Below are positions 1-47,077 of a stretch of DNA of 47,077 nt, piece by piece. Origin of the DNA: a virus. Its lineage: Duplodnaviria > Heunggongvirae > Uroviricota > Caudoviricetes. Positions within the stretch are counted from its first letter, which is position 1; the number at the start of each line of letters is the position of its first letter. The DNA is taken from IMG/VR virus record IMGVR_UViG_2541047907_000002, positions 1 to 47,077 of that record; one strand, given 5' to 3'. The notes under the pieces were generated by a model. The model did not search any database. It had not been told where the DNA came from and saw nothing but the letters and a program-made list of their open reading frames with translations. The position numbers were made by a program, and so were the translations under genes.

Positions 1-1131
1 TCAAATGACCAGTTTTTTCCACTCCTTACCGCGTGCATCGTTGTAAATATCAGTCATTTTTTGATTCGAATGACCTAGCAAAATTTGGGTATCAATTCCC
101 TGCTCTCTGAACAATCGCTCCGATAAAGATCTCTGCTCATGGAAAGAGGGTGGGGTGCCATTAGCACGCCAGTTGTAATCCACAGAATCCCGCGCTTTTT
201 TAAATGCAACGGTTAACGTTGCTGGCTTAACCATCCCGCCGCGCTTAGCTGTCCCTTTCGCGTGATGATGGTGCAATAGCCACGGACTAAGAACGCAATC
301 GCGACAGGATGACACCACATCATCCAGGGTGAGATTTAATTTATCGCAACGCAGAACCAGAGGGATGGCAATCCGGGTTCCTGTTTTTTGCTGTTCGACA
401 TGAAGATAACCATCCCGGATATCCGAAAATTGCATTTTGCAAATATCTGAAAGGCGCTGGCCTGTCACCAGTGCCAGCAGCATGCCGCGCTGTAAAAAGT
501 AACCATCCTTTTCCGCTGCGTTATAAATCATCATCCACTCATCAAAAGTCAGTCGCTGTCTTGATATCCGCACCTGCGGTTTTTTTGCCGATTCTGCAGG
601 GTTAAAGCCTGGCGGGACATCGCCTGTTTGCTGAGCTTCCCGGAAAACATCGATCAGCACCTTCCTGAAAATTTGTCCCATTCTGTTATGTCCTCTGGCC
701 TTGTACTCTTCCAGCACCGATACCACATCTTTTACGGTTATGGCATCTAACGGTCTGGTGCCAAAACGTTCATCAAATACCCTGAGAGGGGCCGCTTTTT
801 GTTTCAGCGTGTTGAGTTTGATCTCTCCGTTTTCATATCTTTCCTGTTGAATTTTTCTGTAATTATTCAGAAAAATGGAAACAGTTGATGAACCGCCGGT
901 ATCATTAATAATTTTCTCCTGCAGACTGAGCATTTGTTCCATTTGCTGCCTGGCAAGACGGCTGTTCGCTTCTGCTGCAATAGTTTCTGCCAGTTTCTGG
1001 TCAATACTGCCGAGACCGTGATTTTTGCCTGTTATGGGATGCCTGTAACGCCAGTAAACTTTGTTATTTCTTTTGTCAAAATATGGAGATAATCCCGGAA
1101 CATCGGTTTTATATTTTCGCGGGCGCGCCAT
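1..1131 (-). CDS. int: Phage tyrosine integrase (site-specific recombinase)
   Basis: 376 aa ORF at the prophage edge; C-terminal LLGHSNQKMTDIYNDA segment fits the tyrosine recombinase catalytic region (H..Y); start overlaps the upstream small basic ORF, the usual xis-int arrangement. Confidence 0.85.
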   Translation of the reverse strand: MARPRKYKTDVPGLSPYFDKRNNKVYWRYRHPITGKNHGLGSIDQKLAETIAAEANSRLARQQMEQMLSLQEKIINDTGGSSTVSIFLNNYRKIQQERYENGEIKLNTLKQKAAPLRVFDERFGTRPLDAITVKDVVSVLEEYKARGHNRMGQIFRKVLIDVFREAQQTGDVPPGFNPAESAKKPQVRISRQRLTFDEWMMIYNAAEKDGYFLQRGMLLALVTGQRLSDICKMQFSDIRDGYLHVEQQKTGTRIAIPLVLRCDKLNLTLDDVVSSCRDCVLSPWLLHHHHAKGTAKRGGMVKPATLTVAFKKARDSVDYNWRANGTPPSFHEQRSLSERLFREQGIDTQILLGHSNQKMTDIYNDARGKEWKKLVI

Positions 1132-1357
1132 CTTCCAGTATCCTCTTCAAAGCAGGATGATCTGTGGCGATCACCTCCGGCTTGTTTACCATTCCGACAA
1201 AGCGAGCTCGCGGATCCACTCGCCAGTGTCTTCCAACTTTTTTGGGGAGAGGAAATATCATTCCGGCTTTAGCGTATTTACTTAACGTGCCCGGAGTAGG
1301 GACCGGATCGCTGAATTCCTCTTTTGCCCACTCAGTGAGCAGAATAAGTCTTGCCAT
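1109..1357 (-). CDS. xis: Excisionase-like small DNA-binding protein
   Basis: 82 aa basic protein immediately upstream of int with a 23 nt overlap; position and size typical of lambdoid Xis. Confidence 0.55.
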   Translation of the reverse strand: MARLILLTEWAKEEFSDPVPTPGTLSKYAKAGMIFPLPKKVGRHWRVDPRARFVGMVNKPEVIATDHPALKRILEDGAPAKI

Positions 1358-1421
1358 GAGCGTCGTTCGCTAATCATGGTCGCCGCCACTATAGCTGGTG
1401 GGCGACGACCGGGGTTGAACA

Positions 1422-3893
1422 TTAAAAATCAGCCTGACTCGGGATCAGTTTTTGCCAGATAGCTGAAACGTATTTTGCTTGGTAACGAGCGTCATCAAGT
1501 GCATTATGGCGCTCACCTTCGAATGGGATAGCAGTTCTGGCATCGAAGTCTATGGCTTTCCCCAGCTCAACGATTGTGCGTACATCGCGATCGTTGTAGT
1601 AACGCCACGGGCAGGGGATCCCCTGCCGTTCGTATGAACGGCGTAAAATCGTGTTGTCGAAGTTGGCTCCATTTCCCCAGATCTGAACAAAAAACTCACC
1701 GGAGTTTTCGGCGATAAATTCCCGCAATTGCAGTAGTGCATCATCTAACGGGATTTCATCGGTCATAATGGCAGATTGCGCCTCGCGTGATTGCTTAAGC
1801 CACCATTTAATGGTGTCACGATCAATGACTCCGCCAGCAGTTTCCAGATCGATAGTCTTACTAAATTCCGGTCCCATATCTCCGGTTTGCGGATCGAAAA
1901 ATATTGCACCTATTGAGATAATCGGGGCATCAGGATTTTTTCCCATGGTTTCAAGGTCGATCATTAGATGGTCACACGTCCTGCTGGTGGATGTGATAAC
2001 GTGATGACCGTTCACCGTAATTAAGGGATCTGACGTCTCGCCAGTTTCACTATCGCTGACGTGGTCCTGAGCGCTGCCAGCATTCTCCTTGTGTGGATGT
2101 TCAGCGCCTTCCATTTTCTCCGAATCGTCTTCCTGAACTTCAACCTGGTTCTTGTCATCGAATGTTTCCTGGTATGTTGCGTCGCCCATCACCGCACCAC
2201 AATCAGGGCAGTTGCCGCCACCGCTCTGACCGCAGGCGGTGCAGATCTTTTCCGGTTCCTGTTGCACTACTGGTTCAGGTTGTTTCGTTTCTGGCTCGTT
2301 TTGTTGCGTATTTGGGCTGTTTTGTTCCGCTTTCTGGTCGTTCTGTTCCGTTTCTTGCTGGTTCTGGTTCACAGAATCGCGGGTTTCAATCCCCTTCACC
2401 CATTTCGGATCATTTGGATCGCTAATCCCTGCAACAAATTCACCACGTGATATTGCAAGCAGTTCATCGGCGTCAGGCTGGCTGATATTGGCTGCCTGCA
2501 TAATTTTGTTTACTTCGTCAGCGGTGACTTTTACCGGCCCTGGTTGTGCGGTCGTGTCAGATGCACCAGTATTTTGTTGTGAACCTGAGTATGTACCGTT
2601 TTTGCGGGCGAAATATTCTTCTTTCATGATTTCAGTAGCCCCGGCAGCCAGTGCCTTATCCAGACCAGAAAGTTTGTTTGCGCGACCGTATTTTTCGCCA
2701 TCCTTGTCGGTGAAGAGGAAGTAGAACGGCCCCTCACGCTCTACAGATGGTTCGACTTCCACTTTGCATTCGGTTTTTTCGTTGTCCGGAATTGCCGTTT
2801 CCACTGCATCAGTTTCTGGTACTGGCGACGAGAGAGTATCAGTTGCGCTCTGATTTCTTCCTTCATCTTCAAACACGCCCTTTGTAGTCAGGTATTCAGT
2901 AATGTATTTGTTCAGTGCCACAGGGTCTTTGTGAATGTCGATCGGACGTTCACGGACAAGGCCAAAAATAGTCTGGCGGTCGTAGCGAAGGGCATCAGGC
3001 TGTTTGCGCATTGATGCCGAGATACGCTTCCAGTCTTCGCGGTCGTTGTCGATAACTTCATTTTTTGCCCAGCGATGGATGCTGCCGTCAATGTTTCCGG
3101 CATCCACATCACCAGGCCAGAGAGCGTAGGCCAGTTCGTCATCCAGTGCTTTCCATGTCTGCTTGTATTCGCGATGAGTGGCAGCAATGACCGGGTTGAT
3201 TTTTCCTGTTGAACTTTCAGTGTGCTGTTGATTGGCTCTGGCGCGGGCGAGATCAACAACAGACGTGTATTTTCCGGTTTCCTTGCGTTCACCTTCGCGA
3301 CGTTTTTTCCAGATGCGCATCTCTGCCTGAATTTCGGGCCATTTGGCACCAGGCTTACATTTATGCTTAACCCACCCGATGGCATGCAGCTTAAGCTCCG
3401 GATACATGGCGTTAACTTCTGGCATTTTCATCAACGCTTCAACGATATGGCCGTCGAATGTTGCCATGTCTTCCTGCAACAATTCCTGTGCGCTAATCAC
3501 CATATCAACAGTGATGTTTTCACATGTGTCGAACTTAACCATGACAGCGTTCTGTACTTCAGGGGCCAGGTTGTCAAAAGTGACGTTCATCGGATCGGAT
3601 TCAGTCTCGACCGGAACAAAGGAAGCGGACGCCTCATCCCAGCGGTTTTCCTGCATATATTCAGCATCCCAGGAATCGAGGGCAGGGCGGGGTATACCGG
3701 GTTTATCCTCGCAGACAAGAAATTTATAAGCGCAGTCCTGAGCGGCCGGATATTGTTCCAGGAATTGCCAGTGAAATTTTGCGCGGGCGCGGCGTTCGTC
3801 GCCGGCTTCAATGGCAGTGGCTACAGCAACTGCACCTTCTTCCTTTATCGCCTGTTCGTCCGGAATGGCGGCGCAAATAAAGACTTTACTCAT
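1422..3893 (-). CDS. Large prophage exonuclease with C-terminal DEDDh (DnaQ-like) 3'-5' exonuclease domain and a central Cys4 zinc ribbon
   Basis: 823 aa; C-terminus carries MIDLETMG (Exo I D-x-E) and HNALDDARY (Exo III H-x4-D) motifs; central CTACG...CPDCG cluster; long acidic/Q-rich linker. Confidence 0.7.
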   Translation of the reverse strand: MSKVFICAAIPDEQAIKEEGAVAVATAIEAGDERRARAKFHWQFLEQYPAAQDCAYKFLVCEDKPGIPRPALDSWDAEYMQENRWDEASASFVPVETESDPMNVTFDNLAPEVQNAVMVKFDTCENITVDMVISAQELLQEDMATFDGHIVEALMKMPEVNAMYPELKLHAIGWVKHKCKPGAKWPEIQAEMRIWKKRREGERKETGKYTSVVDLARARANQQHTESSTGKINPVIAATHREYKQTWKALDDELAYALWPGDVDAGNIDGSIHRWAKNEVIDNDREDWKRISASMRKQPDALRYDRQTIFGLVRERPIDIHKDPVALNKYITEYLTTKGVFEDEGRNQSATDTLSSPVPETDAVETAIPDNEKTECKVEVEPSVEREGPFYFLFTDKDGEKYGRANKLSGLDKALAAGATEIMKEEYFARKNGTYSGSQQNTGASDTTAQPGPVKVTADEVNKIMQAANISQPDADELLAISRGEFVAGISDPNDPKWVKGIETRDSVNQNQQETEQNDQKAEQNSPNTQQNEPETKQPEPVVQQEPEKICTACGQSGGGNCPDCGAVMGDATYQETFDDKNQVEVQEDDSEKMEGAEHPHKENAGSAQDHVSDSETGETSDPLITVNGHHVITSTSRTCDHLMIDLETMGKNPDAPIISIGAIFFDPQTGDMGPEFSKTIDLETAGGVIDRDTIKWWLKQSREAQSAIMTDEIPLDDALLQLREFIAENSGEFFVQIWGNGANFDNTILRRSYERQGIPCPWRYYNDRDVRTIVELGKAIDFDARTAIPFEGERHNALDDARYQAKYVSAIWQKLIPSQADF

Positions 3894-3984
3894 TTTGTTT
3901 TACCTCATTACAGATTTAAGGGTGAACAAATCCCTGACATTGCTGACATATAAAAATGAAACCGGATATTTTTACGGGTCTGTT

Positions 3985-4176
3985 TTAAAGACCTGCGGGG
4001 ATTTCTTTATTGTTCTGATGAATCACCTTATCAACCGGATAACAGTTACCGGGAATTTTTTGTTCTTCTGCGGCAGCCATGCATTCCTTCATTGAGTTGT
4101 ACATGCCGGTGATTACATCAAGCGACTCGCCAGTATTGATATATACAGTCAGAACGAGTGCGAATAATGTGTTCAC
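3985..4176 (-). CDS. Hypothetical small protein (63 aa)
   Basis: ORF in the leftward early operon between Rha-like gene and exonuclease; overlaps the next ORF by 4 nt. Confidence 0.35.
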   Translation of the reverse strand: MNTLFALVLTVYINTGESLDVITGMYNSMKECMAAAEEQKIPGNCYPVDKVIHQNNKEIPAGL

Positions 4177-4361
4177 AGGTTCTCTCCGAAAATACCGAGT
4201 TCAAGAAGAGCAATTCTGGAAAGTATGGAATTATCATTGAGAAGATAAGGCTCATATTTTCTCATCTTAATGGCATCTTCAGTAAACTCCCGGTTACTGA
4301 GCAGAACACCAATATTAAAACATCCTTCAGACGTATTAACGTTCGGTAATAACGTTTCCAT
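4173..4361 (-). CDS. Hypothetical small protein (62 aa)
   Basis: ORF tightly packed downstream of the Rha-like gene on the minus strand. Confidence 0.35.
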   Translation of the reverse strand: METLLPNVNTSEGCFNIGVLLSNREFTEDAIKMRKYEPYLLNDNSILSRIALLELGIFGENL

Positions 4362-4371
4362 TATCGCGTCC

Positions 4372-4929
4372 TCAACAATGAATTTTTAGTAATTGCTCCA
4401 CAGTCATATTTTTAATTGCACTCCGGTTTACAAGAGTCCAGCCTTGTTTCTCCAGATAAAACTGGAAGGTATCCAGGGTGCAGACCATTGCGCCGTCAGG
4501 AACGGTTTCAGTGAATTTGATATTGCCGTGTTCGTCGAGACGGATAACCAGGGTGCGTCCGTCCCCGTGAATCATTTTGTCGGGAGACGGGGCGTTATTC
4601 TGGCGCAGTTCTTCCTCCATGCGATCGAACTCAGCAATGTAGGCTTCCTTGAATGCAGCTGCTTTTTTGCCGGTGAAGCCCATCACCAGGAAAACGAAGC
4701 CGTTTTTGGTGATTTGGTACATTGGGCGTTTTTTGCCTTGCTCATCAATATATTCGGCGGGCGCAAAATTGCGCTCGCTAAATTTCTGTGAGCATTCCAA
4801 GTTGTCGATTTTTTTCAGAACATCTTTATGCATTTTGCGGAAGAATTCCGCGATGGCGACAGACGTGGTGACGGCACGACCATTTTCTACGGTTACACAA
4901 GGGTGAGAAAGGGTAGGGATAGTAGCCAT
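4372..4929 (-). CDS. Rha-family phage regulatory protein
   Basis: Segment TTSVAIAEFFRKMHKDVLKKIDNL...SERNF...QGKKRPMYQITKNGFVFLVMGFTGKKAAAFKEAYIAEF matches the Phage_pRha pattern as recalled; start placed at internal ATG 4927-4929 preceded by AGAGG; the ORF is open up to 5226, so the true start is uncertain. Confidence 0.65.
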   Translation of the reverse strand: MATIPTLSHPCVTVENGRAVTTSVAIAEFFRKMHKDVLKKIDNLECSQKFSERNFAPAEYIDEQGKKRPMYQITKNGFVFLVMGFTGKKAAAFKEAYIAEFDRMEEELRQNNAPSPDKMIHGDGRTLVIRLDEHGNIKFTETVPDGAMVCTLDTFQFYLEKQGWTLVNRSAIKNMTVEQLLKIHC

Positions 4930-5412
4930 GATGGCAGCCTCTAGTGATAAGTTAGTTAACTCACCACCATGGCTTTCCACGACCATAAAGGTGGTGAGAC
5001 GTACAGGGGTGGAAATACCGGTCACTAGAGAACCCGGCCAGCCTTTCGGCTGCCCTGCACGCCCCACCATAATGCGAATGAGGCTGTGCTTAGCGCATAA
5101 AAAAACCGCTTTGGCGCGGTTATGCGCTCTAGTGAACATCGGGTTTCCACGCCCGGCACCCGTTTTATAAGGTGCAGGTGCACTATAATTCCACCCGTTC
5201 TGGTTTTCAATAGCTACATTCAACATTTTCTCTACCTTTCATCACCGAAGTGAACTTTGTTGATGCGGTGCCTGGTGCCTCCAGGTGACGTTAACCAGTT
5301 AACAATTAACGCCGGAATACAGAAGGATTCCCGTTACGCCAGTAAAAGGCCCCATCACTGTTTTAACTGTTCCGCGTGCGCATAGCCGCATTCACCGCAT
5401 CACAAAATTCAC

Positions 5413-5458
5413 TTTAAAAAGGGCGGGTATCACGGGGAAAACAAAACGGATACCCGCC
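5413..5458 (-). terminator. Putative intrinsic terminator for leftward transcription
   Basis: Perfect 10 bp stem GGCGGGTATC/GATACCCGCC (5422-5431 / 5449-5458) with a 17 nt loop; on the minus strand it is followed by a U-run (plus-strand TTTAAAAA at 5413-5420). Confidence 0.35.
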
Positions 5459-5792
5459 AAAGCTACTTCACATGGAGTGTTGCAGCGGGGTTGTCACTTA
5501 AGCGTATGGTCAACCTGACAACCCGGTGTCTTCAACGGGAACGAATAACCCCGCCATACTTACCGCCGCGCCATTTCGCGGAGTGCCACAACCGGAAGTG
5601 CACGGTCGAATTAAATTTAACGACACCGTACAGACAGAAGAACTTCGCCGTGCGCTTTCGTGTTATGTGCCTGCTTTTAACCACGTCAGGCGAGGTGGTT
5701 CCTGTCATTCCCCAACAACAAGAAATTTGTATAATCCGGATACCCCAACAACGAGAAGAGTGCTCAACGTGATAGCAGAACTGTCAGCGGCT

Positions 5793-6281
5793 ATGGCTGC
5801 GATAAAGGAGACAGCTGGTCTCGCAAAGGTTATTAATGACGCAAAAACGGATGCAGAAGTTAAAGCCGCAACTATTGAACTTCAGAACAAACTAATCACG
5901 CTTCAGGCGGAGTGCTTCTCTCTTGGTGATGCGATCCGTCTTCGTAACGAAGAGATAATGCTTCTCAAAGCAAAAATTGCAGAATTCGAAAACTTTCAGA
6001 TTCAGACTGAAGGTTATGTTCTTAACCAACTCGAATCGGGTGCTTTTGTATACTCGAAGGAGGAAACGGTGAATGGAGGCACTGTTACTATGCATCTTTG
6101 TCCAAAATGTTTTGGACAAAAGACAGTATCTATACTCCAGCCATTCCCGGTTAGCGAAGATGCGCCTTTTCATGAAAGTAAGTGTCTCCACTGTGAAAAC
6201 AAGTTTCTGATGAACAAAAATCCGGATTACATACCGCTGTCTTTTGATGAGATAGCGAGAACACTGGGCAGTAATCCGTAG
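5793..6281 (+). CDS. Hypothetical protein, coiled-coil N-terminus and C-terminal Cys4 zinc ribbon
   Basis: CPKC...CLHC pairs near the C-terminus; start set at ATG 5793; alternative starts at GTG 5769 or ATG 5526 cannot be excluded. Confidence 0.45.
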   Translation: MAAIKETAGLAKVINDAKTDAEVKAATIELQNKLITLQAECFSLGDAIRLRNEEIMLLKAKIAEFENFQIQTEGYVLNQLESGAFVYSKEETVNGGTVTMHLCPKCFGQKTVSILQPFPVSEDAPFHESKCLHCENKFLMNKNPDYIPLSFDEIARTLGSNP

Positions 6282-6408
6282 GTTATTGCTGTTGTGGATA
6301 TCCAGATTGTTAAAGAACATGCCGGATGCTTATCCGTGTCCGGCGCACGACCACACGTAGCAGCGTGTTGGTCTCCATTTTCAACCCAGAACCTCAATGG
6401 AGGATAAA

Positions 6409-6594
6409 ATGTCAGACAAGTTAATTAACCCATTTACCTATCCATCTGTTGCAGCTTTGAACTTAACAGTTGAGTTAATTCGGGCTGGCAAAATGTCATC
6501 CCCTTCAGAGGCGGCCAATTCAGTTATTACAATTCACAATATATTGAAAGAAGAAAAACAAGCCGCTATGGAGAAGACTGATAAAGAGCAATAA
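6409..6594 (+). CDS. Hypothetical small protein (61 aa)
   Basis: ATG at 6409 preceded by GGAGG with good spacing. Confidence 0.4.
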   Translation: MSDKLINPFTYPSVAALNLTVELIRAGKMSSPSEAANSVITIHNILKEEKQAAMEKTDKEQ

Positions 6595-6724
6595 AGGCTT
6601 CTCTGATTTCTTGAGCCAGTTTTTTAGCTGGCTCTACCTTTTCTGTCCCACCGTCCAAAATGAGAGATTTCAGTGTTTCTGCGGCGATTTTCTGAGTGTC
6701 TGGAGGTAAATCTTTAAATTCCAT
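6566..6724 (-). CDS. Hypothetical small protein (52 aa), not in the supplied ORF track
   Basis: Hand-translated minus-strand ORF MEFKDLPPDTQKIAAETLKSLILDGGTEKVEPAKKLAQEIREAFIALYQSSP; GAGG 7 nt upstream of the ATG; 11 nt downstream of the preceding minus-strand gene; 3' end overlaps the convergent ORF 6409-6594 by 29 nt. Confidence 0.3.
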   Translation of the reverse strand: MEFKDLPPDTQKIAAETLKSLILDGGTEKVEPAKKLAQEIREAFIALYQSSP

Positions 6725-6735
6725 CGTCAACCTCA

Positions 6736-6972
6736 TCAGTCAGTTTTTCTGGCTAACCAGCGACGCGCGCCAGTTTCGGTTTTAAACGTTTTGCTTTTGG
6801 TATACGTCATCGCGGTGAACGTGCCGTCCTGGTTTGGGAACACGCCGTACACCAGAGACTCGTTGTTGCCAGGAACGATAGTATCCATGCTGACCTCATT
6901 TCCCCTTAACGCCGGGGTAGCGGAACAAAAACCTGCTGCATAGTTAAAGTTGAACCCTGCCGTCATGTTCAT
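6736..6972 (-). CDS. Hypothetical protein (78 aa), first gene of the leftward early operon
   Basis: GAGG upstream of the start; sits directly downstream of the putative P_L-like promoter. Confidence 0.45.
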   Translation of the reverse strand: MNMTAGFNFNYAAGFCSATPALRGNEVSMDTIVPGNNESLVYGVFPNQDGTFTAMTYTKSKTFKTETGARRWLARKTD

Positions 6973-7039
6973 ACGCCTCGGGCTGGCTACTTACCCCCTG
7001 ACCACTGCCTGGTAACTCGAAGTATTGCCCTGCGTTCTG

Positions 7040-7115
7040 TGGGGCGGGGTGGGTTGGTATGTATATAATGTACTTTGTGTTCAGTGTTGTAAAGTACTTT
7101 AAGTACATTTTATGT
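7040..7115. promoter_or_regulatory. Putative leftward early promoter/operator region (P_L/O_L-like)
   Basis: Three related palindromic boxes AATGTACTTT (7067-7076), AAAGTACTTT (7091-7100) and AAGTACATTT (7101-7110); on the minus strand a TTACAA -35-like hexamer and a TATAT-rich -10-like segment bracket these boxes; the same ATGTACT core recurs between repressor and cro. Confidence 0.35.
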
Positions 7116-7183
7116 GTAAAAAAATGAGATGGGAAAAAGTGAAGCACAAACCCGGAGGGGGACGCTACCGGATTTATGCTGGT

Positions 7184-7603
7184 TTAAGAGGCTTTTTGTT
7201 TTTTCTTTCGTGCTAACTCTTCGTAAATTGCATTGTACTTCTGTTTTTTCTCCTCAAGAGTTTTTAAAAGTTCATCTGTCTCACTGTCAGGGAGCTCGTC
7301 CAGAAGATCAATGATGATTTTTTGTCTTGGATTTAACTCCTGATAGAAACGTACCTGTCCACTTTCTTCTGTATCCTCTCCCAAAAGATAGGTTGGTGTT
7401 GTTCCAATGAGTGTTGCTAATTCCCTTAATTTCTCTCGGCGAGGAATTGTTTCGCCATTAAACCATTTGCTAACCGCTTTTGGTGTTAATTTCATTCGAC
7501 GGGCAATTTCTGCCTGCCTTCCATGTTGTTCATAACCAGCGTTTTCACAGGCTAGCGCAAGCCTACTGGCGAACTCTTTACGCGCTTTATCTTCATGAAC
7601 CAT
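7184..7603 (-). CDS. Phage repressor, XRE-family helix-turn-helix (cI/DicA-like)
   Basis: 139 aa; N-terminal HTH segment QAEIARRMKLTPKAVSKWFNGETIP; divergently arranged with a Cro-like gene. Confidence 0.8.
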   Translation of the reverse strand: MVHEDKARKEFASRLALACENAGYEQHGRQAEIARRMKLTPKAVSKWFNGETIPRREKLRELATLIGTTPTYLLGEDTEESGQVRFYQELNPRQKIIIDLLDELPDSETDELLKTLEEKKQKYNAIYEELARKKKQKAS

Positions 7604-7682
7604 AAGTTCAATGATATTCGCTCTTGAATGTACTGTCAGTTCTGTTATAGCATGTACTCAAAGTTCACATTGTGAGGGTGAT
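7604..7682. promoter_or_regulatory. Repressor/cro intergenic operator-promoter region (O_R-like)
   Basis: 79 bp divergent intergenic region with two ATGTACT boxes (7628-7634, 7652-7658) sharing the core of the boxes at 7067-7110. Confidence 0.4.
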
Positions 7683-7937
7683 ATGAACCAGAAAACACTT
7701 GAAGATGTAATCAAAACTGTTCGCGTTTCTGTTGTGGCCGACGTTTGTGGTGTCAGCCAAAGAGCAATCTACAAATGGATGGATAACGGAAAATTGCCTC
7801 GCACTGAATATACCGGCGAAACAAATTACGCTGAAAAAATCGCTCATGCATCAAACGGATTATTTTCTGCCGATGCAATTTTAACTATTGGCAGAAATAA
7901 AACTACTACGAAAAAGCTGTTGGGAGTTGATTCATGA
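7683..7937 (+). CDS. Cro-like (YdaS-like) DNA-binding protein
   Basis: Start ATG 7683 preceded by GAGGGTG; HTH-like CGVSQRAIYKWMDNGKLP; divergent from the repressor. Confidence 0.6.
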   Translation: MNQKTLEDVIKTVRVSVVADVCGVSQRAIYKWMDNGKLPRTEYTGETNYAEKIAHASNGLFSADAILTIGRNKTTTKKLLGVDS

Positions 7938-8359
7938 AAATCAAGCATGAACACATCCGCATGGCGATGAATGCCTGGGCACATCCGGATGGCGAAAAAG
8001 TTCCGGCAGCTGAAATAACCCGGGCTTATTTTGAGTTGGGGCTGACGTTTCCTGAACTGTACGACGACAGCCATCCGGAAGCCCTGGCTCGCAATACCCA
8101 GAAAATTTTCCGCTGGGTGAAGAAAGACACCCCTGATGCTGTTGAAAAAATTCAGGCGTTGTTACCGGCGATCGAAAGGGCAATGCCACCTCCGCTCGTG
8201 GCCTGGATGCGCAGCCACAGTTCGGAATATCACCGGGAGCTTGTCGAGCGACGGGATCGGCTGATGAAAGATATAGATGAGCTCGTTGCATCAGCGATCG
8301 TTCTGTTCGATCAGATGAATCGTGGTGGTCCGGTGGGAAATATTGTGGTTGTGCATTGA
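7934..8359 (+). CDS. YdaT-like prophage protein (toxin-like family)
   Basis: 141 aa beginning MKIKHEHIRMAMNAWAHPDGEKVPAAEITRAYFELG, which matches the Rac-prophage YdaT family as recalled; start overlaps the cro-like stop by 4 nt. Confidence 0.55.
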   Translation: MKIKHEHIRMAMNAWAHPDGEKVPAAEITRAYFELGLTFPELYDDSHPEALARNTQKIFRWVKKDTPDAVEKIQALLPAIERAMPPPLVAWMRSHSSEYHRELVERRDRLMKDIDELVASAIVLFDQMNRGGPVGNIVVVH

Positions 8360-8430
8360 CTGACAATATTCATACCGGATCGCTTCCGGAAACTCGTGAG
8401 TAAAAAGATTCGGTATCAGAAGAGGTGAGT

Positions 8431-9468
8431 ATGGCTAACGCCTGGCTCAGATTATGGCATGACATGCCAAATGATCCTAAGTGGCGAACAATTTCCAGGG
8501 TGTCAGGACAGCCAATCGCAACAGTGATGGCTGTGTATATCCACCTTCTGGTGAGCGCGTCACGAAATGTCACTACATGTCACGGCGTGTCACTACGTGG
8601 TCACATTGATGTCACGACGGAAGATTTAGCAAGTGCGCTTGATGTGACGGAAGAAGTAATTGATTCAATTTTACAGGCAATGCAGGGGCGGGTACTTGAT
8701 GGAGATTTAATCACTGGATGGGAAAAACGCCAGGTACTGAAAGAGGACAACGGTAACGTTTCTCAAACCGCGAAATCCCCGGCAGAGCGCAAGAGAGCGC
8801 AGCGCGAGAGGGAAAAATTACGAAAACAGAATGAGGCGTGCCACGACGAGTCACGCATATGTCACGACATGTCACGACGAGTCACGACAGATAAAGATAC
8901 AGATAAAGAATTAAACCCCACACATAACGCGCGCGAGAGTGCTCCGACCAGTGAGTCGAATGGTATGCCGTTGCAGGCAGCGGAACCTGATTACCTGGAA
9001 GGCCTGAGCGAACCCATCGGAAAATTTCCGATGACCGATGGCTGGCATCCGGCGCTGGATTTTCGACGACGGGCTGCACTGTGGGGAGTGGCTCTGTCAG
9101 AGCCGGAATTTACACCTGCTGAACTTGCCGCCTTCCGGGACTACTGGGCAGCGGAGGGGAAAGTGTTCACGCAGATTCAGTGGGAGCAGAAATTCGCCCG
9201 TCACGTAAATCACGTCAGGGCGCAGGTTAAACCAGCCAGCAAGGGGGAGAACTATGCAGGAATACCATCAGCAGGCACCGCATCGCGGGCAGTTCAGCAA
9301 ATCCGGGCTGCCCGTGAGCAGTGGGAACGCGAAAACGGGGTTGTCAGCGTCGGAGACGGCCTGGAAGCTGTGGGAACTCATGGGGGAGGTTTATTCGAAC
9401 CGCTGGACCCAGAAGAACGGGGCCGCACCTTCGAAGCTCTGGATTGCACAGATTGGCGCGATGACTGA
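8431..9468 (+). CDS. Replication initiation protein (O-like; YdaU/DUF1376-like N-terminus, DnaT-like C-terminus)
   Basis: N-terminus [19 protein letters not shown]; C-terminal region resembles the DnaT ssDNA-binding domain; translationally coupled to the next gene. Confidence 0.6.
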
Positions 9469-9922
9469 GCTGCAAATCCGGCAGGTCTGCCGCCAGTGCA
9501 TGGACCGCTGCCGGGCGGGTGAAACATGGCCTCCGGACCTGGCTGAGTTTGTGGCGTTGATTTCAGAAAGTGGGGCTAACCCATTTGGTCTGACGGTGGA
9601 TGCTGTGATGGAGGAGTACCGCCGCTGGCGCAATGAGTCCTGGCGATACGACGGAAGCGATAAATATCCGTGGACTCAGCCTGTGCTGTATCACATTTGT
9701 CTTGAGATGCGTTCAAAGGGGATTGAGCGCCAGATGACCGAAAGGGAGTTAAAACGACTTGCAGAACGGCAACTAGCGAAATGGGCAAAGCATGTTGGTA
9801 TGGGGCTGAGTGTTCCGCCAGTCCGGCGACAACTGGCTGCACCCAAACGCCCGTCGGGGCCAACGCCAATTGAGTTGCTGAAACAGGAGCATGAACGCCG
9901 GAAAGCGGCTGGGTTTGTTTGA
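9461..9922 (+). CDS. Lambda P-like replication protein (C-terminal domain family)
   Basis: ATGA start/stop overlap with the upstream gene; segments resemble the lambda P C-terminal region (YPW...TD/E.ELRR pattern) as recalled. Confidence 0.5.
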
Positions 9923-9954
9923 GTTGAGAAGTAATTTTTACCGGGAGGAAACTT

Positions 9955-10716
9955 ATGGAGACTGTTTTTGACGCACTGAAAGCGATGGGAAAGGCCACAT
10001 CGGTAGAGCTGGCTGCGCGACTTGATATCAGTCGTGAAGAAGTACTGAACGAACTGTGGGAACTCAAAAGAAATGGCGTTGTTGATAAAACTGGTCACAC
10101 CTGGTTTCTGGCTGGCGAAGGTGAATCCGGGGTAACTGAAGAGCAGCCAGCACAATCTGAAGTACCGGATGTGCTAACCAGGGCGGTCGAACGAAAAGTT
10201 ACCGCGGACATGATGATTGAGTTTATCTGTCAGGATGGGGCTAAAACGTGTGAGGAACTGGCGGGTAAGTTCGGTGTCAGTACTCGCAAGGTTGCTTCCA
10301 CGCTGGCGGTGGTAACCGCAACGGGGCGCCTGGCACGCGTAAACCAGAACGGTAAATTTCGTTACTGCCTGCCGGGCGATAATTTACCAGCAGAGCCGAA
10401 AGCCGCATCGGTAGCGGAAACTGATGGTAAAGCCTTTCCTCAGCCAGCGGGTGTTGCGTTACCAGTACAGGAGGCTGCAACACAGGAAAATATTAAAACA
10501 GAAACTGTAGCGGACATTGTGCAGTCGCTGCCATCGTTCACTGAAACACGAGCTGATGACCTGGTTTTACCATCACTGCATATGGCAAACCGCAAACTGC
10601 GTCGGGCGAAAAATCATGTCCGGAAGTGGGAGCGTGTCTGCGCCGCGCTGCGGGAGCTGAACAAGTACCGGGATATTATACGGCAGATGAATTGTTCCAG
10701 AGAGGATGTGAAGTGA
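9955..10716 (+). CDS. Conserved phage protein with probable winged-helix domains
   Basis: 253 aa; GGAGG upstream of ATG; repeated ELA..LG(I/V)S.R.V helix-like segments. Confidence 0.5.
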
Positions 10717-11027
10717 GATGGCGTGGCTGGGTGCGGGCTGAAATCCTTATTCTTCGGCAGTGCGCGGGAACAATGAAGGTAAAAAGCATCGGCAGTCTGA
10801 TTGGCCGTAGTGAGGCGGCGGTCAGGACGAAAGCCCGGGAGATGGGAATAAGTCTGATTCTGCGGGGTGATTTTCACCAGTCAGCAAAATATCCACAGAG
10901 TGATATTGAGCTGGCGCGACAACTGCATCAGCGTGGTGTGTCCAGGAGAGAAATCGCCAGAAAATTCGGAATGCCGTTGCGCACAGTGAATAACTACGTT
11001 TATTTCGACAGGAGGGTGTCTGCGTGA
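10713..11027 (+). CDS. Small helix-turn-helix protein
   Basis: C-terminal HTH-like [27 protein letters not shown]; start is uncertain (GTG 10713 overlapping the upstream stop, or ATG 10774). Confidence 0.35.
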
Positions 11028-11269
11028 AAATCCTGTATCAGGATTACGGCCCGGTGGGGCAGGTGGTTATCAGCAGTACTGTAATGGAGTTCCGGAAGCA
11101 TAACCGTGTGGTGGATGCAGTGCTGTTAGCCTGTCCGGGGATATCGGCGAGTCGTGCAGGTGTGTTTATTATGAAGACGAAGTTATATGGCAGTACAGCG
11201 TGGATAAAGAAGGCGTATCGTGTAGCGTTGCAGGAGGTAAACAGTGAGCGAATCGGCAACCATTCTTGA
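11024..11269 (+). CDS. Hypothetical protein (81 aa)
   Basis: GTG start overlapping the upstream stop (GTGA), preceded by AGGAGGG. Confidence 0.4.
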   Translation: MKILYQDYGPVGQVVISSTVMEFRKHNRVVDAVLLACPGISASRAGVFIMKTKLYGSTAWIKKAYRVALQEVNSERIGNHS

Positions 11270-11717
11270 TATGTCCTGTGGCAGTCGTATGTTCTGGTTC
11301 GATAAGAATGACGACCGGGCGATATTTAGCGATATCAGAAAAGAAGAGCACACATTGTGTGATGGACGACGGCTGATAATTAGCCCTGACCTGATAGCAT
11401 ATTTTCGTGCACTACCTTTTGCAGACGCATCTTTTTCGATGGTTGTATTCGACCCTCCGCATCTTGAGCGTGTTGGTGATAACGCCTGGATGGGAAAGAA
11501 ATATGGACGGCTAAATAAAGATACCTGGCGTGATGATTTGCGGCAGGGATTTAAAGAAGCCTTTCGTGTGTTGCAGCCATACGGCGTTCTGATTTTCAAA
11601 TGGAATGAAACGCAAATACCTGTTCGCCAGATATTGGCACTGACCGACAGAAAACCTGTTATCGGTCAACGAACAGGAAAAAACGATAAAACTCACTGGA
11701 TTATTTTTATGAAATAG
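11244..11717 (+). CDS. Small SAM-dependent methyltransferase-like protein
   Basis: 157 aa; LDMSCGSRMFWFDK (glycine-rich motif I-like) followed by VVFDPPHL (motif IV D-P-P-H) and LQPYGVLIF; GTG start preceded by GGAGGT. Confidence 0.5.
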   Translation: MSESATILDMSCGSRMFWFDKNDDRAIFSDIRKEEHTLCDGRRLIISPDLIAYFRALPFADASFSMVVFDPPHLERVGDNAWMGKKYGRLNKDTWRDDLRQGFKEAFRVLQPYGVLIFKWNETQIPVRQILALTDRKPVIGQRTGKNDKTHWIIFMK

Positions 11718-11860
11718 GCATCCAGTGAGTAGGTTCGTAGGGTTACAGATACGTATATCTGAATAATTAAATTCAGTTCTGTAAATAAAATTTAATCCTT
11801 AACCGGAGGGATTTCTGCACCCTCAAATCATCAGGAGGCCGCCCGAAAGGGTGGTAATGA

Positions 11861-12079
11861 ATGACCACATCATTCAGAAAAGAATATCCGCGAAAAAGTA
11901 GAGCGACAGAATTTTTGTTTCTCATTCTGTTTATCGTGTTGATGATACCGACACCCCCGCTATTACTGGTCTGGTTTATCGGGAAAATAATTGAGCCCGT
12001 TATTGAATTGTATAACGACGTGGTATGGGTCCCGTTCAACACACTGCACAATAAAATTAATCCATATAAGGAAAACTGA
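11861..12079 (+). CDS. Small membrane protein (72 aa)
   Basis: Strongly hydrophobic core FLFLILFIVLMIPTPPLLLVWFIG; stop is 1 nt before the next start. Confidence 0.4.
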   Translation: MTTSFRKEYPRKSRATEFLFLILFIVLMIPTPPLLLVWFIGKIIEPVIELYNDVVWVPFNTLHNKINPYKEN

Positions 12080-12080
12080 A

Positions 12081-12644
12081 ATGACTGAATTAACCAAAGA
12101 ACAATTAATCGAAGAAGCGAAATTAAAAATAGCGATTGCGAAATGCCACCCCAATTCAGAGATGGCACAGGTAGAGGGCGAGTTATTCAAAATTGCACTG
12201 GCATCGCTCGAAGCGGAACCGATAGCGTGGAAATGTGGCGAAAACATAATCCTGTTTAATCCTGACACTGTTGAAGCATACGCAAAACGTGCGGAGATAA
12301 CACCTGAACCACTATTCGCTGCCCCACCTGTGCCGGTAGTGCCTGAAGGGCTTGTTAAAGCGGTATGCTTCTATGAACAGGTAAAGCGTGAGAATCCGCC
12401 AGCCGAAACAGGAGCATGGAAAGATGCTGTTGATTGGGTACTCAAAGAGGCCTGCTGTGCTGCCATTCTGGGTAAAGCTGACAATCCACCAGCATCCGGC
12501 AATCAGGTTAGCGAATTAACCATGCTGGTTAAGCAATTAGTCAGTCAACTGAAGAAAGTGAAGCCGGACTGTAAATTACCGGGTAAGGTGATGGACTACC
12601 TGAAGCGAAACGGACTGATAAGCGCGGAGGATATTTTACTATGA
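12081..12644 (+). CDS. Hypothetical protein (187 aa)
   Basis: ATG 12081 preceded by AAGGAAAA; no family recognised. Confidence 0.5.
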   Translation: MTELTKEQLIEEAKLKIAIAKCHPNSEMAQVEGELFKIALASLEAEPIAWKCGENIILFNPDTVEAYAKRAEITPEPLFAAPPVPVVPEGLVKAVCFYEQVKRENPPAETGAWKDAVDWVLKEACCAAILGKADNPPASGNQVSELTMLVKQLVSQLKKVKPDCKLPGKVMDYLKRNGLISAEDILL

Positions 12645-12724
12645 CCTGGCCTGAGGCGTTCACAACGGCAGGAATTGCAATGGCGGTGGCGCTGGTGGTG
12701 TATTCGATTTGCCGCTGGGGATAA
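12641..12724 (+). CDS. Possible 27 aa hydrophobic peptide
   Basis: ATGA overlap with the upstream stop; MTWPEAFTTAGIAMAVALVVYSICRWG has a single predicted transmembrane segment. Confidence 0.2.
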   Translation: MTWPEAFTTAGIAMAVALVVYSICRWG

Positions 12725-12734
12725 ATCGCCGAAA

Positions 12735-12768
12735 AAAGATCCCGACACAAACATGAGCCGGGATCTTT
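12735..12768. terminator. Convergent intrinsic terminator between the plus-strand cluster and the minus-strand toxin-antitoxin operon
   Basis: 10 bp stem AAAGATCCCG/CGGGATCTTT; a U-run follows on the minus strand (plus-strand A6 at 12732-12737). Confidence 0.4.
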
Positions 12769-12848
12769 GATTTATATAGCCTACGAATCCGCCAGTAAGA
12801 GAGGGGGCGGACGGTTTATTCTAACACCGGAATGATGTGGGTAAAAGT

Positions 12849-13148
12849 TTATAAGAAATCGGTTTCATAACTTTGCCCACCATGATAGATACCGACAATA
12901 AAGACTTTTCTGCCATCAACGGCAAAAGCAATAATCGTTCTGTGGCGGAAATGAGTTACCCGCATCCCATGGCGAATATCATCGCGTTTATTGCCCCGAT
13001 GCGGGAATGTAGAAAACCCATCAAGATAATCAAGAAGCGCATTGGCATAATTGTCAGCAATGACGTTCCCTGCTTTCTCCGTTATATATCTGTGCAGGTT
13101 GATTATTTGTTGTTCGGCCTCAGGAGTAATGATGACTTCATATGTCAT
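12849..13148 (-). CDS. ParE/RelE-family type II toxin
   Basis: 99 aa; immediately downstream of and coupled to a ParD-like gene; conserved ParE-like segments (recalled family pattern). Confidence 0.7.
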   Translation of the reverse strand: MTYEVIITPEAEQQIINLHRYITEKAGNVIADNYANALLDYLDGFSTFPHRGNKRDDIRHGMRVTHFRHRTIIAFAVDGRKVFIVGIYHGGQSYETDFL

Positions 13149-13153
13149 GCAGA

Positions 13154-13411
13154 TTACTTCCCGGATCGAATCGCGGCGCGAACCTGTGAAATGGAGCGTC
13201 CGTTGTTTGGATTTTCGCGGATAGAATCAAGAGAGGGGGCGGCTGAATGCGTTAACCACGCTTCGATTGCTTTATCGCGCTCATTCAGTGCGCGAAGCCC
13301 TTCACGAATGACCTCGCTTTCTGAAGCATAGGCACCGGAAGCCACACGGGCGCGCACCATGTCAGCCATCTCGTTAGTTAATGTAATGCTGAATTGTTGG
13401 GTTGTACGCAT
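13154..13411 (-). CDS. ParD/CopG-like ribbon-helix-helix antitoxin
   Basis: Start at ATG 13409-13411 with GAGG upstream; MRTTQQFSITLTNEMADMVRARVASG is RHH-like; 5 nt upstream of the toxin. Confidence 0.6.
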   Translation of the reverse strand: MRTTQQFSITLTNEMADMVRARVASGAYASESEVIREGLRALNERDKAIEAWLTHSAAPSLDSIRENPNNGRSISQVRAAIRSGK

Positions 13412-13492
13412 GGTAAACCTCACGGAGTAGGATAGAACACTATTCGATGATAGCACGCTGCCTGTTGACGACAACAGAAATCAGAGACAATA

Positions 13493-13825
13493 TTGCCGCA
13501 CGCCAGCCTGAACAACTGGCACCTGCTGCGCCAGCAGAGACAACCGATGGCGCAAGATACCAAATTACACAATTCTGATGATTCTGCCGTCTTTGCCAGC
13601 AGGCACAGGCGGCGTTCTCATGCATTCAAATATGACTGGTACCGGCATGACCCATGCACTGAAGAACAGGCCGAATGGCTGATTCAGAACTACCGCAGAC
13701 GTGGGTATGAGTTTAGGAAAGCCCTCACCCTCGATTATCGTCGCTGGATAATCTACGTCAGACTCCCTTATTCCGAACGCCCACCGCGTCCGTCCCGCAC
13801 ATTCCAGCAACGCATCTGGAGGTAA
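13493..13825 (+). CDS. Hypothetical basic protein (nin-region)
   Basis: ORF whose 3' end carries the RBS of the next gene; start uncertain. Confidence 0.35.
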   Translation: MPHASLNNWHLLRQQRQPMAQDTKLHNSDDSAVFASRHRRRSHAFKYDWYRHDPCTEEQAEWLIQNYRRRGYEFRKALTLDYRRWIIYVRLPYSERPPRPSRTFQQRIWR

Positions 13826-13826
13826 C

Positions 13827-14876
13827 GTGCGGGTATTGCTTCGACCTGTTCATGTACCGGAACTTGGGCTGGTGATCCTTAAACCTGGCCGTGAATCCAT
13901 GCAGGTATTTCATAACCCTCGAGTGCTGGTGGAGCCGGAACCGAAAAGCATGCGCGGTCTGCCGTCTGGAGTCGTTCCTGCCGTTCGCCAGCCGCTGGCG
14001 GAGGATAAATCATTACTGCCATTTTTCAGTGACGAACGGGTAATTCGTGCTGCTGGCGGTGCTGGTTCACTGTCTGACTGGCTCCTGCGTCATGTTAAAT
14101 CCTGCCAGTGGCCTCATGGTGACTACCATCACAGTGAAACCGTCATACATCGCTACGGTACCGGCGCGATGGTATTGTGCTGGCACTGCGACAACCAGCT
14201 GCGTGACCAGACTTCCGAGTCGCTCGGGCAACTTGCTCATCAAAACCTGACAGCATGGATGATTGACGTCATCCGTCACGCAATAAGCGGTGTGCAGGAG
14301 CGGGAATTATCGCTGGCTGAATTGTACTGCTGGGCTGCTGTAAATGATGTAGTGGATGCCATGACCGAAAATATGGCGCGTCGAATCCTGAAGCTTCCGG
14401 GTGAAAAAATCCGCTCAGTATACCGCGAAAGCGACATCATACCGGGAGAGCAGACAGCTACCAGCATACTGAAGCAGCGCACAAAAAATATTGCGCTACC
14501 ACCTCACGCCCACCAGCAACAGAACCCACCACAGGAAAAGGCGGTGGTAAGCATCGCCGTTGATCCTGAGTCCCCGGAATCTTTCATGAGGCGACCTAAA
14601 CGTCGCCGTTGGATAAATGAGAAATACACACGCTGGGTGAAGACACAGCCGTGTGCGTGTTGTTGTCAGCCAGCCGACGATCCCCATCACCTGATTGGTC
14701 ACAGTCAGGGAGGGATGGGAACAAAGGCCCACGATATTTTCACGCTACCGTTGTGTCGGGAACATCACAACGAACTTCATGCGGATCCGCTGGCGTTCGA
14801 AGAAAAGCATGGTTCCCAGGTTGATTTAATTTTTCGTTTTCTTGATCACGCCTTTGCAACCGGCGTGCTTGGGTAA
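13827..14876 (+). CDS. DUF968/YdfU-like protein with C-terminal HNH-like Cys/His motif
   Basis: 349 aa; GTG start preceded by GGAGGT; C-terminal CACCCQPADDPHHLIGHS...CREHHNELH. Confidence 0.6.
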   Translation: MRVLLRPVHVPELGLVILKPGRESMQVFHNPRVLVEPEPKSMRGLPSGVVPAVRQPLAEDKSLLPFFSDERVIRAAGGAGSLSDWLLRHVKSCQWPHGDYHHSETVIHRYGTGAMVLCWHCDNQLRDQTSESLGQLAHQNLTAWMIDVIRHAISGVQERELSLAELYCWAAVNDVVDAMTENMARRILKLPGEKIRSVYRESDIIPGEQTATSILKQRTKNIALPPHAHQQQNPPQEKAVVSIAVDPESPESFMRRPKRRRWINEKYTRWVKTQPCACCCQPADDPHHLIGHSQGGMGTKAHDIFTLPLCREHHNELHADPLAFEEKHGSQVDLIFRFLDHAFATGVLG

Positions 14877-14888
14877 AAGAGGTTACTG

Positions 14889-15248
14889 ATGCGTATAGAG
14901 TTTGTTTTGCCTTACCCGCCGACGGTGAACACCTACTGGCGACGTCGTGGCAGCACATATTTTGTATCAAAAGCCGGTGAGCGTTATCGCCGTGATGTGG
15001 CGCTTATTGTTCGCCAGCAGCGACTGAAATTAAACCTGTCCGGAAGGCTGGCAATAAAGATTATTGCAGAGCCACCGGATAAGCGCCGTCGTGACCTGGA
15101 CAATATTCTGAAAGCACCACTGGATGCACTGACACATGCGGGGTTGCTTATCGACGACGAGCAGTTTGATGAAATCAATATTGTGCGCGGTCAGGTCGTT
15201 CCTGGTGGTCGGCTGGGGATAAAAATCACAGAACTGGAGTGCGCATGA
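14889..15248 (+). CDS. rusA: RusA-family Holliday junction resolvase
   Basis: 119 aa beginning MRIEFVLPYPPTVNTYW with later DLDNILKAPLDAL segment, typical RusA; AGAGG upstream. Confidence 0.8.
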   Translation: MRIEFVLPYPPTVNTYWRRRGSTYFVSKAGERYRRDVALIVRQQRLKLNLSGRLAIKIIAEPPDKRRRDLDNILKAPLDALTHAGLLIDDEQFDEINIVRGQVVPGGRLGIKITELECA

Positions 15249-15934
15249 ATAACCAGTATTTACAGTTTGTTCGTGAGCAACTCATGATTGCCACCACCGA
15301 TTTGAGTGGATCAACAAAAGGGCAGCTTGAGGCCTGGCAGGAGAATGCCATGTTTGATACAGGGCGTTACAGGCGTAAAAAAATCCGGTACCGCGATGAA
15401 GTGACCGGAAAAATGATAACGCTGGATAATCCACCAATCCCGGGGAAACAATCGCTGGCGAAGGGGACGTCAATTCCTCTGGTAAGTCAGGTTGAGTTTT
15501 CGACATCATCATGGCGACGGGCAGTTCTGTCTCTTGAAGAACATCATAAAACCTGGTTGTTGTGGTGTTACAGCGGAAGTATTTGCTGGGAGTATCAGAT
15601 CGCGATAACACAGTGGGTGTGGAATGAATTTAAGGCGCAATCCGGTACCAGAAAAATTGCAGGGAAAACGCTGGAGCGCCTGAAAAAATTAATCTGGCTG
15701 GCGGCACAGGATGTGAAGAGTGAGCTGGCTGGGCGTGAAACTTATGAATATCAGGAACTGGCATTACTGGCGGGTGTGACAACAAAAAACTGGTCCAAAA
15801 CATTTACTGGTCACTGGGTTGCAATGAAAGACATTTTCCACCGGCTGGATAGTGAGGCCTTATTGTTTGTGATGAGAACACGTTCAGAACAAAAGACGGC
15901 ATTTTCAAAGAAAAGTATTGCAAAAGTAGATTAA
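15245..15934 (+). CDS. Putative late-gene antiterminator Q
   Basis: 229 aa; ATGA overlap with rusA; position (after rusA, before the late/lysis region) and Cys/Trp-rich core fit the Q family. Confidence 0.6.
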   Translation: MNNQYLQFVREQLMIATTDLSGSTKGQLEAWQENAMFDTGRYRRKKIRYRDEVTGKMITLDNPPIPGKQSLAKGTSIPLVSQVEFSTSSWRRAVLSLEEHHKTWLLWCYSGSICWEYQIAITQWVWNEFKAQSGTRKIAGKTLERLKKLIWLAAQDVKSELAGRETYEYQELALLAGVTTKNWSKTFTGHWVAMKDIFHRLDSEALLFVMRTRSEQKTAFSKKSIAKVD

Positions 15935-15998
15935 AAGGCATATATTTCTTGCCAAATCTGATATTTTGCCGATTTTGTACGTGATGGCAAAGTAAGCA

Positions 15999-16023
15999 AA
16001 ACCCGCCGCCGAGCGGGTTTTTT
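15999..16023 (+). terminator. Intrinsic terminator (tR'-like), copy 1 of a repeated terminator-leader module
   Basis: Stem AAACCCGC/GCGGGTTT with 6 nt loop followed by TTTTTT; about 65 nt after the Q stop. Confidence 0.5.
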
Positions 16024-16146
16024 ATGCCTGAAAATTGGTGTAGTACGTTAAACGCGCTGGTGGTTGCGAATACTGGTCTTTCAGCTTGCTTGCTTTTTGG
16101 ACAAGAGTTATTGGTATGTCACGTTAACCAGAAAAGGAAAAAAGAC

Positions 16147-16344
16147 ATGCTAAAACAGCAGGATATGACCGAAACCGCCAGAGTGGTATTTAATGAATTA
16201 AGTGTCACCGAACCGGCGACCGTCGGGGAAATTGCGCAGAATACTTACCTTTCACGCGAACGCTGCCAGTTAATACTGACCCAGCTTGTTATGGCGGGTC
16301 TGGCAGATTATCAGTTCGGTTGTTACAGACGCCTTCCGCAGTGA
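16147..16344 (+). CDS. Small protein (65 aa), possible winged-helix regulator
   Basis: MLKQQDMTETARVVFNELSVTEPATVGEIAQNTYLSRERCQLILTQLVMAGL; a paralogous copy lies at 19791-20015. Confidence 0.45.
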   Translation: MLKQQDMTETARVVFNELSVTEPATVGEIAQNTYLSRERCQLILTQLVMAGLADYQFGCYRRLPQ

Positions 16345-16494
16345 AGGCTTTTTAATTTGTGGTAATGGGCGGCTGGTGGGTGTTAGCGGCACCTGCCAGC
16401 CATCTGCTCATGCGTTGGGATCACAAGCAAACCTCAGGCCCATCTGCTTTGCGCAAAAGCAGAATGAGCCTATCAGAGAAGTGCTTATTGATCT

Positions 16495-17547
16495 ATGGTT
16501 GATACTGTAAAAATATCCAGTTGTGAGTTGGTCAACGCTGATTGCCTGGAATTTATCCGGACCTTACCTGAAAACTCTGTCGATCTGATAGTCACGGACC
16601 CACCATACTTTAAAGTGAAACCTGAGGGCTGGGATAACCAGTGGAAGGGCGACGATGATTACCTGCAATGGCTGGACCAGTGTCTGGCGCAGTTCTGGCG
16701 GCTACTGAAGCCTGCCGGAAGTCTCTACCTGTTCTGTGGGCATCGCCTGGCATCTGATATCGAAATCATGATGCGTGAGCGCTTTAATGTGCTTAACCAT
16801 ATTATCTGGGCTAAGCCGTCCGGACGCTGGAACGGGTGCAACAAGGAAAGCCTGCGGGTGTATTTCCCTGCCACAGAGCGCATTTTGTTTGCAGAACATT
16901 ATCAGGGACCGTATCGCCCGAAAGATGATGGCTATGAGGCGAAGGGCAGGGCACTGAAACAGCATGTGATGGCCCCGCTGATTGCTTACTTTCGTGATGC
17001 GCGTGAATCACTGGGAATAACGTCAAAACAGATAGCGGAAGCTACCGGAAAGAAAAACATGGCTTCCCACTGGTTCAGTGCCAGTCAGTGGCAGCTGCCG
17101 AACAAAGGCGATTATCTGAAATTACAGGCGCTGTTTGCCCGGGTTGCCGAAGAGAAGCATCAGCGCGGTGAACTGGAAAAGCCGCACCACCAGCTGGTCA
17201 GCACATACAGTGAACTGAACCGGCAATATGCCAGTCTGCTGGAGGAGTACAAATCTCTTCGGCGTTATTTTTCCGTATCGGCTGCCGTTCCGTATACGGA
17301 TGTCTGGACGCACAAGCCCGTGCAGTATTATCCGGGCAAACATCCATGTGAAAAACCGTCGGATATGTTGCGTCAGATAATTACCGCCAGCAGTCGTCCG
17401 GGTGACCTGGTTGCGGACTTTTTTATGGGGTCGGGGTCAACAGTAAAAGCAGCACTGGCGCTGGGGCGCAGGGTATTAGGTGTTGAGCTTGAGTCAGAAC
17501 GTTTTGAGCAGACAGTGAAAGAGGTAAGTGGTCAGGGGTATATTTGA
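16495..17547 (+). CDS. Orphan DNA methyltransferase, beta-class (N6-adenine or N4-cytosine)
   Basis: 350 aa; N-terminal IVTDPPYF (motif IV) and C-terminal FFMGSGST (motif I) in the beta-class order; no restriction endonuclease candidate nearby. Confidence 0.75.
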   Translation: MVDTVKISSCELVNADCLEFIRTLPENSVDLIVTDPPYFKVKPEGWDNQWKGDDDYLQWLDQCLAQFWRLLKPAGSLYLFCGHRLASDIEIMMRERFNVLNHIIWAKPSGRWNGCNKESLRVYFPATERILFAEHYQGPYRPKDDGYEAKGRALKQHVMAPLIAYFRDARESLGITSKQIAEATGKKNMASHWFSASQWQLPNKGDYLKLQALFARVAEEKHQRGELEKPHHQLVSTYSELNRQYASLLEEYKSLRRYFSVSAAVPYTDVWTHKPVQYYPGKHPCEKPSDMLRQIITASSRPGDLVADFFMGSGSTVKAALALGRRVLGVELESERFEQTVKEVSGQGYI

Positions 17548-17667
17548 TAACAAAATCTTAAATATTTCGCTCATTTATTGTTAGCGTTCTTAATATTGGG
17601 TATTTTCAACAGTGCAGGATAACCCTGTAACGAAACTTAATCTGGTTCCATCATGAAAGTCTTTGCC

Positions 17668-17700
17668 AGTAGTCTCCGGATGGCTGGCTTTTTTTTGCGC
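17668..17700 (+). terminator. Putative intrinsic terminator downstream of the methyltransferase
   Basis: Short stem GCCAG/CTGGC followed by T8 (GCTGGCTTTTTTTT). Confidence 0.4.
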
Positions 17701-17780
17701 CAAATCGAAAATATTTTACAGTCTGATTGTGTGGGCGTATTTTTGTGATTTTTGTAACGTTTTCAGGCGTTTTGTATTAA

Positions 17781-18001
17781 TAGACTTTTTTCAGCGGCGC
17801 ATCCCGTGACGCAGCGGGGTTGAATGGCTGGTCTCCTTCACAAGCGCATACTGCGTGGAATCGCACAGCGGGTCATGGTTTAAGCCAGCCAGTGACTCAT
17901 CGGTAAAAATCCGACGCCGTCATGCTAATGACTATTCCATACTATCTGTCTGAATCCTGAGTGTCCTGAAGCCGGTAAATGAACTCTGTTACCGGCTTTT
18001 T
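17781..18001 (+). ncRNA. Candidate small RNA unit A (paralog of unit B)
   Basis: No ORF of 60 aa or more on either strand; conserved 5' block CAGCGGCGCATCCCGTGACGCAGCGGGG and internal block CCAGTGACTCATCGGTAAAAATCCGACGCC shared with unit B; ends in a 10 bp stem AAGCCGGTAA/TTACCGGCTT plus T5; upstream TGTATTAAT resembles an extended -10. Confidence 0.3.
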
Positions 18002-18189
18002 ATATCGGTATGTTGTGGAGATGCCGAAAGCCTCACATTTTTTGTGGTTGAATATCACCCTGTGAGTGAAAATAAGGTGCAGATAAAAAACTGCATGGTT
18101 TTTGCGTAATATCAAAAAAGCATTCCAGCCCCACAGGCTTTATAATTTTTTGTGATAGCCATAACTTTTCAGAATGTTCTGTGTTTTGT

Positions 18190-18400
18190 AGACTTTTTAA
18201 AGCGGCGCATCCCGTGATGCAGCGGGGCTGAGTGGTCAGGGGTTCCTTCAGATGTACAATTCACAGAAACACTCAGTGGGCCATGGTATTTGGCTGCCAG
18301 TGACTCATCGGTAAAAATCCGACGCCGCTGCTCCTTGTTCTTCACATGGTTTTCTTAGCGTATTTTAAGCCGGTTGATAAACTCCACTTCCGGCTTTCTT
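18190..18400 (+). ncRNA. Candidate small RNA unit B (paralog of unit A)
   Basis: Same two conserved blocks as unit A with divergent middle and 3' parts; ends in stem AAGCCGG/CCGGCTT followed by a T-run. Confidence 0.3.
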
Positions 18401-18754
18401 TTTTCAGTATATTACGGAGACTTAAGGTTTCTCTTTCAATCAGGTCTGATACGACTCGCAGGTGCAGGATTCGTTTAGAAGAACACCATGTAAACGCCCT
18501 TCAGCTCAGGGGCGTTTACCGGGAGGCATTTAATGCCATATGTGAGGTGACAAATCAGATAACACGCGCGTCATGGGAAAAAACGGTTAAGCAATTCCAT
18601 GACACTCTGGTGGTTCGGTTTGACATTGAAGAGGCATGGGCGGAGCGGCAGTTAAAAAAGGTAACCAGATAACAAGGTTGATTTTTCCGGAATCTGTGGT
18701 AAATTCACCCTAACGATGGGCGTTTTATGCCTGACGTTAGAAGAATTTTTACAG

Positions 18755-18776
18755 CCCGCCATAGAGCGGGTTTTTT
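18755..18776 (+). terminator. Intrinsic terminator, truncated copy 3 of the terminator-leader module
   Basis: Stem CCCGC/GCGGG followed by TTTTTT; next ~45 nt resemble the leaders after the terminators at 15999 and 19647. Confidence 0.4.
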
Positions 18777-18911
18777 GTGCCCGAAAAGCGGTGCATAACG
18801 TTAAACGTGATGGCGATTGTGCAATGAGTTTCTCCTGCTCTGAAGTCTCTTGACTGCATGGAATCTCCTTTGTTATGTAAGGTGAGTCAATGTTTTTAAA
18901 TTGTTAGAGAT

Positions 18912-19631
18912 ATGGGTATGGATGACAGCACTCTACTGAGGAACTCTTCACTTTTTATTGCTTATATGGGCTGTCTTGGATGGGGAAGCGCTTATTTCTA
19001 TGGATGGGGTACTTCCTTTTACTATGGCTTTCCATGGTGGGTTGTCGGGGCTGGCGTTGATGATGTGGCCCGAAGTTTGTTTTATGCAGTTACAGTTATC
19101 GTTATATTCCTTATTGGATGGGGAGTTGGTATTGTTTTCTTTTTAGGTATAAAACAAAAAAACAATATACAGAATTTGAGTTTTATCAGACTTTTTCTGG
19201 CAATATTGCTGCTTTTTATTCCACCCGTTCTGGAGTTTTCGGTAATTCATCAGTTCGTTGAGCCAGATGTACTGATTTTTTGTGTTATTGCGGCCTTTAC
19301 AATTACGCTTTTTATCAGGTCAGGAAGAAGGCTTATTTCAGTCAAATGCTTTTCGGAAGTGTCTTTTATTCGCCATCACCGAATTGAGTTTATGATGGCT
19401 GGATTCATGATTTATTTCTGGACATTTTCTCTTATTGCCGGTTGGTACAAACCCCAGTTTAAGAGGGAGTATCAGGCGATCCACTATGAGAATGTCTGGT
19501 ATTACGTTCTTGCACGCTATGATGATCGTCTGGTTTTATCTAAATCGTACAGGCACGGTAGTACGAATTTCGTTATACTTAATAGCGCAAATACAGATAA
19601 TTTTGAAATTAACATTGTCAGAGTGCGTTAA
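18912..19631 (+). CDS. Multi-pass membrane protein of unknown function
   Basis: 239 aa with several long hydrophobic segments and aromatic/Gly-rich stretches; sequence looks AT-richer than the flanking phage genes by inspection. Confidence 0.5.
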   Translation: MGMDDSTLLRNSSLFIAYMGCLGWGSAYFYGWGTSFYYGFPWWVVGAGVDDVARSLFYAVTVIVIFLIGWGVGIVFFLGIKQKNNIQNLSFIRLFLAILLLFIPPVLEFSVIHQFVEPDVLIFCVIAAFTITLFIRSGRRLISVKCFSEVSFIRHHRIEFMMAGFMIYFWTFSLIAGWYKPQFKREYQAIHYENVWYYVLARYDDRLVLSKSYRHGSTNFVILNSANTDNFEINIVRVR

Positions 19632-19790
19632 AATCTCCTGAGTAATACCCGCCGTTGAGCGGTTTTTTTTATGCTCCAAAAGCGGTGTGGTATATTAAAC
19701 GCGCTGGCGGTTGCGAATACCGGTTTTCAGCTCGCTGGCTTTTTCGACAAGATTATTGGTATGTCACGTTATCCTGAAAAGGTAAAAGAC

Positions 19791-20015
19791 ATGTTAAAAC
19801 AGCGGGATATGACAGAAACCGCCAGATTTGTGTTTAATGAGTTAAGCGTCAGCGAACCCCCGACGGTCGGGGATAGTGCGCAGAATGCTTACCTTCCACG
19901 AGAACGCTGTCAGTTACTCCTAACTCAGCTTGTCATAGCTGGGCTGATGAGTGTTAGCGGCACCTGTCAGTCATTTGCTTATGTGTTGATGAGAATTTAC
20001 TTTTTGGGGCTATAA
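19791..20015 (+). CDS. Paralog of the 65 aa small protein, with an altered C-terminus
   Basis: First ~48 residues closely match the protein at 16147-16344; an apparent ~78 bp deletion relative to copy 1 fuses the reading frame to downstream sequence; preceded by terminator-leader copy 2 (about 19647-19668). Confidence 0.4.
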   Translation: MLKQRDMTETARFVFNELSVSEPPTVGDSAQNAYLPRERCQLLLTQLVIAGLMSVSGTCQSFAYVLMRIYFLGL

Positions 20016-20051
20016 TTAAGCTAACCAATTGCTAATTAAAGTAAAATCATA

Positions 20052-20765
20052 ATGGATGTTGTCTGTTCAGTTATCATGGTTTGCTCCCCAATTAATATTT
20101 TTCTTGAAAAGGATACGTTGTCACTTAAGCCCGGCTCAATCGTTCTGGCCACCAAATGCATCAGGGAGCTTTTCCTTATGCATTATGGCAAAGTTAAAAT
20201 TGTCGATATAAGCCATTCTATAGTAAGTCAATATCTGGAAAGCCAGCATAAGCTGACAAGAGGTCCTCTGACTGACATTCCGCTTTACTTGTTGCTGGAC
20301 CCCAACAATCCTGCGTTGGCTGCGGCTTTAATTACCAGCCAGAGATTTTCCGGAGAGATCACGGATATGTTTCTTATGATGGCCTGCCTGTCGCTGTTTG
20401 AATCAGATGAACGGATGTCATTATTTTTAATTGGATGTGTATCCAGTATAAGTGTCAAAGTCAGAGCGATAATTCAAACAGATATATCAGCAAGCTGGAC
20501 GCTTGGTGCGATTGCTCTACAGTTGCATATGAGTGAGAGCTTGTTAAAGAAAAAACTCAAGGATGAAGGTCTCAGGTTCAGTAATTTGTTACTTGAGGAA
20601 CGGATGCGGGTTGCTGTAAATATGTTATGTTCCCGGCATGGATATGGACAGGCTCTAGCAGAAAAATGCGGTTATTCAAGTAGGTCCTACTTTATCTCTG
20701 TATTTCACCGCTATTATGGCTTCCCGCCAGACAGATATGTATCTATGCAAAGGCTTGATTTTTGA
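20052..20765 (+). CDS. AraC-family transcriptional regulator
   Basis: 237 aa; C-terminal double-HTH region WTLGAIALQLHMSESLLKKKLKDEG...GYSSRSYFISVFHRYYGFPPDRY typical of AraC/XylS. Confidence 0.7.
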   Translation: MDVVCSVIMVCSPINIFLEKDTLSLKPGSIVLATKCIRELFLMHYGKVKIVDISHSIVSQYLESQHKLTRGPLTDIPLYLLLDPNNPALAAALITSQRFSGEITDMFLMMACLSLFESDERMSLFLIGCVSSISVKVRAIIQTDISASWTLGAIALQLHMSESLLKKKLKDEGLRFSNLLLEERMRVAVNMLCSRHGYGQALAEKCGYSSRSYFISVFHRYYGFPPDRYVSMQRLDF

Positions 20766-20792
20766 TTTCATCTGATTACTATTTTTCGATCC

Positions 20793-20868
20793 GGCCCTTT
20801 AGCTCAGTGGTGAGAGCGAGCGACTCATAATCGCCAGGTCGCTGGTTCAAATCCAGCAAGGGCCACCA
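20793..20868 (+). tRNA. tRNA with CAU anticodon, ileX-like (Ile2/lysidine type)
   Basis: Hand-folded cloverleaf: acceptor GGCCCTT/AAGGGCC, D-stem GCTC/GAGC, anticodon loop CTCATAA, T-loop TTCAAAT, 3' CCA; very similar to E. coli ileX as recalled. Confidence 0.8.
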
Positions 20869-20869
20869 A

Positions 20870-20946
20870 CCGCCACTAGCTCATCAGGAAAGAGCATCAA
20901 CCTTCTAAGTTGACGGCGCGAGGTTCGAGTCCTCGGTGGTGGGCCA
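20870..20946 (+). tRNA. tRNA-Arg (UCU anticodon)
   Basis: Hand-folded: acceptor CCGCCAC/GTGGTGG (one G-U pair), anticodon loop CTTCTAA, T-arm CGAGG-TTCGAGT-CCTCG, 3' CCA; unusual C1 start. Confidence 0.6.
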
Positions 20947-20948
20947 GT

Positions 20949-21024
<76 letters not shown>

Positions 21025-21027
21025 TAT

Positions 21028-21102
<75 letters not shown>

Positions 21103-21449
21103 ACATTTGCAAAAGCCTTATTGCAGCACTGGCGTATTTTTTATTACGTGGGAGCAGGGAAGGCATCCTGTTCTCTGGCTAAGATTTTGGGCCAGGTTAG
21201 CCTCAGTGCTGGATTTTTTACGACAGCAGAATGGTGCATTATCGGTGGAGATTTTGTTTTTCCTGGCAGGGGCGGTGATGCATCATTCTGGTGTTGTAAA
21301 TAACACTGTCGGGGTGTTCCTCAGAGCGAGGGTGGTTAAAAGAGTCGGTTTAGCGGGAAATCACAGTATTCATACAGGACGGAATACTTCGGGAGGCACC
21401 CGACACCTCGGTTTTATTACAATTAAGAATGTATCTCTTGCATTGACCA

Positions 21450-21474
21450 ACCGCCGTATCCGGCGGTTTTTTTA
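21450..21474 (+). terminator. Intrinsic terminator downstream of the tRNA array
   Basis: Stem ACCGCCG/CGGCGGT with 4 nt loop followed by T7. Confidence 0.5.
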
Positions 21475-21633
21475 TTCGATTTCTTCATGGTTCGCTATTG
21501 TGGACCTTTTCCACGTATTTTCTGGCGGTTATTATGACGGCTTGTTTCTTTGTTCATAAGAGGATTGATGCTGTGATCTCTTATGCAGATATCAGAGCAA
21601 AACAGGCCGAAATTCTGAAGGCTGAGCAGGAAT

Positions 21634-22014
21634 ATGTTCAGCGGTTGCGGGATACAGCAAAAAAAGCTGGTCAGTGCTTATGAAGATTCTCTGGAATTGC
21701 CTGCTTCACAGTGGTGCGATATTAACGGAAAAGAACGCCCGTATGTTCATATTTTGTGGAATGGGCACAATACAAAACCTGAGGATTTGCGGGTAGAGCT
21801 TCAGGATGGTGTTGCATTTGATTTGTGGACTGTCGTTGATGATAACCCACGTCAGTCTGCAAGCATGAAGATTGGCATACAGATTCTGTTGCTTGATGGC
21901 GACAACATAACGATTTCAGTTGATGGCTATCAGGCCAGAACATTTTCGCACGTAGATACGGACGCAAAAATTAACGAGATATGCGAGTTCATCAAAGACA
22001 GTATTTTAATGTAG
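21634..22014 (+). CDS. Hypothetical protein (126 aa) upstream of the lysis cassette
   Basis: ORF between the terminator and the holin; start ambiguous because a second frame (GTG about 21573) overlaps and meets it at an A7 run (21659-21665). Confidence 0.4.
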   Translation: MFSGCGIQQKKLVSAYEDSLELPASQWCDINGKERPYVHILWNGHNTKPEDLRVELQDGVAFDLWTVVDDNPRQSASMKIGIQILLLDGDNITISVDGYQARTFSHVDTDAKINEICEFIKDSILM

Positions 22015-22261
22015 ATGAATGATGTGAAATTTGACAAAGCATCTCTTCCGAAGATAGAAGGCTGGAGTCGTAATAAAGGAATCGTTCGAAAATCTCTGAA
22101 TCATCGGGCTGCGCACTTGCGCGGCCTTTTTTATATCCGCGCCACGTCCGGCGCACATCACATCAGATAACACCACACAAAAGGTATCTGCGGGTGCCTT
22201 TGACGGGGTGTTGTTTTTTACGGGCCGACAGTGGCCCTTTTTTATTTACAGGAGAAAAAGT

Positions 22262-22654
22262 ATGTCTGAACCCTTATCCGGTTCCGGCACGGCTGCGGCG
22301 CTCGGCGGGGCGACGGTATTCGGGCTGTTTACCGGAACGGATTTCGGGATAGTGTTTGGCGCATTTGCCGGTGCACTGTTCGTGGCCACGATACCGCAAG
22401 CGCTTTCAGCCTGGCGGGTGGCAGCGCATTTTCTGGTGTCGTTTATTGTCGGCGTGCTGGGCGCGGATGTTCTGGCATCCTGGCTGGTAAAGCATACAGA
22501 GTTTAACAGTGCGCCTGTCGACGCATTGTGTGCAGTGCTGGTATCAGTGGTGTCGGTGAAGATTCTGTCGTTCATCCACCAGCAGGATATCGCATCACTG
22601 GTATCCGGCCTGTTCTCGCGCCTGCGGGGCGGAGGAGGTGGCAATGTTAAGTAA
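22262..22654 (+). CDS. Putative holin (multi-pass membrane protein)
   Basis: Start ATG 22262 preceded by AGGAGAAAAAG; 3-4 Gly-rich hydrophobic segments; directly upstream of the endolysin. Confidence 0.5.
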   Translation: MSEPLSGSGTAAALGGATVFGLFTGTDFGIVFGAFAGALFVATIPQALSAWRVAAHFLVSFIVGVLGADVLASWLVKHTEFNSAPVDALCAVLVSVVSVKILSFIHQQDIASLVSGLFSRLRGGGGGNVK

Positions 22655-22922
22655 CCTTCCCGGCTTGCTGAATGTGGCGTTATGCACGGTTATCGTGCTG
22701 ACGCTCTTTTTTTATCGTCGTCGCGATTCCAGACATAAACCACTGATGTCATGGCTGGCCTGGCTGCTGATGCTGCTTTATGCCTTTGCGCCCCTCAGTT
22801 ATCTGTGCGGACACTTCCCGCCGGGTAACTGGCTGGTGGTGTTTTTTAACCTGCTGGTCTGTGTGCTGGTGATACGCGCACGCGGGAACGTTTCAAAAAT
22901 CCTTGTATTACGAAGGCGCTGA
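22644..22922 (+). CDS. Second holin-like small membrane protein
   Basis: 93 aa with three hydrophobic segments and a basic C-terminal tail (RARGNVSKILVLRRR); GGAGGAGGTG upstream; overlaps both neighbours. Confidence 0.4.
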   Translation: MLSNLPGLLNVALCTVIVLTLFFYRRRDSRHKPLMSWLAWLLMLLYAFAPLSYLCGHFPPGNWLVVFFNLLVCVLVIRARGNVSKILVLRRR

Positions 22923-22923
22923 T

Positions 22924-23469
22924 ATGAAGTTGAAAGATGAAATTTTTGACGAAGTTCTGGGAAAAGAGGGCGGCTACGTCAATCATCCGGACGATAAAGG
23001 CGGACCGACAAAATGGGGTATTACGGAAAAAGTCGCCCGCGCTCACGGATATCGCGGCGATATGCGTGACCTGACGCGCGGGCAGGCGCTGGAAATACTC
23101 GAGGCGGATTACTGGTATGGCCCGCGATTTGACCTGGTGGCAAATCTGTCGCCGGATATTGCTGCTGAACTGTGCGACACGGGGGTGAATATGGGGCCGT
23201 CGGTGGCGACGAAGATACTTCAGCGCTGGCTGAATGTGTTCAATCAGGGCGGGAAGCTGTATCCGGATATGGATGCAGATGGACGAATCGGGCCGCGAAC
23301 CATGAATGCACTGCGTGAATACCTGCAGAAACGGGGCAGGGACGGAGAACTGGTGTTACTGAAATCGCTGAACTGCACGCAGGGTGACCGTTATCTGGAA
23401 CTGGCAGAGAAACGCGAGGCCAATGAGTCGTTTGTGTATGGCTGGATGAAAGAGCGTGTTGGTCTGTAA
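22924..23469 (+). CDS. Endolysin, glycoside hydrolase family 108 (N-acetylmuramidase) with C-terminal peptidoglycan-binding domain
   Basis: N-terminal EGGYVNHPDDKGGPTKWGIT is the GH108 signature as recalled; start ATG 22924 preceded by GAAGG. Confidence 0.75.
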   Translation: MKLKDEIFDEVLGKEGGYVNHPDDKGGPTKWGITEKVARAHGYRGDMRDLTRGQALEILEADYWYGPRFDLVANLSPDIAAELCDTGVNMGPSVATKILQRWLNVFNQGGKLYPDMDADGRIGPRTMNALREYLQKRGRDGELVLLKSLNCTQGDRYLELAEKREANESFVYGWMKERVGL

Positions 23470-23557
23470 TGCTTATCTCTGCACTCAGTAAGAACGGTTA
23501 ATCCTCTTTGCGGTTGGTGAAGTATTGGATTTACTGAAAAGAAAACCCCGACTGCCC

Positions 23558-23584
23558 GGCCCACGTAAACGTGTGGGCTTTTTC
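23558..23584 (+). terminator. Intrinsic terminator after the lysis cassette
   Basis: Stem GCCCAC/GTGGGC followed by TTTTT. Confidence 0.5.
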
Positions 23585-23728
23585 ATATCTGAATTTTTCT
23601 GCGCATCTCACGCGCATATCACAACACAGAACCTTTCAGGATGACCCTTGAGGAGCCGGCTGGCTGTCGGTGCCTTTCTGTGGGCCGGATTCCTGTGAGA
23701 CAAGGTTCATCACTAAAAGGTAATTCCG

Positions 23729-24295
23729 ATGAATATGATGACAGTGCCGTTTCACGGCGATTCTCTTTATGTGGTTAACCATAACGGCGAACCATACGTT
23801 CCCATGAAACCTGTCGTTGAGGGGATGGGGCTGGCATGGCAATCACAGTTGGCTAAGTTAAGACGGCGTTTCGCGTCAACTATAACGGAAATCGTTATGG
23901 TTGCTGAGGATGGGAAACGACGCAATATGGTGTCCCTGCCACTTCGAAAACTTGCAGGCTGGTTACAAACCATCAGTCCAAACAAAGTAAACCCCAAAAT
24001 CCGCGACAAGGTGATTCAGTATCAGGAAGAGTGTGACGATGTTCTCTACGAATACTGGACAAAGGGCGTTGTTGTTAATCCGCGTCGACTGAGCGTGATG
24101 GAAGAACTCAACCAGGCTTGCGCCGACATGAAACGGGATAAAAACATCGCCAGCCTGTTTGGTACCGGCCTGAATGAGTGGAAAACGGTAAAGGCTGCAC
24201 ACGTATCAAAAATTCGTGCGCTGGTGGATGAAGCCAATTTGTTTATTGATTTTGTGCTGGCTGGTACCGGAAAGGGAAAGGTGACGAAAACATGA
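23729..24295 (+). CDS. Antirepressor-like (Ant/P22 AR N-terminal-like) regulatory protein
   Basis: 188 aa; N-terminal region resembles phage antirepressor N-domains (tentative); AAAGG upstream of ATG. Confidence 0.45.
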   Translation: MNMMTVPFHGDSLYVVNHNGEPYVPMKPVVEGMGLAWQSQLAKLRRRFASTITEIVMVAEDGKRRNMVSLPLRKLAGWLQTISPNKVNPKIRDKVIQYQEECDDVLYEYWTKGVVVNPRRLSVMEELNQACADMKRDKNIASLFGTGLNEWKTVKAAHVSKIRALVDEANLFIDFVLAGTGKGKVTKT

Positions 24296-24474
24296 GCCAA
24301 AAACACTGGACACACAGAATGCCGCGAACGGCGGCGAAATGGGCACTGGTAGCGATACTGGTGCCTTTTTTATTGGCGGGATGCGTCAGCCTGGATAAGG
24401 CGCGCCAGATTTTCGATACAGTTTCTCTGGTCTGTGAAATTGTCGACAGTGTCCGACAGTGTATGCAGAACTGA
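24292..24474 (+). CDS. Small lipoprotein (60 aa)
   Basis: Signal-like N-terminus ending in the lipobox LLAGC; ATGA overlap with the upstream gene. Confidence 0.4.
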   Translation: MSQKHWTHRMPRTAAKWALVAILVPFLLAGCVSLDKARQIFDTVSLVCEIVDSVRQCMQN

Positions 24475-24645
24475 TCGCCTGTAGGAGCAGAATATTTTGC
24501 TGAAAAATGAAGGATGCGTCAGCGTCCGGAAAGCATGAAATTCTGTGTTTGTAGCTGCTCAATAAAATAAATTCTTTCTGTCGCCGCGAATACTCAAATG
24601 TTGATCAGCGCCCGGTGCGGCGACGGGCTTCGATATCAGGAGACG

Positions 24646-24945
24646 ATGATGGAAAAAACAGAAAACAAACCGATTGTAATTGGTGCTGATGCTGCTCCGT
24701 TTAAGTTTGAGTTGTCTCAACTGGTGGAGATGCGCATCAGTGATGAATGGGGTGAGGTTAAAGCCCGCGCGCAGTATGCGAATGGCGAAAACCAGTACTT
24801 GATCCACTACAAAGCAGCTGATGGTCGCGCCACGACGGAGTGGTTTGGTGAGTTAATGCTGGAAGCAACAGAAGATGATTGTCATCCTGGTTGTCCGGTA
24901 TTTGCTGGTATGGAATTACCGAAAGGCGCGGTCGTTACTGAGTAA
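24646..24945 (+). CDS. Hypothetical protein (about 99 aa)
   Basis: ATG 24646 preceded by AGGAGACG; no family recognised. Confidence 0.4.
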   Translation: MMEKTENKPIVIGADAAPFKFELSQLVEMRISDEWGEVKARAQYANGENQYLIHYKAADGRATTEWFGELMLEATEDDCHPGCPVFAGMELPKGAVVTE

Positions 24946-25039
24946 CGGGCATTACAGCAGCCCTTTATGGTGAGGGGCTGCGATAATGCAGGTATTAGAG
25001 TGTGCGTAAATGATAATTGCTCCTATTTCCGCGGGTCCT

Positions 25040-25110
25040 TTCCAGAACCTGAAACACCGGGGGTAGGCATACGCGCAAAAACGCGCTATTTATGAAAATT
25101 TTCCGGGATC
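25040..25110. other. Lambda-type cos region (cosN/cosB-proximal sequence)
   Basis: CGCTATTTATGAAAATTTTCCGG (25083-25105) matches the sequence just right of cosN in phage lambda as recalled; lies ~140 bp upstream of a Nu1-like small terminase gene. Confidence 0.4.
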
Positions 25111-25247
25111 CACTTCCGGTTTTTAATTATCTAACCAATTGATTAGATTGTTTTTAGTTATCAAAAAAAACGGAAGTCCGACCAGTTGGTGGGAAGAATG
25201 GCGGTCAAAACGGAGTTGAGTGTAAAGTGAACAGCTAAAGAGGGTGT

Positions 25248-25757
25248 ATGGCAACGCAGGCGGAGGTGGCCGAGCATCTTGGTATAACTGAACGCTGGTT
25301 GCGGGATCTTCAGAAGCACCCGGGAGCGCCAAAAAATCGAAAGCGTGGTGAATACGATATTGATGCCTGGCGATATTTTTATATTTCATACCTTAAACGC
25401 AAAGGAAGAAGCGATACTGATGACGATGGAAATAGCGATTACGAAGAAAAATTACTTATTGCCAGATGGAAATTGACTGAAGAACAGGCAATAGCGCAGC
25501 AACTAAAAAATCAGGTAACCGAAGGCAAGCTCATTGATTCAGGGTTCTGCGTTTTCGCCCTCAGCAAACTGGCGATGGCATTGTCCAGTACGCTTGATTC
25601 CATTCCTTTATCCATGCAGCGACAGTTCCCGGATTTAACCCCGCGCCATATTGATCATCTGAAAACCCTTATCGCAAAGGGAGCGAATCAGTGTGCGCGG
25701 GCAGGGGATAAATTGCCGGAGTTACTCGATGAATATATCCGAACAACAGCTGAATAA
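25248..25757 (+). CDS. Terminase small subunit, lambda Nu1-like
   Basis: N-terminal HTH (QAEVAEHLGITERWLRDL) and C-terminal FCVFALSKLAMALSSTLDSIPLSMQRQFPDL closely parallel lambda Nu1 as recalled. Confidence 0.75.
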   Translation: MATQAEVAEHLGITERWLRDLQKHPGAPKNRKRGEYDIDAWRYFYISYLKRKGRSDTDDDGNSDYEEKLLIARWKLTEEQAIAQQLKNQVTEGKLIDSGFCVFALSKLAMALSSTLDSIPLSMQRQFPDLTPRHIDHLKTLIAKGANQCARAGDKLPELLDEYIRTTAE

Positions 25758-27645
25758 TATGATGGTCGCCGTCGCAACCGCATTACAGCCACTGATAAGG
25801 GCACTGCCGGTGACGCCGGTTGAGTGGGCTGATCAAAATTATTATCTGCCGAAAGAATCGTCATACGGTGAGGGGGAATGGAAAACGCTGCCGTTCCAGG
25901 TCGCCATCATGAACAGCATGGGGAATGATCAGATCCGTACTGTTAATCTGATTAAATCGGCGCGTGTGGGTTACACCAAAATGCTGCTGGGCGTGGTCGG
26001 GTATTTTATTGAGCATAAATCCCGTAACAGCCTGCTCTTCCAGCCGACAGATTCTGCAGCTGAAGATTTCATGAAAGCGCATGTGGAGGCAACGCTACGG
26101 GATGTCCCCTGCCTTAAAGCGTTATCGCCATGGCTGGGAAGAAAGCACCGCGATAATACACTCACCCTGAAGCGTTTTTCCTCCGGCGTGGGGTTCTGGT
26201 GCCTGGGCGGTGCTGCAGCTAAAAACTACCGTGAAAAATCTGTGGATGTGGTCTGCTATGACGAACTCTCCTCGTTTGAACCGGATGTGGAAAAAGAAGG
26301 TTCGCCGACGCTGCTTGGCGATAAACGTATCGAAGGCTCGGTATGGCCTAAATCCATACGCGGCTCAACGCCAAAAATTAAAGGCTCCTGCCAGATTGAG
26401 AAAGCCGCGAATGAATCTGCGCATTTCATGCGGTTTTATGTCCCTTGCCCTCATTGCGGGGAGGCCCAGTATCTGAAGTTTGGCGATGATGCGACGCCGT
26501 TTGGCCTGAAATGGGAGAAGGGTAAACCGGAAACGGTGTATTACCTGTGTGAACATAATGGCTGTGTGATCCGCCAGTCAGAACTTGACCAGAGCGGCGG
26601 ACGCTGGATTTGTGACAATACCGGGATGTGGACGCACGACGGCCTGGCATTTTACAGCGCCGGTGATGAGGAGATGCCGCCACCGCGTTCAATCACGTAC
26701 CACGTGTGGACAGCGTACAGTCCGTTCACCACCTGGGTACAGATTGTTTATGACTGGCTGGATGCGCTGAAGGATCCGAACGGTGTTAAGACGTTTATTA
26801 ACACCACGCTCGGGGAGCCCTATGAAGAGGCTGTGGCAGAAAAACTGAGTTTTGAGTTGTTACTGGAAAAGGTCTGTCACTATGGCGCGCAGGTTCCCCT
26901 GCGGGTGGTTTACCTGACCGCAGGGATCGACTCCCAGAAAGACCGCTATGAAATTTATGTCTGGGGCTGGGCTCCCGGCGAAGAAGCCTTTCTGATTGAC
27001 AAGCAAATTGTCATGGGGCGACCGGAAGATGAGGACACCCTTAAACGTGTTGATGCGGTGATCAGGAAAAAATACCGCCATGCTGACGGTACTGAAATTT
27101 CCATTTCCCGCGTCTGCTGGGATACCGGTGGTATCGACCAGGACATTGTGTATCAGCGTTCCAGAAAACACGGCACTTTTTTTGTACTTCCCATTAAAGG
27201 TGCATCGGTGTACGGCAAGCCGGTGATCACCATGCCCAAAAAGCGCAACCAGCGTGGTGTGTTTCTGTGTGAGGTTGGCTCCGATACCGTCAAGGAAATG
27301 CTGTACGCCCGTTTTGCCCTGCCGGTGGTTTCTGCCAGTGAAGCCGCCCCGTATACCTTCCGTTTTCCGGATAACCCGGACATTTTTTCGGAAGAAGAAG
27401 CACGTCAAATCGTGGCGGAAGAACTGGTGGAAAAGGTGGTTAATGGCAGGGTGAAACTGCTGTGGGATAAAAAAGGGCGACGCAATGAAGCCCTCGACTG
27501 CCTGGTATATGCCTATGCTGCCCTGCGTATTTCAGTACAACGATGGCAACTGGACCTTGAGGCACTGGCCCGGGCACGAAGAGACGAGCAGGATGAGGAT
27601 GATATGAGTCTGGAAGAGATCGCGGCTGCACTGAGTGGAGGATAA
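25729..27645 (+). CDS. Terminase large subunit, lambda gpA-like
   Basis: Extended similarity to lambda A recalled (e.g. KRFSSGVGFWCLGGAAAKNYREKSVDV, CPHCGEAQYLKFGDD); start ATG 25729 overlaps the small subunit gene. Confidence 0.9.
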   Translation: MNISEQQLNNMMVAVATALQPLIRALPVTPVEWADQNYYLPKESSYGEGEWKTLPFQVAIMNSMGNDQIRTVNLIKSARVGYTKMLLGVVGYFIEHKSRNSLLFQPTDSAAEDFMKAHVEATLRDVPCLKALSPWLGRKHRDNTLTLKRFSSGVGFWCLGGAAAKNYREKSVDVVCYDELSSFEPDVEKEGSPTLLGDKRIEGSVWPKSIRGSTPKIKGSCQIEKAANESAHFMRFYVPCPHCGEAQYLKFGDDATPFGLKWEKGKPETVYYLCEHNGCVIRQSELDQSGGRWICDNTGMWTHDGLAFYSAGDEEMPPPRSITYHVWTAYSPFTTWVQIVYDWLDALKDPNGVKTFINTTLGEPYEEAVAEKLSFELLLEKVCHYGAQVPLRVVYLTAGIDSQKDRYEIYVWGWAPGEEAFLIDKQIVMGRPEDEDTLKRVDAVIRKKYRHADGTEISISRVCWDTGGIDQDIVYQRSRKHGTFFVLPIKGASVYGKPVITMPKKRNQRGVFLCEVGSDTVKEMLYARFALPVVSASEAAPYTFRFPDNPDIFSEEEARQIVAEELVEKVVNGRVKLLWDKKGRRNEALDCLVYAYAALRISVQRWQLDLEALARARRDEQDEDDMSLEEIAAALSGG

Positions 27646-27648
27646 GTG

Positions 27649-27858
27649 ATGATTTATACACATGAGATGCTTTGCGAAGCGCGTCGTGCGCTGCATGAGC
27701 TGATGATCGGGCGTGCGGTGGCTTCTGTCAGTAAGAACGGACGACAGGTGCAGTATTCGCGGGCGACGATTAATGAGTTGCGGCGATATATAGAGGAAAT
27801 TGAAAGCGCACTTGGAATATCCGGTCGTCGCCGTGGCCCTGCAGGAGTACGACTGTGA
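27649..27858 (+). CDS. Head-tail joining protein, lambda gpW-like
   Basis: ARRALHELMIGRAV...RRRGPAG parallels lambda W; GGAGGA upstream. Confidence 0.7.
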   Translation: MIYTHEMLCEARRALHELMIGRAVASVSKNGRQVQYSRATINELRRYIEEIESALGISGRRRGPAGVRL

Positions 27859-29426
27859 GCGGGGAACTGGTGGATCTTCATGGACAGCCTCTGCGGCAGA
27901 GTCTGGGATATTCCGGTGGTGGCTCCGGATTCGGAGGGCAACTGGCTGAATGGTTGCCAGCACCGGAAAGCGCCGATGTGGCGCTCTTACCTTCCATTCA
28001 GCTGGGTAACGCCCGTGCGGATGATCTGGTCCGTAACAACGGTATTGCCGCAAATGCTGTGGAAATTCATAAAGACCATATCGTCGGCCACATGTTTCGC
28101 CTGAGCTACCGACCCAACTGGCGCTGGCTGGGGATGTCAGAAGCTGATTCGCATGCCTTTATTGAAGATGTGGAGGCGGCGTGGATGGAATATTGCGATC
28201 CGGTGTTTGGCTCGATGGATGTGGAAGGGCGTCGCTCGTTTACCGAATTTATTCGTGAAGGGGTGGGCGTTCATACGTTTAACGGTGAAATTTTTGTCCA
28301 GCCCGTATGGGATACGGAATCCACGTCATTATTCAGAACAAAATTCAAGACCATCAGTCCGAAGCGCGTCAGTACGCCCGGTTATGGCATCGGCGATCGT
28401 TTTATGCGTGCCGGAGTGGAAATCAACCGTCACGGAAAGGCGATGGCTTATCATGTTCAGGACGATGACTGGCCTGGCTACGGTGTCAGCAACTGGACAC
28501 GGATTGCGGCGACGCTGCCCTCCGGGCGACCGGGAATGATCCATGTGTTTCAGCCGCAGGAGGACGGGCAGACGCGCGGGGCCAACCAGTTTTATTCCGT
28601 GATGGAGCGCCTCAAGATGCTCGACACATTGCAGGCCACGCAACTGCAGTCGGCGGTGGTGCGGGCGATGTATGCCGCGACGATTGAATCCACACTGGAT
28701 TCGGAAAAAGCATTTGAATATATCGCCGGGGTGGGAGATGGCGGTAAAAATCCCCTGAACACCATCATGAAAGGCTATGCGCGCTATTACGCCACCAACA
28801 CGGTCAGGATGGGTGGGGTTCGTATTCCGCATCTTTATCCGGGGGATTCACTGAATCTGCAGACAGCACAGAATGCGGATAATGGTTTCTCTGAACTGGA
28901 AAAGGCGCTGTTACGTTACATTGCTGCCGGGCTGGGCGTGTCCTATGAGCAGCTCTCCCGTGATTATTCACAGGTCAGTTATTCCAGTGCCAGAGCATCC
29001 GCCAATGAGTCGTGGCGGTATTTTATGGGGAAACGAAAATTTGTGGCCAGCCGGCTGGCGTCACAGATGTTTGCCTGCTGGCTGGAGGAAGCCCTTATTC
29101 GCGGAGTGATCCGCCCACCGAAATCCCGTTTTTCATTCTGGGAGGCCCGTTCCGGATGGTGTCGTGCCGAGTGGATTGGTGCCGGTCGCATGGCGATTGA
29201 TGGCCTTAAGGAAGTGCAGGAAGCGGTGATGCGTATTGAAGGTGGTTTAAGCACGTACGAGAAAGAGCTGGCTCTGATGGGCGATGACTATCAGGAGATT
29301 TTCCGCCAGCAACTGCGTGAAAGCCAGGAGCGACAGGCGGCTGGTCTTCCCCGCCCCATCTGGATAAAGGATACGTTTCAGCAGCAGATCCGACAGACAA
29401 CGGGAGGAAAAGGCGATGCGTCGTAA
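27855..29426 (+). CDS. Portal protein, lambda gpB family
   Basis: 523 aa; GTGA overlap with the W-like gene; position and recalled similarity to lambda B. Confidence 0.9.
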   Translation: MSGELVDLHGQPLRQSLGYSGGGSGFGGQLAEWLPAPESADVALLPSIQLGNARADDLVRNNGIAANAVEIHKDHIVGHMFRLSYRPNWRWLGMSEADSHAFIEDVEAAWMEYCDPVFGSMDVEGRRSFTEFIREGVGVHTFNGEIFVQPVWDTESTSLFRTKFKTISPKRVSTPGYGIGDRFMRAGVEINRHGKAMAYHVQDDDWPGYGVSNWTRIAATLPSGRPGMIHVFQPQEDGQTRGANQFYSVMERLKMLDTLQATQLQSAVVRAMYAATIESTLDSEKAFEYIAGVGDGGKNPLNTIMKGYARYYATNTVRMGGVRIPHLYPGDSLNLQTAQNADNGFSELEKALLRYIAAGLGVSYEQLSRDYSQVSYSSARASANESWRYFMGKRKFVASRLASQMFACWLEEALIRGVIRPPKSRFSFWEARSGWCRAEWIGAGRMAIDGLKEVQEAVMRIEGGLSTYEKELALMGDDYQEIFRQQLRESQERQAAGLPRPIWIKDTFQQQIRQTTGGKGDAS

Positions 29427-31032
29427 TTTATCGCATATTGCCGCCATGGCATTTAATGAGCCGCTTTTACTGGAGCCCGCCTATGCGCGGGTTTTCTTTT
29501 GCGCGCTGGGTAAAGAGATAGGGGCCGGCAGCCTTGCCGTTCCTCAGCAGGCTGTTCAGCTTGATGCTGATGGTATGCAACTGGCTGTGACTGACTATAT
29601 GGCGGGCGGTCAGCGTCCGGCAAAGAGTTACCAGGTGAAGAATGGCATCGCCATTCTGCCGGTGAGCGGCACGCTGGTGCATAAACTGGGTACCCTGCGG
29701 CCTTACTCCGTCATGACCGGCTATGACGGCCTGACGGCCCGCCTTCAGATGGCGGTGAATGATCCGGATGTGCGCGGCATTTTGCTGGATATCGACAGCC
29801 CGGGCGGTCAGGCTGCCGGGGCGTTTGACTGTGCTGACATGATTTACCGCCTGCGGGAACAGAAGCCCGTTTGGGCGCTGTGCAATGACATGGCCTGTTC
29901 AGCCGCCATGTTGCTGGCGGCAGCCTGTACGCGTCGGCTGGTCACGCAGACAGCAAAAATTGGTTCGATTGGTGTGATGATGGCGCACACCAGTTACGAG
30001 AAACAACTGGCACAAGAAGGGGTGGACATCACGCTGATTTACTCCGGGCGGCACAAGGTTGACGGCAACAGTATTCAGGCATTGCCGGCAGGTGTGCGTG
30101 CGGATTTCCAGCGCCGTATTGATGAGGCCCGCCGGATGTTTGTCGACAAGGTGGCACGTTATACGGGGCTGAGCGCTGAGGCGGTGATGAATACCGAAGC
30201 AGCCGTTTATGACGGTCAGGCAGGCATTGATGCTGGCCTGGCTGATCAACTGATTAATGCTGCAGATGCCGTTGAAGTGATGGTTTCTGCACTGAATGAA
30301 TCTGTTACACAGGAGGAAACGATGACAGTTAAAAATCTGACCGTTGCTGAAGCGGTGGTCCAGGAAAATCAGCGCGTGATGGGGATCCTGAATTGTCAGG
30401 AGGCGAAAGGACGCGAACAACTGGCGAAGATGCTGGCAGGCCAGCTAGGAATGACGGTTGAGCAGGCGAAAACGTTGCTTGCAGCAGCGCCGGTTGCCGG
30501 TACTGACAGCACGGGTGATCAGATTATGGCGCTGCCGGAAGCAAAGGGGCGTGAGCAACTGGCACAGATGCTGGCAGGTCAACCGGGGATGACGGTGGAG
30601 CAGGCGAAAGCGTTTCTGGCAGCAGCTCCTGCTGCCGGTGCTGCAGGCACAGGCGATCAGATTATGGCGCTGCCGGAAGCTAAAGGGCGTGAACAACTCG
30701 CACAGGCGCTGGCTGAACAGCCGGGAATGACCGTTGATCAGGCAAAAACGTTACTGGCGGCGGTACCGGTTGCTGGTTCTGCAAGTGTCGGCGAGCAGAT
30801 TATGACACTGCCCGAGGCGAAAGGGCGCGAGCAACTTGCACAGGTGCTGGCAGAACAACCGGGAATGACGGTGGCGCAGGCGAAAACGTTGCTGGCAGCC
30901 GCACCGGCGGCATCACAGCCGTCACAGGAAACACTTTTTGATCGCTTTATGGCACAGCATGCCGCCAGTGCGGTTTCCGGAGGCGGAACTGCCGGGCACG
31001 GAGAAGAAGATCTGCTGATGAGTATGCCGTAA
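29416..31032 (+). CDS. Prohead protease / scaffold protein, lambda gpC-like (S49 peptidase family) with repeated C-terminal domain
   Basis: N-terminal ClpP/SppA-like region; C-terminus has four tandem ~46 aa repeats (LPEAKGREQLAQ.LA.QPGMTV.QAK.LLAA.P). Confidence 0.85.
   Translation: MRRNLSHIAAMAFNEPLLLEPAYARVFFCALGKEIGAGSLAVPQQAVQLDADGMQLAVTDYMAGGQRPAKSYQVKNGIAILPVSGTLVHKLGTLRPYSVMTGYDGLTARLQMAVNDPDVRGILLDIDSPGGQAAGAFDCADMIYRLREQKPVWALCNDMACSAAMLLAAACTRRLVTQTAKIGSIGVMMAHTSYEKQLAQEGVDITLIYSGRHKVDGNSIQALPAGVRADFQRRIDEARRMFVDKVARYTGLSAEAVMNTEAAVYDGQAGIDAGLADQLINAADAVEVMVSALNESVTQEETMTVKNLTVAEAVVQENQRVMGILNCQEAKGREQLAKMLAGQLGMTVEQAKTLLAAAPVAGTDSTGDQIMALPEAKGREQLAQMLAGQPGMTVEQAKAFLAAAPAAGAAGTGDQIMALPEAKGREQLAQALAEQPGMTVDQAKTLLAAVPVAGSASVGEQIMTLPEAKGREQLAQVLAEQPGMTVAQAKTLLAAAPAASQPSQETLFDRFMAQHAASAVSGGGTAGHGEEDLLMSMP
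30400..30935 (+). repeat. Four in-frame tandem repeats of ~138 bp inside the gpC-like gene
   Basis: Repeat units begin with GA(G/A)GC(G/A/T)AAAGG(A/G)CG(C/T)GA(A/G)CAACT and each ends with CAGATTATG(G/A)C(G/A)CTGCC(G/C). Confidence 0.6.
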
Positions 31033-31071
31033 GCGGTATCCGTGATTCAGATAAATCAGGAGACTGAAAAA

Positions 31072-31407
31072 ATGATTAAAACCACCACAGAAAAGCGCGC
31101 GGATGTGCACATTTTTGCCGGAAGCGAGCCGGCGCATACCGCAACCGCCACCAGTGGTATCAGTGCCGCCACACCTGCACTGACGCCACTGATGCTGGAT
31201 GATGCCACCGGCAAACTGGTGGTCTGGGATGGTCAGAAAGCCGGAACGGCTGTGGGTGTGCTGGCTCTGGCGCTTGCCGGGTCCGAGTCCACACTGACGT
31301 ATTACAAAAGCGGTACGTTTGCCACTGAATCGCTGGTCTGGCCTGATTCGGTGGATGCGGTGAAAAAAGCCAACGCATTTGTGGGAAGTGCCATCAGTCA
31401 CGCCTGA
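31072..31407 (+). CDS. Head decoration protein, lambda gpD-like
   Basis: PAHTATA...ATPALTPLMLD...KLVVWDG...YYKSGTF parallels lambda D; AGGAGA upstream. Confidence 0.8.
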   Translation: MIKTTTEKRADVHIFAGSEPAHTATATSGISAATPALTPLMLDDATGKLVVWDGQKAGTAVGVLALALAGSESTLTYYKSGTFATESLVWPDSVDAVKKANAFVGSAISHA

Positions 31408-31476
31408 TGGTGAAGTGATTAACTGAACAAACGGGGCGCGATGCGTCCCGTTTGTGTTTCTGAAGGATAATATATA

Positions 31477-32505
31477 ATGGGGTTATTTACCACGCGTCAG
31501 TTGCTCGGCTACACCGAGCAGAAAGTGAAATTTCGTGCGCTGTTTCTGGAGCTTTTTTTTCGCCGCACGATCACTTTCCATACTCAGGAAGTGATGCTGG
31601 ATAAAATTACCGGCAAAACGCCGGTTGCGGCATATGTCTCTCCGGTGGTGTCAGGCAAAGTGCTGCGCAGCCGTGGCGGTGAAACCCGCGTGTTACGTCC
31701 CGGTTATGTAAAACCAAAACACCGCCTGGATTATCAGCAGGCGGTGGAACGTCTGCCGGGGGAAGATCCGGCCCGTCTTAATGACCCGGCCTACCGTCGC
31801 CTGCGTATTCTGACTGACAACCTGAAGCAGGAAGAGCAGGCGATTGTGCAGGTGGAAGAAATGCAGGCGGTCAGTGCCATTCTGCAGGGTAAGTACACCA
31901 TGAGCGGTGAGCAGTTTGAGACGGTGGAAGTGGATTTCGGACGTTCTGCTGCCAATAACATTACACAGGCTGGCGGTAATCAGTGGTCACAGCAGAACGC
32001 TGACACCTTTGATCCAACGCACGATCTGGATGCGTACTGCGATTTTGCCTCCGGGACCATCAATATCGCGATTATGGACGGCACGGTCTGGCGTTTGCTG
32101 AATGGTTTTAAACTGTTCCGTGAAAAACTGGATATCCGCCGTGGTTCAAAATCGGAACTGGAAACCGCGCTGAAAGACCTGGGCTCCGTGGTCTCTTTTA
32201 AGGGGTATTACGGCGATCTGGCTATTGTGGTGGCGAAAACAGCTTATGTCGATGAAAACGGGGATGAACAGCGTTATCTGCCGGAAGGTACACTGATTCT
32301 GGGGAATACTCAGGCGGAAGGCGTCCGTTGCTATGGGGCCATTCAGGATAACCAGGCGCTGAGTGAAGGGATCACCGCTGCAGTTCGTTATCCAAAACAC
32401 TGGCTGGAGGTGGGTGATCCTGGTTGCGAATATACCATGACGCAGTCTGCGCCGTTGATGGTGTTGCCGGATCCGGATGTGTTTGTGGTGGTTCAGGTGA
32501 AATAA
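31477..32505 (+). CDS. Major capsid protein, lambda gpE-like
   Basis: 342 aa; extensive similarity to lambda E recalled (YVSPVVSGKVLRSRGG, GYVKPKH, QVEEMQAVSAILQGKYTM). Confidence 0.9.
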   Translation: MGLFTTRQLLGYTEQKVKFRALFLELFFRRTITFHTQEVMLDKITGKTPVAAYVSPVVSGKVLRSRGGETRVLRPGYVKPKHRLDYQQAVERLPGEDPARLNDPAYRRLRILTDNLKQEEQAIVQVEEMQAVSAILQGKYTMSGEQFETVEVDFGRSAANNITQAGGNQWSQQNADTFDPTHDLDAYCDFASGTINIAIMDGTVWRLLNGFKLFREKLDIRRGSKSELETALKDLGSVVSFKGYYGDLAIVVAKTAYVDENGDEQRYLPEGTLILGNTQAEGVRCYGAIQDNQALSEGITAAVRYPKHWLEVGDPGCEYTMTQSAPLMVLPDPDVFVVVQVK

Positions 32506-32555
32506 GGTCAGGCGGGATATTCCCGCCTTTTTCTTTAGCGCACGGGAGAGATGTG

Positions 32556-32921
32556 ATGACAAAAGAGCAGATGACCGAACGTTTGCAGGAACTGGCAGTG
32601 ATCCTGGGGCGTGAAGCAGATATTTCAGGTTCAAAGGCCGATCTTGAGCAGCGTCTGGCGGAATGGGAAGAGGAGGCCGCTGGCTTCGATGGGGAGGAGA
32701 CAGGGGCGGAAGAGGTGGACAACGACGTATCCGGTGACGGGATGCATTCTGAGCGGGAACTCGTTCGGGTGCGCATGCTGAAAACGGCACATATGCCTGC
32801 CTGTGATGCCGTGACGGGGAAAATGCTGATGTTCGCCCGGGCCTCCAGTGTTGTGCTGGTTAATGAAGCTGCAGTTCCTGCATTGCTGGCGGACGGTCTG
32901 GCAGAAAAAATTCGGGAGTAA
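32556..32921 (+). CDS. DNA packaging protein, lambda FI-like
   Basis: Position after the capsid gene; GGGAGAG upstream of ATG 32556; C-terminal region loosely parallels lambda FI. Confidence 0.55.
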   Translation: MTKEQMTERLQELAVILGREADISGSKADLEQRLAEWEEEAAGFDGEETGAEEVDNDVSGDGMHSERELVRVRMLKTAHMPACDAVTGKMLMFARASSVVLVNEAAVPALLADGLAEKIRE

Positions 32922-33325
32922 TGATGTTTGATAATCTGTTCGATCAGGCCATGAGTGATGCGGATGACATTATCCTTGACATGATGGGGACGGAAATCAG
33001 CATATTTCCGGGCGGTACCGAAAGAAAAATCCGTGCCGTTTTTGATGTGCCGGCAGATAACACCGGGATGAACACAGGCAGCGGCGAAATCCGTGATACT
33101 GCGCCGGTGTTATTTACCCGGAGCGCATGGGTTGCCGGACTGAAAAAATATGACAGGGTCATAATCCACGGCGAACCCTACCAGGTGGTCGATCCCGGCT
33201 GGGATGAGTCGGGTACTGCGGGTCAGGGTGTGATTACCATTACCCTCGCGCGGGGAGAACCTGGAAGAAGTACGCCTGCCGCCCCTGTACGACCGAGTAA
33301 ACGTTATGGCAGTCAGAGAGCATGA
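32921..33325 (+). CDS. Head-tail connector, lambda FII-like
   Basis: N-terminus MMFDNLFDQAMSDADDII parallels lambda FII (MADFDNLFDAAIARADE); TAATG overlap with the FI-like gene. Confidence 0.65.
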   Translation: MMFDNLFDQAMSDADDIILDMMGTEISIFPGGTERKIRAVFDVPADNTGMNTGSGEIRDTAPVLFTRSAWVAGLKKYDRVIIHGEPYQVVDPGWDESGTAGQGVITITLARGEPGRSTPAAPVRPSKRYGSQRA

Positions 33326-34028
33326 ACGAAGCAGTGCCCGGCAGCGACGACTGGCACGAAACCTCGTCGTTGATATTGACGAGGATGAGGTGCTGAGCAT
33401 TATCGCTAAACTGGGTGGTTCAAAAAGCCAGATCCGTAAAGCCTGGGGGGTGGCGCTGAAAAGAGCCGCGTCCGCACTGCGGATGAAGGCCATGGCAGAG
33501 TTTAAAAAACAGGTTGCCCCACGCAGTCAGAAAATGATCGGAAGGCGTGTGCTGCGTGATATTGTCATTCGTCGAAACGGTGATGAGTTTGATGAGGCGA
33601 AGGTGTGGTTCGGCCTTAACGCCATCAAAGTACGTGACCTGCGCGGACGTATCAGTGGAGGGCGACGCGGTGAACGCCATCAGTTGCGCGATGAACTGGG
33701 ACGTTTTGCACCGGCCACACGCCGAAGACAGGCGAGGGAGATTCGTTTTAAACCTGCCGGGGAGGCAATACCGGTCACTACCTGGTCAGGTGAAGAGGCT
33801 TTCATTAATGAATTTGAGTCTGAAAACCGGCGCGGACGCATTTCACGACGTAAGACGGTACTGGTCCGGCAGGCATCCGGACGACGAAGGGTGCGCGAAG
33901 CAGAAATTGATATTTATGAAGCCATGCTGAACCGTATAGAGGATTTTGTTTTCCCTGATGCGGAAGCACTGATCCTGAAAAATTTTGAGCATGAACTGAA
34001 ATTCCGGGTATTTAAGGGGATGGAATGA
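33306..34028 (+). CDS. Hypothetical virion protein at the head-tail junction (possible tail completion protein)
   Basis: 240 aa, very Arg-rich; position equivalent to P2 R/S; function inferred from position only. Confidence 0.35.
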   Translation: MAVREHERSSARQRRLARNLVVDIDEDEVLSIIAKLGGSKSQIRKAWGVALKRAASALRMKAMAEFKKQVAPRSQKMIGRRVLRDIVIRRNGDEFDEAKVWFGLNAIKVRDLRGRISGGRRGERHQLRDELGRFAPATRRRQAREIRFKPAGEAIPVTTWSGEEAFINEFESENRRGRISRRKTVLVRQASGRRRVREAEIDIYEAMLNRIEDFVFPDAEALILKNFEHELKFRVFKGME

Positions 34029-34591
34029 CAGAGCCATTGATGATGGGAACCTGGCATCAGGCGGTGATTGACAGTCTGAAACAAATTCCCTGGGTGGAAG
34101 ATGCCGATGAGTACCCGGAAAAAGTGACGCAACTGGTGACGCCTGCCGTGTTTGTGGATGTGCCCGGCTGGGACAAGGCTCAGTTTGCCGACGGGCAGAC
34201 ACGGGTCACGCTGAAATGCGATCTGTTTGTGGTGACAGACCGGGCCGGGAAGACGGAAAACGTGCCAAAACCGCAGATATTTGCCCGCTGTCTGGCAATG
34301 GATTTATCTGACTGGATTGATGGAGCCACGTTCGGGCTGGATAACGTTGATCCGGCTGTTTTTATCGATGCTGAGGTGGATACCTTCGACCGGCTGCTGG
34401 ACGACTACATCGTTTTCCGCGTTTCTTTTGAACAGGATATTCCTGTCGGGGCGGATCCGTTCGCGGTTCCGGGAGGGGCACCGTTACAGGAAGTCTGGCT
34501 GGGGAAAGTACCGGAAACCGGTAAAAAGCATGTGCAGGATTATCGTCTTATCTGGAAAGCGGAGGTTACCGGCGATGAGTCTGGCGGATGA
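34025..34591 (+). CDS. Hypothetical virion protein (possible tail completion protein)
   Basis: 188 aa; ATGA-type overlap with upstream gene; position only. Confidence 0.35.
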   Translation: MTEPLMMGTWHQAVIDSLKQIPWVEDADEYPEKVTQLVTPAVFVDVPGWDKAQFADGQTRVTLKCDLFVVTDRAGKTENVPKPQIFARCLAMDLSDWIDGATFGLDNVDPAVFIDAEVDTFDRLLDDYIVFRVSFEQDIPVGADPFAVPGGAPLQEVWLGKVPETGKKHVQDYRLIWKAEVTGDESGG

Positions 34592-35198
34592 GGTGGCGGA
34601 GCTGCGCCGCCGGGTGGCGGATATGGTCCGGCGCGGTGTGGTGGTGGAGGTGATCCCGGGGAGCCCGGTGATGGTCCGGGTGGATATCGGGGATGCGCTT
34701 TCGCCCCCGTTGCCCTGGATTCAGGTGCAGTCCGGGCGTTACATGCAGGTCAGTAATTACCCGGCTCCCGGAGATGCGGTCACGGTGATATCAGAGGCCG
34801 GGGATTTACGTAACGGTCGGGTGTATCCGGGGGCGAATATTGACGCCATTCCGGTACCGGCGGGCAGCGAATATGAGCATGTCGTTTTGTTTGATACCGG
34901 AACGGAGATCCGTTACGACCGCAAGGATAATGCCCTGTCCATCACGCTGGCTGAAGGCGGCAGCTATAAAATTACTGGCAGGGGAACGCTGGACGGTCCG
35001 GTGGAAATCACCGACACCCTGACCATACAGGGTAAAGCAACCATGAATGCTGAGGCGGTGGTTAAGGCGGATCTGATGGTTGGCGGTGAGGTTTCTGATT
35101 ATCACGGAACGATGAGTCAAATCAGAATTGTCTATAACGGTCACAATCACCGGGGCGACAGTGGTGGCAGCACCGGACAGCCTGGTCAGCAAATGTAA
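34575..35198 (+). CDS. Baseplate assembly protein V (spike), P2 gpV-like
   Basis: C-terminal HNHRGDSGGSTGQP parallels P2 V (HKHPGDSGGTTGSP); GGAGGT upstream; the ORF track N-terminal extension to 34281 is rejected. Confidence 0.75.
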   Translation: MSLADEVAELRRRVADMVRRGVVVEVIPGSPVMVRVDIGDALSPPLPWIQVQSGRYMQVSNYPAPGDAVTVISEAGDLRNGRVYPGANIDAIPVPAGSEYEHVVLFDTGTEIRYDRKDNALSITLAEGGSYKITGRGTLDGPVEITDTLTIQGKATMNAEAVVKADLMVGGEVSDYHGTMSQIRIVYNGHNHRGDSGGSTGQPGQQM

Positions 35199-35231
35199 TC
35201 TCCTTTCAGTTCTTTTTCCGGAATAAACAAC

Positions 35232-35588
35232 ATGATTGGTATTGATTCCGCCACCGGCAGATATCTGCACGGTAACGAACATCTGCGTCAGTCCGTCACC
35301 GATATTCTGTCAACACCGGTCGGCAGCCGTGTTCTTCTCAGGGAATACGGCAGCAGGTTATTCAGTCTGCTTGATAACCCGCAGGATGATTTCACACGGG
35401 TGAGGATTGTCCGTGAAACGGCAACTGCCCTCGAACGCTGGGAACCCCGCCTGACCCTCCGGCGGGTGGAGGTGACATGGACAGGAGAAGGAAGCGCCTG
35501 GCTGACGCTTGTCGGGGTGAACAACGAGACACAGGAAACGATTCGACTTGAGGAGATAAAAATTGGCAACGTCTCAGGCAATCATTGA
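35232..35588 (+). CDS. Baseplate protein W, P2 gpW-like
   Basis: SVTDILSTPVGSRVLLREYGS parallels P2 W (SIGDILRTPVGSRVMRRDYGS). Confidence 0.75.
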   Translation: MIGIDSATGRYLHGNEHLRQSVTDILSTPVGSRVLLREYGSRLFSLLDNPQDDFTRVRIVRETATALERWEPRLTLRRVEVTWTGEGSAWLTLVGVNNETQETIRLEEIKIGNVSGNH

Positions 35589-36477
35589 TCTGTCCGCGAT
35601 ACCAGTACCGGATGCGGTAGAGGTGCCGGACACCGCTGTGCTGGTCACTCAGATAGTGGCGAAATATCAGGAACTGGACACGTTGTTTTCGGCCCTGGTG
35701 GAATCCGATCCGGCGTATAAATGGGCAGAGGCACTGGCTTTTCGGGTGGCGCTGATGCGCCAGCAGGTCAATGATGCTGTCCGGGGGGTACTGCTTGCGA
35801 GCGCCCGGAAGAACGACCTGGATCAGATTGGTGCGAATTTTCAGGTGCAACGTCTGGTGATTACCCCGGCAGACGACAGCACTATTCCGCCCATGCCTGC
35901 GGTATATGAAGATGATGATGCTTTTCGCGAACGTATCCAGTTGTCATGGGCACGACTCAGTACCGCGGGCGCGAAAAACGCCTACCACTATTTTGCACAG
36001 AGTGCTGATCCTGATGTGCTGGATGTGAAAGCCTACGGGCCGGAAACGCATTCACAGGAAGGGCGTGTTTTTCTTTATGTGTTATCGCGAACCGGAAACG
36101 GTACGGCATCACAACCCCTGCTGGATAAGGTGGCAGCGTCAGTCAATGATGATGAAATCCGGCCTCTGACGGATTTTGTCAGCGTCCGTGCGGCAGACAT
36201 TATTCCCTACGATGTGGTGGCAGATATTCAAATTCCCTACGGGCTGGATGGTGAACTGGTGATGAATAATGCCCGCCAGGCGCTGCAGACATATACCGAC
36301 AGTGTTCACCGGATTGGTTCTGTGGCGTCCTGCTCCGGCATGGACGGAGCCCTGCATCAGACGGGTGTGATTACAGTGGTGCTGAAATCACCGGCCAGCG
36401 ATATTGTTCCGGTAATGGGACAGGCACCATGGTGTCGCTCAGTCACGCTGAACAAGTTGGAGACAACTGATGAATGA
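35563..36477 (+). CDS. Baseplate protein J, P2 gpJ-like
   Basis: LDQIGANFQVQRLVITPADDSTIPPMPAV parallels P2 J; probable TTG start at 35563 preceded by GAGGAG. Confidence 0.8.
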   Translation: MATSQAIIDLSAIPVPDAVEVPDTAVLVTQIVAKYQELDTLFSALVESDPAYKWAEALAFRVALMRQQVNDAVRGVLLASARKNDLDQIGANFQVQRLVITPADDSTIPPMPAVYEDDDAFRERIQLSWARLSTAGAKNAYHYFAQSADPDVLDVKAYGPETHSQEGRVFLYVLSRTGNGTASQPLLDKVAASVNDDEIRPLTDFVSVRAADIIPYDVVADIQIPYGLDGELVMNNARQALQTYTDSVHRIGSVASCSGMDGALHQTGVITVVLKSPASDIVPVMGQAPWCRSVTLNKLETTDE

Positions 36478-39400
36478 CAAAATCAGAAGCATACTTCCGG
36501 TCAGCGCCAGCCTGGCAGAGCGGGTAGTGGACAGTACTGCCGGTGATATGCTGGCGGAAATTGCGGTCTGTCTGATCCGCTATGTAAAAAATCCCGACTT
36601 ATGTCCGGCGGAATTGCTGCCATGGCTGGCCTGGGAAATGGCAGTGGATACCTGGAGTGAGCACTGGACTGAGGCGGAAAAACGGGCGGCGATTAAACGT
36701 GCTGCTTACATCCACCGTCACAGGGGGACAAAAGCGGCGCTGATGGCGTCGCTGGCTGACAGTCCCTTCCGGTCGCAGATTGTTCAGTGGTATGAGCTGA
36801 ACCCACCCGGAGAACCGTATACCTTTCGTCTGAACGTGGAGCAGAAGGATTTACCGGTGCTGATGAATGATCATCAGGATCTGAAGCATGCGGTGCTCCG
36901 AGCCAAAAATCTGCGCAGCTGGTTCAGTGTTCATATTTACGGACGCCATAGCGGTGAGGTGTATGGCGCGGGATATATTTCGTCCACCGAAATACTAAAG
37001 AATCGCCTTAATGCCCGCAGTATCCTTCCGGCAGAAAGCGACGTGATGCTTCTTCCCGGGGAGCAAAAAGTGATCCCGGTAACCATTTTGCCGGCAGGGG
37101 CAGATGACAAAAGCTTTACGGCCACAGTAACCAGTGACACAGTGGTCACAGCCACGGTACGGGATGGCGCACTGCATCTTCACGGGCTGCGCCGGGGACA
37201 GAGTAGCGTGGTGCTGACCACTGTGAATGGCGTGGCGGCAACGGTGACCGTTCGCGTGGTGGCGGAGGCTCGGTTCATGGTTCGTGTCGATGACGCGAGT
37301 AAGCCGCTGTTTTTTGCTCATGCAGACGGATTCACCATTGATTATGGCGATGGTGTCGATTCCTGCGACTATACCCTTCAGGATGAGGGAGTATATACCA
37401 CCCGAGAGATTGTTGCAGGCACTGTGATGAGCCTGACTGTGAAGGGATGTGACAGTCTGTGTTTTTACCGTTCCGGCAGAGCAAGAAGTGCCCCTTTACA
37501 GGAACTGATCAGGATAAGCAGTGATCGCAGCAGTATGTATCAATTTGCCTGGGGGCAGGCAGACCTGAATAAAATTCATCCCGGCGCACTGGGTGATTTG
37601 CCGAATGTCACAACATATGCCTATGCCTTCAGCAATTGTTCGTCCCTGTCTGCGCTGCCAGATGCCCTGTTTTCCGGTTCACCGGCGGTGACTTCATTTG
37701 CGCATGTGTTTTATGGTTGCACTTCACTGGCAACACTACCGGGCGATCTGTTCAGTGACAATCCGCAGGTCACCACGTTTGTCAGTGCCTTTCAGGGCTG
37801 TACCGCGCTCGGGGAAATTCCGGCAGGGCTGTTTGACAGCGCAGGCCTGGTTACCACGTTCGCCTCCCTGTTTTACGGTTGCACGGGCCTGACCCGTCTG
37901 CCGGGAGGCCTGTTCCGGGCGGCGGTCTCTGCCACGGATTTTGCCAGCCTGTGTTACAGCTGCACGGCGCTGACGGCGTTACCTGCCGGACTGTTCACGG
38001 GAGCGGTGAGTGCGAAAAGTTTCAGTATGGCCTTTGCATACTGTCGCCAGCTGGCAACGCTGCCGGATGACCTGTTCAGCGGGCTCGGGCAGGTGACGGG
38101 ATTTTATCAGACCTTTCAGTACTGTCAGGCACTGACCACGCTGCCGTCACGACTGTTTTATGACTGCGTGTCGGTGATCTCGTTTGGTGGTACTTTTCGT
38201 AACTGTACCAAACTTACCACCCTGCCGGAGGATGTGTTTGTCATCCGTGACGGCACATCACAGATAACTCTGGCTGAGGTGTTCAGTTACTGCACGGCGC
38301 TGACTGCGGTACCGACGGGACTGTTTGAGCCGGTGAAGGCGCGAATCAGCAATGCCGGTTACGCCTTCATGTATGCGGGCCTCACCCGTGTACCGGCCCG
38401 TCTGTTCGCGGGTGCGGTGAACTGCACCACGTTCAGTCAGGTTTTTGCCAACTGTTCAGCCCTGGAGGAAACCGGCGATGAGGTATTTGTCGGGTGTGAT
38501 GCTGCTGTGAGTGCGGCGCAGGCGTTTTACAGATGCAGAACGCTGAGCACGGTCGGGGCTGGGCTGTTTACGGACTGTGGACGTATAACAAATTTTCTGG
38601 GGGCATTCAGTCTCTGTTATGCGCTGTCGTCCATACCGGAAAATCTGTTTGAGGGATGCAGCGCGGCCACGAATTTTTATGAGACGTTTTACAGTTGTCA
38701 GGCGCTGGTCGCCCTGCCGGATTCCCTGTTTGCTGCCTGTGAAGGTACCGATAACATCAGCCTGTATGGCACATTTGCATACTGCGCAGCACTGGTGTCG
38801 ATTCCTGACGGATTATTCAGTGCCATCAGGAGCCGTATCAGCACGGCTCAGGTGGCATTTCGAGGCTGTTCATCACTTACCACAGTCCCTTCCGGTCTGT
38901 TCGCGGATGCCACAAACTGCGGGAATATCGACTCTGCTTTTCTGGACTGTACGGCACTGAGCACTGTGGGCGATGAGGTGTTCAGCGGATGTACTGCCCT
39001 GACGTCTGCCCATAACGTTTTTTCGGGGTGCCTGACCCTGACAACCACGGGTGACCGTCTTCTGGCCGGCTGTACGGCACTGAAATATGTGAGCGGGGTG
39101 TTTGAGGGATGCAGTGCCCTGACCTCCACGGGAGGGGCGCTTCTGTCCGGTTGTACGTCACTGACATCCGCGACGGGCCTGTTCAGCGCGTGCAGGCGTC
39201 TGGTCACGGTCCCGGAAGACACGTTCCGGGACTGCGGGGCGCTGATAAGCGCCGGGGAAACCTTTGCCGGGTGCACATCCCTGACCGGAATACCGGATGC
39301 GTTGTTTGCGGACTGTCCTTCACTGAAATCGGCGGAAAAGATGTTTTATGGCTGCAGCGCACTGGTCAGCGTGCCACCGGATATTGTGAAGCCAGGCGAC

Positions 39401-39619
39401 ACAGCCGGGTCAGTGAACTGGATGTTCCGTGAATGTTCATCGCTGGCGGTGGATATCAACACTCTCTTCACGCAGACCTTTCCTGAAGGTTACTCGCTGG
39501 CGTATCTCTTCGACGGGTGCAGTAACGTGACGGGCAGCAAAAGTGAATTTCTGGCGAAGTTTCCGTCACCGGTGACTTCAGCATATTGTTTTGATGACTG
39601 TCCGTTACTGACGGACTGA
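36470..39619 (+). CDS. Tail protein I (P2 gpI-like N-domain) fused to an Ig-like domain and a long array of ~23-residue leucine-rich-repeat-like units
   Basis: 1049 aa; N-terminal ~180 aa resemble phage tail protein I; a Big_2-like segment follows; the remaining ~680 aa are roughly 25-30 repeats of pattern F-x2-C-x2-L-x2-(L/I)P-x2-LF. Confidence 0.7.
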   Translation: MNDKIRSILPVSASLAERVVDSTAGDMLAEIAVCLIRYVKNPDLCPAELLPWLAWEMAVDTWSEHWTEAEKRAAIKRAAYIHRHRGTKAALMASLADSPFRSQIVQWYELNPPGEPYTFRLNVEQKDLPVLMNDHQDLKHAVLRAKNLRSWFSVHIYGRHSGEVYGAGYISSTEILKNRLNARSILPAESDVMLLPGEQKVIPVTILPAGADDKSFTATVTSDTVVTATVRDGALHLHGLRRGQSSVVLTTVNGVAATVTVRVVAEARFMVRVDDASKPLFFAHADGFTIDYGDGVDSCDYTLQDEGVYTTREIVAGTVMSLTVKGCDSLCFYRSGRARSAPLQELIRISSDRSSMYQFAWGQADLNKIHPGALGDLPNVTTYAYAFSNCSSLSALPDALFSGSPAVTSFAHVFYGCTSLATLPGDLFSDNPQVTTFVSAFQGCTALGEIPAGLFDSAGLVTTFASLFYGCTGLTRLPGGLFRAAVSATDFASLCYSCTALTALPAGLFTGAVSAKSFSMAFAYCRQLATLPDDLFSGLGQVTGFYQTFQYCQALTTLPSRLFYDCVSVISFGGTFRNCTKLTTLPEDVFVIRDGTSQITLAEVFSYCTALTAVPTGLFEPVKARISNAGYAFMYAGLTRVPARLFAGAVNCTTFSQVFANCSALEETGDEVFVGCDAAVSAAQAFYRCRTLSTVGAGLFTDCGRITNFLGAFSLCYALSSIPENLFEGCSAATNFYETFYSCQALVALPDSLFAACEGTDNISLYGTFAYCAALVSIPDGLFSAIRSRISTAQVAFRGCSSLTTVPSGLFADATNCGNIDSAFLDCTALSTVGDEVFSGCTALTSAHNVFSGCLTLTTTGDRLLAGCTALKYVSGVFEGCSALTSTGGALLSGCTSLTSATGLFSACRRLVTVPEDTFRDCGALISAGETFAGCTSLTGIPDALFADCPSLKSAEKMFYGCSALVSVPPDIVKPGDTAGSVNWMFRECSSLAVDINTLFTQTFPEGYSLAYLFDGCSNVTGSKSEFLAKFPSPVTSAYCFDDCPLLTD

Positions 39620-39635
39620 ATGACAGGAGAAAACG

Positions 39636-40583
39636 ATGCCAGCAGGATTAACCCTGACCGTAGCCGGTGCGGCAGAAATAGAGGCGGCTTATCAGGCCGG
39701 TGATGTGGTCACCATTGAGGCGGTGGCTGTCGGTGACGGGGGAAACCGGCTCCTGCCATCCACACCGGATGAACTGGCTGCCATGACGTCACTGGCAGGG
39801 GAGTTCGGTCGCGAACCTTTCGCCTCCGGTACCACAGATGACGGTTTTATCAGCGGGCAGGTGGTGATTGACTGCAAAACCTATCCGGGGAAAACGCTCC
39901 GTGAGCTGGGTCTGGTCAGCCAGTCGGGCACCCTGATTGCTTATGGCCTTTATCCGGACACGTACCTTCCTGACCAGACCGACTCGGTCATCAAGGAGGT
40001 CATTGTGACGTCGGTACTGGAACTGACGCACGCAGAGAGTGTGACGCTGTTACTTGACCCGGAAAGGATGCTGCTGACGCAGGATGCCGGCGACAGGCGT
40101 TATCTGCGCATCAGTGAAGACCTGGCGGAAATTGCAGAAAAAGGTGCAGAAGCACAGGCCCGGGGGCGGATGCATCTTGATGTTTACAGTACCACGGAAG
40201 CAGATAATCAGTTCCAGCCGACGGGCAATTACGCCATGGCGGATGAGGTGTACACGAAAACGGAATCCGACAACCGTTTCCAGCCCAAAGGGGAATATTA
40301 CTCAAAGACCGAGTCCGATAACCGTTTTCAGGCAAAAGGTGAGTACTACACAAAAACTGAATCTGATGCGCGTTATATACAGAACTGGGAGTACACCGCA
40401 GAGGTGGTTTACAAACCTGCAAATAACGAAACGAGCTGGACATTCCGGGCTCCTGCCGGATGTACGATTTCAGGGATTATTGTGGAGGAAACAGGCAGCA
40501 ATTCTGCCGATAACATCAGCGGTGTTTACTACAAGGCTGCGCAGATTTATATCAATGGTGCATGGCGCTCTGTATCGGGTTAA
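39636..40583 (+). CDS. Tail fiber protein, P2 gpH-like N-terminus with fiber repeats
   Basis: N-terminal tail-collar fiber-like region; three copies of YTKTESDNRFQ.KGEYY-type repeats. Confidence 0.65.
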   Translation: MPAGLTLTVAGAAEIEAAYQAGDVVTIEAVAVGDGGNRLLPSTPDELAAMTSLAGEFGREPFASGTTDDGFISGQVVIDCKTYPGKTLRELGLVSQSGTLIAYGLYPDTYLPDQTDSVIKEVIVTSVLELTHAESVTLLLDPERMLLTQDAGDRRYLRISEDLAEIAEKGAEAQARGRMHLDVYSTTEADNQFQPTGNYAMADEVYTKTESDNRFQPKGEYYSKTESDNRFQAKGEYYTKTESDARYIQNWEYTAEVVYKPANNETSWTFRAPAGCTISGIIVEETGSNSADNISGVYYKAAQIYINGAWRSVSG

Positions 40584-40598
40584 TAAAAGGAGCCAGTA

Positions 40599-41126
40599 AT
40601 GGAACTCAGAAACGTTACGCGTTATTACCCTGAAGGCATGCCTTATGGGGAAGGGATTCAGTATTTTCGCAGTGAGGACGGGCAGGATTTTTACAATTCA
40701 CTGGGTAAATTCACGAAGAAATACAAATTGTGCATTCATCCTGAAACCGGTGTGATTTATTCCATGGCGGAAGATGTATCCCGGCTTTACCCGGTGGGCT
40801 TCACCATTGTGGAAGTGGATGAACTACCGGAAGGATTTTGTATTGAAGCCCGCTGGTATTATAAAGATGGTGAAGTACTGGCGGTCCCTGTTGACTACCG
40901 GCAGCAGGCAGAGGCGGAGCGTGCTTGTCTTACCGCGATTGCCGAACGGGAAATATCCGATAAGAAGACGGATTTACTTCTGGAGATCATCAGTGATGAA
41001 GAAAAAGAAAAGCTGAAAGCCTGGCGTGTTTATGCAAAGGAATTACAGGCGATGGATTTCAGCACTATTGCGGATAAGACAGCTTACGACAATATTGTCT
41101 GGCCTGAATCACCACAAAATATCTGA
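40599..41126 (+). CDS. Tail fiber assembly protein (gpG/Tfa-like)
   Basis: 175 aa directly after the fiber gene; position and size. Confidence 0.6.
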   Translation: MELRNVTRYYPEGMPYGEGIQYFRSEDGQDFYNSLGKFTKKYKLCIHPETGVIYSMAEDVSRLYPVGFTIVEVDELPEGFCIEARWYYKDGEVLAVPVDYRQQAEAERACLTAIAEREISDKKTDLLLEIISDEEKEKLKAWRVYAKELQAMDFSTIADKTAYDNIVWPESPQNI

Positions 41127-41143
41127 AAAAAAGTGAATCAACA

Positions 41144-41168
41144 GACCGCCTTTAAGGGCGGTTTTTTT
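41144..41168 (+). terminator. Intrinsic terminator after the fiber genes
   Basis: Stem GACCGCC/GGCGGT(C) with loop TTTAAG followed by T7. Confidence 0.5.
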
Positions 41169-41181
41169 ATGGGAGAAATGT

Positions 41182-42654
41182 ATGTCCGGACTACATGGTG
41201 TTGAAACCATTGAACTGACGACAGGAACGGTTGCCGTGCAGACCATCTCCACGGCAGTGATTGGTCTGGTGGGGACAGCACCGGATGCTTCCGGTGGTGT
41301 GTGTGCTTCCGGTACTACCGGATCGTGGCTGCTGGGAACGGCGCTGGATTTTACGGCGAAACAGGAAGGGCGGGCCGGCAATAAGATTTCGGTGGTTGCC
41401 GTCGCGGCCACAGAACAAAGTGCGCAGACTACGGCCACGCTGGAAGGTACGACCCTGACGATAACACTGGGGACGGATGAACACAGCCAGGTTAACGCGA
41501 CTGTGGACCGTGTGACTGAAGTGGTGAATGCGCTGGGTGATTCACCTGTGACGGCGGCGGTCAGTACCCTGAATGCAGGAGGCGCTGAAAATCATGTGGT
41601 GCCGCCGTTCAGCCTGACGTTATCCGGCGGGGAAGATGAGGCGTTCCCGGTTAATACACCGGTGGTGGCAGGGGCCATTACTCAGGCGGGAAAACTGGGG
41701 GCCGCCGGGACACTGTATCCGGCTCTGCGAGATATTTTTGACCAGACCGGTGCTCTGGTGATTGTGGTGCGTGCGGAAAGTAAACCGAAAGCGAAAGAGG
41801 CTGAACAACGTGCGGCGGTGATTAAGGCCATGGAAGCACTGACGGAAAGCAAGGGAAAAACAGGCTACCAGCCGCGCATCCTCATTGCCACGGGTTACAG
41901 TGAGGATGATGGCGTGGCAAAGGCGCTGGAAACGTATGCCGCGAAGCTGCGGGCCGTCGCCTATGTTGACTCGCCATCAATGGCAACGCCGCAGGATGTG
42001 GTTCAGCGTCGCGCATCCTTTGGCGGTCGCGTGGAGCTGCTGCGTCCGCGAGTGTCAGTAACGGATGACAGCGGGCAGACGGTATTTCGTCCGTATTCGG
42101 CACGCGCTGCCGGGCTGCGTGCCCGTATTGATTACGAAAAAGGATGGTGGTGGTCCAAATCAAACCAGGACGTGATGAATATCACCGGACTGGAGCAGGT
42201 GGACACATTTATTCTCGGGGAGCAGAACTGCACGGCCAACCTGCTGAACATGGAAAACATCTCCACCATTATCCGGCATGACGGTTTTAAACACTGGGGT
42301 AACCGCCTGTGTTCATCCCACAGCCAGCTGCGTTTTGAGTCTGTGCGCCGTACGGCTGATGTGATTGAGGACAGCATTCAGGAGGCCATGCTGCCTTATG
42401 TCGATCGTCCGCTTGATCGGGATGTGGCGGACGACATTCTTGGCAGTATTAATGCGTATATGCGTCAGCTTAAAAATCTGGGAGCGATCCACGGTGGCAG
42501 CGCCTGGCTGAATGATGAACTGAACACGGCAGAAAACCTGGCAGCCGGGTGGTTGTATATCGACTATGACTTCGGACCAAAGTCGCCACTGGAGCGTCTG
42601 ACGCTGCGGACAATGATCAACAATAAACTGGCACAGGAGGAACTGACAGTATGA
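41182..42654 (+). CDS. Contractile tail sheath protein, P2 gpFI-like
   Basis: 490 aa; GLRARIDYEKGWW, IRHDGFKHWGNRLCS and WLYIDYDFGPKSPLERLTLR parallel P2 FI as recalled. Confidence 0.85.
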   Translation: MSGLHGVETIELTTGTVAVQTISTAVIGLVGTAPDASGGVCASGTTGSWLLGTALDFTAKQEGRAGNKISVVAVAATEQSAQTTATLEGTTLTITLGTDEHSQVNATVDRVTEVVNALGDSPVTAAVSTLNAGGAENHVVPPFSLTLSGGEDEAFPVNTPVVAGAITQAGKLGAAGTLYPALRDIFDQTGALVIVVRAESKPKAKEAEQRAAVIKAMEALTESKGKTGYQPRILIATGYSEDDGVAKALETYAAKLRAVAYVDSPSMATPQDVVQRRASFGGRVELLRPRVSVTDDSGQTVFRPYSARAAGLRARIDYEKGWWWSKSNQDVMNITGLEQVDTFILGEQNCTANLLNMENISTIIRHDGFKHWGNRLCSSHSQLRFESVRRTADVIEDSIQEAMLPYVDRPLDRDVADDILGSINAYMRQLKNLGAIHGGSAWLNDELNTAENLAAGWLYIDYDFGPKSPLERLTLRTMINNKLAQEELTV

Positions 42655-43169
42655 ACACAGGTGAAAAAAAACTGTTGCGTGGCTGGACGTTGTTTCTGCC
42701 TGGTGGGATCCGTCTTCAGGGGGCGCATGAATACACGCCGCCTGCCATTAATATCTCAACAGTGGATATCAAAACCGGTGCAATGGATGCACCGGTGGCA
42801 GTGGATGACGGCATGGAAGCGCTGACCTGCTCATTTAAGATTTATGGTTACGATGTCTCCATGCTGACGCTGCTGGGATTACAGGCCGGGCTTTATTCAC
42901 CGGAGATCGTTGTCCGCCAGGCTTACCGGGTGGGGAATGCGACCAGCGGGCAGGTGGAAACCCTGCAGGGGATGATCACCAGTATCACGCCGGATGCGCG
43001 TCCGTCGACATCACAGGCAGATGCCTCGGTGACGGTGGAAATGTCGCTGAGTTATTACCGTCAGGTTGTCGACGGTGTGGAAACCATCTGCATTATTCCG
43101 GAGGAATTTGTGCGCCGTATTAACGGCGTGAATGTTCTGTCGGATCTGAAAAAAATTATCCGGGTTTAA
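42651..43169 (+). CDS. Tail tube protein, P2 gpFII-like
   Basis: 172 aa; ATGA overlap with sheath gene; C-terminal YYRQVVDGVE...INGVN parallels P2 FII. Confidence 0.75.
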   Translation: MNTGEKKLLRGWTLFLPGGIRLQGAHEYTPPAINISTVDIKTGAMDAPVAVDDGMEALTCSFKIYGYDVSMLTLLGLQAGLYSPEIVVRQAYRVGNATSGQVETLQGMITSITPDARPSTSQADASVTVEMSLSYYRQVVDGVETICIIPEEFVRRINGVNVLSDLKKIIRV

Positions 43170-43189
43170 TTTCCGTATCCTGTCATTCA

Positions 43190-43218
43190 GGCGGCACATG
43201 CCGCCTTTTCTTTTTTTA
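43190..43218 (+). terminator. Hairpin plus T-run between the tube and gpE genes (attenuator-like)
   Basis: Stem GGCGGC/GCCGCC with loop ACAT followed by a T-rich run (TTTTCTTTTTTT). Confidence 0.45.
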
Positions 43219-43229
43219 AGGAGACGTTT

Positions 43230-43532
43230 ATGTCAGAAAAAAACAGTGTGCCTGCCAGCAGTGTGGAAATTGTGTTATCCGTGCCGTATGTCACCACATC
43301 AGGGCAGATGATCACGTGTGTCACCATGCGTGCGCCCACCGTCCGTGACAGGCTGCTGCATCGACGGAGCACCAAACCGGAAGCCGAGGCCGATCTGGAC
43401 ATGATAGCCGGACTGTGCGGGATGAACGCGGCGGACATGATGAACATGGAAGCGTGTGATTACCTGGCCCTGGAGCGGCAGTTTAATGTTTTTTTGCTGC
43501 CGCCGGTCCGGCGGAAGAAGACAGCATCCTGA
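43230..43532 (+). CDS. Tail assembly chaperone gpE (zero-frame product)
   Basis: 100 aa ORF before the tape measure gene; contains the slippery run T TTT TTG near its 3' end. Confidence 0.6.
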   Translation: MSEKNSVPASSVEIVLSVPYVTTSGQMITCVTMRAPTVRDRLLHRRSTKPEAEADLDMIAGLCGMNAADMMNMEACDYLALERQFNVFLLPPVRRKKTAS

Positions 43533-43669
43533 CAGCGATACGGCGCGCCGGTGCCTGGTTTGGCTGGTCTCCCTGTGAGGTGATGGCGCTGCCATATGCG
43601 GATTTTGTGGCAATGATGCTGGCGGAGTCGGAAGAGAGGAAACGACGTTATGGCAACGGTTGGCGATAA
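43230..43669 (+). CDS. Tail assembly chaperone gpE' (predicted -1 programmed frameshift product)
   Basis: Heptamer T_TTT_TTG at 43490-43496 in the gpE frame; the -1 frame is open for 58 codons from 43496 to a TAA at 43667-43669, overlapping the tape measure start, as in P2 E/E'. Confidence 0.5.
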
Positions 43670-45302
43670 CCTTAAAGCGAATATCAGGATCGGCGGCACG
43701 ATAGATCCGTCCTGGCGAAATTCAGTCGAAGGACTGAAAAAAGGGCTTTCCGGAGCAACACGGGAAGTGGCACGTCTGACGCGCCAGCAGGATGTACTGA
43801 AACGAAAAATTCAGGCCGGTGTACTGGCCGGGCAGGATATTACCGATCTGCGAAAGCAGTATGAAAAGCTGGGCAAAAAAATACATGATGCCACCGGGGA
43901 GCAGGACAAATTTAACCGTAAGCTGGCACGCGCTGATCGTCTGGCCCGCTGGAAAGGGCGTATCGGTAGTGTACTGAAAACCGGAGCCGGGCTTTCAGTG
44001 GGGACCGGACTGACACTGGCCGCCGGTACCACCGCCGTGCTGAACCGGAATACGGAGACGGCAGAGCGGGCAGGAATAGCCCGGAGTTACGGGGTGGATT
44101 ATGAAACCTACGCGGCGTGGGATTCACTGGCCCGGCTGATGGGACTGAACGGCGAAAACATTGGTGATCTGTTTGAGGAATACCGGAATAAGGTGTTCGA
44201 CGATAACAATGGTGCCACGGATAAAGGGGCCATTCAGGAGGTGTTTGGTGCGCTGGGGCTGAAAGCGGGTGTGATGGCCGGAAAAAGCAACCAGGAGCAG
44301 GTGGAATTTTTATTTGATCGTTTACTGCAGGTGGAAAATGAACAGGTGGCTGCCGGGATGGCAGATGCATTGTTTGGTGGTGAGGCCAATAAAATTCTGA
44401 CCTGGATGCGTCTGTCAGGAAAAACTTACCGGGAACTTATCAGTGAGCAGAAACGCTATAACCTGGTGACAAAGGAAGGAGCAGACGGCGCAGTCAAGGG
44501 GCATATGGCGCTGTCAAATCTCCGTAGTGTTCTGAGTTCGTCCATTGATGAAATCAGCGGACAACTGGGTAATGAACTGGCACCACATATTCAACAGGTG
44601 ACGGATGACCTTGCGGCCTGGTTTAAGGATGGTGGACTGGAAAAAATCCGGGCATTTATCCGTGATGATGCCCTGCCGGCGCTGATCGACATGGCTGCGT
44701 GGATGTGGAAATTCGGAAAAGTTCTGGCTGGAATAACGCAGAAAGCGATTGAGTGGGGGCTGACAGATGATCCGCGTCAGGACCGGCGAGAAGTACTGGA
44801 ATATCTGGCAAAAATGGCGTCGCCGGAGATGGCGAGAGCGGTGGCGCAGAAAAACGGTCAGGGTGAATGGTTTGAAGAACTGCTCAGGCAAAATCCGGAC
44901 CTGACGAAACAGGTTGTACAGGCCTATAAAGATACCCGCGGTTACCTTCCCTGGAATCATGATGATAAAAAGTTTGATGCATTTCTCGACCCTTTGCTGG
45001 GACCGAAGGATGAACCTGATTTTAATGCGATAAAAGAAAAATCCCGCGCTTACATTGACGGACTTCCTGCGGCAGGTCAGGGGAGGGAAAACACGGATCG
45101 CCTTTCGGCACTTCAGTATACCCCCGGCAGTATCAGCCAGGTGGAGGTTAAACCCACATATCAGATACGGGCAGAATTTAACATCACCCAGAAACCCGGC
45201 GAGGATGCCGGACAACTGGCAGACAGGGTGACGAAAAATCTGGGGGATATTCATTTTGGTCAGCGTTCCCGTATGACCGATGGTGATGCATTCTGGGGGT
45301 GA
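43650..45302 (+). CDS. Tail tape measure protein (gpT-like)
   Basis: 550 aa, helical/Ala-Gly rich, located between the chaperone and gpU genes. Confidence 0.75.
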   Translation: MATVGDNLKANIRIGGTIDPSWRNSVEGLKKGLSGATREVARLTRQQDVLKRKIQAGVLAGQDITDLRKQYEKLGKKIHDATGEQDKFNRKLARADRLARWKGRIGSVLKTGAGLSVGTGLTLAAGTTAVLNRNTETAERAGIARSYGVDYETYAAWDSLARLMGLNGENIGDLFEEYRNKVFDDNNGATDKGAIQEVFGALGLKAGVMAGKSNQEQVEFLFDRLLQVENEQVAAGMADALFGGEANKILTWMRLSGKTYRELISEQKRYNLVTKEGADGAVKGHMALSNLRSVLSSSIDEISGQLGNELAPHIQQVTDDLAAWFKDGGLEKIRAFIRDDALPALIDMAAWMWKFGKVLAGITQKAIEWGLTDDPRQDRREVLEYLAKMASPEMARAVAQKNGQGEWFEELLRQNPDLTKQVVQAYKDTRGYLPWNHDDKKFDAFLDPLLGPKDEPDFNAIKEKSRAYIDGLPAAGQGRENTDRLSALQYTPGSISQVEVKPTYQIRAEFNITQKPGEDAGQLADRVTKNLGDIHFGQRSRMTDGDAFWG

Positions 45303-45304
45303 AC

Positions 45305-45793
45305 ATGGTGGATTTACTGGGCTGGGGGGTAAACCGGCTTGAGCGCGAAGCATGGGACGCAGTGGGCTCATTAACGGAGGTGGCTTCCCGCGTCATGCTG
45401 TCGTTTGGTGAGTTTGAATTCAGTATCGATACGGCAGCGTATAACGCCATGAAGCGCACCATGGAATGGCGGTGGGATGAACAGCAGCTTATCGGAAAAA
45501 ACGACCTGCTGCAGTATACCGGCAAAGGAGCCAGAGCAATAACCCTTGAAGGGATGGTTCATGCGGGATTTCGTGACGGCGTGGGAATGGATGCCCTTGA
45601 TACACTGGTTCAGATGGTGGATGACAATCCGGCACCGTACCTTCTGGTCTCGAGCACAGGCGATGTGATGGGGTATTTCGTGGCTACCGCTTATTCAGAT
45701 AACACCACGTCCTTTCTTCCCGGCGGTGCGCCGAAGAATAAAACGTTCACACTGGAGCTGAAATATTATGGCGAAAAACTGGCGGACCACTGA
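45305..45793 (+). CDS. Tail protein U, P2 gpU-like
   Basis: Position and C-terminal similarity to P2 U; start ATG 45305 (or GTG 45299) overlapping the tape measure stop. Confidence 0.7.
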   Translation: MVDLLGWGVNRLEREAWDAVGSLTEVASRVMLSFGEFEFSIDTAAYNAMKRTMEWRWDEQQLIGKNDLLQYTGKGARAITLEGMVHAGFRDGVGMDALDTLVQMVDDNPAPYLLVSSTGDVMGYFVATAYSDNTTSFLPGGAPKNKTFTLELKYYGEKLADH

Positions 45794-45986
45794 CGGCGAT
45801 ATGCTGGATGACATCTGCCAGAGACACTATGGCAGCGCCGGACTTAACCAGTCACTGGCGGCGGTACTGGAAGCCAATCCCGGACTGGCTGATCTTGGTC
45901 CGGTATATCCGGCAGGTGTGGAAATCGTGTTACCGGACTGGATATATGAACCGGAGGAAAAGGAGACGTTTCAGTTATGGGACTGA
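45768..45986 (+). CDS. Tail protein X, P2 gpX-like
   Basis: DMLDDICQRHYG...LEANPGLADLGPVYPAGVEIVLPD parallels P2 X (DTLDAICVRYYG...LAANPGLAELG). Confidence 0.65.
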   Translation: MAKNWRTTDGDMLDDICQRHYGSAGLNQSLAAVLEANPGLADLGPVYPAGVEIVLPDWIYEPEEKETFQLWD

Positions 45987-47077
45987 ATGAATATCTGCCG
46001 GATTTCAGTCTGACAGCAGAAGGTAAGGATATCACGAAGGCCATAAAACGCGGCCTGGCGGAACTGCGTTACACCGATAACGGTGCGGCCACAAAGCGGT
46101 CCGATGAACTGATGATAACGCTGTTCAGTGAGACGATGGCGCTGCCACCAAAAGGCGCGGTATTAACGCTGGGACTGGGATTCAACGGAAATCTGGTGAA
46201 TAAGGGCAGTTTTACGGTCTGCCAGGTGGCAAGTGGCGGTCCGCCGCGCCGGATAACCATTTATGCCACGGCAGCGCCGATGAATGCGTCCAGACATGGC
46301 GCAGATGTGACCGCACTGAAAACCCGTGCCTTCAGCGATGTCACGCTGGGGGACCTGGTGAAAACCATCGCCACTGAAAATAATCTGGTGGCACGGGTAT
46401 CGCCGGCACTGGCGGAAATCCGTATTCCGTGGGTGATGCAGTCATCTGAATCGGATGCGTCCCTGCTTTCCCGGCTTGCAGGTATGTACGGTGCCACCAG
46501 TAAACCGACGAACGGTTACTGGTTATTTCTGGAGTATGGCACATCGCAGAGTACCGGAGGCAGGGATGCCCCTGTAATGACCATCACACCGGACATGGTG
46601 TCAGACTGGGATTACCGGGAGGGTGATCGGCAGGGGGCATCCGGAGGCGGAAAAGGAACAACAAAAAAAGGAAAAGTGGGTGTCAGATATTACTCCCCTG
46701 TCGACGGGCGAACGCGTGAATTTAAAGTGGATGTGGAGTCCACAGACAAGCGGCATCCATTCACCCAGCCGGATCAGGACACAGCAAAACACTGTGCAGA
46801 TTCCAAGGTTAAACGTGTGCAGAAAGCCGGACGCCAGATGACGATAACGTTGCCGTGCAGGCCCGCACTGCTGAAAGCGGGGGCGGAAATGCGTTTTATC
46901 ACGCAGGGCTTTGGGGTACGCGAGGATCATAACTGGCAGGCAGAGTCGGTGGAATTTTCACTGGCACCGGGGCAGGGATTTACGCTGAATCTTTCTCTGG
47001 CCACGGATATCTCCGCGAAAGGGCAAGCATCAGGGAAGAAGAAAGCGGATAAAAAAGGCGTGAATTATCACGGATAA
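45977..47077 (+). CDS. Tail protein D, P2 gpD-like (late control D)
   Basis: 366 aa; N-terminal FSLTAEGKDITKAI and central SGGPPRRITIYATAAP parallel P2 D; stop at the last three bases of the window. Confidence 0.8.
   Translation: MGLNEYLPDFSLTAEGKDITKAIKRGLAELRYTDNGAATKRSDELMITLFSETMALPPKGAVLTLGLGFNGNLVNKGSFTVCQVASGGPPRRITIYATAAPMNASRHGADVTALKTRAFSDVTLGDLVKTIATENNLVARVSPALAEIRIPWVMQSSESDASLLSRLAGMYGATSKPTNGYWLFLEYGTSQSTGGRDAPVMTITPDMVSDWDYREGDRQGASGGGKGTTKKGKVGVRYYSPVDGRTREFKVDVESTDKRHPFTQPDQDTAKHCADSKVKRVQKAGRQMTITLPCRPALLKAGAEMRFITQGFGVREDHNWQAESVEFSLAPGQGFTLNLSLATDISAKGQASGKKKADKKGVNYHG

Follow-up and report, generated by a model that had tools for sequence, protein, structure and literature searches.

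A phiP27-type lysis cassette in a lambdoid E. coli prophage, with a solitary 60-residue lipoprotein as candidate agent of the outer-membrane step

Background

How spanin-less phages pass the outer membrane of their hosts is an open question. The only alternative described so far is gp28 of phiKT, the 'disruptin', a single small protein proposed as a spanin substitute in a spanin-less E. coli phage (bioRxiv 10.1101/515445). The stretch of viral DNA analysed here in full (47,077 nucleotides, hereafter the window) raises this question in a lysis cassette. A sequence-only reading had described two overlapping holin-like membrane proteins, a GH108 endolysin and a terminator about 90 bp after it, had found neither an Rz-like gene nor an embedded lipoprotein ORF, and had left the one small lipoprotein gene beyond the terminator, coupled to an antirepressor-like gene. 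Which gene product, then, would act on the outer membrane?

Organisation of the lysis region

The features of the region were assigned as follows:

15239-15934, + strand: late-gene antiterminator Q (Pfam Phage_antiter_Q, E=1.6e-92)
22262-22654, + strand: predicted holin 1, 130 aa, Phage_holin_8 (Pfam E=2.5e-22; phrog_198 'holin', 7.5e-43)
22644-22922, + strand: predicted holin 2, 92 aa, Phage_holin_3_7 (Pfam 1.1e-19; phrog_217, 4.4e-37)
22924-23469, + strand: predicted endolysin, 181 aa, ATG at 22924 (Pfam Glyco_hydro_108, 7.3e-26; PG_binding_3, 1.4e-25)
23558-23584, + strand: terminator-like hairpin (23558-23579) and T-tract TTTTT, 89 nt past the endolysin stop
23729-24295, + strand: antirepressor Ant (P22_AR_N and ORF11CD3), between the endolysin and lipoprotein genes
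24292-24474, + strand: Lpp60, a 60-aa prolipoprotein with lipobox LAG-C (Cys31), phrog_7528 (unknown function)
24646-24945, + strand: conserved soluble neighbour after Lpp60 (phrog_1935), found in many but not all relatives and given no lysis role here

Both holin profiles score far above their curated Pfam cut-offs (79.7 bits against 26.4 for holin 1, 70.6 against 25.4 for holin 2). Holin 1, preceded by the Shine-Dalgarno sequence AGGAG 9 nt 5' of its ATG, carries a Gly/Ala-rich N-terminal segment and three strong hydrophobic segments. Holin 2 shows three TMDs and ends in a basic tail; the two reading frames share 11 nt. By profile, size, hydropathy (at least three hydrophobic segments each) and position directly before the endolysin, the two overlapping proteins of the earlier reading can be assigned to holin families, with hole formation as their predicted activity.

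The endolysin matches Glyco_hydro_108 and PG_binding_3 at 91 and 89.7 bits, both past the gathering cut-offs, and the GH108 signature reported earlier was recovered at residues 15-27 (EGGYVNHPDDKGG, with EGGY at residues 15-18). Its hydropathy profile revealed no TM, signal or SAR segment, and the protein is predicted to be a soluble, holin-dependent GH108 N-acetylmuramidase; its match to the NCBIfam family 'holin-associated N-acetylmuramidase' is weak. Coliphage N4 gp61 and Salmonella TtsA share with it the GH108 and PG_binding_3 architecture and the dependence on a holin, but TtsA serves non-lytic toxin export whereas the window endolysin is encoded in a prophage late lysis cassette. A membrane-active cationic tail on the endolysin was considered and rejected, the C-terminus ELAEKREANESFVYGWMKERVGL being net negative.

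The cassette lies within a complete late operon, with Q on one side and lambda-like terminase, portal and tail genes on the other; the 47-kb window stops within the tail genes. Judged from this context, the + strand from Q via the lysis genes to the terminase probably forms one Q-dependent late transcription unit in which the hairpin would be read through. The established biology of lambdoid Q proteins provides the basis for expecting such read-through of downstream hairpins.

The hairpin with its T-tract corresponds to the terminator of the earlier reading; by fold energy alone it does not stand out (-13 kcal/mol, z = -1.0). Together with the leader that follows, it is also found at the KilA-N insertion of the relative pPE4 and matches in part the R-ant spacer of phage 933W; hairpin and leader form the 5' boundary of an ant-type moron inserted here. 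The window ant shows 90% DNA identity to the ant of 933W and other Stx phages, an identity that in 933W covers the gene plus about 135 nt of leader; the gene order in 933W is S-R-ant-Rz/Rz1. Since the same ant gene lies there between R and Rz/Rz1, neither the ant insertion nor its hairpin marks the end of the lysis unit, and a cassette boundary at the hairpin is not supported. In the window, the Lpp60 gene stands apart from the endolysin gene because the ant moron, with its own hairpin, has been inserted between them. The coupling to the antirepressor-like gene is real, the Lpp60 start overlapping the Ant stop codon (ATGA at 24292-24295).

Search for a spanin in the window

Rz/Rz1 homologues, embedded lipoproteins and type II inner-membrane proteins were searched for near the cassette, in the late region and elsewhere in the 47 kb, and none was found; for Rz-like genes and embedded lipoprotein ORFs, the sequence-only reading had reported the same on a narrower stretch. 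The alternative frames of the endolysin gene contain only ORFs of 45 and 48 aa, and those of endolysin and ant taken together only ORFs of 29-48 aa, all without lipobox or TMD. A type II membrane protein scan of the whole window gave no candidate by the cassette or in the late region. We also ran tblastn against the window with Rz, Rz1, the unrelated spanin pair of locus L016, the phiP27 'i-spanin', the small membrane proteins sTM1 and sTM2 and Bor; all matches were noise (E > 0.06). No i-spanin conserved among the relatives was found.

Several candidates were tried and rejected. The ORF at 21498-21683, with an N-terminal TMD and a charged helix, is the 5' fragment of a split phrog_5091 gene, frameshifted in the window by an extra A in the A7 run 21659-21665. 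The positive charges after its TMD are expected to leave its large domain in the cytoplasm, and the intact gene occurs alongside Rz/Rz1 in L003 and is missing from most relatives. sTM1 and sTM2 are encoded beside Lpp60 in E. coli loci of the GH108 type. Both are tail-anchored proteins that start with a basic N-terminus and expose hardly any residues to the periplasm; they are not present in the window and are missing in about half of the loci. For a disruptin-type cationic peptide, the only small basic ORFs of the cassette strand (22015-22170, and 23525-23644, which spans the hairpin) are without support as genes.

The lipoprotein Lpp60

A six-frame lipobox scan of the whole window left Lpp60 as the only credible lipoprotein, the other matches lacking a charged n-region or lying inside larger genes. 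It is predicted to be sorted to the outer membrane because of the Val at +2 after Cys31. The mature protein, CVSLDKARQIFDTVSLVCEIVDSVRQCMQN, comprises 30 residues counting the lipidated Cys, that is, 29 beyond it. It is helical, heptad-patterned and free of Pro, with a net charge of -1 and two more conserved Cys (48 and 57). The AF2 model predicts an unbroken helix over residues 13-59 (pLDDT 71), and the amphipathic moment is 0.4-0.6. Over 34 distinct alleles, with the long n-region included, pN/pS is 0.26: the gene is under purifying selection.

Searches of Pfam (E <= 0.1), NCBIfam and the named PHROG families found no homology for Lpp60, and none of its homologues was found outside Enterobacteriaceae prophages. 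An origin as an Rz1 homologue was rejected on an hhalign probability of 1.1%, with an alignment limited to the lipobox; likewise, Lpp60 does not fall in the Rz-like spanin families of PHROG that the L003 controls matched. A unimolecular spanin of the T1 gp11 type was also rejected: the lipobox is present, but a C-terminal hydrophobic segment is not, the protein ending in ...VRQCMQN. As a small lipobox lipoprotein, predicted to reach the outer membrane and linked to the cassette in relatives, Lpp60 qualifies as an o-spanin candidate. Its length falls short of the bridging distance of a two-component spanin, with 29 residues after the lipidated Cys against 62 for the shortest pair of the census, that of phiP27.

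Conservation of Lpp60 in related lysis cassettes

IMG/VR loci were collected using holin 1 as anchor, and 76 of them had an identifiable endolysin. Lpp60 without Rz/Rz1 was found downstream in 67, both in 1, Rz/Rz1 only in 2 and neither in 6, these loci being mostly close relatives from E. coli prophages and the counts phylogenetically non-independent. Read by eye, the signal peptide and mature region were intact in 63 of the 67 Lpp60 sequences. Lpp60 accompanies the same holin pair with either of two unrelated endolysins, an M15 peptidase or a GH108 muramidase. In most M15 loci the Lpp60 gene begins about 14 nt past the endolysin stop, at +1052 counted from the start of the holin, and in L081 and L087 Rz/Rz1 starts at +1053 in an otherwise homologous cassette. 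By gene order, Lpp60 and Rz/Rz1 are positional replacements of each other in the same slot after the endolysin. A strict mutual exclusion was rejected on the basis of L003 and L021, which have Rz/Rz1 together with a shorter, GTG-start Lpp60; GER2 carries a stop-riddled Lpp60 copy.

The reverse survey started from Lpp60 and covered the 70 loci in which the upstream DNA was long enough. In 69 of them Lpp60 was directly preceded by holin 1, holin 2 and an endolysin, and Rz was found in none. Distant Lpp60 homologues retrieved with the family profile are still encoded by the next gene after an M15 endolysin, with a gap of 4-7 nt, in one locus together with a different holin family, Phage_holin_3_1. 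The packaging modules after Lpp60 vary (Nu1/gpA, DUF1441/gpA or phiP27-type), and the linkage is thus to the lysis genes; hitch-hiking at a module junction could be another origin for it. From these arrangements Lpp60 is assigned as the conserved fourth and last gene of this cassette family. The earlier verdict that the cassette has no spanin stands as far as an Rz/Rz1-type pair or a u-spanin is concerned, but fails in excluding Lpp60, a member of the cassette that follows the holin pair and endolysin in 67 of 76 loci. Nor do the comparative data support the lipoprotein as an unrelated passenger of the antirepressor gene; its phiP27 homologue had already been listed as an o-spanin.

A decaying prophage, or a non-lytic release similar to type 10 secretion, would not need an outer-membrane disruptor at all. 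The GH108 muramidase TtsA of Salmonella, which drives non-lytic secretion without a spanin, points in this direction, as do the toxin genes that relatives carry next to the cassette (Stx2e on its upstream side in phiP27, and LT-II on its downstream side in L086 and in L096) and the one frameshifted gene neighbouring the cassette in the window. We hold this to be very improbable. The late operon is complete from Q to terminase, portal and tail, all four lysis-associated ORFs are intact, and an identical endolysin protein is recorded in 113 blocks of public assemblies, while Lpp60 is maintained by selection. Moreover, the holin pair, M15 and Lpp60, but no Rz/Rz1, are present in phiP27 and in phiSTEC1575-Stx2k, each of which was deposited as a phage genome.

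Comparison with the catalogued spanin of phiP27

In the Stx2e phage phiP27, the lipoprotein has been catalogued as an o-spanin with a mature domain of 30 residues, 83% helical (Kongari et al. 2018, PMC6139136). Lpp60 is 83% identical to it over 60 residues and thereby joins this singleton o-spanin family. Its positions in the phiP27 record, 20706-20861, correspond to L001:4645-4800. The phage resembles the window in its holin pair (95% and 86% aa identity), in having the lipoprotein between endolysin and terminase, and in the lack of Rz/Rz1. It differs in using an M15 L-Ala-D-Glu peptidase as endolysin instead of GH108, and in the gene inserted between endolysin and lipoprotein, a reverse-strand gene where the window has ant.

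In the census, phiP27 is a singleton classed as a 'separated' two-component spanin, and at 32 + 30 residues in the periplasm no known one is shorter (Kongari et al. 2018, PMC6139136). Lpp60 could accordingly be the o-spanin of a true two-component system, with a holin-family protein, a host inner-membrane protein or the product of a gene outside the window as i-spanin. Both holin-family genes always accompany Lpp60 in the E. coli lineage, a distant partner is conceivable for a window that ends inside tail genes, and proteins of non-canonical topology could act as i-spanins (Kongari et al. 2018, PMC6139136). The 64-aa 'i-spanin' ORF of phiP27 (L001:4287-4481, TTG start) has, however, no PHROG match and runs antisense to a 90-aa ORF matching phrog_36812 at 5e-20; it occurs in 3 loci, always within the phiP27-type insertion, and the window contains no homologue of it. 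We conclude that the published i-spanin call is probably spurious and the ORF not a gene. The other partners fit no better: the periplasmic part of either holin is a short loop at most, sTM1 and sTM2 have essentially none besides their patchy occurrence, and a distant Lpp60 homologue is paired with a different single holin. With 29 residues also too few for spanning the periplasm, a two-component spanin seems to us unlikely.

A possible role of Lpp60 at the outer membrane

We favour, with modest confidence, the reading of the locus as a phiP27-type cassette of a lambdoid E. coli prophage in which the outer-membrane step is performed by the solitary Lpp60 and not by Rz/Rz1. The Q-dependent late promoter would drive the cassette. 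Its two small membrane proteins would constitute the holin system, probably a holin with a regulator or co-holin, and permeabilise the inner membrane; the GH108 muramidase would be released through it and degrade the cell wall. The outer-membrane step would then most likely fall to Lpp60, with no dedicated inner-membrane partner. Tethered by its lipid to the outer membrane, its 29-residue amphipathic heptad helix may oligomerise, possibly via Cys48/Cys57 disulfides, and weaken the membrane, which would fail once the wall is gone. The accepted fusion model of spanin action does not apply here since a tethered helix of 29 residues cannot bridge the periplasm.

Alternatively, holin and muramidase may suffice, with the outer membrane giving way to turgor or shear, and Lpp60 may be a late accessory lipoprotein, for instance for receptor masking or superinfection exclusion (T5 Llp, Cor), or a virulence moron (Bor). 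T5 Llp is likewise a small disulfide-containing outer-membrane lipoprotein, which counts in favour of this possibility. The window scans gave no i-spanin, and morons are known to cluster in the interval between lysis and terminase genes (bor, ais-like, LT-II, ant). Both Lpp60 and Rz/Rz1 are missing from 6 of the 76 related loci, so the outer-membrane function is dispensable or replaceable, which also counts against the preferred reading. Furthermore, no spanin could be identified in 13% of phages of Gram-negative hosts, and in 31 genomes a lipoprotein gene has no i-spanin linked to it (Kongari et al. 2018, PMC6139136). An accessory lipoprotein is nevertheless difficult to reconcile with the endolysin-Lpp60 gap of 4-15 nt in relatives, which leaves no room for a separate promoter, or with the exact Rz/Rz1 slot that Lpp60 occupies. 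The linkage to lysis genes also persists across packaging, virion, holin and endolysin types, a poor fit for a receptor-specific blocker. We rate this alternative as rather improbable, and retain a lytic role of Lpp60 as the preferred reading.

The Rz-Rz1 pairs of lambda and 933W occupy the same place in the late operon, after holin and endolysin (in 933W also with ant between), and one of their components is, like Lpp60, an outer-membrane prolipoprotein of about 60 aa with conserved Cys. Unlike the window, they include an inner-membrane subunit, and the mature part of Rz1 is proline-rich, unstructured and 40 residues long whereas that of Lpp60 is helical, proline-free and 30 residues long. 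phiKT gp28 has been described as a cationic antimicrobial peptide; Lpp60, whose net charge is -1 and which carries the signal peptide of a lipoprotein, does not qualify as a disruptin. Colicin lysis proteins (BRPs) are very small lipoproteins whose mature forms measure about 28-33 residues; they permeabilise the outer membrane via OmpLA, and do so with no partner in the inner membrane. Lpp60 recalls them in size class and lipid anchor, but has no match to their Pfam family Lysis_col at E <= 0.1, and they are encoded in colicin operons, not in a phage late operon. A search of the literature for an orphan o-spanin gave nothing usable.

We offer tentatively, and with some doubt, the broader proposal that phages have, apart from spanins and gp28, a third type of outer-membrane disruptor, represented by Lpp60: a solitary lipid-anchored coiled-coil peptide of 29 residues that alone would break or weaken the membrane, functionally like a colicin release protein, and replace Rz/Rz1. 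If so, it would be the Rz/Rz1 substitute in a cassette family found in some 6% of complete E. coli genomes, prophages associated with Stx2e, Stx2k and LT-II among them. The candidate consists of one gene of 183 bp, and its host, E. coli, is the most tractable one. With the Stx2e, Stx2k and LT-II toxin genes adjoining the cassette in relatives, the efficiency of lysis bears on toxin release.

The present analysis also corrects the record, in the phiP27 i-spanin call and in the annotation of the Lpp60 gene. The records of phiP27 and pPE4 leave this gene unannotated or give it in an incorrect frame, and PGAP names its product 'hypothetical protein'; in the GenBank entry of phiP27, the lipoprotein region is read in the wrong frame and annotated L32.

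Organisation of the prophage and of its lysis genes

The region is part of a lambdoid prophage, and the right edge of the window falls inside the tail genes. The relevant features are:

1-1131, minus strand: integrase-sized ORF, running off the left end
14889-15248: RusA
15239-15934, plus strand: antiterminator Q
16495-17547: DNA methyltransferase
18346-18672: second, short Antiterm-domain ORF
18912-19631: 239-aa ORF, called TfpB-like in related assemblies
20052-20765: AraC-family regulator
20793-21102: four tRNA genes (Met-CAT, Arg-TCT, Thr-TGT, Gly-TCC)
22262-22654, plus strand: holin 1, 130 aa, Phage_holin_8
22644-22922, plus strand: holin 2, 92 aa, Phage_holin_3_7, three TMDs, 11-nt overlap with holin 1
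22924-23469, plus strand: muramidase (endolysin), 181 aa, Glyco_hydro_108 and PG_binding_3
23558-23584: hairpin with T-tract, 89 nt past the endolysin stop
25248-25757: lambda-type terminase Nu1
25693-27645: lambda-type terminase gpA, with head and tail genes beyond

Profile matching recovered the families and coordinates of the three lysis genes named in the sequence-only reading, and the terminator that it placed about 90 bp past the endolysin corresponds to the 23558-23584 hairpin, whose fold energy by itself is unexceptional (z = -1.0). The muramidase contains the EGGYVNHPDDKGG motif and lacks a hydrophobic segment, so that a holin is needed for access to the wall. The holin 1 gene is immediately preceded by two further terminator-like hairpins, each with a T-tract (22106-22137 and 22222-22247). 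Being flanked by hairpins on both sides, the lysis genes are presumably reliant on Q antitermination. The holin and muramidase steps are deduced from protein family and topology. As a cassette this is nothing unusual, phage phiP27 having one of this kind.

Search for spanin genes

No ORF with a lipobox or a TMD was found in the alternative frames of the endolysin and of the downstream antirepressor gene ant. The six-frame lipobox scan of the entire 47 kb yielded one credible lipoprotein, the 60-aa Lpp60 (24292-24474), and the scan for type II inner-membrane proteins yielded none near the cassette or in the late region. In tblastn searches of the window, the Rz and Rz1 queries of three phages produced nothing above noise, and neither did an unrelated spanin pair or other candidates. 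Finally, no window protein matches the 'Rz-like spanin' PHROGs, which the Rz and Rz1 of the related locus L003, taken as positive control, match at 4e-70 and 8e-23. Since these searches agree, the absence of a canonical spanin stands, as had been proposed from the sequence for Rz/Rz1.

Linkage of Lpp60 to the lysis cassette

Related loci were collected with holin 1 as anchor from IMG/VR (the best 80 matches, 80 loci) and GTDB genomes (6 loci), together with phiP27, two E. coli chromosomes and eight assemblies with an identical endolysin, and the cassette proteins were placed on all of them by tblastn. Counts refer to the 76 loci among the best 80 IMG/VR matches that have a recognisable endolysin and do not represent independent events, because the surveyed loci are mostly close relatives. 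An Lpp60 homologue is present downstream without Rz/Rz1 in 67 of these 76 loci and together with Rz/Rz1 in 1; Rz/Rz1 without Lpp60 were found in 2, and the 6 loci exhibiting neither carry bor, LT-II toxin genes or an ais-like gene after the endolysin. In the reverse survey, examining the best 80 matches to Lpp60, holin 1, holin 2 and endolysin were immediately upstream in 69 of the 70 loci with enough upstream DNA, and no Rz was detected.

Lpp60 accompanies an M15 peptidase as well as the GH108 muramidase, with the same holin pair ahead of both. Counted from the holin start, Lpp60 begins at +1052 in the most frequent M15 arrangement, some 14 nt past the endolysin stop, and Rz/Rz1 begin at +1053 in two loci with an otherwise homologous cassette (L081 and L087); one slot is therefore used by both. 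Only 22 Lpp60 relatives were recovered when 1.8 billion representative proteins were searched with a profile, and two divergent ones (P0119 and P0131) were examined at locus level. The relative in L181 begins 7 nt after an M15 endolysin, with the same holin pair ahead; those in L182 and L183 begin 4 nt after an M15 endolysin, and the holin is a different, single Phage_holin_3_1 directly downstream of Q. The packaging modules downstream of the cassette vary from locus to locus. Among 5426 complete E. coli genomes, 352 carry the Lpp60 gene, without exception annotated as 'hypothetical protein' or not at all.

The cassette ends with Lpp60 as a conserved gene in the spanin slot, and the earlier exclusion of Lpp60 from it was not borne out. 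A truly spanin-less cassette, in which Lpp60 would be an exclusion or receptor-masking lipoprotein, would share the null results of the spanin searches and has to be set against this position; we regard it as a serious but rather unlikely reading.

Insertion of ant between endolysin and Lpp60

In the window, ant (P22_AR_N) separates the endolysin from Lpp60. 933W and many other Stx phages have an ant with 90% identity to this segment; in 933W, whose annotated order is S, R, ant, Rz, Rz1, the same ant moron lies between the endolysin and the proven outer-membrane-disruption module (Rz/Rz1). A Salmonella enterica prophage keeps the order GH108-ant-Lpp60 too, with proteins that are 70-85% identical. 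Another relative has a KilA-N insertion at this place that shares the 23558-23584 hairpin and its leader, and the 933W R-ant spacer shares them in part; the hairpin is thus the edge of an inserted moron and does not terminate the lysis unit. From established lambdoid biology, Q-modified polymerase should pass through such a hairpin. The sequence-only reading had put the lipoprotein beyond the terminator and coupled to ant: the coupling holds, the ant stop overlapping the Lpp60 start (ATGA), but the hairpin does not close the lysis unit.

Properties and predicted role of Lpp60

The 60-aa precursor comprises an n-region, (M)S.KHWTHRMPRTAAKW, an h-region, ALVAILVPFLL, and a lipobox, (L)AGC. Within the family the +2 residue is Val, Ser, Thr, Gly or Ala and never Asp, hence outer-membrane sorting is expected. 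The mature part, CVSLDKARQIFDTVSLVCEIVDSVRQCMQN, is proline-free, has a net charge of -1 and contains two further near-invariant Cys (positions 48 and 57). Its hydrophobic residues follow a 3-4 heptad pattern (L34, A37, F41, V44, C48, V51, M58) with a helical hydrophobic moment of 0.4-0.6, and AF2 models residues 13-59 as one helix (pLDDT 71). Lpp60 is unrelated to Rz1 (hhalign probability 1.1%) and matches no Pfam or NCBIfam model, colicin lysis-protein family included.

All functional statements on Lpp60 are ones that we infer, and we lean modestly towards its being the outer-membrane factor of the cassette. Synthesised late and then lipidated, Lpp60 would be sorted into the inner leaflet of the outer membrane, and its amphipathic helix, probably oligomerised, would weaken this membrane. 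The weakened membrane would be harmless while the wall bears the load and fatal after the muramidase removes the wall. We take the colicin release lipoproteins to be the closest functional analogy, in size and anchoring only and not in family membership. This lipoprotein brings the long-standing question of how spanin-less phages open the outer membrane within direct experimental reach in E. coli, a single small clone being enough.

Candidate inner-membrane partners

Kongari et al. 2018 (PMC6139136) assigned to phiP27 a 'separated' two-component spanin, the shortest known, with 62 periplasmic residues. Their supplementary o-spanin coordinates (record 20706-20861) map onto the Lpp60 homologue, and those of the i-spanin (record 20348-20542) onto a 64-aa ORF with a TTG start. 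We judge the i-spanin call to be probably mistaken: this ORF has no PHROG match, is antisense to a 90-aa ATG-start ORF matching phrog_36812 at 5e-20, is confined to three loci with the phiP27-type insertion and has no counterpart in the window. The 62-aa lipoprotein ORF of phiP27 (L001 4612-4800) has no GenBank annotation, L32 (51 aa) being called in the wrong frame across the gene (L001 4569-4800). Annotation is likewise missing for the Lpp60 gene of 'Actinobacillus phage vB_Apl-pPE4' (L099:3001-3183); the lysis region of this phage shows about 87% DNA identity to the window over the matching parts.

One or two small TM proteins of 44-60 aa, sTM1 and sTM2 (L002 3942-4276 and equivalents), lie between endolysin and Lpp60 in many GH108-type and some M15-type relatives; the window has none. 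They belong to phrog_1115/4493 and phrog_4906, of unknown function, and the last one ends 2 nt ahead of the Lpp60 start. As partners they were rejected, because they are tail-anchored, have a basic N-terminus, expose next to no residues to the periplasm and are absent from about half of the loci; they could be lysis regulators. Topology and hydropathy give holin 1 and holin 2 short loops only.

Because the phiP27 call is doubtful, the sTM proteins lack a periplasmic part and the holin loops are short, the family is best described as an o-spanin-like lipoprotein without a credible i-spanin. This is a recognised category, since 31 phage genomes have been listed in which a lipoprotein has no i-spanin linked to it (Kongari et al. 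2018, PMC6139136). A non-canonical inner-membrane partner working with Lpp60 would accommodate the published o-spanin call, and in view of the candidates rejected here we consider it improbable. Lpp60 is a dismissed gene, yet it is the conserved end of the cassette, in the spanin slot and without a credible partner.

Altered copies and neighbouring cargo

Altered Lpp60 homologues occur in loci with Rz/Rz1. In L003 (5733-5874) and L021 (8109-8250) the 5' end is replaced, leaving a 45-aa form with a GTG start that is plausibly a lipoprotein, and the copy of phage GER2 (L100 2988-3171) is riddled with stop codons. That the cassette is a decaying or secretion-type module we hold to be very improbable. 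Signal peptide and mature region, read by eye, are intact in 63 of the 67 homologues, and pN/pS is 0.26 (34 distinct alleles), differing little between the mature part, the h-region and the n-region, which is basic and unusually long.

Upstream of the lysis genes, the phrog_5091 gene (21498-22014) is split into a 61-aa and a 126-aa ORF by one extra A in an A7 run (21659-21665). The intact protein of E. coli NY1601 (186 aa) has an N-terminal TMD, a charged helix and a beta-rich domain. The split is probably not a sequencing error, because gene calls in several other assemblies with an identical cassette start at the same 126-aa ORF.

The interval from the Q/methyltransferase region to the lysis genes holds a cargo block (18346-21102); Stx phages have their tRNAs and toxin genes at this position. 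Toxin genes repeatedly flank the cassette in relatives: phiP27 carries Stx2e genes directly upstream of the same holin pair, and in two IMG/VR loci (L086 and L096) heat-labile enterotoxin type II-like A and B genes directly follow the GH108 endolysin, about 1330-2550 nt past the holin start, replacing Lpp60. In L182/L183 the gene after the Lpp60 homologue (4450-5310) encodes a 286-aa alpha/beta-hydrolase (Abhydrolase_1, 1.8e-26). An esterase/lipase ending a lysis cassette recalls mycobacteriophage LysB, and by this analogy the hydrolase might be another outer-membrane-directed function.

Follow-up and report, generated by a model that had tools for sequence, protein, structure and literature searches.

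Three late-operon genes between the lysis and packaging modules of a caudoviral prophage: a candidate lysis lipoprotein, an Ant-like cassette and a 98-aa gene

Genes of the interval

The DNA analysed here, referred to throughout as the window, is a 47,077-nt stretch of a Caudoviricetes genome (positions 1 to 47,077 of IMG/VR record IMGVR_UViG_2541047907_000002). A sequence-only reading had singled out positions 23729-24945 as an antirepressor-like gene coupled to a small lipoprotein gene and followed by an unassigned protein, lying between lysis and packaging modules. As an observation this is borne out as a whole: the three genes are real and on the + strand, with two holin genes and a GH108 endolysin gene upstream and genes for a Nu1-type and a GpA-type terminase protein downstream. 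The exact proteins of the interval are present in approximately 50 E. coli assemblies, so these are genuine conserved genes and not chance ORFs. The features are as follows.

22262-22654, + strand: holin-family gene 1, Phage_holin_8 (PF16931, 3.9e-22; PHROG 198 'holin')
22644-22922, + strand: holin-family gene 2, Phage_holin_3_7, three transmembrane segments (PF05449, 1.2e-19; PHROG 217 'holin')
22924-23469, + strand: endolysin, GH108 + PG_binding_3 (PF05838, 7.9e-26; PF09374, 1.5e-25)
23558-23585, + strand: intrinsic-terminator hairpin and T-run, left end of the Ant cassette (terminator scan)
23600-23616, + strand: small GC hairpin in the Ant leader, TGCGC-N7-GCGCA (MFE fold)
23631-23721, + strand: long leader hairpin of the Ant-like gene (RNAalifold, 24 diverse leaders)
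23729-24295, + strand: Ant-like Bro-network protein, 188 aa (P22_AR_N + ORF11CD3)
24292-24474, + strand: predicted outer-membrane lipoprotein precursor, 60 aa (lipobox, family alignment, gene contexts)
24649-24945, + strand: acidic protein, 98 aa, predicted beta-rich (PHROG 1935 'unknown')

Holin-family gene 1, called as 130 aa in identical contigs, opens the lysis cassette. The suggestion that the interval is a moron slot also stands: LT-II-like toxin genes occupy it in relatives (loci L048, L052 and L060), and bor does so in 933W. The proposed overlap of the first two genes is present, with the lipoprotein ATG (24292-24294) lying over the TGA of the Ant-like gene (24293-24295) in an ATGA.

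The third gene, read earlier as encoding approximately 99 aa, exists; its ORF had been listed as 24598-24945 (115 aa). Homology and an AGGAGA Shine-Dalgarno (SD) sequence point to a shorter product, either 98 aa with the start codon at 24649 or 99 aa with it at 24646. The 98-aa protein had no match in Pfam, NCBIfam or PADLOC, the last two of which gave no match for any of the interval's three proteins; Pfam scans of its distant relatives were likewise empty. Its core domain was found in 689 cluster representatives, and its AF2 model had a pLDDT of 52. The gene is missing from the cassettes of Yersinia, Citrobacter and Salmonella described below, and is an independent module, unrelated to the Ant cassette and to the lipoprotein.

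The 60-aa lipoprotein and the lysis cassette

The lipobox protein noticed earlier is real, having an n-region, an h-region and the lipobox LLAG/C; no other ORF in the 47-kb window, on either strand, carries a lipobox. It matches PHROG 7528 ('unknown') end to end (2e-36) and has no Pfam match at E <= 0.1. An alignment of 18 family members shows the lipobox to be conserved, and conservation throughout the family extends to the N-extension and two cysteines (Cys49 and Cys57). The mature part is 30 aa long, amphipathic and helical, with a net charge of -1. After export, the protein would receive its lipid at Cys31 and then move to the outer membrane, because the +2 residue is Val and not Asp.

Gene context links the lipoprotein to lysis. 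In prophages of Yersinia and Citrobacter its gene begins on an ATGA that also contains the stop codon of the GH108 endolysin gene, in many E. coli prophages it likewise overlaps or abuts the endolysin gene, in locus L022 it lies 14 nt after an M15 endolysin, and in the window it is parted from the endolysin by the Ant cassette only. Behind M15 endolysin genes, the same offset is taken by the lipoprotein in some cassettes and by Rz in others. The lipoprotein and its lysis cassette stay together next to at least three packaging modules, whether the 98-aa gene is present or not. We surveyed 80 cassettes with a close holin_3_7, drawn from IMG/VR (a scan of genome contigs with the holin had given two loci). 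The lipoprotein was found in 58 and Rz/Rz1 in seven, none had both, and 15 had neither, so neither may be essential. The mutual exclusion is significant by Fisher's test (P = 5e-5), a value that ignores kinship among loci, many of which are near-identical. The 58 lipoprotein cassettes lacked Ant, which occurred in three of the 80, all with Rz.

The lipoprotein had been proposed to be a moron coupled to the antirepressor. That proposal fares poorly, given that the gene belongs to the holin-holin-endolysin cassette, has an endolysin-overlapping ATGA elsewhere and alternates with Rz/Rz1. On this comparative evidence it is the putative last member of a four-gene lysis cassette (holin_8, holin_3_7, endolysin, lipoprotein). 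Translation of the lipoprotein would be coupled through the ATGA overlap to whatever gene stands upstream, and it may act at the final lysis step, in the slot held by Rz/Rz1 spanins in sister cassettes.

Could the lipoprotein instead serve in lysogenic conversion or exclusion, in the manner of Bor, Cor or T5 Llp, conferring serum resistance or blocking receptors, and have no part in lysis? The moron genes carried in this slot are consistent with such a role, as are the protein's small size, predicted outer-membrane location, conserved cysteines and lack of an i-spanin partner. However, it resembles neither Bor (no tblastn match between 933W Bor and the lipoprotein) nor any Pfam family, lacks a promoter or terminator of its own, is translationally coupled to the endolysin and excludes Rz/Rz1. 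It is co-oriented with and coupled to the late genes, unlike the Bor type, which is on the opposite strand or independently expressed in the lysogen. Since it stays linked to holin and endolysin while tail and packaging modules vary, a receptor-specific role is disfavoured, and we regard a conversion factor as distinctly unlikely.

A place in the lysis cassette raises the question of whether the protein is an o-spanin. It has the lipobox Cys and outer-membrane sorting signal of one, and is encoded in the lysis cassette by the endolysin. No cognate i-spanin gene is embedded in, overlaps or adjoins it: no ORF with an N-terminal TMD and a periplasmic coiled coil was found in 23470-25250, no inner-membrane partner was found in loci L012, L015 or L022, and the window holds no homologue of Rz, Rz1 or Bor. 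Nor does the lipoprotein fall in a known o-spanin family (Rz1, LysC), with no tblastn match to 933W Rz1, and it has no hydrophobic C-terminal segment of the kind seen in unimolecular spanins (T1 gp11 type).

The Ant-like gene and its leader

The sequence-only reading had proposed a domain search for the 188-aa protein. When run, it supported the Ant-like call, returning P22_AR_N (PF10547, 1.8e-45, residues 5-114) and, in the C-terminal part, ORF11CD3 (PF10549, 3e-7). The protein also aligns with PHROG 524 'anti-repressor Ant', at profile positions 7-208 of 317. P22_AR_C is absent by Pfam scan, and 188 aa compares with a full length of approximately 300 aa. The protein is 88-90% identical to 'ant' of 933W and ETEC1747 and has 2711 homologues across Enterobacterales. 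A search of the PDB by sequence gave nothing meaningful and no solved homologue. The AF2 model (pLDDT 75) comprises an alpha/beta N-domain and a long helical hairpin, and fold searches with it gave no significant structural match. The architecture, with a Bro-network N-domain and a shuffled C-domain, is that of a Bro-network protein; the 10 Pfam families of the network include both domains (Iyer et al. 2002; PMC10111431). Proteins of this network shuffle their domains, and a connection with nuclease-like folds and with mobility has been made.

Homology to other Ant cassettes spans 23558-24279, beginning at the terminator, and both junctions could be mapped. The cassette has sharp boundaries and adjoins unrelated endolysin and spanin families. 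In 190 of 205 Ant-like loci (approx. 93%), from several Enterobacterales genera, an endolysin gene ends at most 450 nt upstream, and in 175 of the 205 the gene lies between the endolysin and an Rz-type spanin; contexts were read individually for Photorhabdus, Hamiltonella, Serratia, Proteus and Xenorhabdus. A Salmonella homologue (P0205) lies at contig ends where lysis genes are not visible, and is uninformative. Longer P22_AR_N proteins in the survey (247-306 aa) have unrelated DNA upstream. The ant-ATGA-lipoprotein junction recurs in P0158-type prophages (NCBI name Salmonella enterica) with two other packaging modules. The overlap of the Ant-like and lipoprotein genes is a recombination junction that re-uses the lipoprotein's ATGA. 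Judged from these junctions, the Ant-like gene is a putative mobile cassette, comprising terminator, structured leader and ORF, that was inserted after the endolysin gene and before that of the lipoprotein; its last codons would have been fused so as to end on the lipoprotein's ATGA.

The terminator consists of a 9-bp stem followed by TTTTCATATC, and a hairpin with a T-run occurs at this position in relatives from six genera. The predicted small GC hairpin has putative equivalents of other sequence in other leaders. At the foot of the long hairpin, ACCUUU (23631-23636) pairs with the SD sequence AAAGGU (23716-23721) of the Ant-like gene. RNAalifold on the 24 diverse leaders gave 20 pairs, 14 of them with compensatory (double) changes. 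Paired cells amounted to 94%, against 78% in shuffles and 34-47% when slid, and the covariation score was 0.505, against 0.208 in shuffles (none of 500 reached it) and 0.09-0.12 when slid. The covariation was computed on a sequence-only MAFFT alignment (A7), on which the structure rests. A covariance model (R1) from a re-aligned version (A8) captured only five base pairs and was set aside. The GG of the SD sequence is paired in 23 of 24 predicted MFE folds, with a mean predicted pairing probability of 0.90, and the MFE of the leader window is -50 kcal/mol (z = -2.5). The leader is thus predicted to be an SD-occluding cis element supported by covariation.

An Rfam scan found no family matching the approximately 90-nt hairpin. 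A crude consensus scan, which weak or non-sigma-70 promoters may escape, found no sigma-70-like promoter on the + strand at 22000-25400, and no LexA box (CTGT-N8-ACAG) was seen by eye in the leader. Identity with a known Stx-phage sRNA was considered and rejected, the Pas sRNAs lying upstream of the holin; the text of Tree et al. 2014 makes no mention of the location of the Ant leader. We suggest that the Ant-like gene would be transcribed only once Q-modified polymerase passes the terminator, and that its translation would be kept low by the hairpin.

Another explanation for the cassette is a selfish Bro-network element lodged at the endolysin-spanin junction, with no role in lysis or the switch, whose hairpin serves RNase III processing or mRNA stability and does not gate translation. 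The domain shuffling and mobility of the Bro network, its links to nuclease-like folds, and the sharp boundaries beside unrelated neighbours would fit, as would LAGLIDADG enzymes among the weak, non-significant fold matches. In its long, irregular stem interrupted by an internal loop, the Ant leader resembles phage RNase III sites. Yet a pure processing site would not need the SD sequence to be paired, as it is in nearly all the leaders, and no nuclease motif was found in the protein, whose fold matches were not significant. Identity among homologues does not fall below 63% across genera and many residues are invariant, and such conservation points to selection on the protein's function. We consider the selfish element the least probable of the readings entertained here.

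Lysogeny switch, proposed reading and comparison with known systems

The earlier interpretation suggested that two antirepressor-type inputs may feed the lysogeny switch, the Ant-like gene and a Rha-type gene. The Rha-type gene is real; its coordinates refer to the minus strand and lie within a longer ORF reaching 5226. The module contains the following.

4372-4929 (module 4372-5175), - strand: Rha-type gene, with C4 and isrK RNA elements before its start at 4929
4987-5074, - strand: C4 RNA, RF01695 (Rfam, 80 bits, above the gathering score)
5099-5175, - strand: isrK RNA, RF01394 (Rfam, 65 bits, above the gathering score)

Both elements lie inside an Ash-like upstream reading frame. The Rha gene thus has the make-up of a C4/isrK-controlled module, in which a C4-family RNA and a target-like element directly precede a Bro-network ORF. 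No C4, isrK or sar-like Rfam match was found at the Ant-like gene, so this hallmark of a regulated antirepressor-type gene is confined to the Rha module, and the idea of two inputs is not supported. The Rha module is the more credible candidate for an antirepressor-type input.

Whether the Ant-like protein might nonetheless bind the repressor of its own or a co-resident prophage, as a second switch input with the lipoprotein as a co-expressed moron, deserves consideration. The prophage repressor (7184-7603) is a DicA-like HTH protein of 139 aa without an S24 peptidase domain. Its induction would therefore probably depend on an antirepressor-type inducer, for which the Ant-like protein stays a formal candidate. 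The P22_AR_N domain and the PHROG name argue in the same direction. P22 Ant itself is encoded within a late-transcribed region, has an RBS region under post-transcriptional control (sar RNA) and acts in trans against heteroimmune repressors. Against this, the P22 C-domain is missing, and the setting is not that of an immunity unit (immI-like), the neighbours being endolysin and lipoprotein with no arc/mnt-type regulators nearby. The gene lies in the Q-dependent late operon, downstream of the lysis genes and behind a terminator and an SD-occluding hairpin, and would therefore be expressed after lysis commitment; some 93% of its family is embedded in lysis cassettes. The lipoprotein occurs mostly without Ant, as the survey showed. 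The genetically tested Stx-phage Ant is a different gene, located upstream of qut, whose similarity to P22 Ant is in its C-terminal domain; the phi24B Ant knockout (Fogg et al. 2011) concerns that gene and was dropped as functional evidence. We regard a second switch input as very unlikely. The Ant-like gene is best described as encoding a probably late-expressed, tightly gated Bro-network protein rather than the prophage's induction antirepressor, and neither it nor the lipoprotein looks like an input to the lysogeny switch.

From the earlier interpretation, then, the domain call, the ATGA overlap, the moron slot and the Rha gene survive, and the Ant-lipoprotein unit and the switch role of Ant are not supported. 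The reading that we favour, if by a modest balance of probability, is that the interval comprises three independent late-operon modules (a lysis lipoprotein, a mobile gated Ant cassette and the 98-aa gene). A bolder proposal, which we think unlikely, is that the lipoprotein is a stand-alone outer-membrane disruption factor that replaces spanins without a partner, and that the Ant-like protein and its leader form a conserved lysis-stage regulator of Enterobacterales phages. If true, the lipoprotein would represent a third route to outer-membrane breakage, beside spanins and the phiKT 'disruptin' peptide.

These observations matter in three respects. Thousands of prophage 'antirepressor' genes of the 188-aa type, including those of Stx phages, lie in lysis cassettes and lack the defining domain of P22 Ant; in models of Stx-phage induction they should not be counted as switch inputs before being tested. 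The Ant leader has covariation support and no Rfam family, and is found in medically relevant Stx phages just downstream of the toxin/lysis transcription unit. Finally, the means by which spanin-less phages disrupt the outer membrane are still an open question (Kongari et al. 2018, PMC6139136), for which the partnerless 30-residue lipoprotein in the Rz/Rz1 slot of a widespread cassette of E. coli, Salmonella, Yersinia and Citrobacter is a testable candidate in a genetically easy host.

Among known systems, the closest to the Ant-like gene are the Stx-phage 'ant' genes located between R and Rz (933W L0108/ant and VT2-Sakai ant), which share both domains at 88-90% identity, a conserved leader of approximately 140 nt and a position directly after the endolysin. 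There, however, the endolysin is an R-type lysozyme and the next gene is a DUF3927-like small ORF followed by Rz/Rz1, whereas here a GH108 endolysin precedes and an ATGA-fused lipoprotein gene follows; the terminator hairpin is the ETEC1747 version, unlike that of 933W. With P22 Ant (immI) the protein has the N-terminal P22_AR_N domain in common, but it lacks P22_AR_C, is 188 aa long compared with approximately 300 aa and has no arc/mnt neighbours, and its leader is a cis hairpin and not an antisense-RNA target. The P1 c4-icd-ant, P4 CI/eta and Gifsy-1 isrK-anrP modules resemble the Rha gene, which is preceded by C4 and isrK, and differ from the Ant-like gene at 23729, which has neither.

For the lipoprotein, the direct homologue in phiP27 has been catalogued as an o-spanin (20706-20861), paired with a 64-aa TTG ORF (20348-20542) as i-spanin in a 'separated' two-component spanin (Kongari et al. 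2018, PMC6139136). Both lipoproteins have a 30-residue helical periplasmic part, but the phiP27 i-spanin ORF has no counterpart in the window or in cassettes where the lipoprotein abuts the endolysin. As that ORF is not conserved, the two-component assignment is unsupported for the lipoprotein family; moreover, a 30-aa mature part is too short to cross the periplasm, and with no i-spanin the o-spanin label may be wrong. Lambda Rz/Rz1 offers a parallel in its place in the last slot of the lysis cassette, its 60-aa precursor, its outer-membrane lipoprotein and its periplasmic cysteine(s). The present lipoprotein differs in having no sequence similarity to it, no proline-rich region, a mature part of 30 helical residues and a gene that is not nested within an Rz-like gene or paired with one, yet in sister cassettes the two are positionally interchangeable.

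Genes of the interval

The window is a lambdoid prophage of E. coli, and in one relative the integrase end adjoins ompW. All three ORFs described in the sequence-only reading are present downstream of genes for holin_8, holin_3_7 and a GH108 endolysin and upstream of those for Nu1-type and GpA-type terminase subunits. The '~99 aa' assigned to the third protein becomes 98 aa with the start set by homology and an AGGAGA Shine-Dalgarno (SD) sequence.

ORFs of the interval (window coordinates)
23729-24295, + strand: Ant-like ORF, 188 aa, stop TGA at 24293-24295
24292-24474: lipoprotein ORF, 60 aa, ATG at 24292-24294 overlapping the Ant-like TGA at 24293-24295
24649-24945: third ORF, 98 aa, listed from 24598

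The antirepressor-type domain call for the 188-aa protein also holds (Pfam P22_AR_N, 1.8e-45; ORF11CD3, 3e-7), and the match to PHROG 524, 'anti-repressor Ant', is limited to positions 7-208 of 317. Structure-based searches of this protein gave no functional clue. Identical proteins occur in approximately 50 E. coli draft assemblies, annotated just as 'phage antirepressor N-terminal domain-containing protein' or 'hypothetical'. The genes of the interval belong to known families; what goes beyond current annotation is the lipoprotein filling the spanin slot without a partner, the Ant-like family as a resident of lysis cassettes, and the covarying leader RNA of that family, predicted to occlude the SD. 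All three points are testable. Four consecutive tRNA genes (20793-21099, + strand) separate the lysis cassette from a gene for an AraC-type regulator (20052-20765), within the late region 3' of Q (15239-15934).

Searches of Pfam, NCBIfam and PADLOC with the 98-aa protein gave no match, and its close homologues are found exclusively in Enterobacteriaceae. A profile search detected a core of approximately 57 residues (about residues 16-75) in 689 cluster representatives (E < 1e-3), many of them stand-alone proteins of 60-70 aa, and no Pfam domain was found in these relatives. The core defines a widespread small domain without a Pfam model. The AlphaFold2 model is beta-rich and of low confidence. 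Many lipoprotein-carrying cassettes lack the 98-aa gene, and it is therefore an independent module; we tentatively favour a cytoplasmic accessory role for its product (as a moron protein).

The lipoprotein as a gene of the lysis cassette

Across both strands of the 47-kb window, only the 60-aa ORF, MSQKHWTHRMPRTAAKWALVAILVPFLLAG followed by CVSLDKARQIFDTVSLVCEIVDSVRQCMQN, passes a lipobox filter; it matches PHROG 7528 end to end. Its family comprises 118 clusters, Enterobacteriaceae throughout, and every homologue opens with ATGA. An N-terminal HWTHRxPR extension, the lipobox and two more cysteines spaced C-x7-C are conserved family-wide; the conserved extension shows that translation begins at the first ATG. 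The mature protein is a 30-residue amphipathic helix of net charge -1. Within the signal-peptide codons lies a hairpin resembling a terminator (11-bp stem plus TTTTTTATT; 24341-24366, + strand), in a stretch nearly invariant in DNA among homologues, and the h-region is conserved above the mature peptide; a constraint from RNA structure or termination could explain this conservation.

The Ant-like gene and the lipoprotein had been proposed to form a coupled unit. Relatives contradict this. In phiP27 and E. coli PSS-15, the lipoprotein and the 98-aa gene occur without Ant. Prophages of Yersinia enterocolitica and Citrobacter braakii lack the 98-aa gene and have different packaging modules, and there a 4-nt overlap joins the lipoprotein ATG to the GH108 endolysin stop. 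A Salmonella locus retains the lipoprotein beside a third packaging module. These layouts show that the lipoprotein is independent of the Ant-like gene.

We counted the lipoprotein and Rz/Rz1 in 80 IMG/VR loci with a close holin_3_7. The lipoprotein was present in 58 loci and Rz/Rz1 in seven; 15 had neither (cut loci and loci with LT-II-like toxin genes are among these) and none had both (one-sided Fisher P = 5e-5, relatedness uncorrected). Restriction to the 63 uncut loci left 49, seven and seven, respectively. After an M15 endolysin the same offset holds either the lipoprotein or Rz, and in one related locus (L022) only 14 nt separate the endolysin stop from the lipoprotein start. No homologue of Rz, Rz1 or Bor was found in the window. 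The lipoprotein is thus the fourth, translationally coupled gene of the lysis cassette and a positional alternative to Rz/Rz1.

In phiP27, positions 20706-20861, a 51-aa version of the window lipoprotein, were catalogued as an o-spanin (Kongari et al. 2018, PMC6139136). The pairing made there, with a 64-aa ORF starting with TTG as i-spanin, yields the shortest periplasmic span of that whole set; this i-spanin ORF is not conserved, being absent both from the window and from cassettes in which the lipoprotein abuts the endolysin. An inner-membrane partner is the defining feature of a spanin, and the lipoprotein has none. Given this and the charge of the mature helix, it belongs neither with the canonical spanin subunits nor with cationic 'disruptin'-like peptides. 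We infer a role in outer-membrane disruption.

In the phiP27 locus as compared here (L001, 4569-4800 and 4271-4543), the annotated frame of gene L32 is wrong relative to the conserved lipoprotein ORF (4612-4800), and the 64-aa TTG ORF overlaps a more plausible 90-aa ORF on the minus strand. In three related loci (L048, L052 and L060, approx. 5400-6700), genes for LT-II-like enterotoxin A and B subunits replace the lipoprotein after the GH108 endolysin, in keeping with the moron slot suggested earlier, and no spanin was detected in these loci. ETEC1747 carries genes for an ADP-ribosyltransferase and a subtilase-family AB5 toxin binding subunit directly 5' of the holins. A single-TMD DUF3927-like protein of approximately 44-50 aa is recurrent (L003 4692-4826, L004 3259-3393, L002 ~3720-3850 and L017 2160-2312, all related loci), encoded ahead of the lipoprotein in GH108 cassettes, in the ant-Rz gap of the ETEC1747 and 933W types and ahead of the holins in Salmonella; its gene is unannotated in 933W and absent from the window.

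The Ant-like family and its structured leader

The stretch homologous to other Ant cassettes spans 23558-24279. Its left edge is a terminator hairpin (23558-23579) with a T-run and its right edge falls inside the final one or two codons, where the window reads ...ACGAAAAC followed by ATGA, compared with ...ACAAAGACGGATTGA in 933W and ETEC1747; the Ant ORF therefore stops at the ATGA that belongs to the lipoprotein. This Ant-to-lipoprotein join is absent from complete RefSeq genomes of E. coli. The identical junction recurs in prophages carrying protein P0158 (Salmonella enterica according to NCBI), in which the 98-aa gene is missing and two other packaging modules are found, so it is an established cassette variant and not a one-off.

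The family has 2711 matches across Enterobacterales. In 933W and ETEC1747 the homologous ant lies between endolysin and Rz/Rz1; the order in Serratia is lysozyme, ant and i-spanin with an ATGA-type overlap, Photorhabdus has Rz and then ant, and Proteus, Xenorhabdus and Hamiltonella APSE show the same placement in the lysis cassette. Among 205 loci with Ant-like genes of 175-192 aa, 190 had a recognisable endolysin ending no more than 450 nt upstream (48 of 59 when counted by unique leaders); the gene lay between endolysin and Rz-type spanin in 175, and seven were of the window type. The Ant-like family is therefore a resident of lysis cassettes.

The gap between endolysin and Ant has the same anatomy across genera: an intrinsic terminator comes first, followed by a small GC hairpin and then by a long hairpin ending at the SD.

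Leader elements (window coordinates)
23586-23728: structured leader; equivalent gaps in related loci L002, L004, L101-L111 and L192-L300
23631-23721: long hairpin, ACCUUU (23631-23636) pairing with the SD AAAGGU (23716-23721)

The leader is also present in Stx phages such as 933W. RNAalifold, applied to 24 diverse leaders aligned with MAFFT by sequence only, predicted 20 pairs and showed compensatory changes in 14. In an independent count, 94.0% of cells were paired, against 77.7 ± 1.1% in shuffled alignments and 34-47% with slid partners; doubly changed cells numbered 83 against 25.8 in shuffles, and the covariation score was 0.505 against 0.208 in shuffles (0/500 reached it) and 0.09-0.12 when slid. 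The window hairpin has an MFE of -50 kcal/mol (z = -2.5). The SD lies 8-13 nt 5' of the Ant-like ATG, and its GG pairs at the stem base with a CC or UC from upstream in the MFE folds of 23 of 24 leaders (mean predicted pairing probability 0.90). The element matched no Rfam family, we found no description of it in the literature searched, and the DNA upstream of four longer P22_AR_N proteins (247-306 aa) is unrelated to it.

A crude consensus scan of the + strand (22000-25400) detected no sigma-70-like promoter. Transcription of the Ant-like gene would probably come from Q-modified polymerase reading through the terminator, and the hairpin would then gate translation, with RNase III cleavage, a trans factor or temperature as possible opening signals. 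The gate may also affect the downstream neighbour wherever Ant overlaps it, as it does with the lipoprotein in the window and with the i-spanin in Serratia.

Candidate antirepressor-type inputs to the lysogeny switch

Rha region and repressor (window coordinates, all on the - strand)
4372-4929: Rha ORF
4987-5074: Rfam C4 antisense RNA, 80 bits (gathering 45)
5099-5175: Rfam isrK, 65 bits (gathering 50)
7184-7603: repressor, 139-aa DicA-like HTH without a peptidase domain

The repressor is followed by genes for a YdaS-like protein (a small HTH, divergent from the repressor) and a YdaT-like protein, and the immunity region (7184-8359) is of Rac/Qin type. As the repressor lacks a peptidase domain, an antirepressor-type inducer is plausible for this prophage. 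Both Rha and the Ant-like protein belong to the 'Bro network', and they had been suggested as two antirepressor inputs. We did not use as evidence the Stx-phage Ant knockout of Fogg et al. (2011), which concerns a different gene, upstream of qut, with similarity to P22 Ant mainly in the C-terminal domain.

C4 and isrK both lie directly upstream of the Rha domain, within the Ash-like part of a 284-aa ORF (4372-5226, - strand) continuous with Rha. The late Ant-like gene has no C4/isrK-type feature, and its part as a second input is unsupported. The C4/isrK layout makes Rha the better candidate for a regulated input, probably as the real RNA-controlled antirepressor-type module of the prophage, and it is that of the P1 c4-icd-ant, P4 CI/eta and Gifsy-1 isrK-anrP modules (PMC10111431).

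Follow-up and report, generated by a model that had tools for sequence, protein, structure and literature searches.

The cos site of phage lambda is composed of cosQ, cosN, I2 and cosB, the last with the order R3-I1-R2-R1, and is cut by the gpNu1/gpA terminase. The N-terminal domain of lambda-type small terminase subunits (TerS) binds DNA, and cosQ is the packaging-termination signal, in lambda reportedly GGGTCCT at 48473-48479 (Wieczorek and Feiss). Natural cosN variants were reportedly surveyed by Vahanian et al. in 2017 (Virology 509:140). The cosQ site is highly conserved and 7 bp long (PMC4669245). In lambda, I2 occupies ~33 bp (bp 18-50) and separates cosN from cosB; it contains a static bend, is strongly conserved in lambda-like phages and is essential, its replacement cutting virus yield by ~10^-5 (PMC4856287). 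Lambda terminase reportedly measures off its nick positions from the R site, and mutations that alter the spacing move the nicks (cited in PMC4856287). Within cosN, left-half positions 3 and 4 are reported as conserved (PMC4669245; PMC9303873), and a CG dinucleotide next to each nick is reported to be highly conserved across lambda-like phages (Feiss et al., PMC4669245; PMC9303873). Variants described by the Feiss laboratory change at bp 7-12 only and keep GGGC and both flanking CGs (PMC4669245; PMC9303873; PMC12315714).

The window analysed here is a stretch of 47,077 nucleotides of a virus of the Caudoviricetes (IMG/VR record IMGVR_UViG_2541047907_000002). Positions 25033-25218 are very probably the cohesive-end (cos) packaging site of a temperate prophage whose head and packaging genes are of lambda type. 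A preliminary description had proposed a lambda-like cos upstream of the terminase genes, and this proposal was borne out, as cosQ, a cosN equivalent, I2 and an R3-IHF-R2(-R1) cosB are found in lambda order and at lambda spacing. The site contains the following features:

25033-25039, + strand: cosQ heptamer GGGTCCT, identical to lambda 48473-48479, in a conserved block reaching 25043 (GGGTCCTTTCC)
25060-25075, + strand: cosN equivalent, the 12 bp aligned to the lambda cohesive end with 2 bp of flank at either side; the right-flank CG is conserved in 67 of 67 window-type sites
25062-25073, + strand: predicted 12-nt 5' cohesive end GGTAGGCATACG, from spacing, dyad symmetry and intermediate natural alleles
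25064-25070, + strand: hypervariable 7-bp cosN core TAGGCAT, defined by allele diversity among relatives
25079-25111, + strand: I2 segment, equivalent to lambda bp 18-50, whose core is the 23-mer at 25084-25106 (23/23 lambda identity)
25112-25124, + strand: R3-like putative TerS-binding site ACTTCCGGTTTTT, an inverted-repeat arm at positions equivalent to lambda bp 50-65
25132-25144, - strand: I1-like IHF site AATCAATTGGTTA (consensus WATCARNNNNTTR), inside the palindrome 25129-25148
25165-25177, - strand: R2-like putative TerS-binding site, read as AAAAAACGGAAGT on the + strand, inverted relative to R3
25207-25218, - strand: tentative R1-like site AAAACGGAGTTG, in R2 orientation, conserved in two of three relatives

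The 23-mer CGCTATTTATGAAAATTTTCCGG, with which the preliminary description began, occurs once in the window, on the + strand at 25084-25106, so that the coordinates first given for it (25083-25105) were off by one. Its assignment to the segment just right of cosN in lambda was correct: on alignment with the lambda left end it is identical at all 23 positions to bp 23-45 of NC_001416 (BLAST query 75-97 against record 23-45, 100%). None of 100 dinucleotide-preserving shuffles matched the 23-mer, even with 2 mismatches allowed. By this alignment the 23-mer is the core of I2 (lambda bp 18-50) and not cosN, and its annotation label is corrected to I2. A second lambda match, absent from the preliminary description, is GGGTCCTTTCC at 25033-25043, which equals lambda 48473-48483 and includes the cosQ heptamer. 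The heptamer is present in all relatives gathered by anchors placed elsewhere. The window shares with lambda 11 bp at cosQ and 23 bp at the I2 core, with the subsites in the same order.

The putative cosB is of the complex lambda type, which has three R sites (here R1 is tentative) and an IHF site placed between R3 and R2, the latter inverted. R3 (25112-25124) and R2 (25165-25177) form a 13-nt inverted repeat with 92% complementarity, and the IHF consensus has only two matches in the 47 kb on both strands, one of them in the 40 bp that separate R3 from R2. All three elements (R3, the IHF palindrome and R2) are conserved in three relatives with the same cosB; the window R2 has A for C at 25170, whereas the three relatives hold the perfect R3 complement AAACCGGAAGT. 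The tentative R1 is based on a direct repeat, as AAAACGGA occurs at 25167 and again 40 bp on, at 25207; the weaker third R copy at 25207 reads AAAACGGAGTT. It is oriented like R2, whereas lambda R1 is oriented like R3, and the R-site sequence also differs (ACTTCCGGTTT in the window versus CGTTTCC in lambda).

Four genes follow the site directly:

25248-25757, + strand: Nu1-like TerS (Pfam Phage_Nu1 PF07471 at residues 71-150, 1.1e-19; phrog_57 over the full length)
25729-27645, + strand: large terminase subunit (TerL), a gpA homologue (Pfam GpA_ATPase PF05876, 2.3e-53; GpA_nuclease PF20454, 1.6e-67)
27646-27858, + strand: gpW-like head-tail joining protein (Pfam gpW)
27855-29426, + strand: lambda-family portal (Pfam Phage_portal_2)

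The terminase is of the gpA/Nu1 type in its domains, and its TerS gene lies directly downstream of cos. TerL aligns with lambda gpA along its whole length at 64% identity, and gpW and then portal come next, as in lambda. TerS aligns with lambda Nu1 only in its C-terminal 108 aa (42%). Its N-terminal domain gave no alignment to lambda Nu1, which fits the private R-site sequence. A gpA-family TerL together with cosQ, I2 and cosB predicts, by homology, packaging of the cos type and not of the headful (pac) type.

The closest phage records by DNA are of the phage 21/PhiR12 type, with 75 to 76% identity in the head and packaging region. PhiR12_1 shares the TerS N-terminal type of the window and its layout of R3, inverted R2 and inverted R1, but records of this type carry lambda's own 12-mer, GGGCGGCGACCT, and their gpA is ~80% identical to that of the window. 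The only records of the phage collection with the cosN type of the window are the SerU-LTIIb prophage and vB_EcoM-705R4. These share cosQ, the flanks and the cosN frame and have other cores (TCTGGGG and TCGGTAG), whereas their cosB and TerS differ; in vB_EcoM-705R4 the I2 differs as well and cosB is short. In the latter record (locus L204, 2500-2620; core TCGGTAG), only ~60 bp precede the TerS start, and its cosB may be a simple one of the N15 kind.

The preliminary description had noted that the string upstream of the 23-mer is unlike lambda cosN, and the comparison agrees (GGGGGTAGGCATACGCGCAAAAACGCG at 25059-85 versus lambda GGGCGGCGACCTCGCGGGTTTT). Its suggestion of a different cohesive end is very probably right, as the segment aligned to the lambda 12-mer shares 6 of its 12 bases. 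Left-half positions 3 and 4 are among those changed. As in the natural variants of N15, phiD326, Gifsy-1, mEp213/LLS and HK225 (Feiss laboratory), the cohesive end differs while cosQ and I2 are kept.

Cos sites of relatives were sampled with several anchors (the 23-mer, the right flank, both flanks, or cosQ alone) and from matches in Escherichia coli genomes and phage records. Sites with the spacer type of the window (n = 67) contained 20 different 12-mers, varying mainly at overhang positions 3 to 9, compared with 10 different 12-mers in the remaining 125 sites; lambda's 12-mer made up 103 of 177 sites in an earlier tally. In the sample anchored on cosQ alone, 25049-25063 and 25071-25103 were nearly invariant, and diversity at 25064-25070 was 0.31 to 0.74. 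Among distinct alleles, positions 1, 2 and 12 are fixed, 10 and 11 rarely vary, and 3 to 9 vary freely. In the TerL clade of the window, conservation is limited to bases close to each predicted nick: GG (positions 1-2), ACG (positions 10-12) and, immediately beyond the overhang, CGC. Variants of the Feiss-laboratory type, GGGCGGCGTCCG and GGGCGGAAGGCG, were also recovered among the collected sites.

In this sample the cosN type follows the TerL clade without exception. All 20 loci with a gpA at least 93.6% identical to that of the window have the window-type cosN, and all loci with gpA 79 to 89% identical (PhiR12-like) or 62 to 66% identical (lambda group) have lambda-type 12-mers. Where the Feiss-laboratory variants change at bp 7-12, the window clade varies at 3-9 and keeps 10-12, with 20 alleles inside the clade defined by at least 93.6% TerL identity. 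The clade departs from the literature pattern, in which cosN variation is confined to bp 7-12 and GGGC and the flanking CGs are kept. As a cos the site is unremarkable; what deserves further study is the sticky-end variability specific to this clade.

A window-type cos was found in 81 of 5,426 complete E. coli genomes, at 102 places. The core allele TAGGCAT turned up at no other site, so none of the 81 matches the window exactly over 25033-25106. Identical core alleles occur next to differing upstream sequences and next to at least four cosB/TerS types. Furthermore, a mosaic joint lies right after I2, at about 25103-25108, where one shared cosQ-cosN-I2 block meets, in different relatives, at least four unrelated types of cosB and TerS N terminus. 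In 24 of 26 distinct sites, positions 4 and 9 of the overhang hold complementary bases (C-G in 17, A-T in 7). This covariation is suggestive in that it fits a two-fold symmetric enzyme, and it could be a single historical event. No TerL residue was found that separates alleles with a GTA half-site from those with a GTC half-site. A scan of genome_contigs gave one hit, in a Planctomycetia MAG, which was without cos context and was rejected as a chance match.

By analogy with lambda, a TerS dimer would bind R3 and the oppositely oriented R2, with the DNA between them bent by IHF at 25132-25144, and the bound TerS would anchor the gpA-type TerL, which would then make two nicks ~12 bp apart in cosN. 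The top strand would be nicked between 25061 and 25062 and the bottom strand between 25073 and 25074, leaving the 5' overhang GGTAGGCATACG. The sequence identities, the order and spacing of the subsites, the gene families and the population pattern are observed, whereas protein binding, nick positions, overhang length and function are inferred. An overhang at 25062-25073, GGTAGGCATACG, is probable. The register 25060-25071, giving GGGGTAGGCATA, is quite unlikely, and a different stagger or overhang length, or the lack of any ordered cut, is somewhat unlikely.

Several features point to 25062-25073. When the lambda I2 spacing is kept, lambda bp 1-12 fall on 25062-25073, with 6 of 12 bases matching and CGC next, as in lambda. 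The predicted bottom-strand nick is 10 bp from the 23-mer, again as in lambda, and the centre of R3 is 44.5 bp from the predicted nick versus 45 bp in lambda, which fits the reported spacing of lambda nicks relative to the R site. Partial two-fold symmetry is present, and the best dyad centre across alleles is between 25067 and 25068, with a mean of 4.35 of 8 symmetric pairs (5 of 8 at the true centre in lambda). In addition, natural intermediate alleles with the same flanks have GGGCGGCAGACG between CG and CG and are identical to lambda through GGGCGGC in the 25062-25073 frame, and relative L164 (gpA 88.9% identical to that of the window) has lambda's own 12-mer at the 22-bp cosQ spacing, with AG as the left flank. 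Against this register, the left flank is GG and not CG as in lambda, and cosQ is 1 bp closer, with 22 bp to the predicted top-strand nick versus 23 bp in lambda and a cosQ-I2 distance 1 bp below that of lambda. None of the phage records with determined ends carries the window cosN type. The S contig of Phi06_2987 ends 7 nt inside an HK225-type cohesive end; it was rejected as evidence of a physical end, as its cosN is of lambda type and the end lies off the nick. L164 itself (IMGVR_UViG_2924371731_000005) is a natural hybrid cos that combines a window-like left flank and spacing with the 12-mer GGGCGGCGACCT.

A functional lambda-type cos could also be nicked by a CG-N12-CG rule (overhang 25060-25071, GGGGTAGGCATA) or with a stagger other than 12 nt (25060-25073 would give 14 nt, and a top-strand nick set by the distance to cosQ would give 11 nt), which is a tentative possibility. 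The register 25060-25071 starts with GGGG in place of GGTA and has CG on both sides in every allele, in keeping with the flanking-CG conservation of lambda-like phages (PMC4669245; PMC9303873). Position 25060 varies (G, A or C) like the first overhang base between lambda's two half-sites, and locus L206 tolerates a 1-bp slip in the G run. However, this register puts the bottom nick 2 bp farther away from both I2 and R3, at odds with lambda, where the nicks track the distance to cosB; its dyad is weaker (mean of 2.76 symmetric pairs versus 4.35), and in it the GGGCGGCAGACG alleles no longer line up base by base with lambda GGGCGGC. A decayed, non-functional cos of a cryptic prophage would account for the substitution of A for C at 25170 in R2 relative to the three relatives, and the exact core allele TAGGCAT is seen nowhere else. 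Nevertheless, rare or singleton core alleles are normal in the window clade, all cos subsites are present at lambda spacing, and intact open reading frames encode TerS, TerL, gpW, the portal, the protease, the capsid protein and those tail proteins whose genes were checked, which makes decay improbable; the R2 substitution and the tentative R1 mean that the packaging efficiency of the window copy may differ, and the prophage may carry defects elsewhere, for example in its left half. The conserved block could instead be mainly a transcription signal, with a hairpin and T-run at 25103-25129 (CCGGGATCCACTTCCGG then TTTTTAATTA) as an intrinsic terminator between the lysis and head genes. The number of terminator-like matches is, however, that expected by chance (1 observed versus 0.7), the stem is made of the I2 end and R3 and is missing in relatives with other cosB types, and cosQ, I2 and the IHF site would be left unexplained. 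The Rfam search of the site found no RNA family and the scan for promoter-like sites found none there. The hairpin at 25103-25119, at chance level and not conserved, was rejected as a functional terminator, and a transcriptional role as the main one is scarcely credible.

Under the favored reading of 25033-25218 as a functional cos, the simplest reading of the allele pattern is that the overhang interior is unconstrained in this TerL clade. TerL, positioned by cosB, I2 and cosQ, would contact only the bases beside each scissile bond. Any interior sequence would still anneal because both chromosome ends derive from the same cos sequence, and with the 7 interior bp free to vary, related phages would carry many different sticky ends. 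An unlikely alternative is that core diversity reflects diversifying or balancing selection on sticky ends (e.g., through cohesive-end incompatibility of coresident phages) and not just relaxed constraint. In the window TerL clade the 7-bp core has 0.467 differences per site versus 0.128 at four-fold degenerate sites of the adjacent gpA, compared with 0.061 versus 0.368 in other lambda-like TerL clades, and pairs with gpA four-fold divergence of <0.05 still differ at 25 to 29% of core sites. Selection is also in line with the recurrence of identical core alleles next to different flanks and cosB types, and with locus L007, which differs from the window at 5 of 159 positions, 3 of them in the 7-bp core (hypergeometric ~5e-4, hand calculation). 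On the other hand, these phages are mosaics, for which reason the non-cos DNA just upstream is equally diverse (~0.7) and the neutral baseline is uncertain; recent spread of the module may have homogenized the synonymous sites of gpA, and the fitness mechanism is hypothetical. Two cos sites that share a contig or genome have differing alleles, yet random pairs differ in ~90% of cases anyway. The excess over synonymous divergence could stem from selection, from mutation particular to the ends or from recombination that has reshuffled old alleles. It is rather doubtful that the TerL of this one clade no longer reads the cosN interior and that the sticky ends are, in addition, actively diversified. 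The cause would then be nonannealing "cohesive-end incompatibility groups" among coresident lambdoid prophages and satellites, or a mutation process specific to exposed single-stranded ends, and close relatives would be expected to carry dozens of different end sequences.

For annotation, the site supplies a predicted packaging strategy (cos, 5' overhang), predicted genome ends and the predicted correct linear start of the prophage. The window clade is also a natural mutagenesis experiment, with a nearly constant TerL and at least 20 cosN interiors, and the varying interiors include left-half positions reported as conserved and important for lambda nicking. The bases read by the window TerL are predicted to be 1-2 and 10-12 plus the flanks. 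Matched sets of alleles could be used to probe cosN recognition and to probe mismatched sticky ends as a barrier between phages sharing a cell.

Upstream of the site, a box, AATGATAAT, at 25009-25017 lies ~16 bp before cosQ and is partly conserved in relatives; its lambda counterpart is GATGATAAT at about 48449. A GC-rich inverted repeat, GCAGCCCTT...GAGGGGCTGC, at 24946-24990 lies just past an open reading frame ending at 24945, and 24950-24997 is 91.7% identical to phage phiP27, which otherwise lacks this cos. Short open reading frames overlap the site at 24967-25095 (+ strand) and 25123-25389 (- strand).

Three metagenome contigs (L157, L158 and L160) have two convergent window-type cos cores ~730 bp apart with different 7-bp cores. 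In L157 (4321-5084), capsid-like genes lie upstream, and a 146-aa open reading frame at 4429-4869, whose product looks DNA binding by eye, starts ~80 bp past the first cos core. The layout of L157 looks like that of a phage satellite with a second, inverted cos.

The prophage is a mosaic in which a lambda-type head and packaging module (25248-33000; Nu1, A, W, portal, S49 protease and capsid protein E) is joined to a P2-type contractile tail module (34000-47077; baseplate J, tail protein I, sheath, tube and gpD). The matching prophage of E. coli A19 has the same head and tail annotation. Accessory genes are often inserted between the lysis genes and cos. In the window, the lysis genes include a GH108 endolysin (22903-23469), and a gene with P22 antirepressor N-terminal and ORF11CD3 domains (23729-24295) lies between them and cos. 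In the tail module, 36470-39619 encodes a 1,049-aa protein with the P2 gpI tail domain in its first 150 residues, followed by an extension of ~900 residues with weak matches to Big_2 and BspA-type leucine-rich repeats; it is far longer than the Pfam tail-protein I domain (139 positions) found at its start.

Follow-up and report, generated by a model that had tools for sequence, protein, structure and literature searches.

The prohead protease/scaffold gene of the window analysed here (the whole 47,077-nt stretch of IMG/VR virus record IMGVR_UViG_2541047907_000002, a prophage assigned to the Caudoviricetes) carries in its C-terminal coding part four in-frame tandem repeats of 138 bp. These repeats are four copies of a module that lambda has once. 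We propose that they form part of two predicted products of the gene, a protease and a nested scaffold, and that each unit is probably a binding module, which would make the four-unit chain multivalent. The features on which the argument draws are as follows, all on the plus strand.

27855-29426, +, portal gene of the lambda family (Pfam Phage_portal_2, 8e-95)
29416-31032, +, gpC-like prohead protease/scaffold gene, 538 aa (open reading frame list, Pfam, PHROG)
29851-30285, +, S49 (SppA/ClpP-fold) peptidase domain, residues 146-290 (Pfam; PDB sequence matches)
30311-30316, +, Shine-Dalgarno sequence AGGAGG, 5 nt upstream of the internal start (sequence; anti-Shine-Dalgarno duplex)
30322-31032, +, predicted nested in-frame scaffold reading frame, equivalent to Nu3 or phage 21 gp6, 236 aa, 24.1 kDa, pI 4.8 (aligned starts, PHROG)
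30343-30396, +, non-repeated N-terminal scaffold helix, VAEAVVQENQRVMGILNC, conserved across the family (AlphaFold2 helix at residues 8-23, pLDDT about 85-88)
30397-30534, +, repeat unit 1, QEAKGREQLAKMLAGQLGMTVEQAKTLLAAAP followed by the linker VAGTDSTGDQIMAL; core 78% identical to phage 21 Tri1
30535-30672, +, repeat unit 2 (array anchoring and dN/dS comparison)
30673-30810, +, repeat unit 3 (array anchoring and dN/dS comparison)
30811-30909, +, repeat unit 4, 33-aa core only (anchoring, dN/dS, unit-by-unit comparison)
30910-31029, +, unique C-terminal tail (…ETLFDRFMAQH…GG…DLLMSMP), one copy in each homologue regardless of unit number
31072-31407, +, head decoration gene, gpD-like (Pfam HDPD, 8e-23; length matches an annotated 336-nt gene in E. 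coli genomes)
31477-32505, +, major capsid gene, gpE-like, the presumed scaffold partner (Pfam Phage_cap_E, 4e-66)

Tandem Repeats Finder detects one strong array (30399-30907; period 138, 3.7 copies, 79% matches, 1% indels, score 578), which lies in frame within the open reading frame 29416-31032 and whose period is a multiple of 3. When the recurring peptide EAKGREQLA is used as an anchor, the array resolves into four units of 46 aa at residues 328-373, 374-419, 420-465 and 466-511 (nucleotides 30397-30534, 30535-30672, 30673-30810 and 30811-30948), the fourth of which retains only the 33-aa core common to the other units, up to position 30909, before giving way to the unique tail. Both approaches bear out the four in-frame repeats of about 138 bp, or about 46 aa, described in a first-pass annotation of the sequence, and its coordinates of 30400-30935 are right to within a few bases. 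Self-identity at a lag of 138 reaches 0.73, versus 0.31 +/- 0.03 for the remaining in-frame lags, and 2000 codon-shuffled controls did not exceed 0.39. The unit consensus reads [DEPQ]EAKGRExLAxxLAxxPGMTVExAxxxLAAAP.

The 538-aa product contains a Pfam Peptidase_S49 domain (PF01343; 6.1e-34, 117.6 bits against a cut-off of 24.9, residues 146-290), matches PHROG 53 'head maturation protease' at 1e-211, and is 55-67% identical to lambda C and to the phage 21 (gp5), Gifsy-1, N15 and phi80 homologues, with phage 21 being the nearest isolated phage (74% nucleotide identity over the 5' 64% of the gene). Its start overlaps the stop of the portal gene by 11 nt, and the order portal, C, D, E is that of a lambda-type head module with the gpC-like gene in its canonical place. 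The S49 domain, the PHROG 53 match and the position between the portal and the D/E genes together confirm the gpC-like identity that had been assigned to the gene from its letters. A PDB sequence search aligned residues 76-289 with SppA (3rst/4kwb) at 4e-16; its matches are to the SppA protease domain only, and a solved gpC or Nu3 structure was not found among them. In this alignment S162, which is invariant in the six homologues, is matched to the serine in the '...smaaSgg...' segment of SppA, and we take that serine to be the SppA nucleophile.

The nested scaffold is predicted from the ATG at 30322, which encodes Met303 of the long protein in the same frame and is preceded by an AGGAGG whose predicted anti-Shine-Dalgarno pairing (-10.3 kcal/mol) equals that of the gpC start itself. 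This position aligns with the annotated ribosome-binding site and start of both phage 21 gene 6 and N15 gene 6, and its counterpart in lambda is a GGAGG plus ATG at gpC Met309. A GGAG-type Shine-Dalgarno sequence and an ATG are found at the homologous place in every lineage (147 loci), with varying encoded residues (TQEET, TKENA, RGGT, SGGR and others), and the constancy of the signal while the residues change argues for selection on the start signal itself. The C-terminal 236 aa match two PHROG families over four stretches each: 'head scaffolding protein' (PHROG 8399, 8e-51) and 'capsid assembly protein' (PHROG 8940, 4e-43). Because the internal start precedes the repeats, these should fall in the part common to protease and scaffold, and the predicted 236-aa scaffold would consist mostly of repeats. 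The first-pass annotation had placed the repeats in a 3' part of the gene corresponding to lambda Nu3 and had suggested looking for an internal start with a ribosome-binding site upstream of them; the array does lie downstream of ATG 30322, and the AGGAGG, the 5-nt spacing and the ATG are present and conserved, with translation from them predicted. The RefSeq lambda nu3 gene begins instead at gpC Met239 (201 aa) with a weaker Shine-Dalgarno sequence; Met239 is replaced by Ile in the window, phage 21, N15 and phi80, and the RefSeq start looks inconsistent with the conserved one at lambda Met309 (131 aa). Across the relatives the predicted scaffolds range from 131 to 282 aa. The PGAP annotations of these prophages call only an 'S49 family peptidase', without a nested scaffold gene.

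We aligned six proteins (the window protein, phage 21 gp5, the Gifsy-1 gpC homologue, lambda C, N15 gp5 and phi80 gpC) and found the unit to be the most conserved segment of the lambda gpC/Nu3-type C-terminus, with invariant columns at E329, A330, G332, E334, A337, L340, A341, G345, M346, V348, A351 and L355-P359 in the numbering of the window. It is preceded by the helix ENxR(I/V)MGILNC, invariant at E317, N318, R320, M322, G323, I324, L325 and C327, and is followed by a tail of the form …F/L-D-R-F/L-M…LL(M/N)(S/T)xP, invariant at G523, L534 and P538. A profile built from the four window units and searched against 1.84 billion cluster representatives (E <= 1e-3) matched 390 of them. Among the listed matches of 400-550 aa, most have the unit some 80-100 residues before the C-terminal end; the four long ones whose sequences were inspected (P0113, P0127, P0146 and P0255) are S49-type proteases. 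Many further matches, of about 100-220 aa, are standalone proteins. One unit is present in almost all matches and two or three in a minority, with standalone two-unit proteins in Bradyrhizobium and Afipia, and an acidic spacer plus one unit in distant alpha-proteobacterial homologues. The single unit of lambda, N15 and phi80 sits behind an Ala/Thr/Gln-rich spacer of 45-60 aa, and the distance from the internal Met to the conserved helix is 46-57 aa in single-unit lineages versus 12-14 aa in multi-unit ones.

Between any two of the four units 27-51 of 138 nt differ, and most of these differences sit at third codon positions. For the 33-aa cores the Nei-Gojobori method puts dS at 0.7-1.3 and dN/dS at 0.05-0.16, from which it follows that the units are old duplicates, each kept as protein under purifying selection; the 13-aa linkers are more relaxed, at dN/dS of 0.27-0.45. 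Complete E. coli genomes carry the gene at 95-97% identity; 105 of them cover at least 80% of the query gene, and the best 40 listed matches are all 1616-1617 nt long. An assembly artefact, a worry raised in the first-pass annotation, is excluded for this window, since the units are distinguishable by 27-51 nt and about 100 complete genomes have a gene of this length.

Copy number was read from DNA loci and complete genomes, as the lists of homologous proteins consist mostly of 'partial' sequences unsuitable for counting units; short-read assemblies often break, or may collapse, within the repeat. One unit is the common state across species representatives and is found in lambda, N15, phi80 and many enterobacterial prophages, while phage 21, Gifsy-1, Trabulsiella and Providencia have three. 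Within the window's own clade, IMG/VR loci encode proteins of 446, 492, 538 and 584 aa, corresponding to two, three, four and five units, with four by far the commonest. Among complete E. coli genomes, STEC005 has five units, all distinguishable (5-52 nt differences), PapRG-04-4 has three, and VG35A2 and C5 have four. A flank-span test on complete genomes returned about 1150 nt (four units) in most rows, 1290 nt (five units) in five listed STEC strains, and 1142 nt in six listed genomes; the last value, about 10 nt below the usual four-unit span, likely results from a small in-frame deletion of the kind seen in a 535-aa IMG/VR variant (L050). The expectation that copy number would vary between related phages is thereby borne out, over a range of one to five units that includes complete genomes with three, four and five. 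In three complete genomes the identical capsid accession WP_000522659.1 adjoins genes with three units (L149) and with four (L150 and L151), and one capsid protein therefore works with either number. One IMG/VR sublineage (L032-L047) spans two, three, four and five units with internal units that are 100% identical, in draft assemblies whose flanks mostly differ by 0-3 nt (the exception being L033, at 210 upstream positions); this series could reflect collapse or mis-assembly and was left out of the argument.

Unit-by-unit comparison suggests more than one history of duplication. The second units of phage 21 and Gifsy-1 are 84% identical, and these two elements share an ancestral triplication. 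Units 2-4 of the window were expanded or homogenised inside their own clade, because they are most alike each other and less like Tri2 and Tri3 of phage 21.

We ran AlphaFold2 on the 236-aa scaffold with a 22-sequence alignment. The model is all-helical, with a mean pLDDT of 73, units at about 74-88 and a pTM of 0.29. Each unit is modelled as three helices (DQIMAL, which is short, then REQLAQMLA and VEQAKTLLAA), the first two joined by an EAKG turn and the last two by a GQPGMT hairpin, and the tail as a helix at TLFDRFMAQHAA with low confidence past that helix; a model of one unit plus the tail agrees with that of the full chain. The low pTM indicates, at the level of the model, no fixed arrangement between units, as in 'beads on a string'. 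Foldseek searches of the 236-aa and one-unit-plus-tail models against the PDB had best E-values of 4.8 and 6.7 and thus no match below 1, and searches against the PDB and BFVD gave nothing significant, the best viral rows being the C-termini of other S49 prohead proteases at E of about 1. These searches, which are insensitive for domains this small, likewise returned no significant match to the coat-binding domains of the P22, phi29 or other scaffolds. Some rows pointed to helix-hairpin-helix proteins (pol beta, XPF-ERCC1 and RuvA, all at E above 4), and Pfam T2SSK reaches 29.7 bits when summed over the four units (whole-protein cut-off 24.2) with no single stretch passing; we treat this sub-threshold resemblance as a lead only.

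Taken together, these data point, as the more probable reading, to a model where the gene gives rise to two products, the 538-aa S49 prohead protease and a 236-aa scaffold started at 30322, with the repeat array common to both and the scaffold presumably the more abundant. By analogy with lambda C and Nu3, the shared C-terminus would bring protease and scaffold together into the assembling procapsid. Each copy, with its three helices (the first of them short), an EAKGRE turn between the first two and a PGMT hairpin before the third, and with a flexible Ala/Gly/Thr linker behind it, would bind on its own to the gpE-type capsid protein, to other scaffold chains or to both, such that the four-unit chain may act as a multivalent 'beads-on-a-string' scaffold. 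The extra units would substitute for the long low-complexity stretch by which single-unit phages separate the internal start from the unit, and whole 138-bp blocks would be gained or lost via unequal recombination or slippage. The modular scaffold domain of the first-pass annotation is in this respect something that we, too, infer. Two counterpoints bear on the binding role. The tail (DLLMSMP) is as well conserved as the units and might itself be what anchors to the capsid, with the units playing another role, and since two to five copies are tolerated, the extra ones may be almost neutral filler as opposed to additive binding sites.

This last consideration leads to an alternative that we hold to be unlikely though credible, in which the units serve mainly as a length or volume spacer (a 'ruler' or filler), for which the Ala/Thr/Gln-rich or acidic spacers of single-unit relatives could stand in, and capsid binding resides in the first conserved helix together with one unit and/or in the tail. 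The inverse relation between spacer length and unit number, the acidic spacer plus single unit of the alpha-proteobacterial homologues, and the toleration of two to five units alongside near-identical head genes and an identical capsid accession all fit such a role; a pure spacer, however, would not hold the cores under the strong constraint measured here while the linkers relax, and the length is not tightly fixed, since the predicted scaffolds more than double in size from the shortest to the longest. A purpose in proteolysis has also to be considered, whereby the gpC-like protease would find cleavage sites at regular intervals along the repeat and cut the scaffold to peptides of about 46 aa that can leave the procapsid before packaging. 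To our knowledge, no cleavage specificity is known for the lambda-type prohead protease family. The junction formed by the linker plus DQIMAL-PEAKG recurs once per unit, lambda gpC is a protease (Medina et al. 2010, as cited in a later paper), and Nu3, which interacts with E, B, C and itself, is removed or degraded before packaging (PMC3224144, Table 2). Against this, scaffolds with a single unit are removed as well, and the annotated processing site of the lambda portal (…SLREYA/GYHGGG, cut at the slash) is unlike the unit junctions, which leads us to consider this second alternative very unlikely.

A role at the level of nucleic acid (protein-binding sites, RNA structure or a recombination hotspot), or an origin in an assembly or duplication artefact, is in our view extremely improbable. 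A recent phage 21 record does place pattern-matched CII sites inside gene 6, and drafts of the kind with identical internal units and two to five copies could reflect collapse or mis-assembly, but the differences between window units concentrate at third codon positions with dN/dS far below 1, every unit of the window can be told from the others, and the four-unit gene is present in about 100 complete genomes. No site of the CII type (TTGYN6TTGY) lies in the repeats, the window having only two, both elsewhere, versus 10.9 expected. An Rfam scan of 29000-32000 matched no family, and a promoter and terminator scan found nothing in the repeats, its three promoter-like matches in 29000-32800 all falling outside them.

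Returning to the multivalent-module reading, the family offers a natural dosage series of one to five copies of one conserved module and thus a handle on what that module binds; our literature search found no structural mapping of the capsid-contacting region in lambda Nu3/gpC. The same series could show whether scaffold valency matters for the assembly of the T=7 lambda-type head. More speculatively, and in our estimation rather improbably, unit number (two to five in head modules that are otherwise nearly identical) might be a tunable valency that alters nucleation rate, assembly fidelity or capsid size, or might allow escape from host defences that sense prohead proteases, in which case the rapid gain and loss of whole units would be adaptive as opposed to neutral. 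An interaction between a CBASS sensor and a phage prohead protease has been reported (cited in PMC12409349).

Among known systems the closest is phage 21, whose genes 5 and 6 are the same gene in the same place, with a nested in-frame start, an annotated ribosome-binding site and tandem units in the shared C-terminus. The phage 21 record (GenBank M81255; also OL657228) marks a 'Tri1 box', a 'Tri box' and a 'Tri3 box' as repeat regions in gene 6, with the comment 'function unknown; putative', and the repeated-scaffold arrangement has therefore been on record since the 1990s; none of the papers found in our literature search discusses the repeats. Phage 21 has three units at irregular spacing (50 and 47 aa) whose copies are 56-59% identical pairwise, whereas the window has four at exactly 46 aa with cores 78-91% identical, the whole proteins being 67% identical. 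The prohead protease genes of Gifsy-1 (Salmonella) and of Trabulsiella and Providencia prophages also carry tandem units like those of the window, but three in number, more diverged and annotated only as prohead protease. Lambda C and Nu3, which overlap in frame (Shaw and Murialdo 1980, as cited in PMC8508860), resemble the window in the S49 domain, the gene order, the internal Shine-Dalgarno sequence and ATG, the ENxR(I/V)MGILNC helix, the unit and the tail motif; they differ in having a single unit behind a spacer of about 48 aa. With scaffolds of the P22 and phi29 type the likeness is a functional analogy only, namely small helical hairpin modules in a flexible, acidic, helical scaffold (PMC11922011), and it is on this analogy that the binding role proposed here is modelled; each chain of those scaffolds has a single binding motif, their genes do not lie within a protease gene, and they show no detectable match in sequence or fold. 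Overall, the window gene is by its sequence a four-copy member of the phage 21-type repeated scaffolds inside the nested-gene design of lambda C and Nu3, and nothing categorically new.

Across the IMG/VR loci that we compared (L032-L037, L035 among them, L044, L046 and L047), the head modules carry 2, 3, 4 or 5 units, with flanks that are mostly 0-3 nt apart in about 4 kb (the exception is L033, where 210 upstream positions differ) and with internal units whose DNA sequence is 100% identical. Such a spread in unit number reflects either very recent gain and loss of units, or collapse of the identical 138-bp tandem copies in draft short-read assemblies. Among the database proteins P0001-P0111 a large share is labelled 'S49 family peptidase, partial' and consists of fragments on short contigs; several of the aligned partial peptidases begin or end inside the repeat region, suggesting that the 138-bp repeat often breaks short-read assemblies.

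Nine complete STEC genomes align with the 5-unit query over its full length (903 nt, in one piece), the STEC matches being locus L148 and the E. coli genome matches H127-H135 and H188-H193, and the 5-unit flank span is also found in five of these strains. The sources of the nine are goat, mutton, beef and pig. In STEC005, the genome inspected, which comes from China, the encoded protein has 584 aa and 5 units, the first three of them only 5-12 nt apart, a closeness that suggests recent unit expansion in this lineage.

Two database records call for comment. Lambda nu3 as given in RefSeq (L004, NC_001416, 2333-2938) encodes 201 aa from gpC Met239. This start has only a weak SD (-6.9 kcal/mol), and the window, phage 21, N15 and phi80 all have Ile at that residue. 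What the family conserves is the start at lambda gpC Met309 (SD GGAGG, -10.8 kcal/mol), which would give a lambda product of 131 aa and 13.4 kDa and is the counterpart of the predicted start at ATG 30322 in the window; judged by these start sites, the annotated nu3 may be too long. The other record, P0226, is a Gifsy-1-like protease/scaffold sequence with systematic swaps of Ala to Val, Thr to Ile or Met, and Pro to Leu or Phe, the pattern expected of assembled C-to-T converted (bisulfite-type) reads, which makes it look like a database artefact.

In the alpha-proteobacteria Bradyrhizobium and Afipia, standalone proteins with a length of about 160-230 aa (P0081, P0085-P0090, P0108-P0111 and P0224) contain the unit twice, as …ERRRLARIMGTPEAAGREALA… and …ILALPEAKGREGLAVTLATTTDMTVDQIKAALAAAP. 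They end in a different C-terminus (…WGASLKSRGMK), and presumably each is encoded by a scaffold gene of its own in a prophage that is unrelated.

The window prophage itself is a mosaic, with the following parts and a hairpin 3' of the head module:

1-1131 (-), integrase
25693-32505 (+), head module
32510-32528, GC-rich hairpin, then a T run
36470-39619 (+), contractile-tail genes
41182-42654 (+), contractile-tail genes

The integrase and head module are lambda-type, and the contractile-tail genes include a tail sheath (Pfam Phage_sheath_1/1C); a lambda-type head with a repeated scaffold is here joined to a myovirus-type tail. One contractile-tail-gene protein, of 1049 aa, combines a P2 gpI-like N-terminus with a BspA-type leucine-rich-repeat region. 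The hairpin lies directly after the major capsid gene, and at the matching position rho-independent terminators are annotated in N15 and mEp237.

Follow-up and report, generated by a model that had tools for sequence, protein, structure and literature searches.

A probable programmed -1 ribosomal frameshift of the phage P2 E/E+E' type in the tail module of a prophage

The tail assembly chaperone gene described here very probably contains a programmed -1 ribosomal frameshift of the type associated with genes E and E+E' of phage P2. The gene is found in a viral stretch of 47,077 nucleotides (IMG/VR record IMGVR_UViG_2541047907_000002), the whole of which is referred to below as the window. Close to the 3' end of the gpE reading frame lies a slippery heptamer, T_TTT_TTG, from which the -1 frame remains open until it has run into the start of the tape measure gene, such that a single start codon would give rise both to gpE and to a longer E+E' fusion. 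That the slip takes place, the frequency with which it does so and the roles of the two proteins are all inferred from the anatomy of the site, from its conservation and from the selection acting on the -1 frame. The features that underpin the argument are listed below.

41182-42654: tail sheath gene (Pfam and PHROGs)
42651-43169, + strand: tail tube gene, FII-like (PF04985, 81 bits), the 5' neighbour used to place the chaperone gene
43189-43217, + strand: hairpin resembling an intrinsic terminator, AGGCGGC-ACAT-GCCGCCT and then TTTCTTTTTTT, in the interval from the end of the tube gene (43169) to the gpE start codon (43230)
43218-43223, + strand: AAGGAG, Shine-Dalgarno sequence of the gpE gene
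43230-43532, + strand: gpE-type tail assembly chaperone gene, zero frame (open reading frame and translation; 100 aa, 11.1 kDa)
43484-43486, + strand: TAA that closes the -1 frame one codon 5' of the slip site and leaves E' without an upstream start
43490-43496, + strand: slippery heptamer T_TTT_TTG, in phase with gpE (X_XXY_YYZ); zero-frame codons GTT (43488), TTT (43491) and TTG (43494)
43496-43669, + strand: E' extension in the -1 frame, 57 sense codons (43496-43666) and TAA
43500-43514, + strand: candidate hairpin CCGCCG-GUC-CGGCGG, which begins 3 nt downstream of the heptamer
43636-43639, + strand: GAGG, Shine-Dalgarno sequence of the tape measure gene
43650-45302, + strand: tape measure protein gene, 550 aa (phrog_3654, E=1e-213)

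The heptamer forms part of a run of seven Ts (43489-43495, hence T7G) and is located 13 codons before the gpE stop. A first-pass annotation of this DNA had placed a slippery heptamer here in the gpE frame, and the codon phase proves to be correct. The same annotation had the -1 frame open for 58 codons and overlapping the start codon of the tape measure gene, which is also what is found: the frame is open from 43487 to the TAA at 43667-43669, the 58 codons being 57 sense codons, with the translation AAAGPAEEDSILTAIRRAGAWFGWSPCEVMALPYADFVAMMLAESEERKRRYGNGWR, plus the stop, and the E+E' frame overlaps the tape measure gene (ATG at 43650) by 20 nt. The predicted fusion, which consists of 43230-43496 joined to E', has 146 aa and a mass of 16.2 kDa. 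Since no more than one codon of open -1 frame precedes the heptamer, a productive shift is limited to 43487-43532, and within this interval T7G is the sole canonical slippery heptamer. The TAA that closes the frame on the upstream side is found within a context, cagtt(t/c)aatg(t/c), that is kept in relatives. The first GTG and ATG codons of the -1 frame are not encountered until 43580 and 43583, respectively, and have no usable Shine-Dalgarno sequence.

The identity of the zero-frame protein comes from profile searches and from the company that the gene keeps. With Pfam the 100-aa protein belongs to PF10109 (Phage_TAC_7, 'tail assembly chaperone E/41/14'), scoring 41.7-45.2 bits against a cut-off of 25 with a match that spans profile positions 2-78 of 79, and with PHROGs it matches phrog_166 ('tail protein', E=7e-22). 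The gene is positioned between those for the tail tube and the tape measure protein, as in the P2-type pair, within the order sheath, tube, gpE, tape measure, gpU, gpX and gpD that is given by Pfam and PHROGs together. For the tape measure protein, several PHROGs named 'tail length tape measure' ranked below phrog_3654 and no Pfam or NCBIfam model matched; its start at 43650 is the one annotated in an E. coli relative.

What weight should be attached to an open frame that follows a slippery heptamer? Of the codons in the tail genes, 3.3% are followed by a -1 frame that stays open over 57 codons or more. A heptamer combined with an open -1 frame also proves to be a common pattern when all six frames are scanned naively, although the scan does not amount to a significance test as many of its 'extensions' are a real gene in another frame. 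An open frame and a heptamer are thus not rare by chance, and the case for frameshifting rests on conservation.

For this comparison 12 loci were fetched from GTDB genomes, 64 from IMG/VR and one from RefSeq E. coli, along with six that carry the exact protein. In every enterobacterial relative scanned (L001-L003 and L014-L047) TTTTTTG, or TTTTTTA in Cedecea, is found at the same codon, and in each of these relatives a -1 extension of 55-59 residues terminates at the tape measure start. The most divergent among them, from Trabulsiella and Cedecea, have a gpE that is 54-56% identical to that of the window, and across the enterobacterial clades the extension conserves the peptide RRxGxWFGWxPxxxxAxP..F......E.ER. 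The identical two-frame arrangement is present in more than 35 independent assemblies. Within 27 unique close relatives the heptamer is invariant, with variation at 2 of the 30 bases upstream and 1 of the 12 downstream.

The most informative region is 43533-43649, which separates the gpE stop from the tape measure start and which can therefore be encoded by the -1 frame only. Among the same 27 relatives the variable sites of this region are distributed over -1 codon positions 1, 2 and 3 as 7, 8 and 25 (chi-square p=4.6e-4) and there are zero indels, as compared with the spacer between the tube and E genes, which contains indels and is variable at 45 of its 60 sites. When the window is compared with nine relatives by the Nei-Gojobori method, the -1 frame has a dN/dS of 0.04-0.40 and a dS of 0.27-0.88 that falls in the same range as the gpE body, and the same bases read in either of the other two frames return a dN/dS above 1. 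The conserved RRAGAWFGW core sits upstream of the first GTG or ATG of the -1 frame. Because the site and the peptide are conserved, substitutions follow the codon positions of the -1 frame, dN/dS is low and an independent start is lacking, the -1 ORF is, on these sequence comparisons, a real coding region that can be entered only from gpE within 43487-43532.

The 36 nt over which both frames are coding (43497-43532) are unusually invariant, with 7 variable sites. Here the zero-frame tail LLPPVRRKK and the -1-frame AAAGPAEE are partly conserved out to the phages yong2 and Chris1 (as MLPPxKRPK and AAAR..., respectively), and because this holds for both of them, the C-termini of gpE and of the -1 product may both matter.

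The same evidence bears on the other ways in which such an arrangement could come about. The RNA polymerase rather than the ribosome might slip, adding one U at T7 (43489-43495) so that a subset of the mRNA carries E and E' in frame; the run does consist of seven Ts, and bacterial RNA polymerase is known to reach the -1 frame by slipping on homopolymers (PMC5009743). Against this, P2 has the same arrangement with T6, and in yong2 and Chris1 a run of T5, too short for the polymerase, leads into a homologous E'. Efficient slippage by the E. coli enzyme usually needs runs of about 8-9 or more, longer than the T7 run, and the X_XXY_YYZ phase that is conserved in all relatives is needed for ribosomal but not for transcriptional slippage, all of which makes transcriptional slippage very improbable. 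Still less probable is that E' is a separate small gene of about 28 aa, translated without any frameshift from the internal GTG at 43580 or ATG at 43583. Gene callers do sometimes call such fragments, a 39-aa ORF is annotated there in yong2, and six stand-alone fragments (41-87 aa) are to be found in a set of 1.84 billion representative proteins, but the most conserved part of the extension, ILTAIRRAGAWFGWSP, is upstream of those starts and under purifying selection. Moreover, the GAGG that precedes the ATG at 43583 does so by only 2 nt, which leaves no usable ribosome binding site, and the internal Met does not keep its position in the Cedecea clade.

The least probable of the alternatives is that the open frame is due to chance, or that a decaying gene has been split by a frameshift mutation or by an error in sequencing a homopolymer. 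The frequency of open -1 frames of this length, the abundance of heptamer-like strings in the naive six-frame scan and the error-prone nature of homopolymers can all be cited in its favour. However, the arrangement is identical in the independent assemblies counted above and in clades down to 54% identity, both the zero-frame stop and the upstream -1 stop are kept, and the -1 frame has a dN/dS far below 1.

A programmed ribosomal frameshift at T7G would operate as follows. Most ribosomes would read gpE to its own stop and so produce the 100-aa tail assembly chaperone. A minority would slip by -1 on U_UUU_UUG with tRNA-Phe (UUU, 43491-43493) in the P site and tRNA-Leu (UUG, 43494-43496) in the A site; in a tandem slip both tRNAs would re-pair to UUU UUU, and in the alternative tRNA-Phe alone would slip with the A site still empty. 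Reading would then resume at GCU (43496) and continue for 57 codons to the TAA at 43667-43669, giving a fusion whose first 88-89 residues are held in common with gpE and are followed by a predicted helical E' domain. The predicted junction peptide is QFNVF(L/F)AAAGPAEEDSILTAIR: a tandem slip after decoding of Leu would give ...NVFL-AAAG... and the peptide QFNVFLAAAGPAEEDSILTAIR, and a P-site-only slip would give ...NVFF-AAAG... and the peptide QFNVFFAAAGPAEEDSILTAIR. By analogy with G/GT of lambda and E/E+E' of P2, the shared part of the two proteins would bind the tape measure protein and E' would recruit tube subunits. By the same analogy the frequency of slippage would set a fixed ratio of the two proteins for tail assembly, with neither of them staying in the virion.

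Two candidate stimulatory elements were considered. The hairpin at 43500-43514 is unsupported in this role: its stability of about -11.8 kcal/mol is no better than that of shuffled sequence (z=-0.4), dual coding (LPP and AAA) places a constraint of its own on the bases, and its presence in the more distant relatives is inconsistent. P2 and the relatives from Trabulsiella and Cedecea do have stems at a similar position, but in yong2 the hairpin is absent or different. The account of the slip site in PMC3091744 predicts no hairpins downstream of it in P2 and three Burkholderia phages. A GGAG at 43472-43475, 14 nt upstream of the slip site, was rejected as a Shine-Dalgarno-like stimulator, because its bases belong to a conserved protein motif and are spaced differently from the site in P2, yong2 and Chris1. 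A search of 43100-43800 against Rfam returned only a chance match to a lncRNA, far below threshold.

How closely does the arrangement follow that of P2 itself? In P2 (NC_001895), where E and E+E' are annotated, the same heptamer (GGT TTT TTG) is found near the 3' end of E, the chaperone gene likewise lies between the tube gene FII and the tape measure gene T with PF10109 in its zero-frame part, and the extension is also 57 residues long, without a start of its own and ending inside gene T. The two differ in the overlap with the tape measure gene (20 nt in the window versus 8 nt in P2), in the length of the T run (7 versus 6) and in the distance from the heptamer to the zero-frame stop (39 nt versus 27), and the element that hosts the window's site is a mosaic of a lambda head and a P2 tail rather than a Peduovirus. 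Genes E and E+E' of P2 are part of the FETUD operon (Christie et al. 2002, cited via PMC3091744 and PMC3931495), and a T6G slip site is described for P2 and for P2-like phages of Burkholderia (PMC3091744).

At the level of sequence the relationship is a distant one. The first-pass annotation had called the locus a P2-type gpE/E' chaperone pair and had pointed to an alignment with P2 E/E' as the means of checking it. Pairwise similarity is negligible, with BLASTP giving only E=0.018 over 33 residues of E' (FGWSPCEV... against FHWPPSEL..., residue 111 in both). In contrast, profiles do align. A profile of twelve extensions (seven enterobacterial, four from Pseudomonas and one from phage PhiKM) was compared by hhalign with thirteen P2-family fusions, and extension positions 14-41 aligned to positions 103-130 of P2 E+E' with a probability of 80% and E=1.1-1.4e-5, as against 0.4-0.6 for reversed controls; the seven enterobacterial extensions alone gave a weak match in the same register (P=0.006). 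For PF06528 (Phage_P2_GpE), which has a cut-off of 23 bits, the P2 extension scores 78.7 and the best of the relatives, from Trabulsiella, 13.5, and the window's own extension finds nothing in Pfam at E<=10, this family included; PF06528 is not matched by the window's fusion either. The extension and the fusion are likewise without a match in NCBIfam, but so is P2's own fusion, and this library is therefore unable to decide membership. The E' of the window is thus a probable distant homologue of P2 E', and not a member of PF06528 by the curated criterion. The chaperone-pair reading stands as regards position, PF10109, heptamer, conservation and selection, and has to be qualified as regards E'.

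Other searches with the extension or the fusion added little. A PHROGs search with the extension returned nothing and a PDB sequence search returned chance matches only. A single-sequence AlphaFold2 model of the fusion has a pLDDT of 72 with a helical E', and Foldseek found nothing for it at E<=0.001 in either BFVD or PDB, such that the fold is uninformative.

Phage lambda, which slips on G_GGA_AAG, provides a parallel. Its G/GT pair is like that of the window in that a chaperone gene placed before the tape measure gene undergoes a low-frequency -1 slip near its end, and the GT extension binds the major tail subunit at a fixed ratio; in contrast to these likenesses, there is no detectable sequence similarity between the two and the lambda tail is non-contractile. 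The lambda system (Levin 1993; Xu 2004, 2013, 2014) is reviewed in PMC5009743, according to which the tape measure protein is bound by G as well as by GT, recruitment of the tube protein falls to the T part, and P2-type frameshifting is 2-3 times as efficient as that of lambda. For Smp131, a Stenotrophomonas phage, and the xanthomonad prophages, T7G (in orf27/27.1 of Smp131) and T7C, respectively, are described as predicted sites (PMC3931495). Here too the run lies in a P2-type chaperone gene and the frameshift is predicted by analogy, as in the window. These are, however, true P2-like phages of another host clade, and they are likened to the window by published description.

A different form of recoding is represented by gp41 of phage Mu, where a -2 frameshift has been reported (Xu 2004, cited in PMC5009743 and PMC2628397). 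Mup41 resembles the window's gpE in lying between the tail tube and tape measure genes and in having an extension that is reached by recoding, and the two are likened by the Pfam description of PF10109, which reads 'E, or 41 or 14'. The Mu extension, however, is in the +1 frame, at CGGGGGCGA, whereas that of the window is in the -1 frame, at a T run. In the window the +1 frame is open for 28 codons only, and in the relatives it is open for 1-70 codons with a dN/dS above 1, which argues against a Mu gp41-type -2 (or +1) chaperone here; a third, -2 product from the T7 run was rejected on the evidence from the relatives.

Among the more distant relatives the extension appears to be reached by other routes. 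In the Hafnia phage yong2 (L087, 1440-1640) and the Citrobacter phage Chris1 (L088, 1430-1620) gpE is 42-44% identical to that of the window and is followed by a homologous -1 E' (…EIRRGIRFLGRRLHFAMSDYLDMPFSTF…), a fragment of which is annotated in yong2 as a 39-aa 'hypothetical protein' at 1512-1631. Their site, AAT_GTT_TTT_ATG (T5A), is not a complete X_XXY_YYZ heptamer. Slippage in the P site only is thereby implied, and may be the exact mechanism. In loci from Pseudomonas, both genomes and viral contigs (L004-L013, L049 and L051-L077, with P. syringae, P. viridiflava and P. cichorii included), there are gpE homologues of 27-33% identity, and at positions of about 1760-1890 an E'-like ...LAKELGFSxAEIMSMSFxDMIWWL is found in the +1 frame and not in the -1 frame. 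The zero-frame stop is here set in the context NTT_TGA (mostly CTT, with GTT in L010 and TTT in L011), TTTGA is invariant in 30 unique sequences, and the periodicity of substitution changes from the zero to the +1 frame at the stop. The context resembles the CUU_UGA +1 site of RF2, and no description of an RF2-like +1 site for tail chaperones was found in the literature searched.

An E'-like extension in the +1 frame is also seen in two IMG/VR loci (L048 and L050, at about 1750-1790), in PhiKM, an Escherichia phage assigned to Bcepmuvirus (L079, 2740-2960), and in Mu (L086, 2940-3100). L050 has GATGGGGGCG and L048 has GATGGGGAC, both of which resemble the CGGGGGCGA of Mu where the -2 shift is reported (PMC5009743), and a fusion is annotated in none of the three phage records.

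A tentative and rather doubtful reading of these observations is that T7G is one state of a recoding switch that has been changed repeatedly within a single chaperone family, defined by PF10109 and an E' core of the FxWxPxE type. The states would be -1 at T6-7(G/A) in Escherichia, Trabulsiella, Cedecea and P2, -1 from GTT_TTT_ATG in yong2 and Chris1, -2 at GGGGGCG in Mu-like elements, and possibly an RF2-like +1 at NUU_UGA in the P. syringae group and other Pseudomonas, with the clade of the window constituting a divergent E' subfamily without a database model. If true, the +1 route at NUU_UGA would be an undescribed mode of recoding for tail chaperones, and relatives that reach a homologous E' by different routes would offer a possible natural series for the turnover of slip sites.

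The phenomenon itself is textbook, and the window provides one more conserved instance of a well-established rule that it leaves unchanged; this instance, however, is unannotated and its E' subfamily is without a model. In the E. coli STEC313 relative, RefSeq has the zero frame as a 'phage tail assembly protein', followed by an unannotated gap and then by a 'hypothetical protein' that corresponds to the tape measure protein, and in this one relative that was inspected RefSeq/PGAP leaves blank the 117-nt stretch 43533-43649 (3435-3551 of L001). Relatives of the stretch occur in 74 of 5,426 complete E. coli genomes. Among 5.8 billion protein clusters no full-length fusion of the window's clade was found, the 12 matches each covering <=61%, and a phmmer search with the 57-residue extension against the 1.84 billion representatives recovered only the six stand-alone fragments mentioned above. 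Fusions of the P2 family are present in databases under the name 'GpE family phage tail protein'. The 146-aa E+E', whose counterpart is essential in the P2 and lambda models, is therefore missing from the records of this prophage lineage, and a profile built from the alignment of extensions would let annotation pipelines join both parts.

The element in which the site resides is, judged by its gene content, a mosaic Escherichia prophage in which a lambda-like head is combined with a P2-like contractile tail module. Its left end holds a lambdoid int/xis/exonuclease region that is 97% identical to E. coli prophages, upstream of the sheath gene lie P2-type baseplate genes and the Nu1, gpA, portal, S49 protease and capsid E genes, the latter five of the lambda family with DNA that is about 75% identical to lambdoid phages, and the P2-type contractile tail module comprises J, I, tail fibre, sheath, tube, E, T, U, X and D. 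No DNA-level match to the slip site was found in the phage collection with megablast, although tblastn did find distant phage relatives there.

Two further features of the tail module deserve mention. The gene at 36470-39619 (+ strand) encodes a protein of 1049 aa, far longer than P2 gpI, in which an N-terminal P2 gpI baseplate domain (PF09684) is followed by weak matches to Big_2 and to BspA-type leucine-rich repeats; it may be a baseplate-anchored receptor-binding protein. The hairpin and T run between the tube and gpE genes are kept in relatives with different sequences through compensatory changes, for instance as GGCAGC/GCTGCC in L030, as ACGTCCG-GTAA-CGGACGT+TTTT in L039 and as AAGGCACC...GGTGCCTT+TTTTATT in the Cedecea loci. 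Retention of the structure despite sequence change points to function, and the hairpin may act as a partial terminator, with the result that the chaperone, tape measure, gpU and gpD genes would be expressed at a lower level than sheath and tube.
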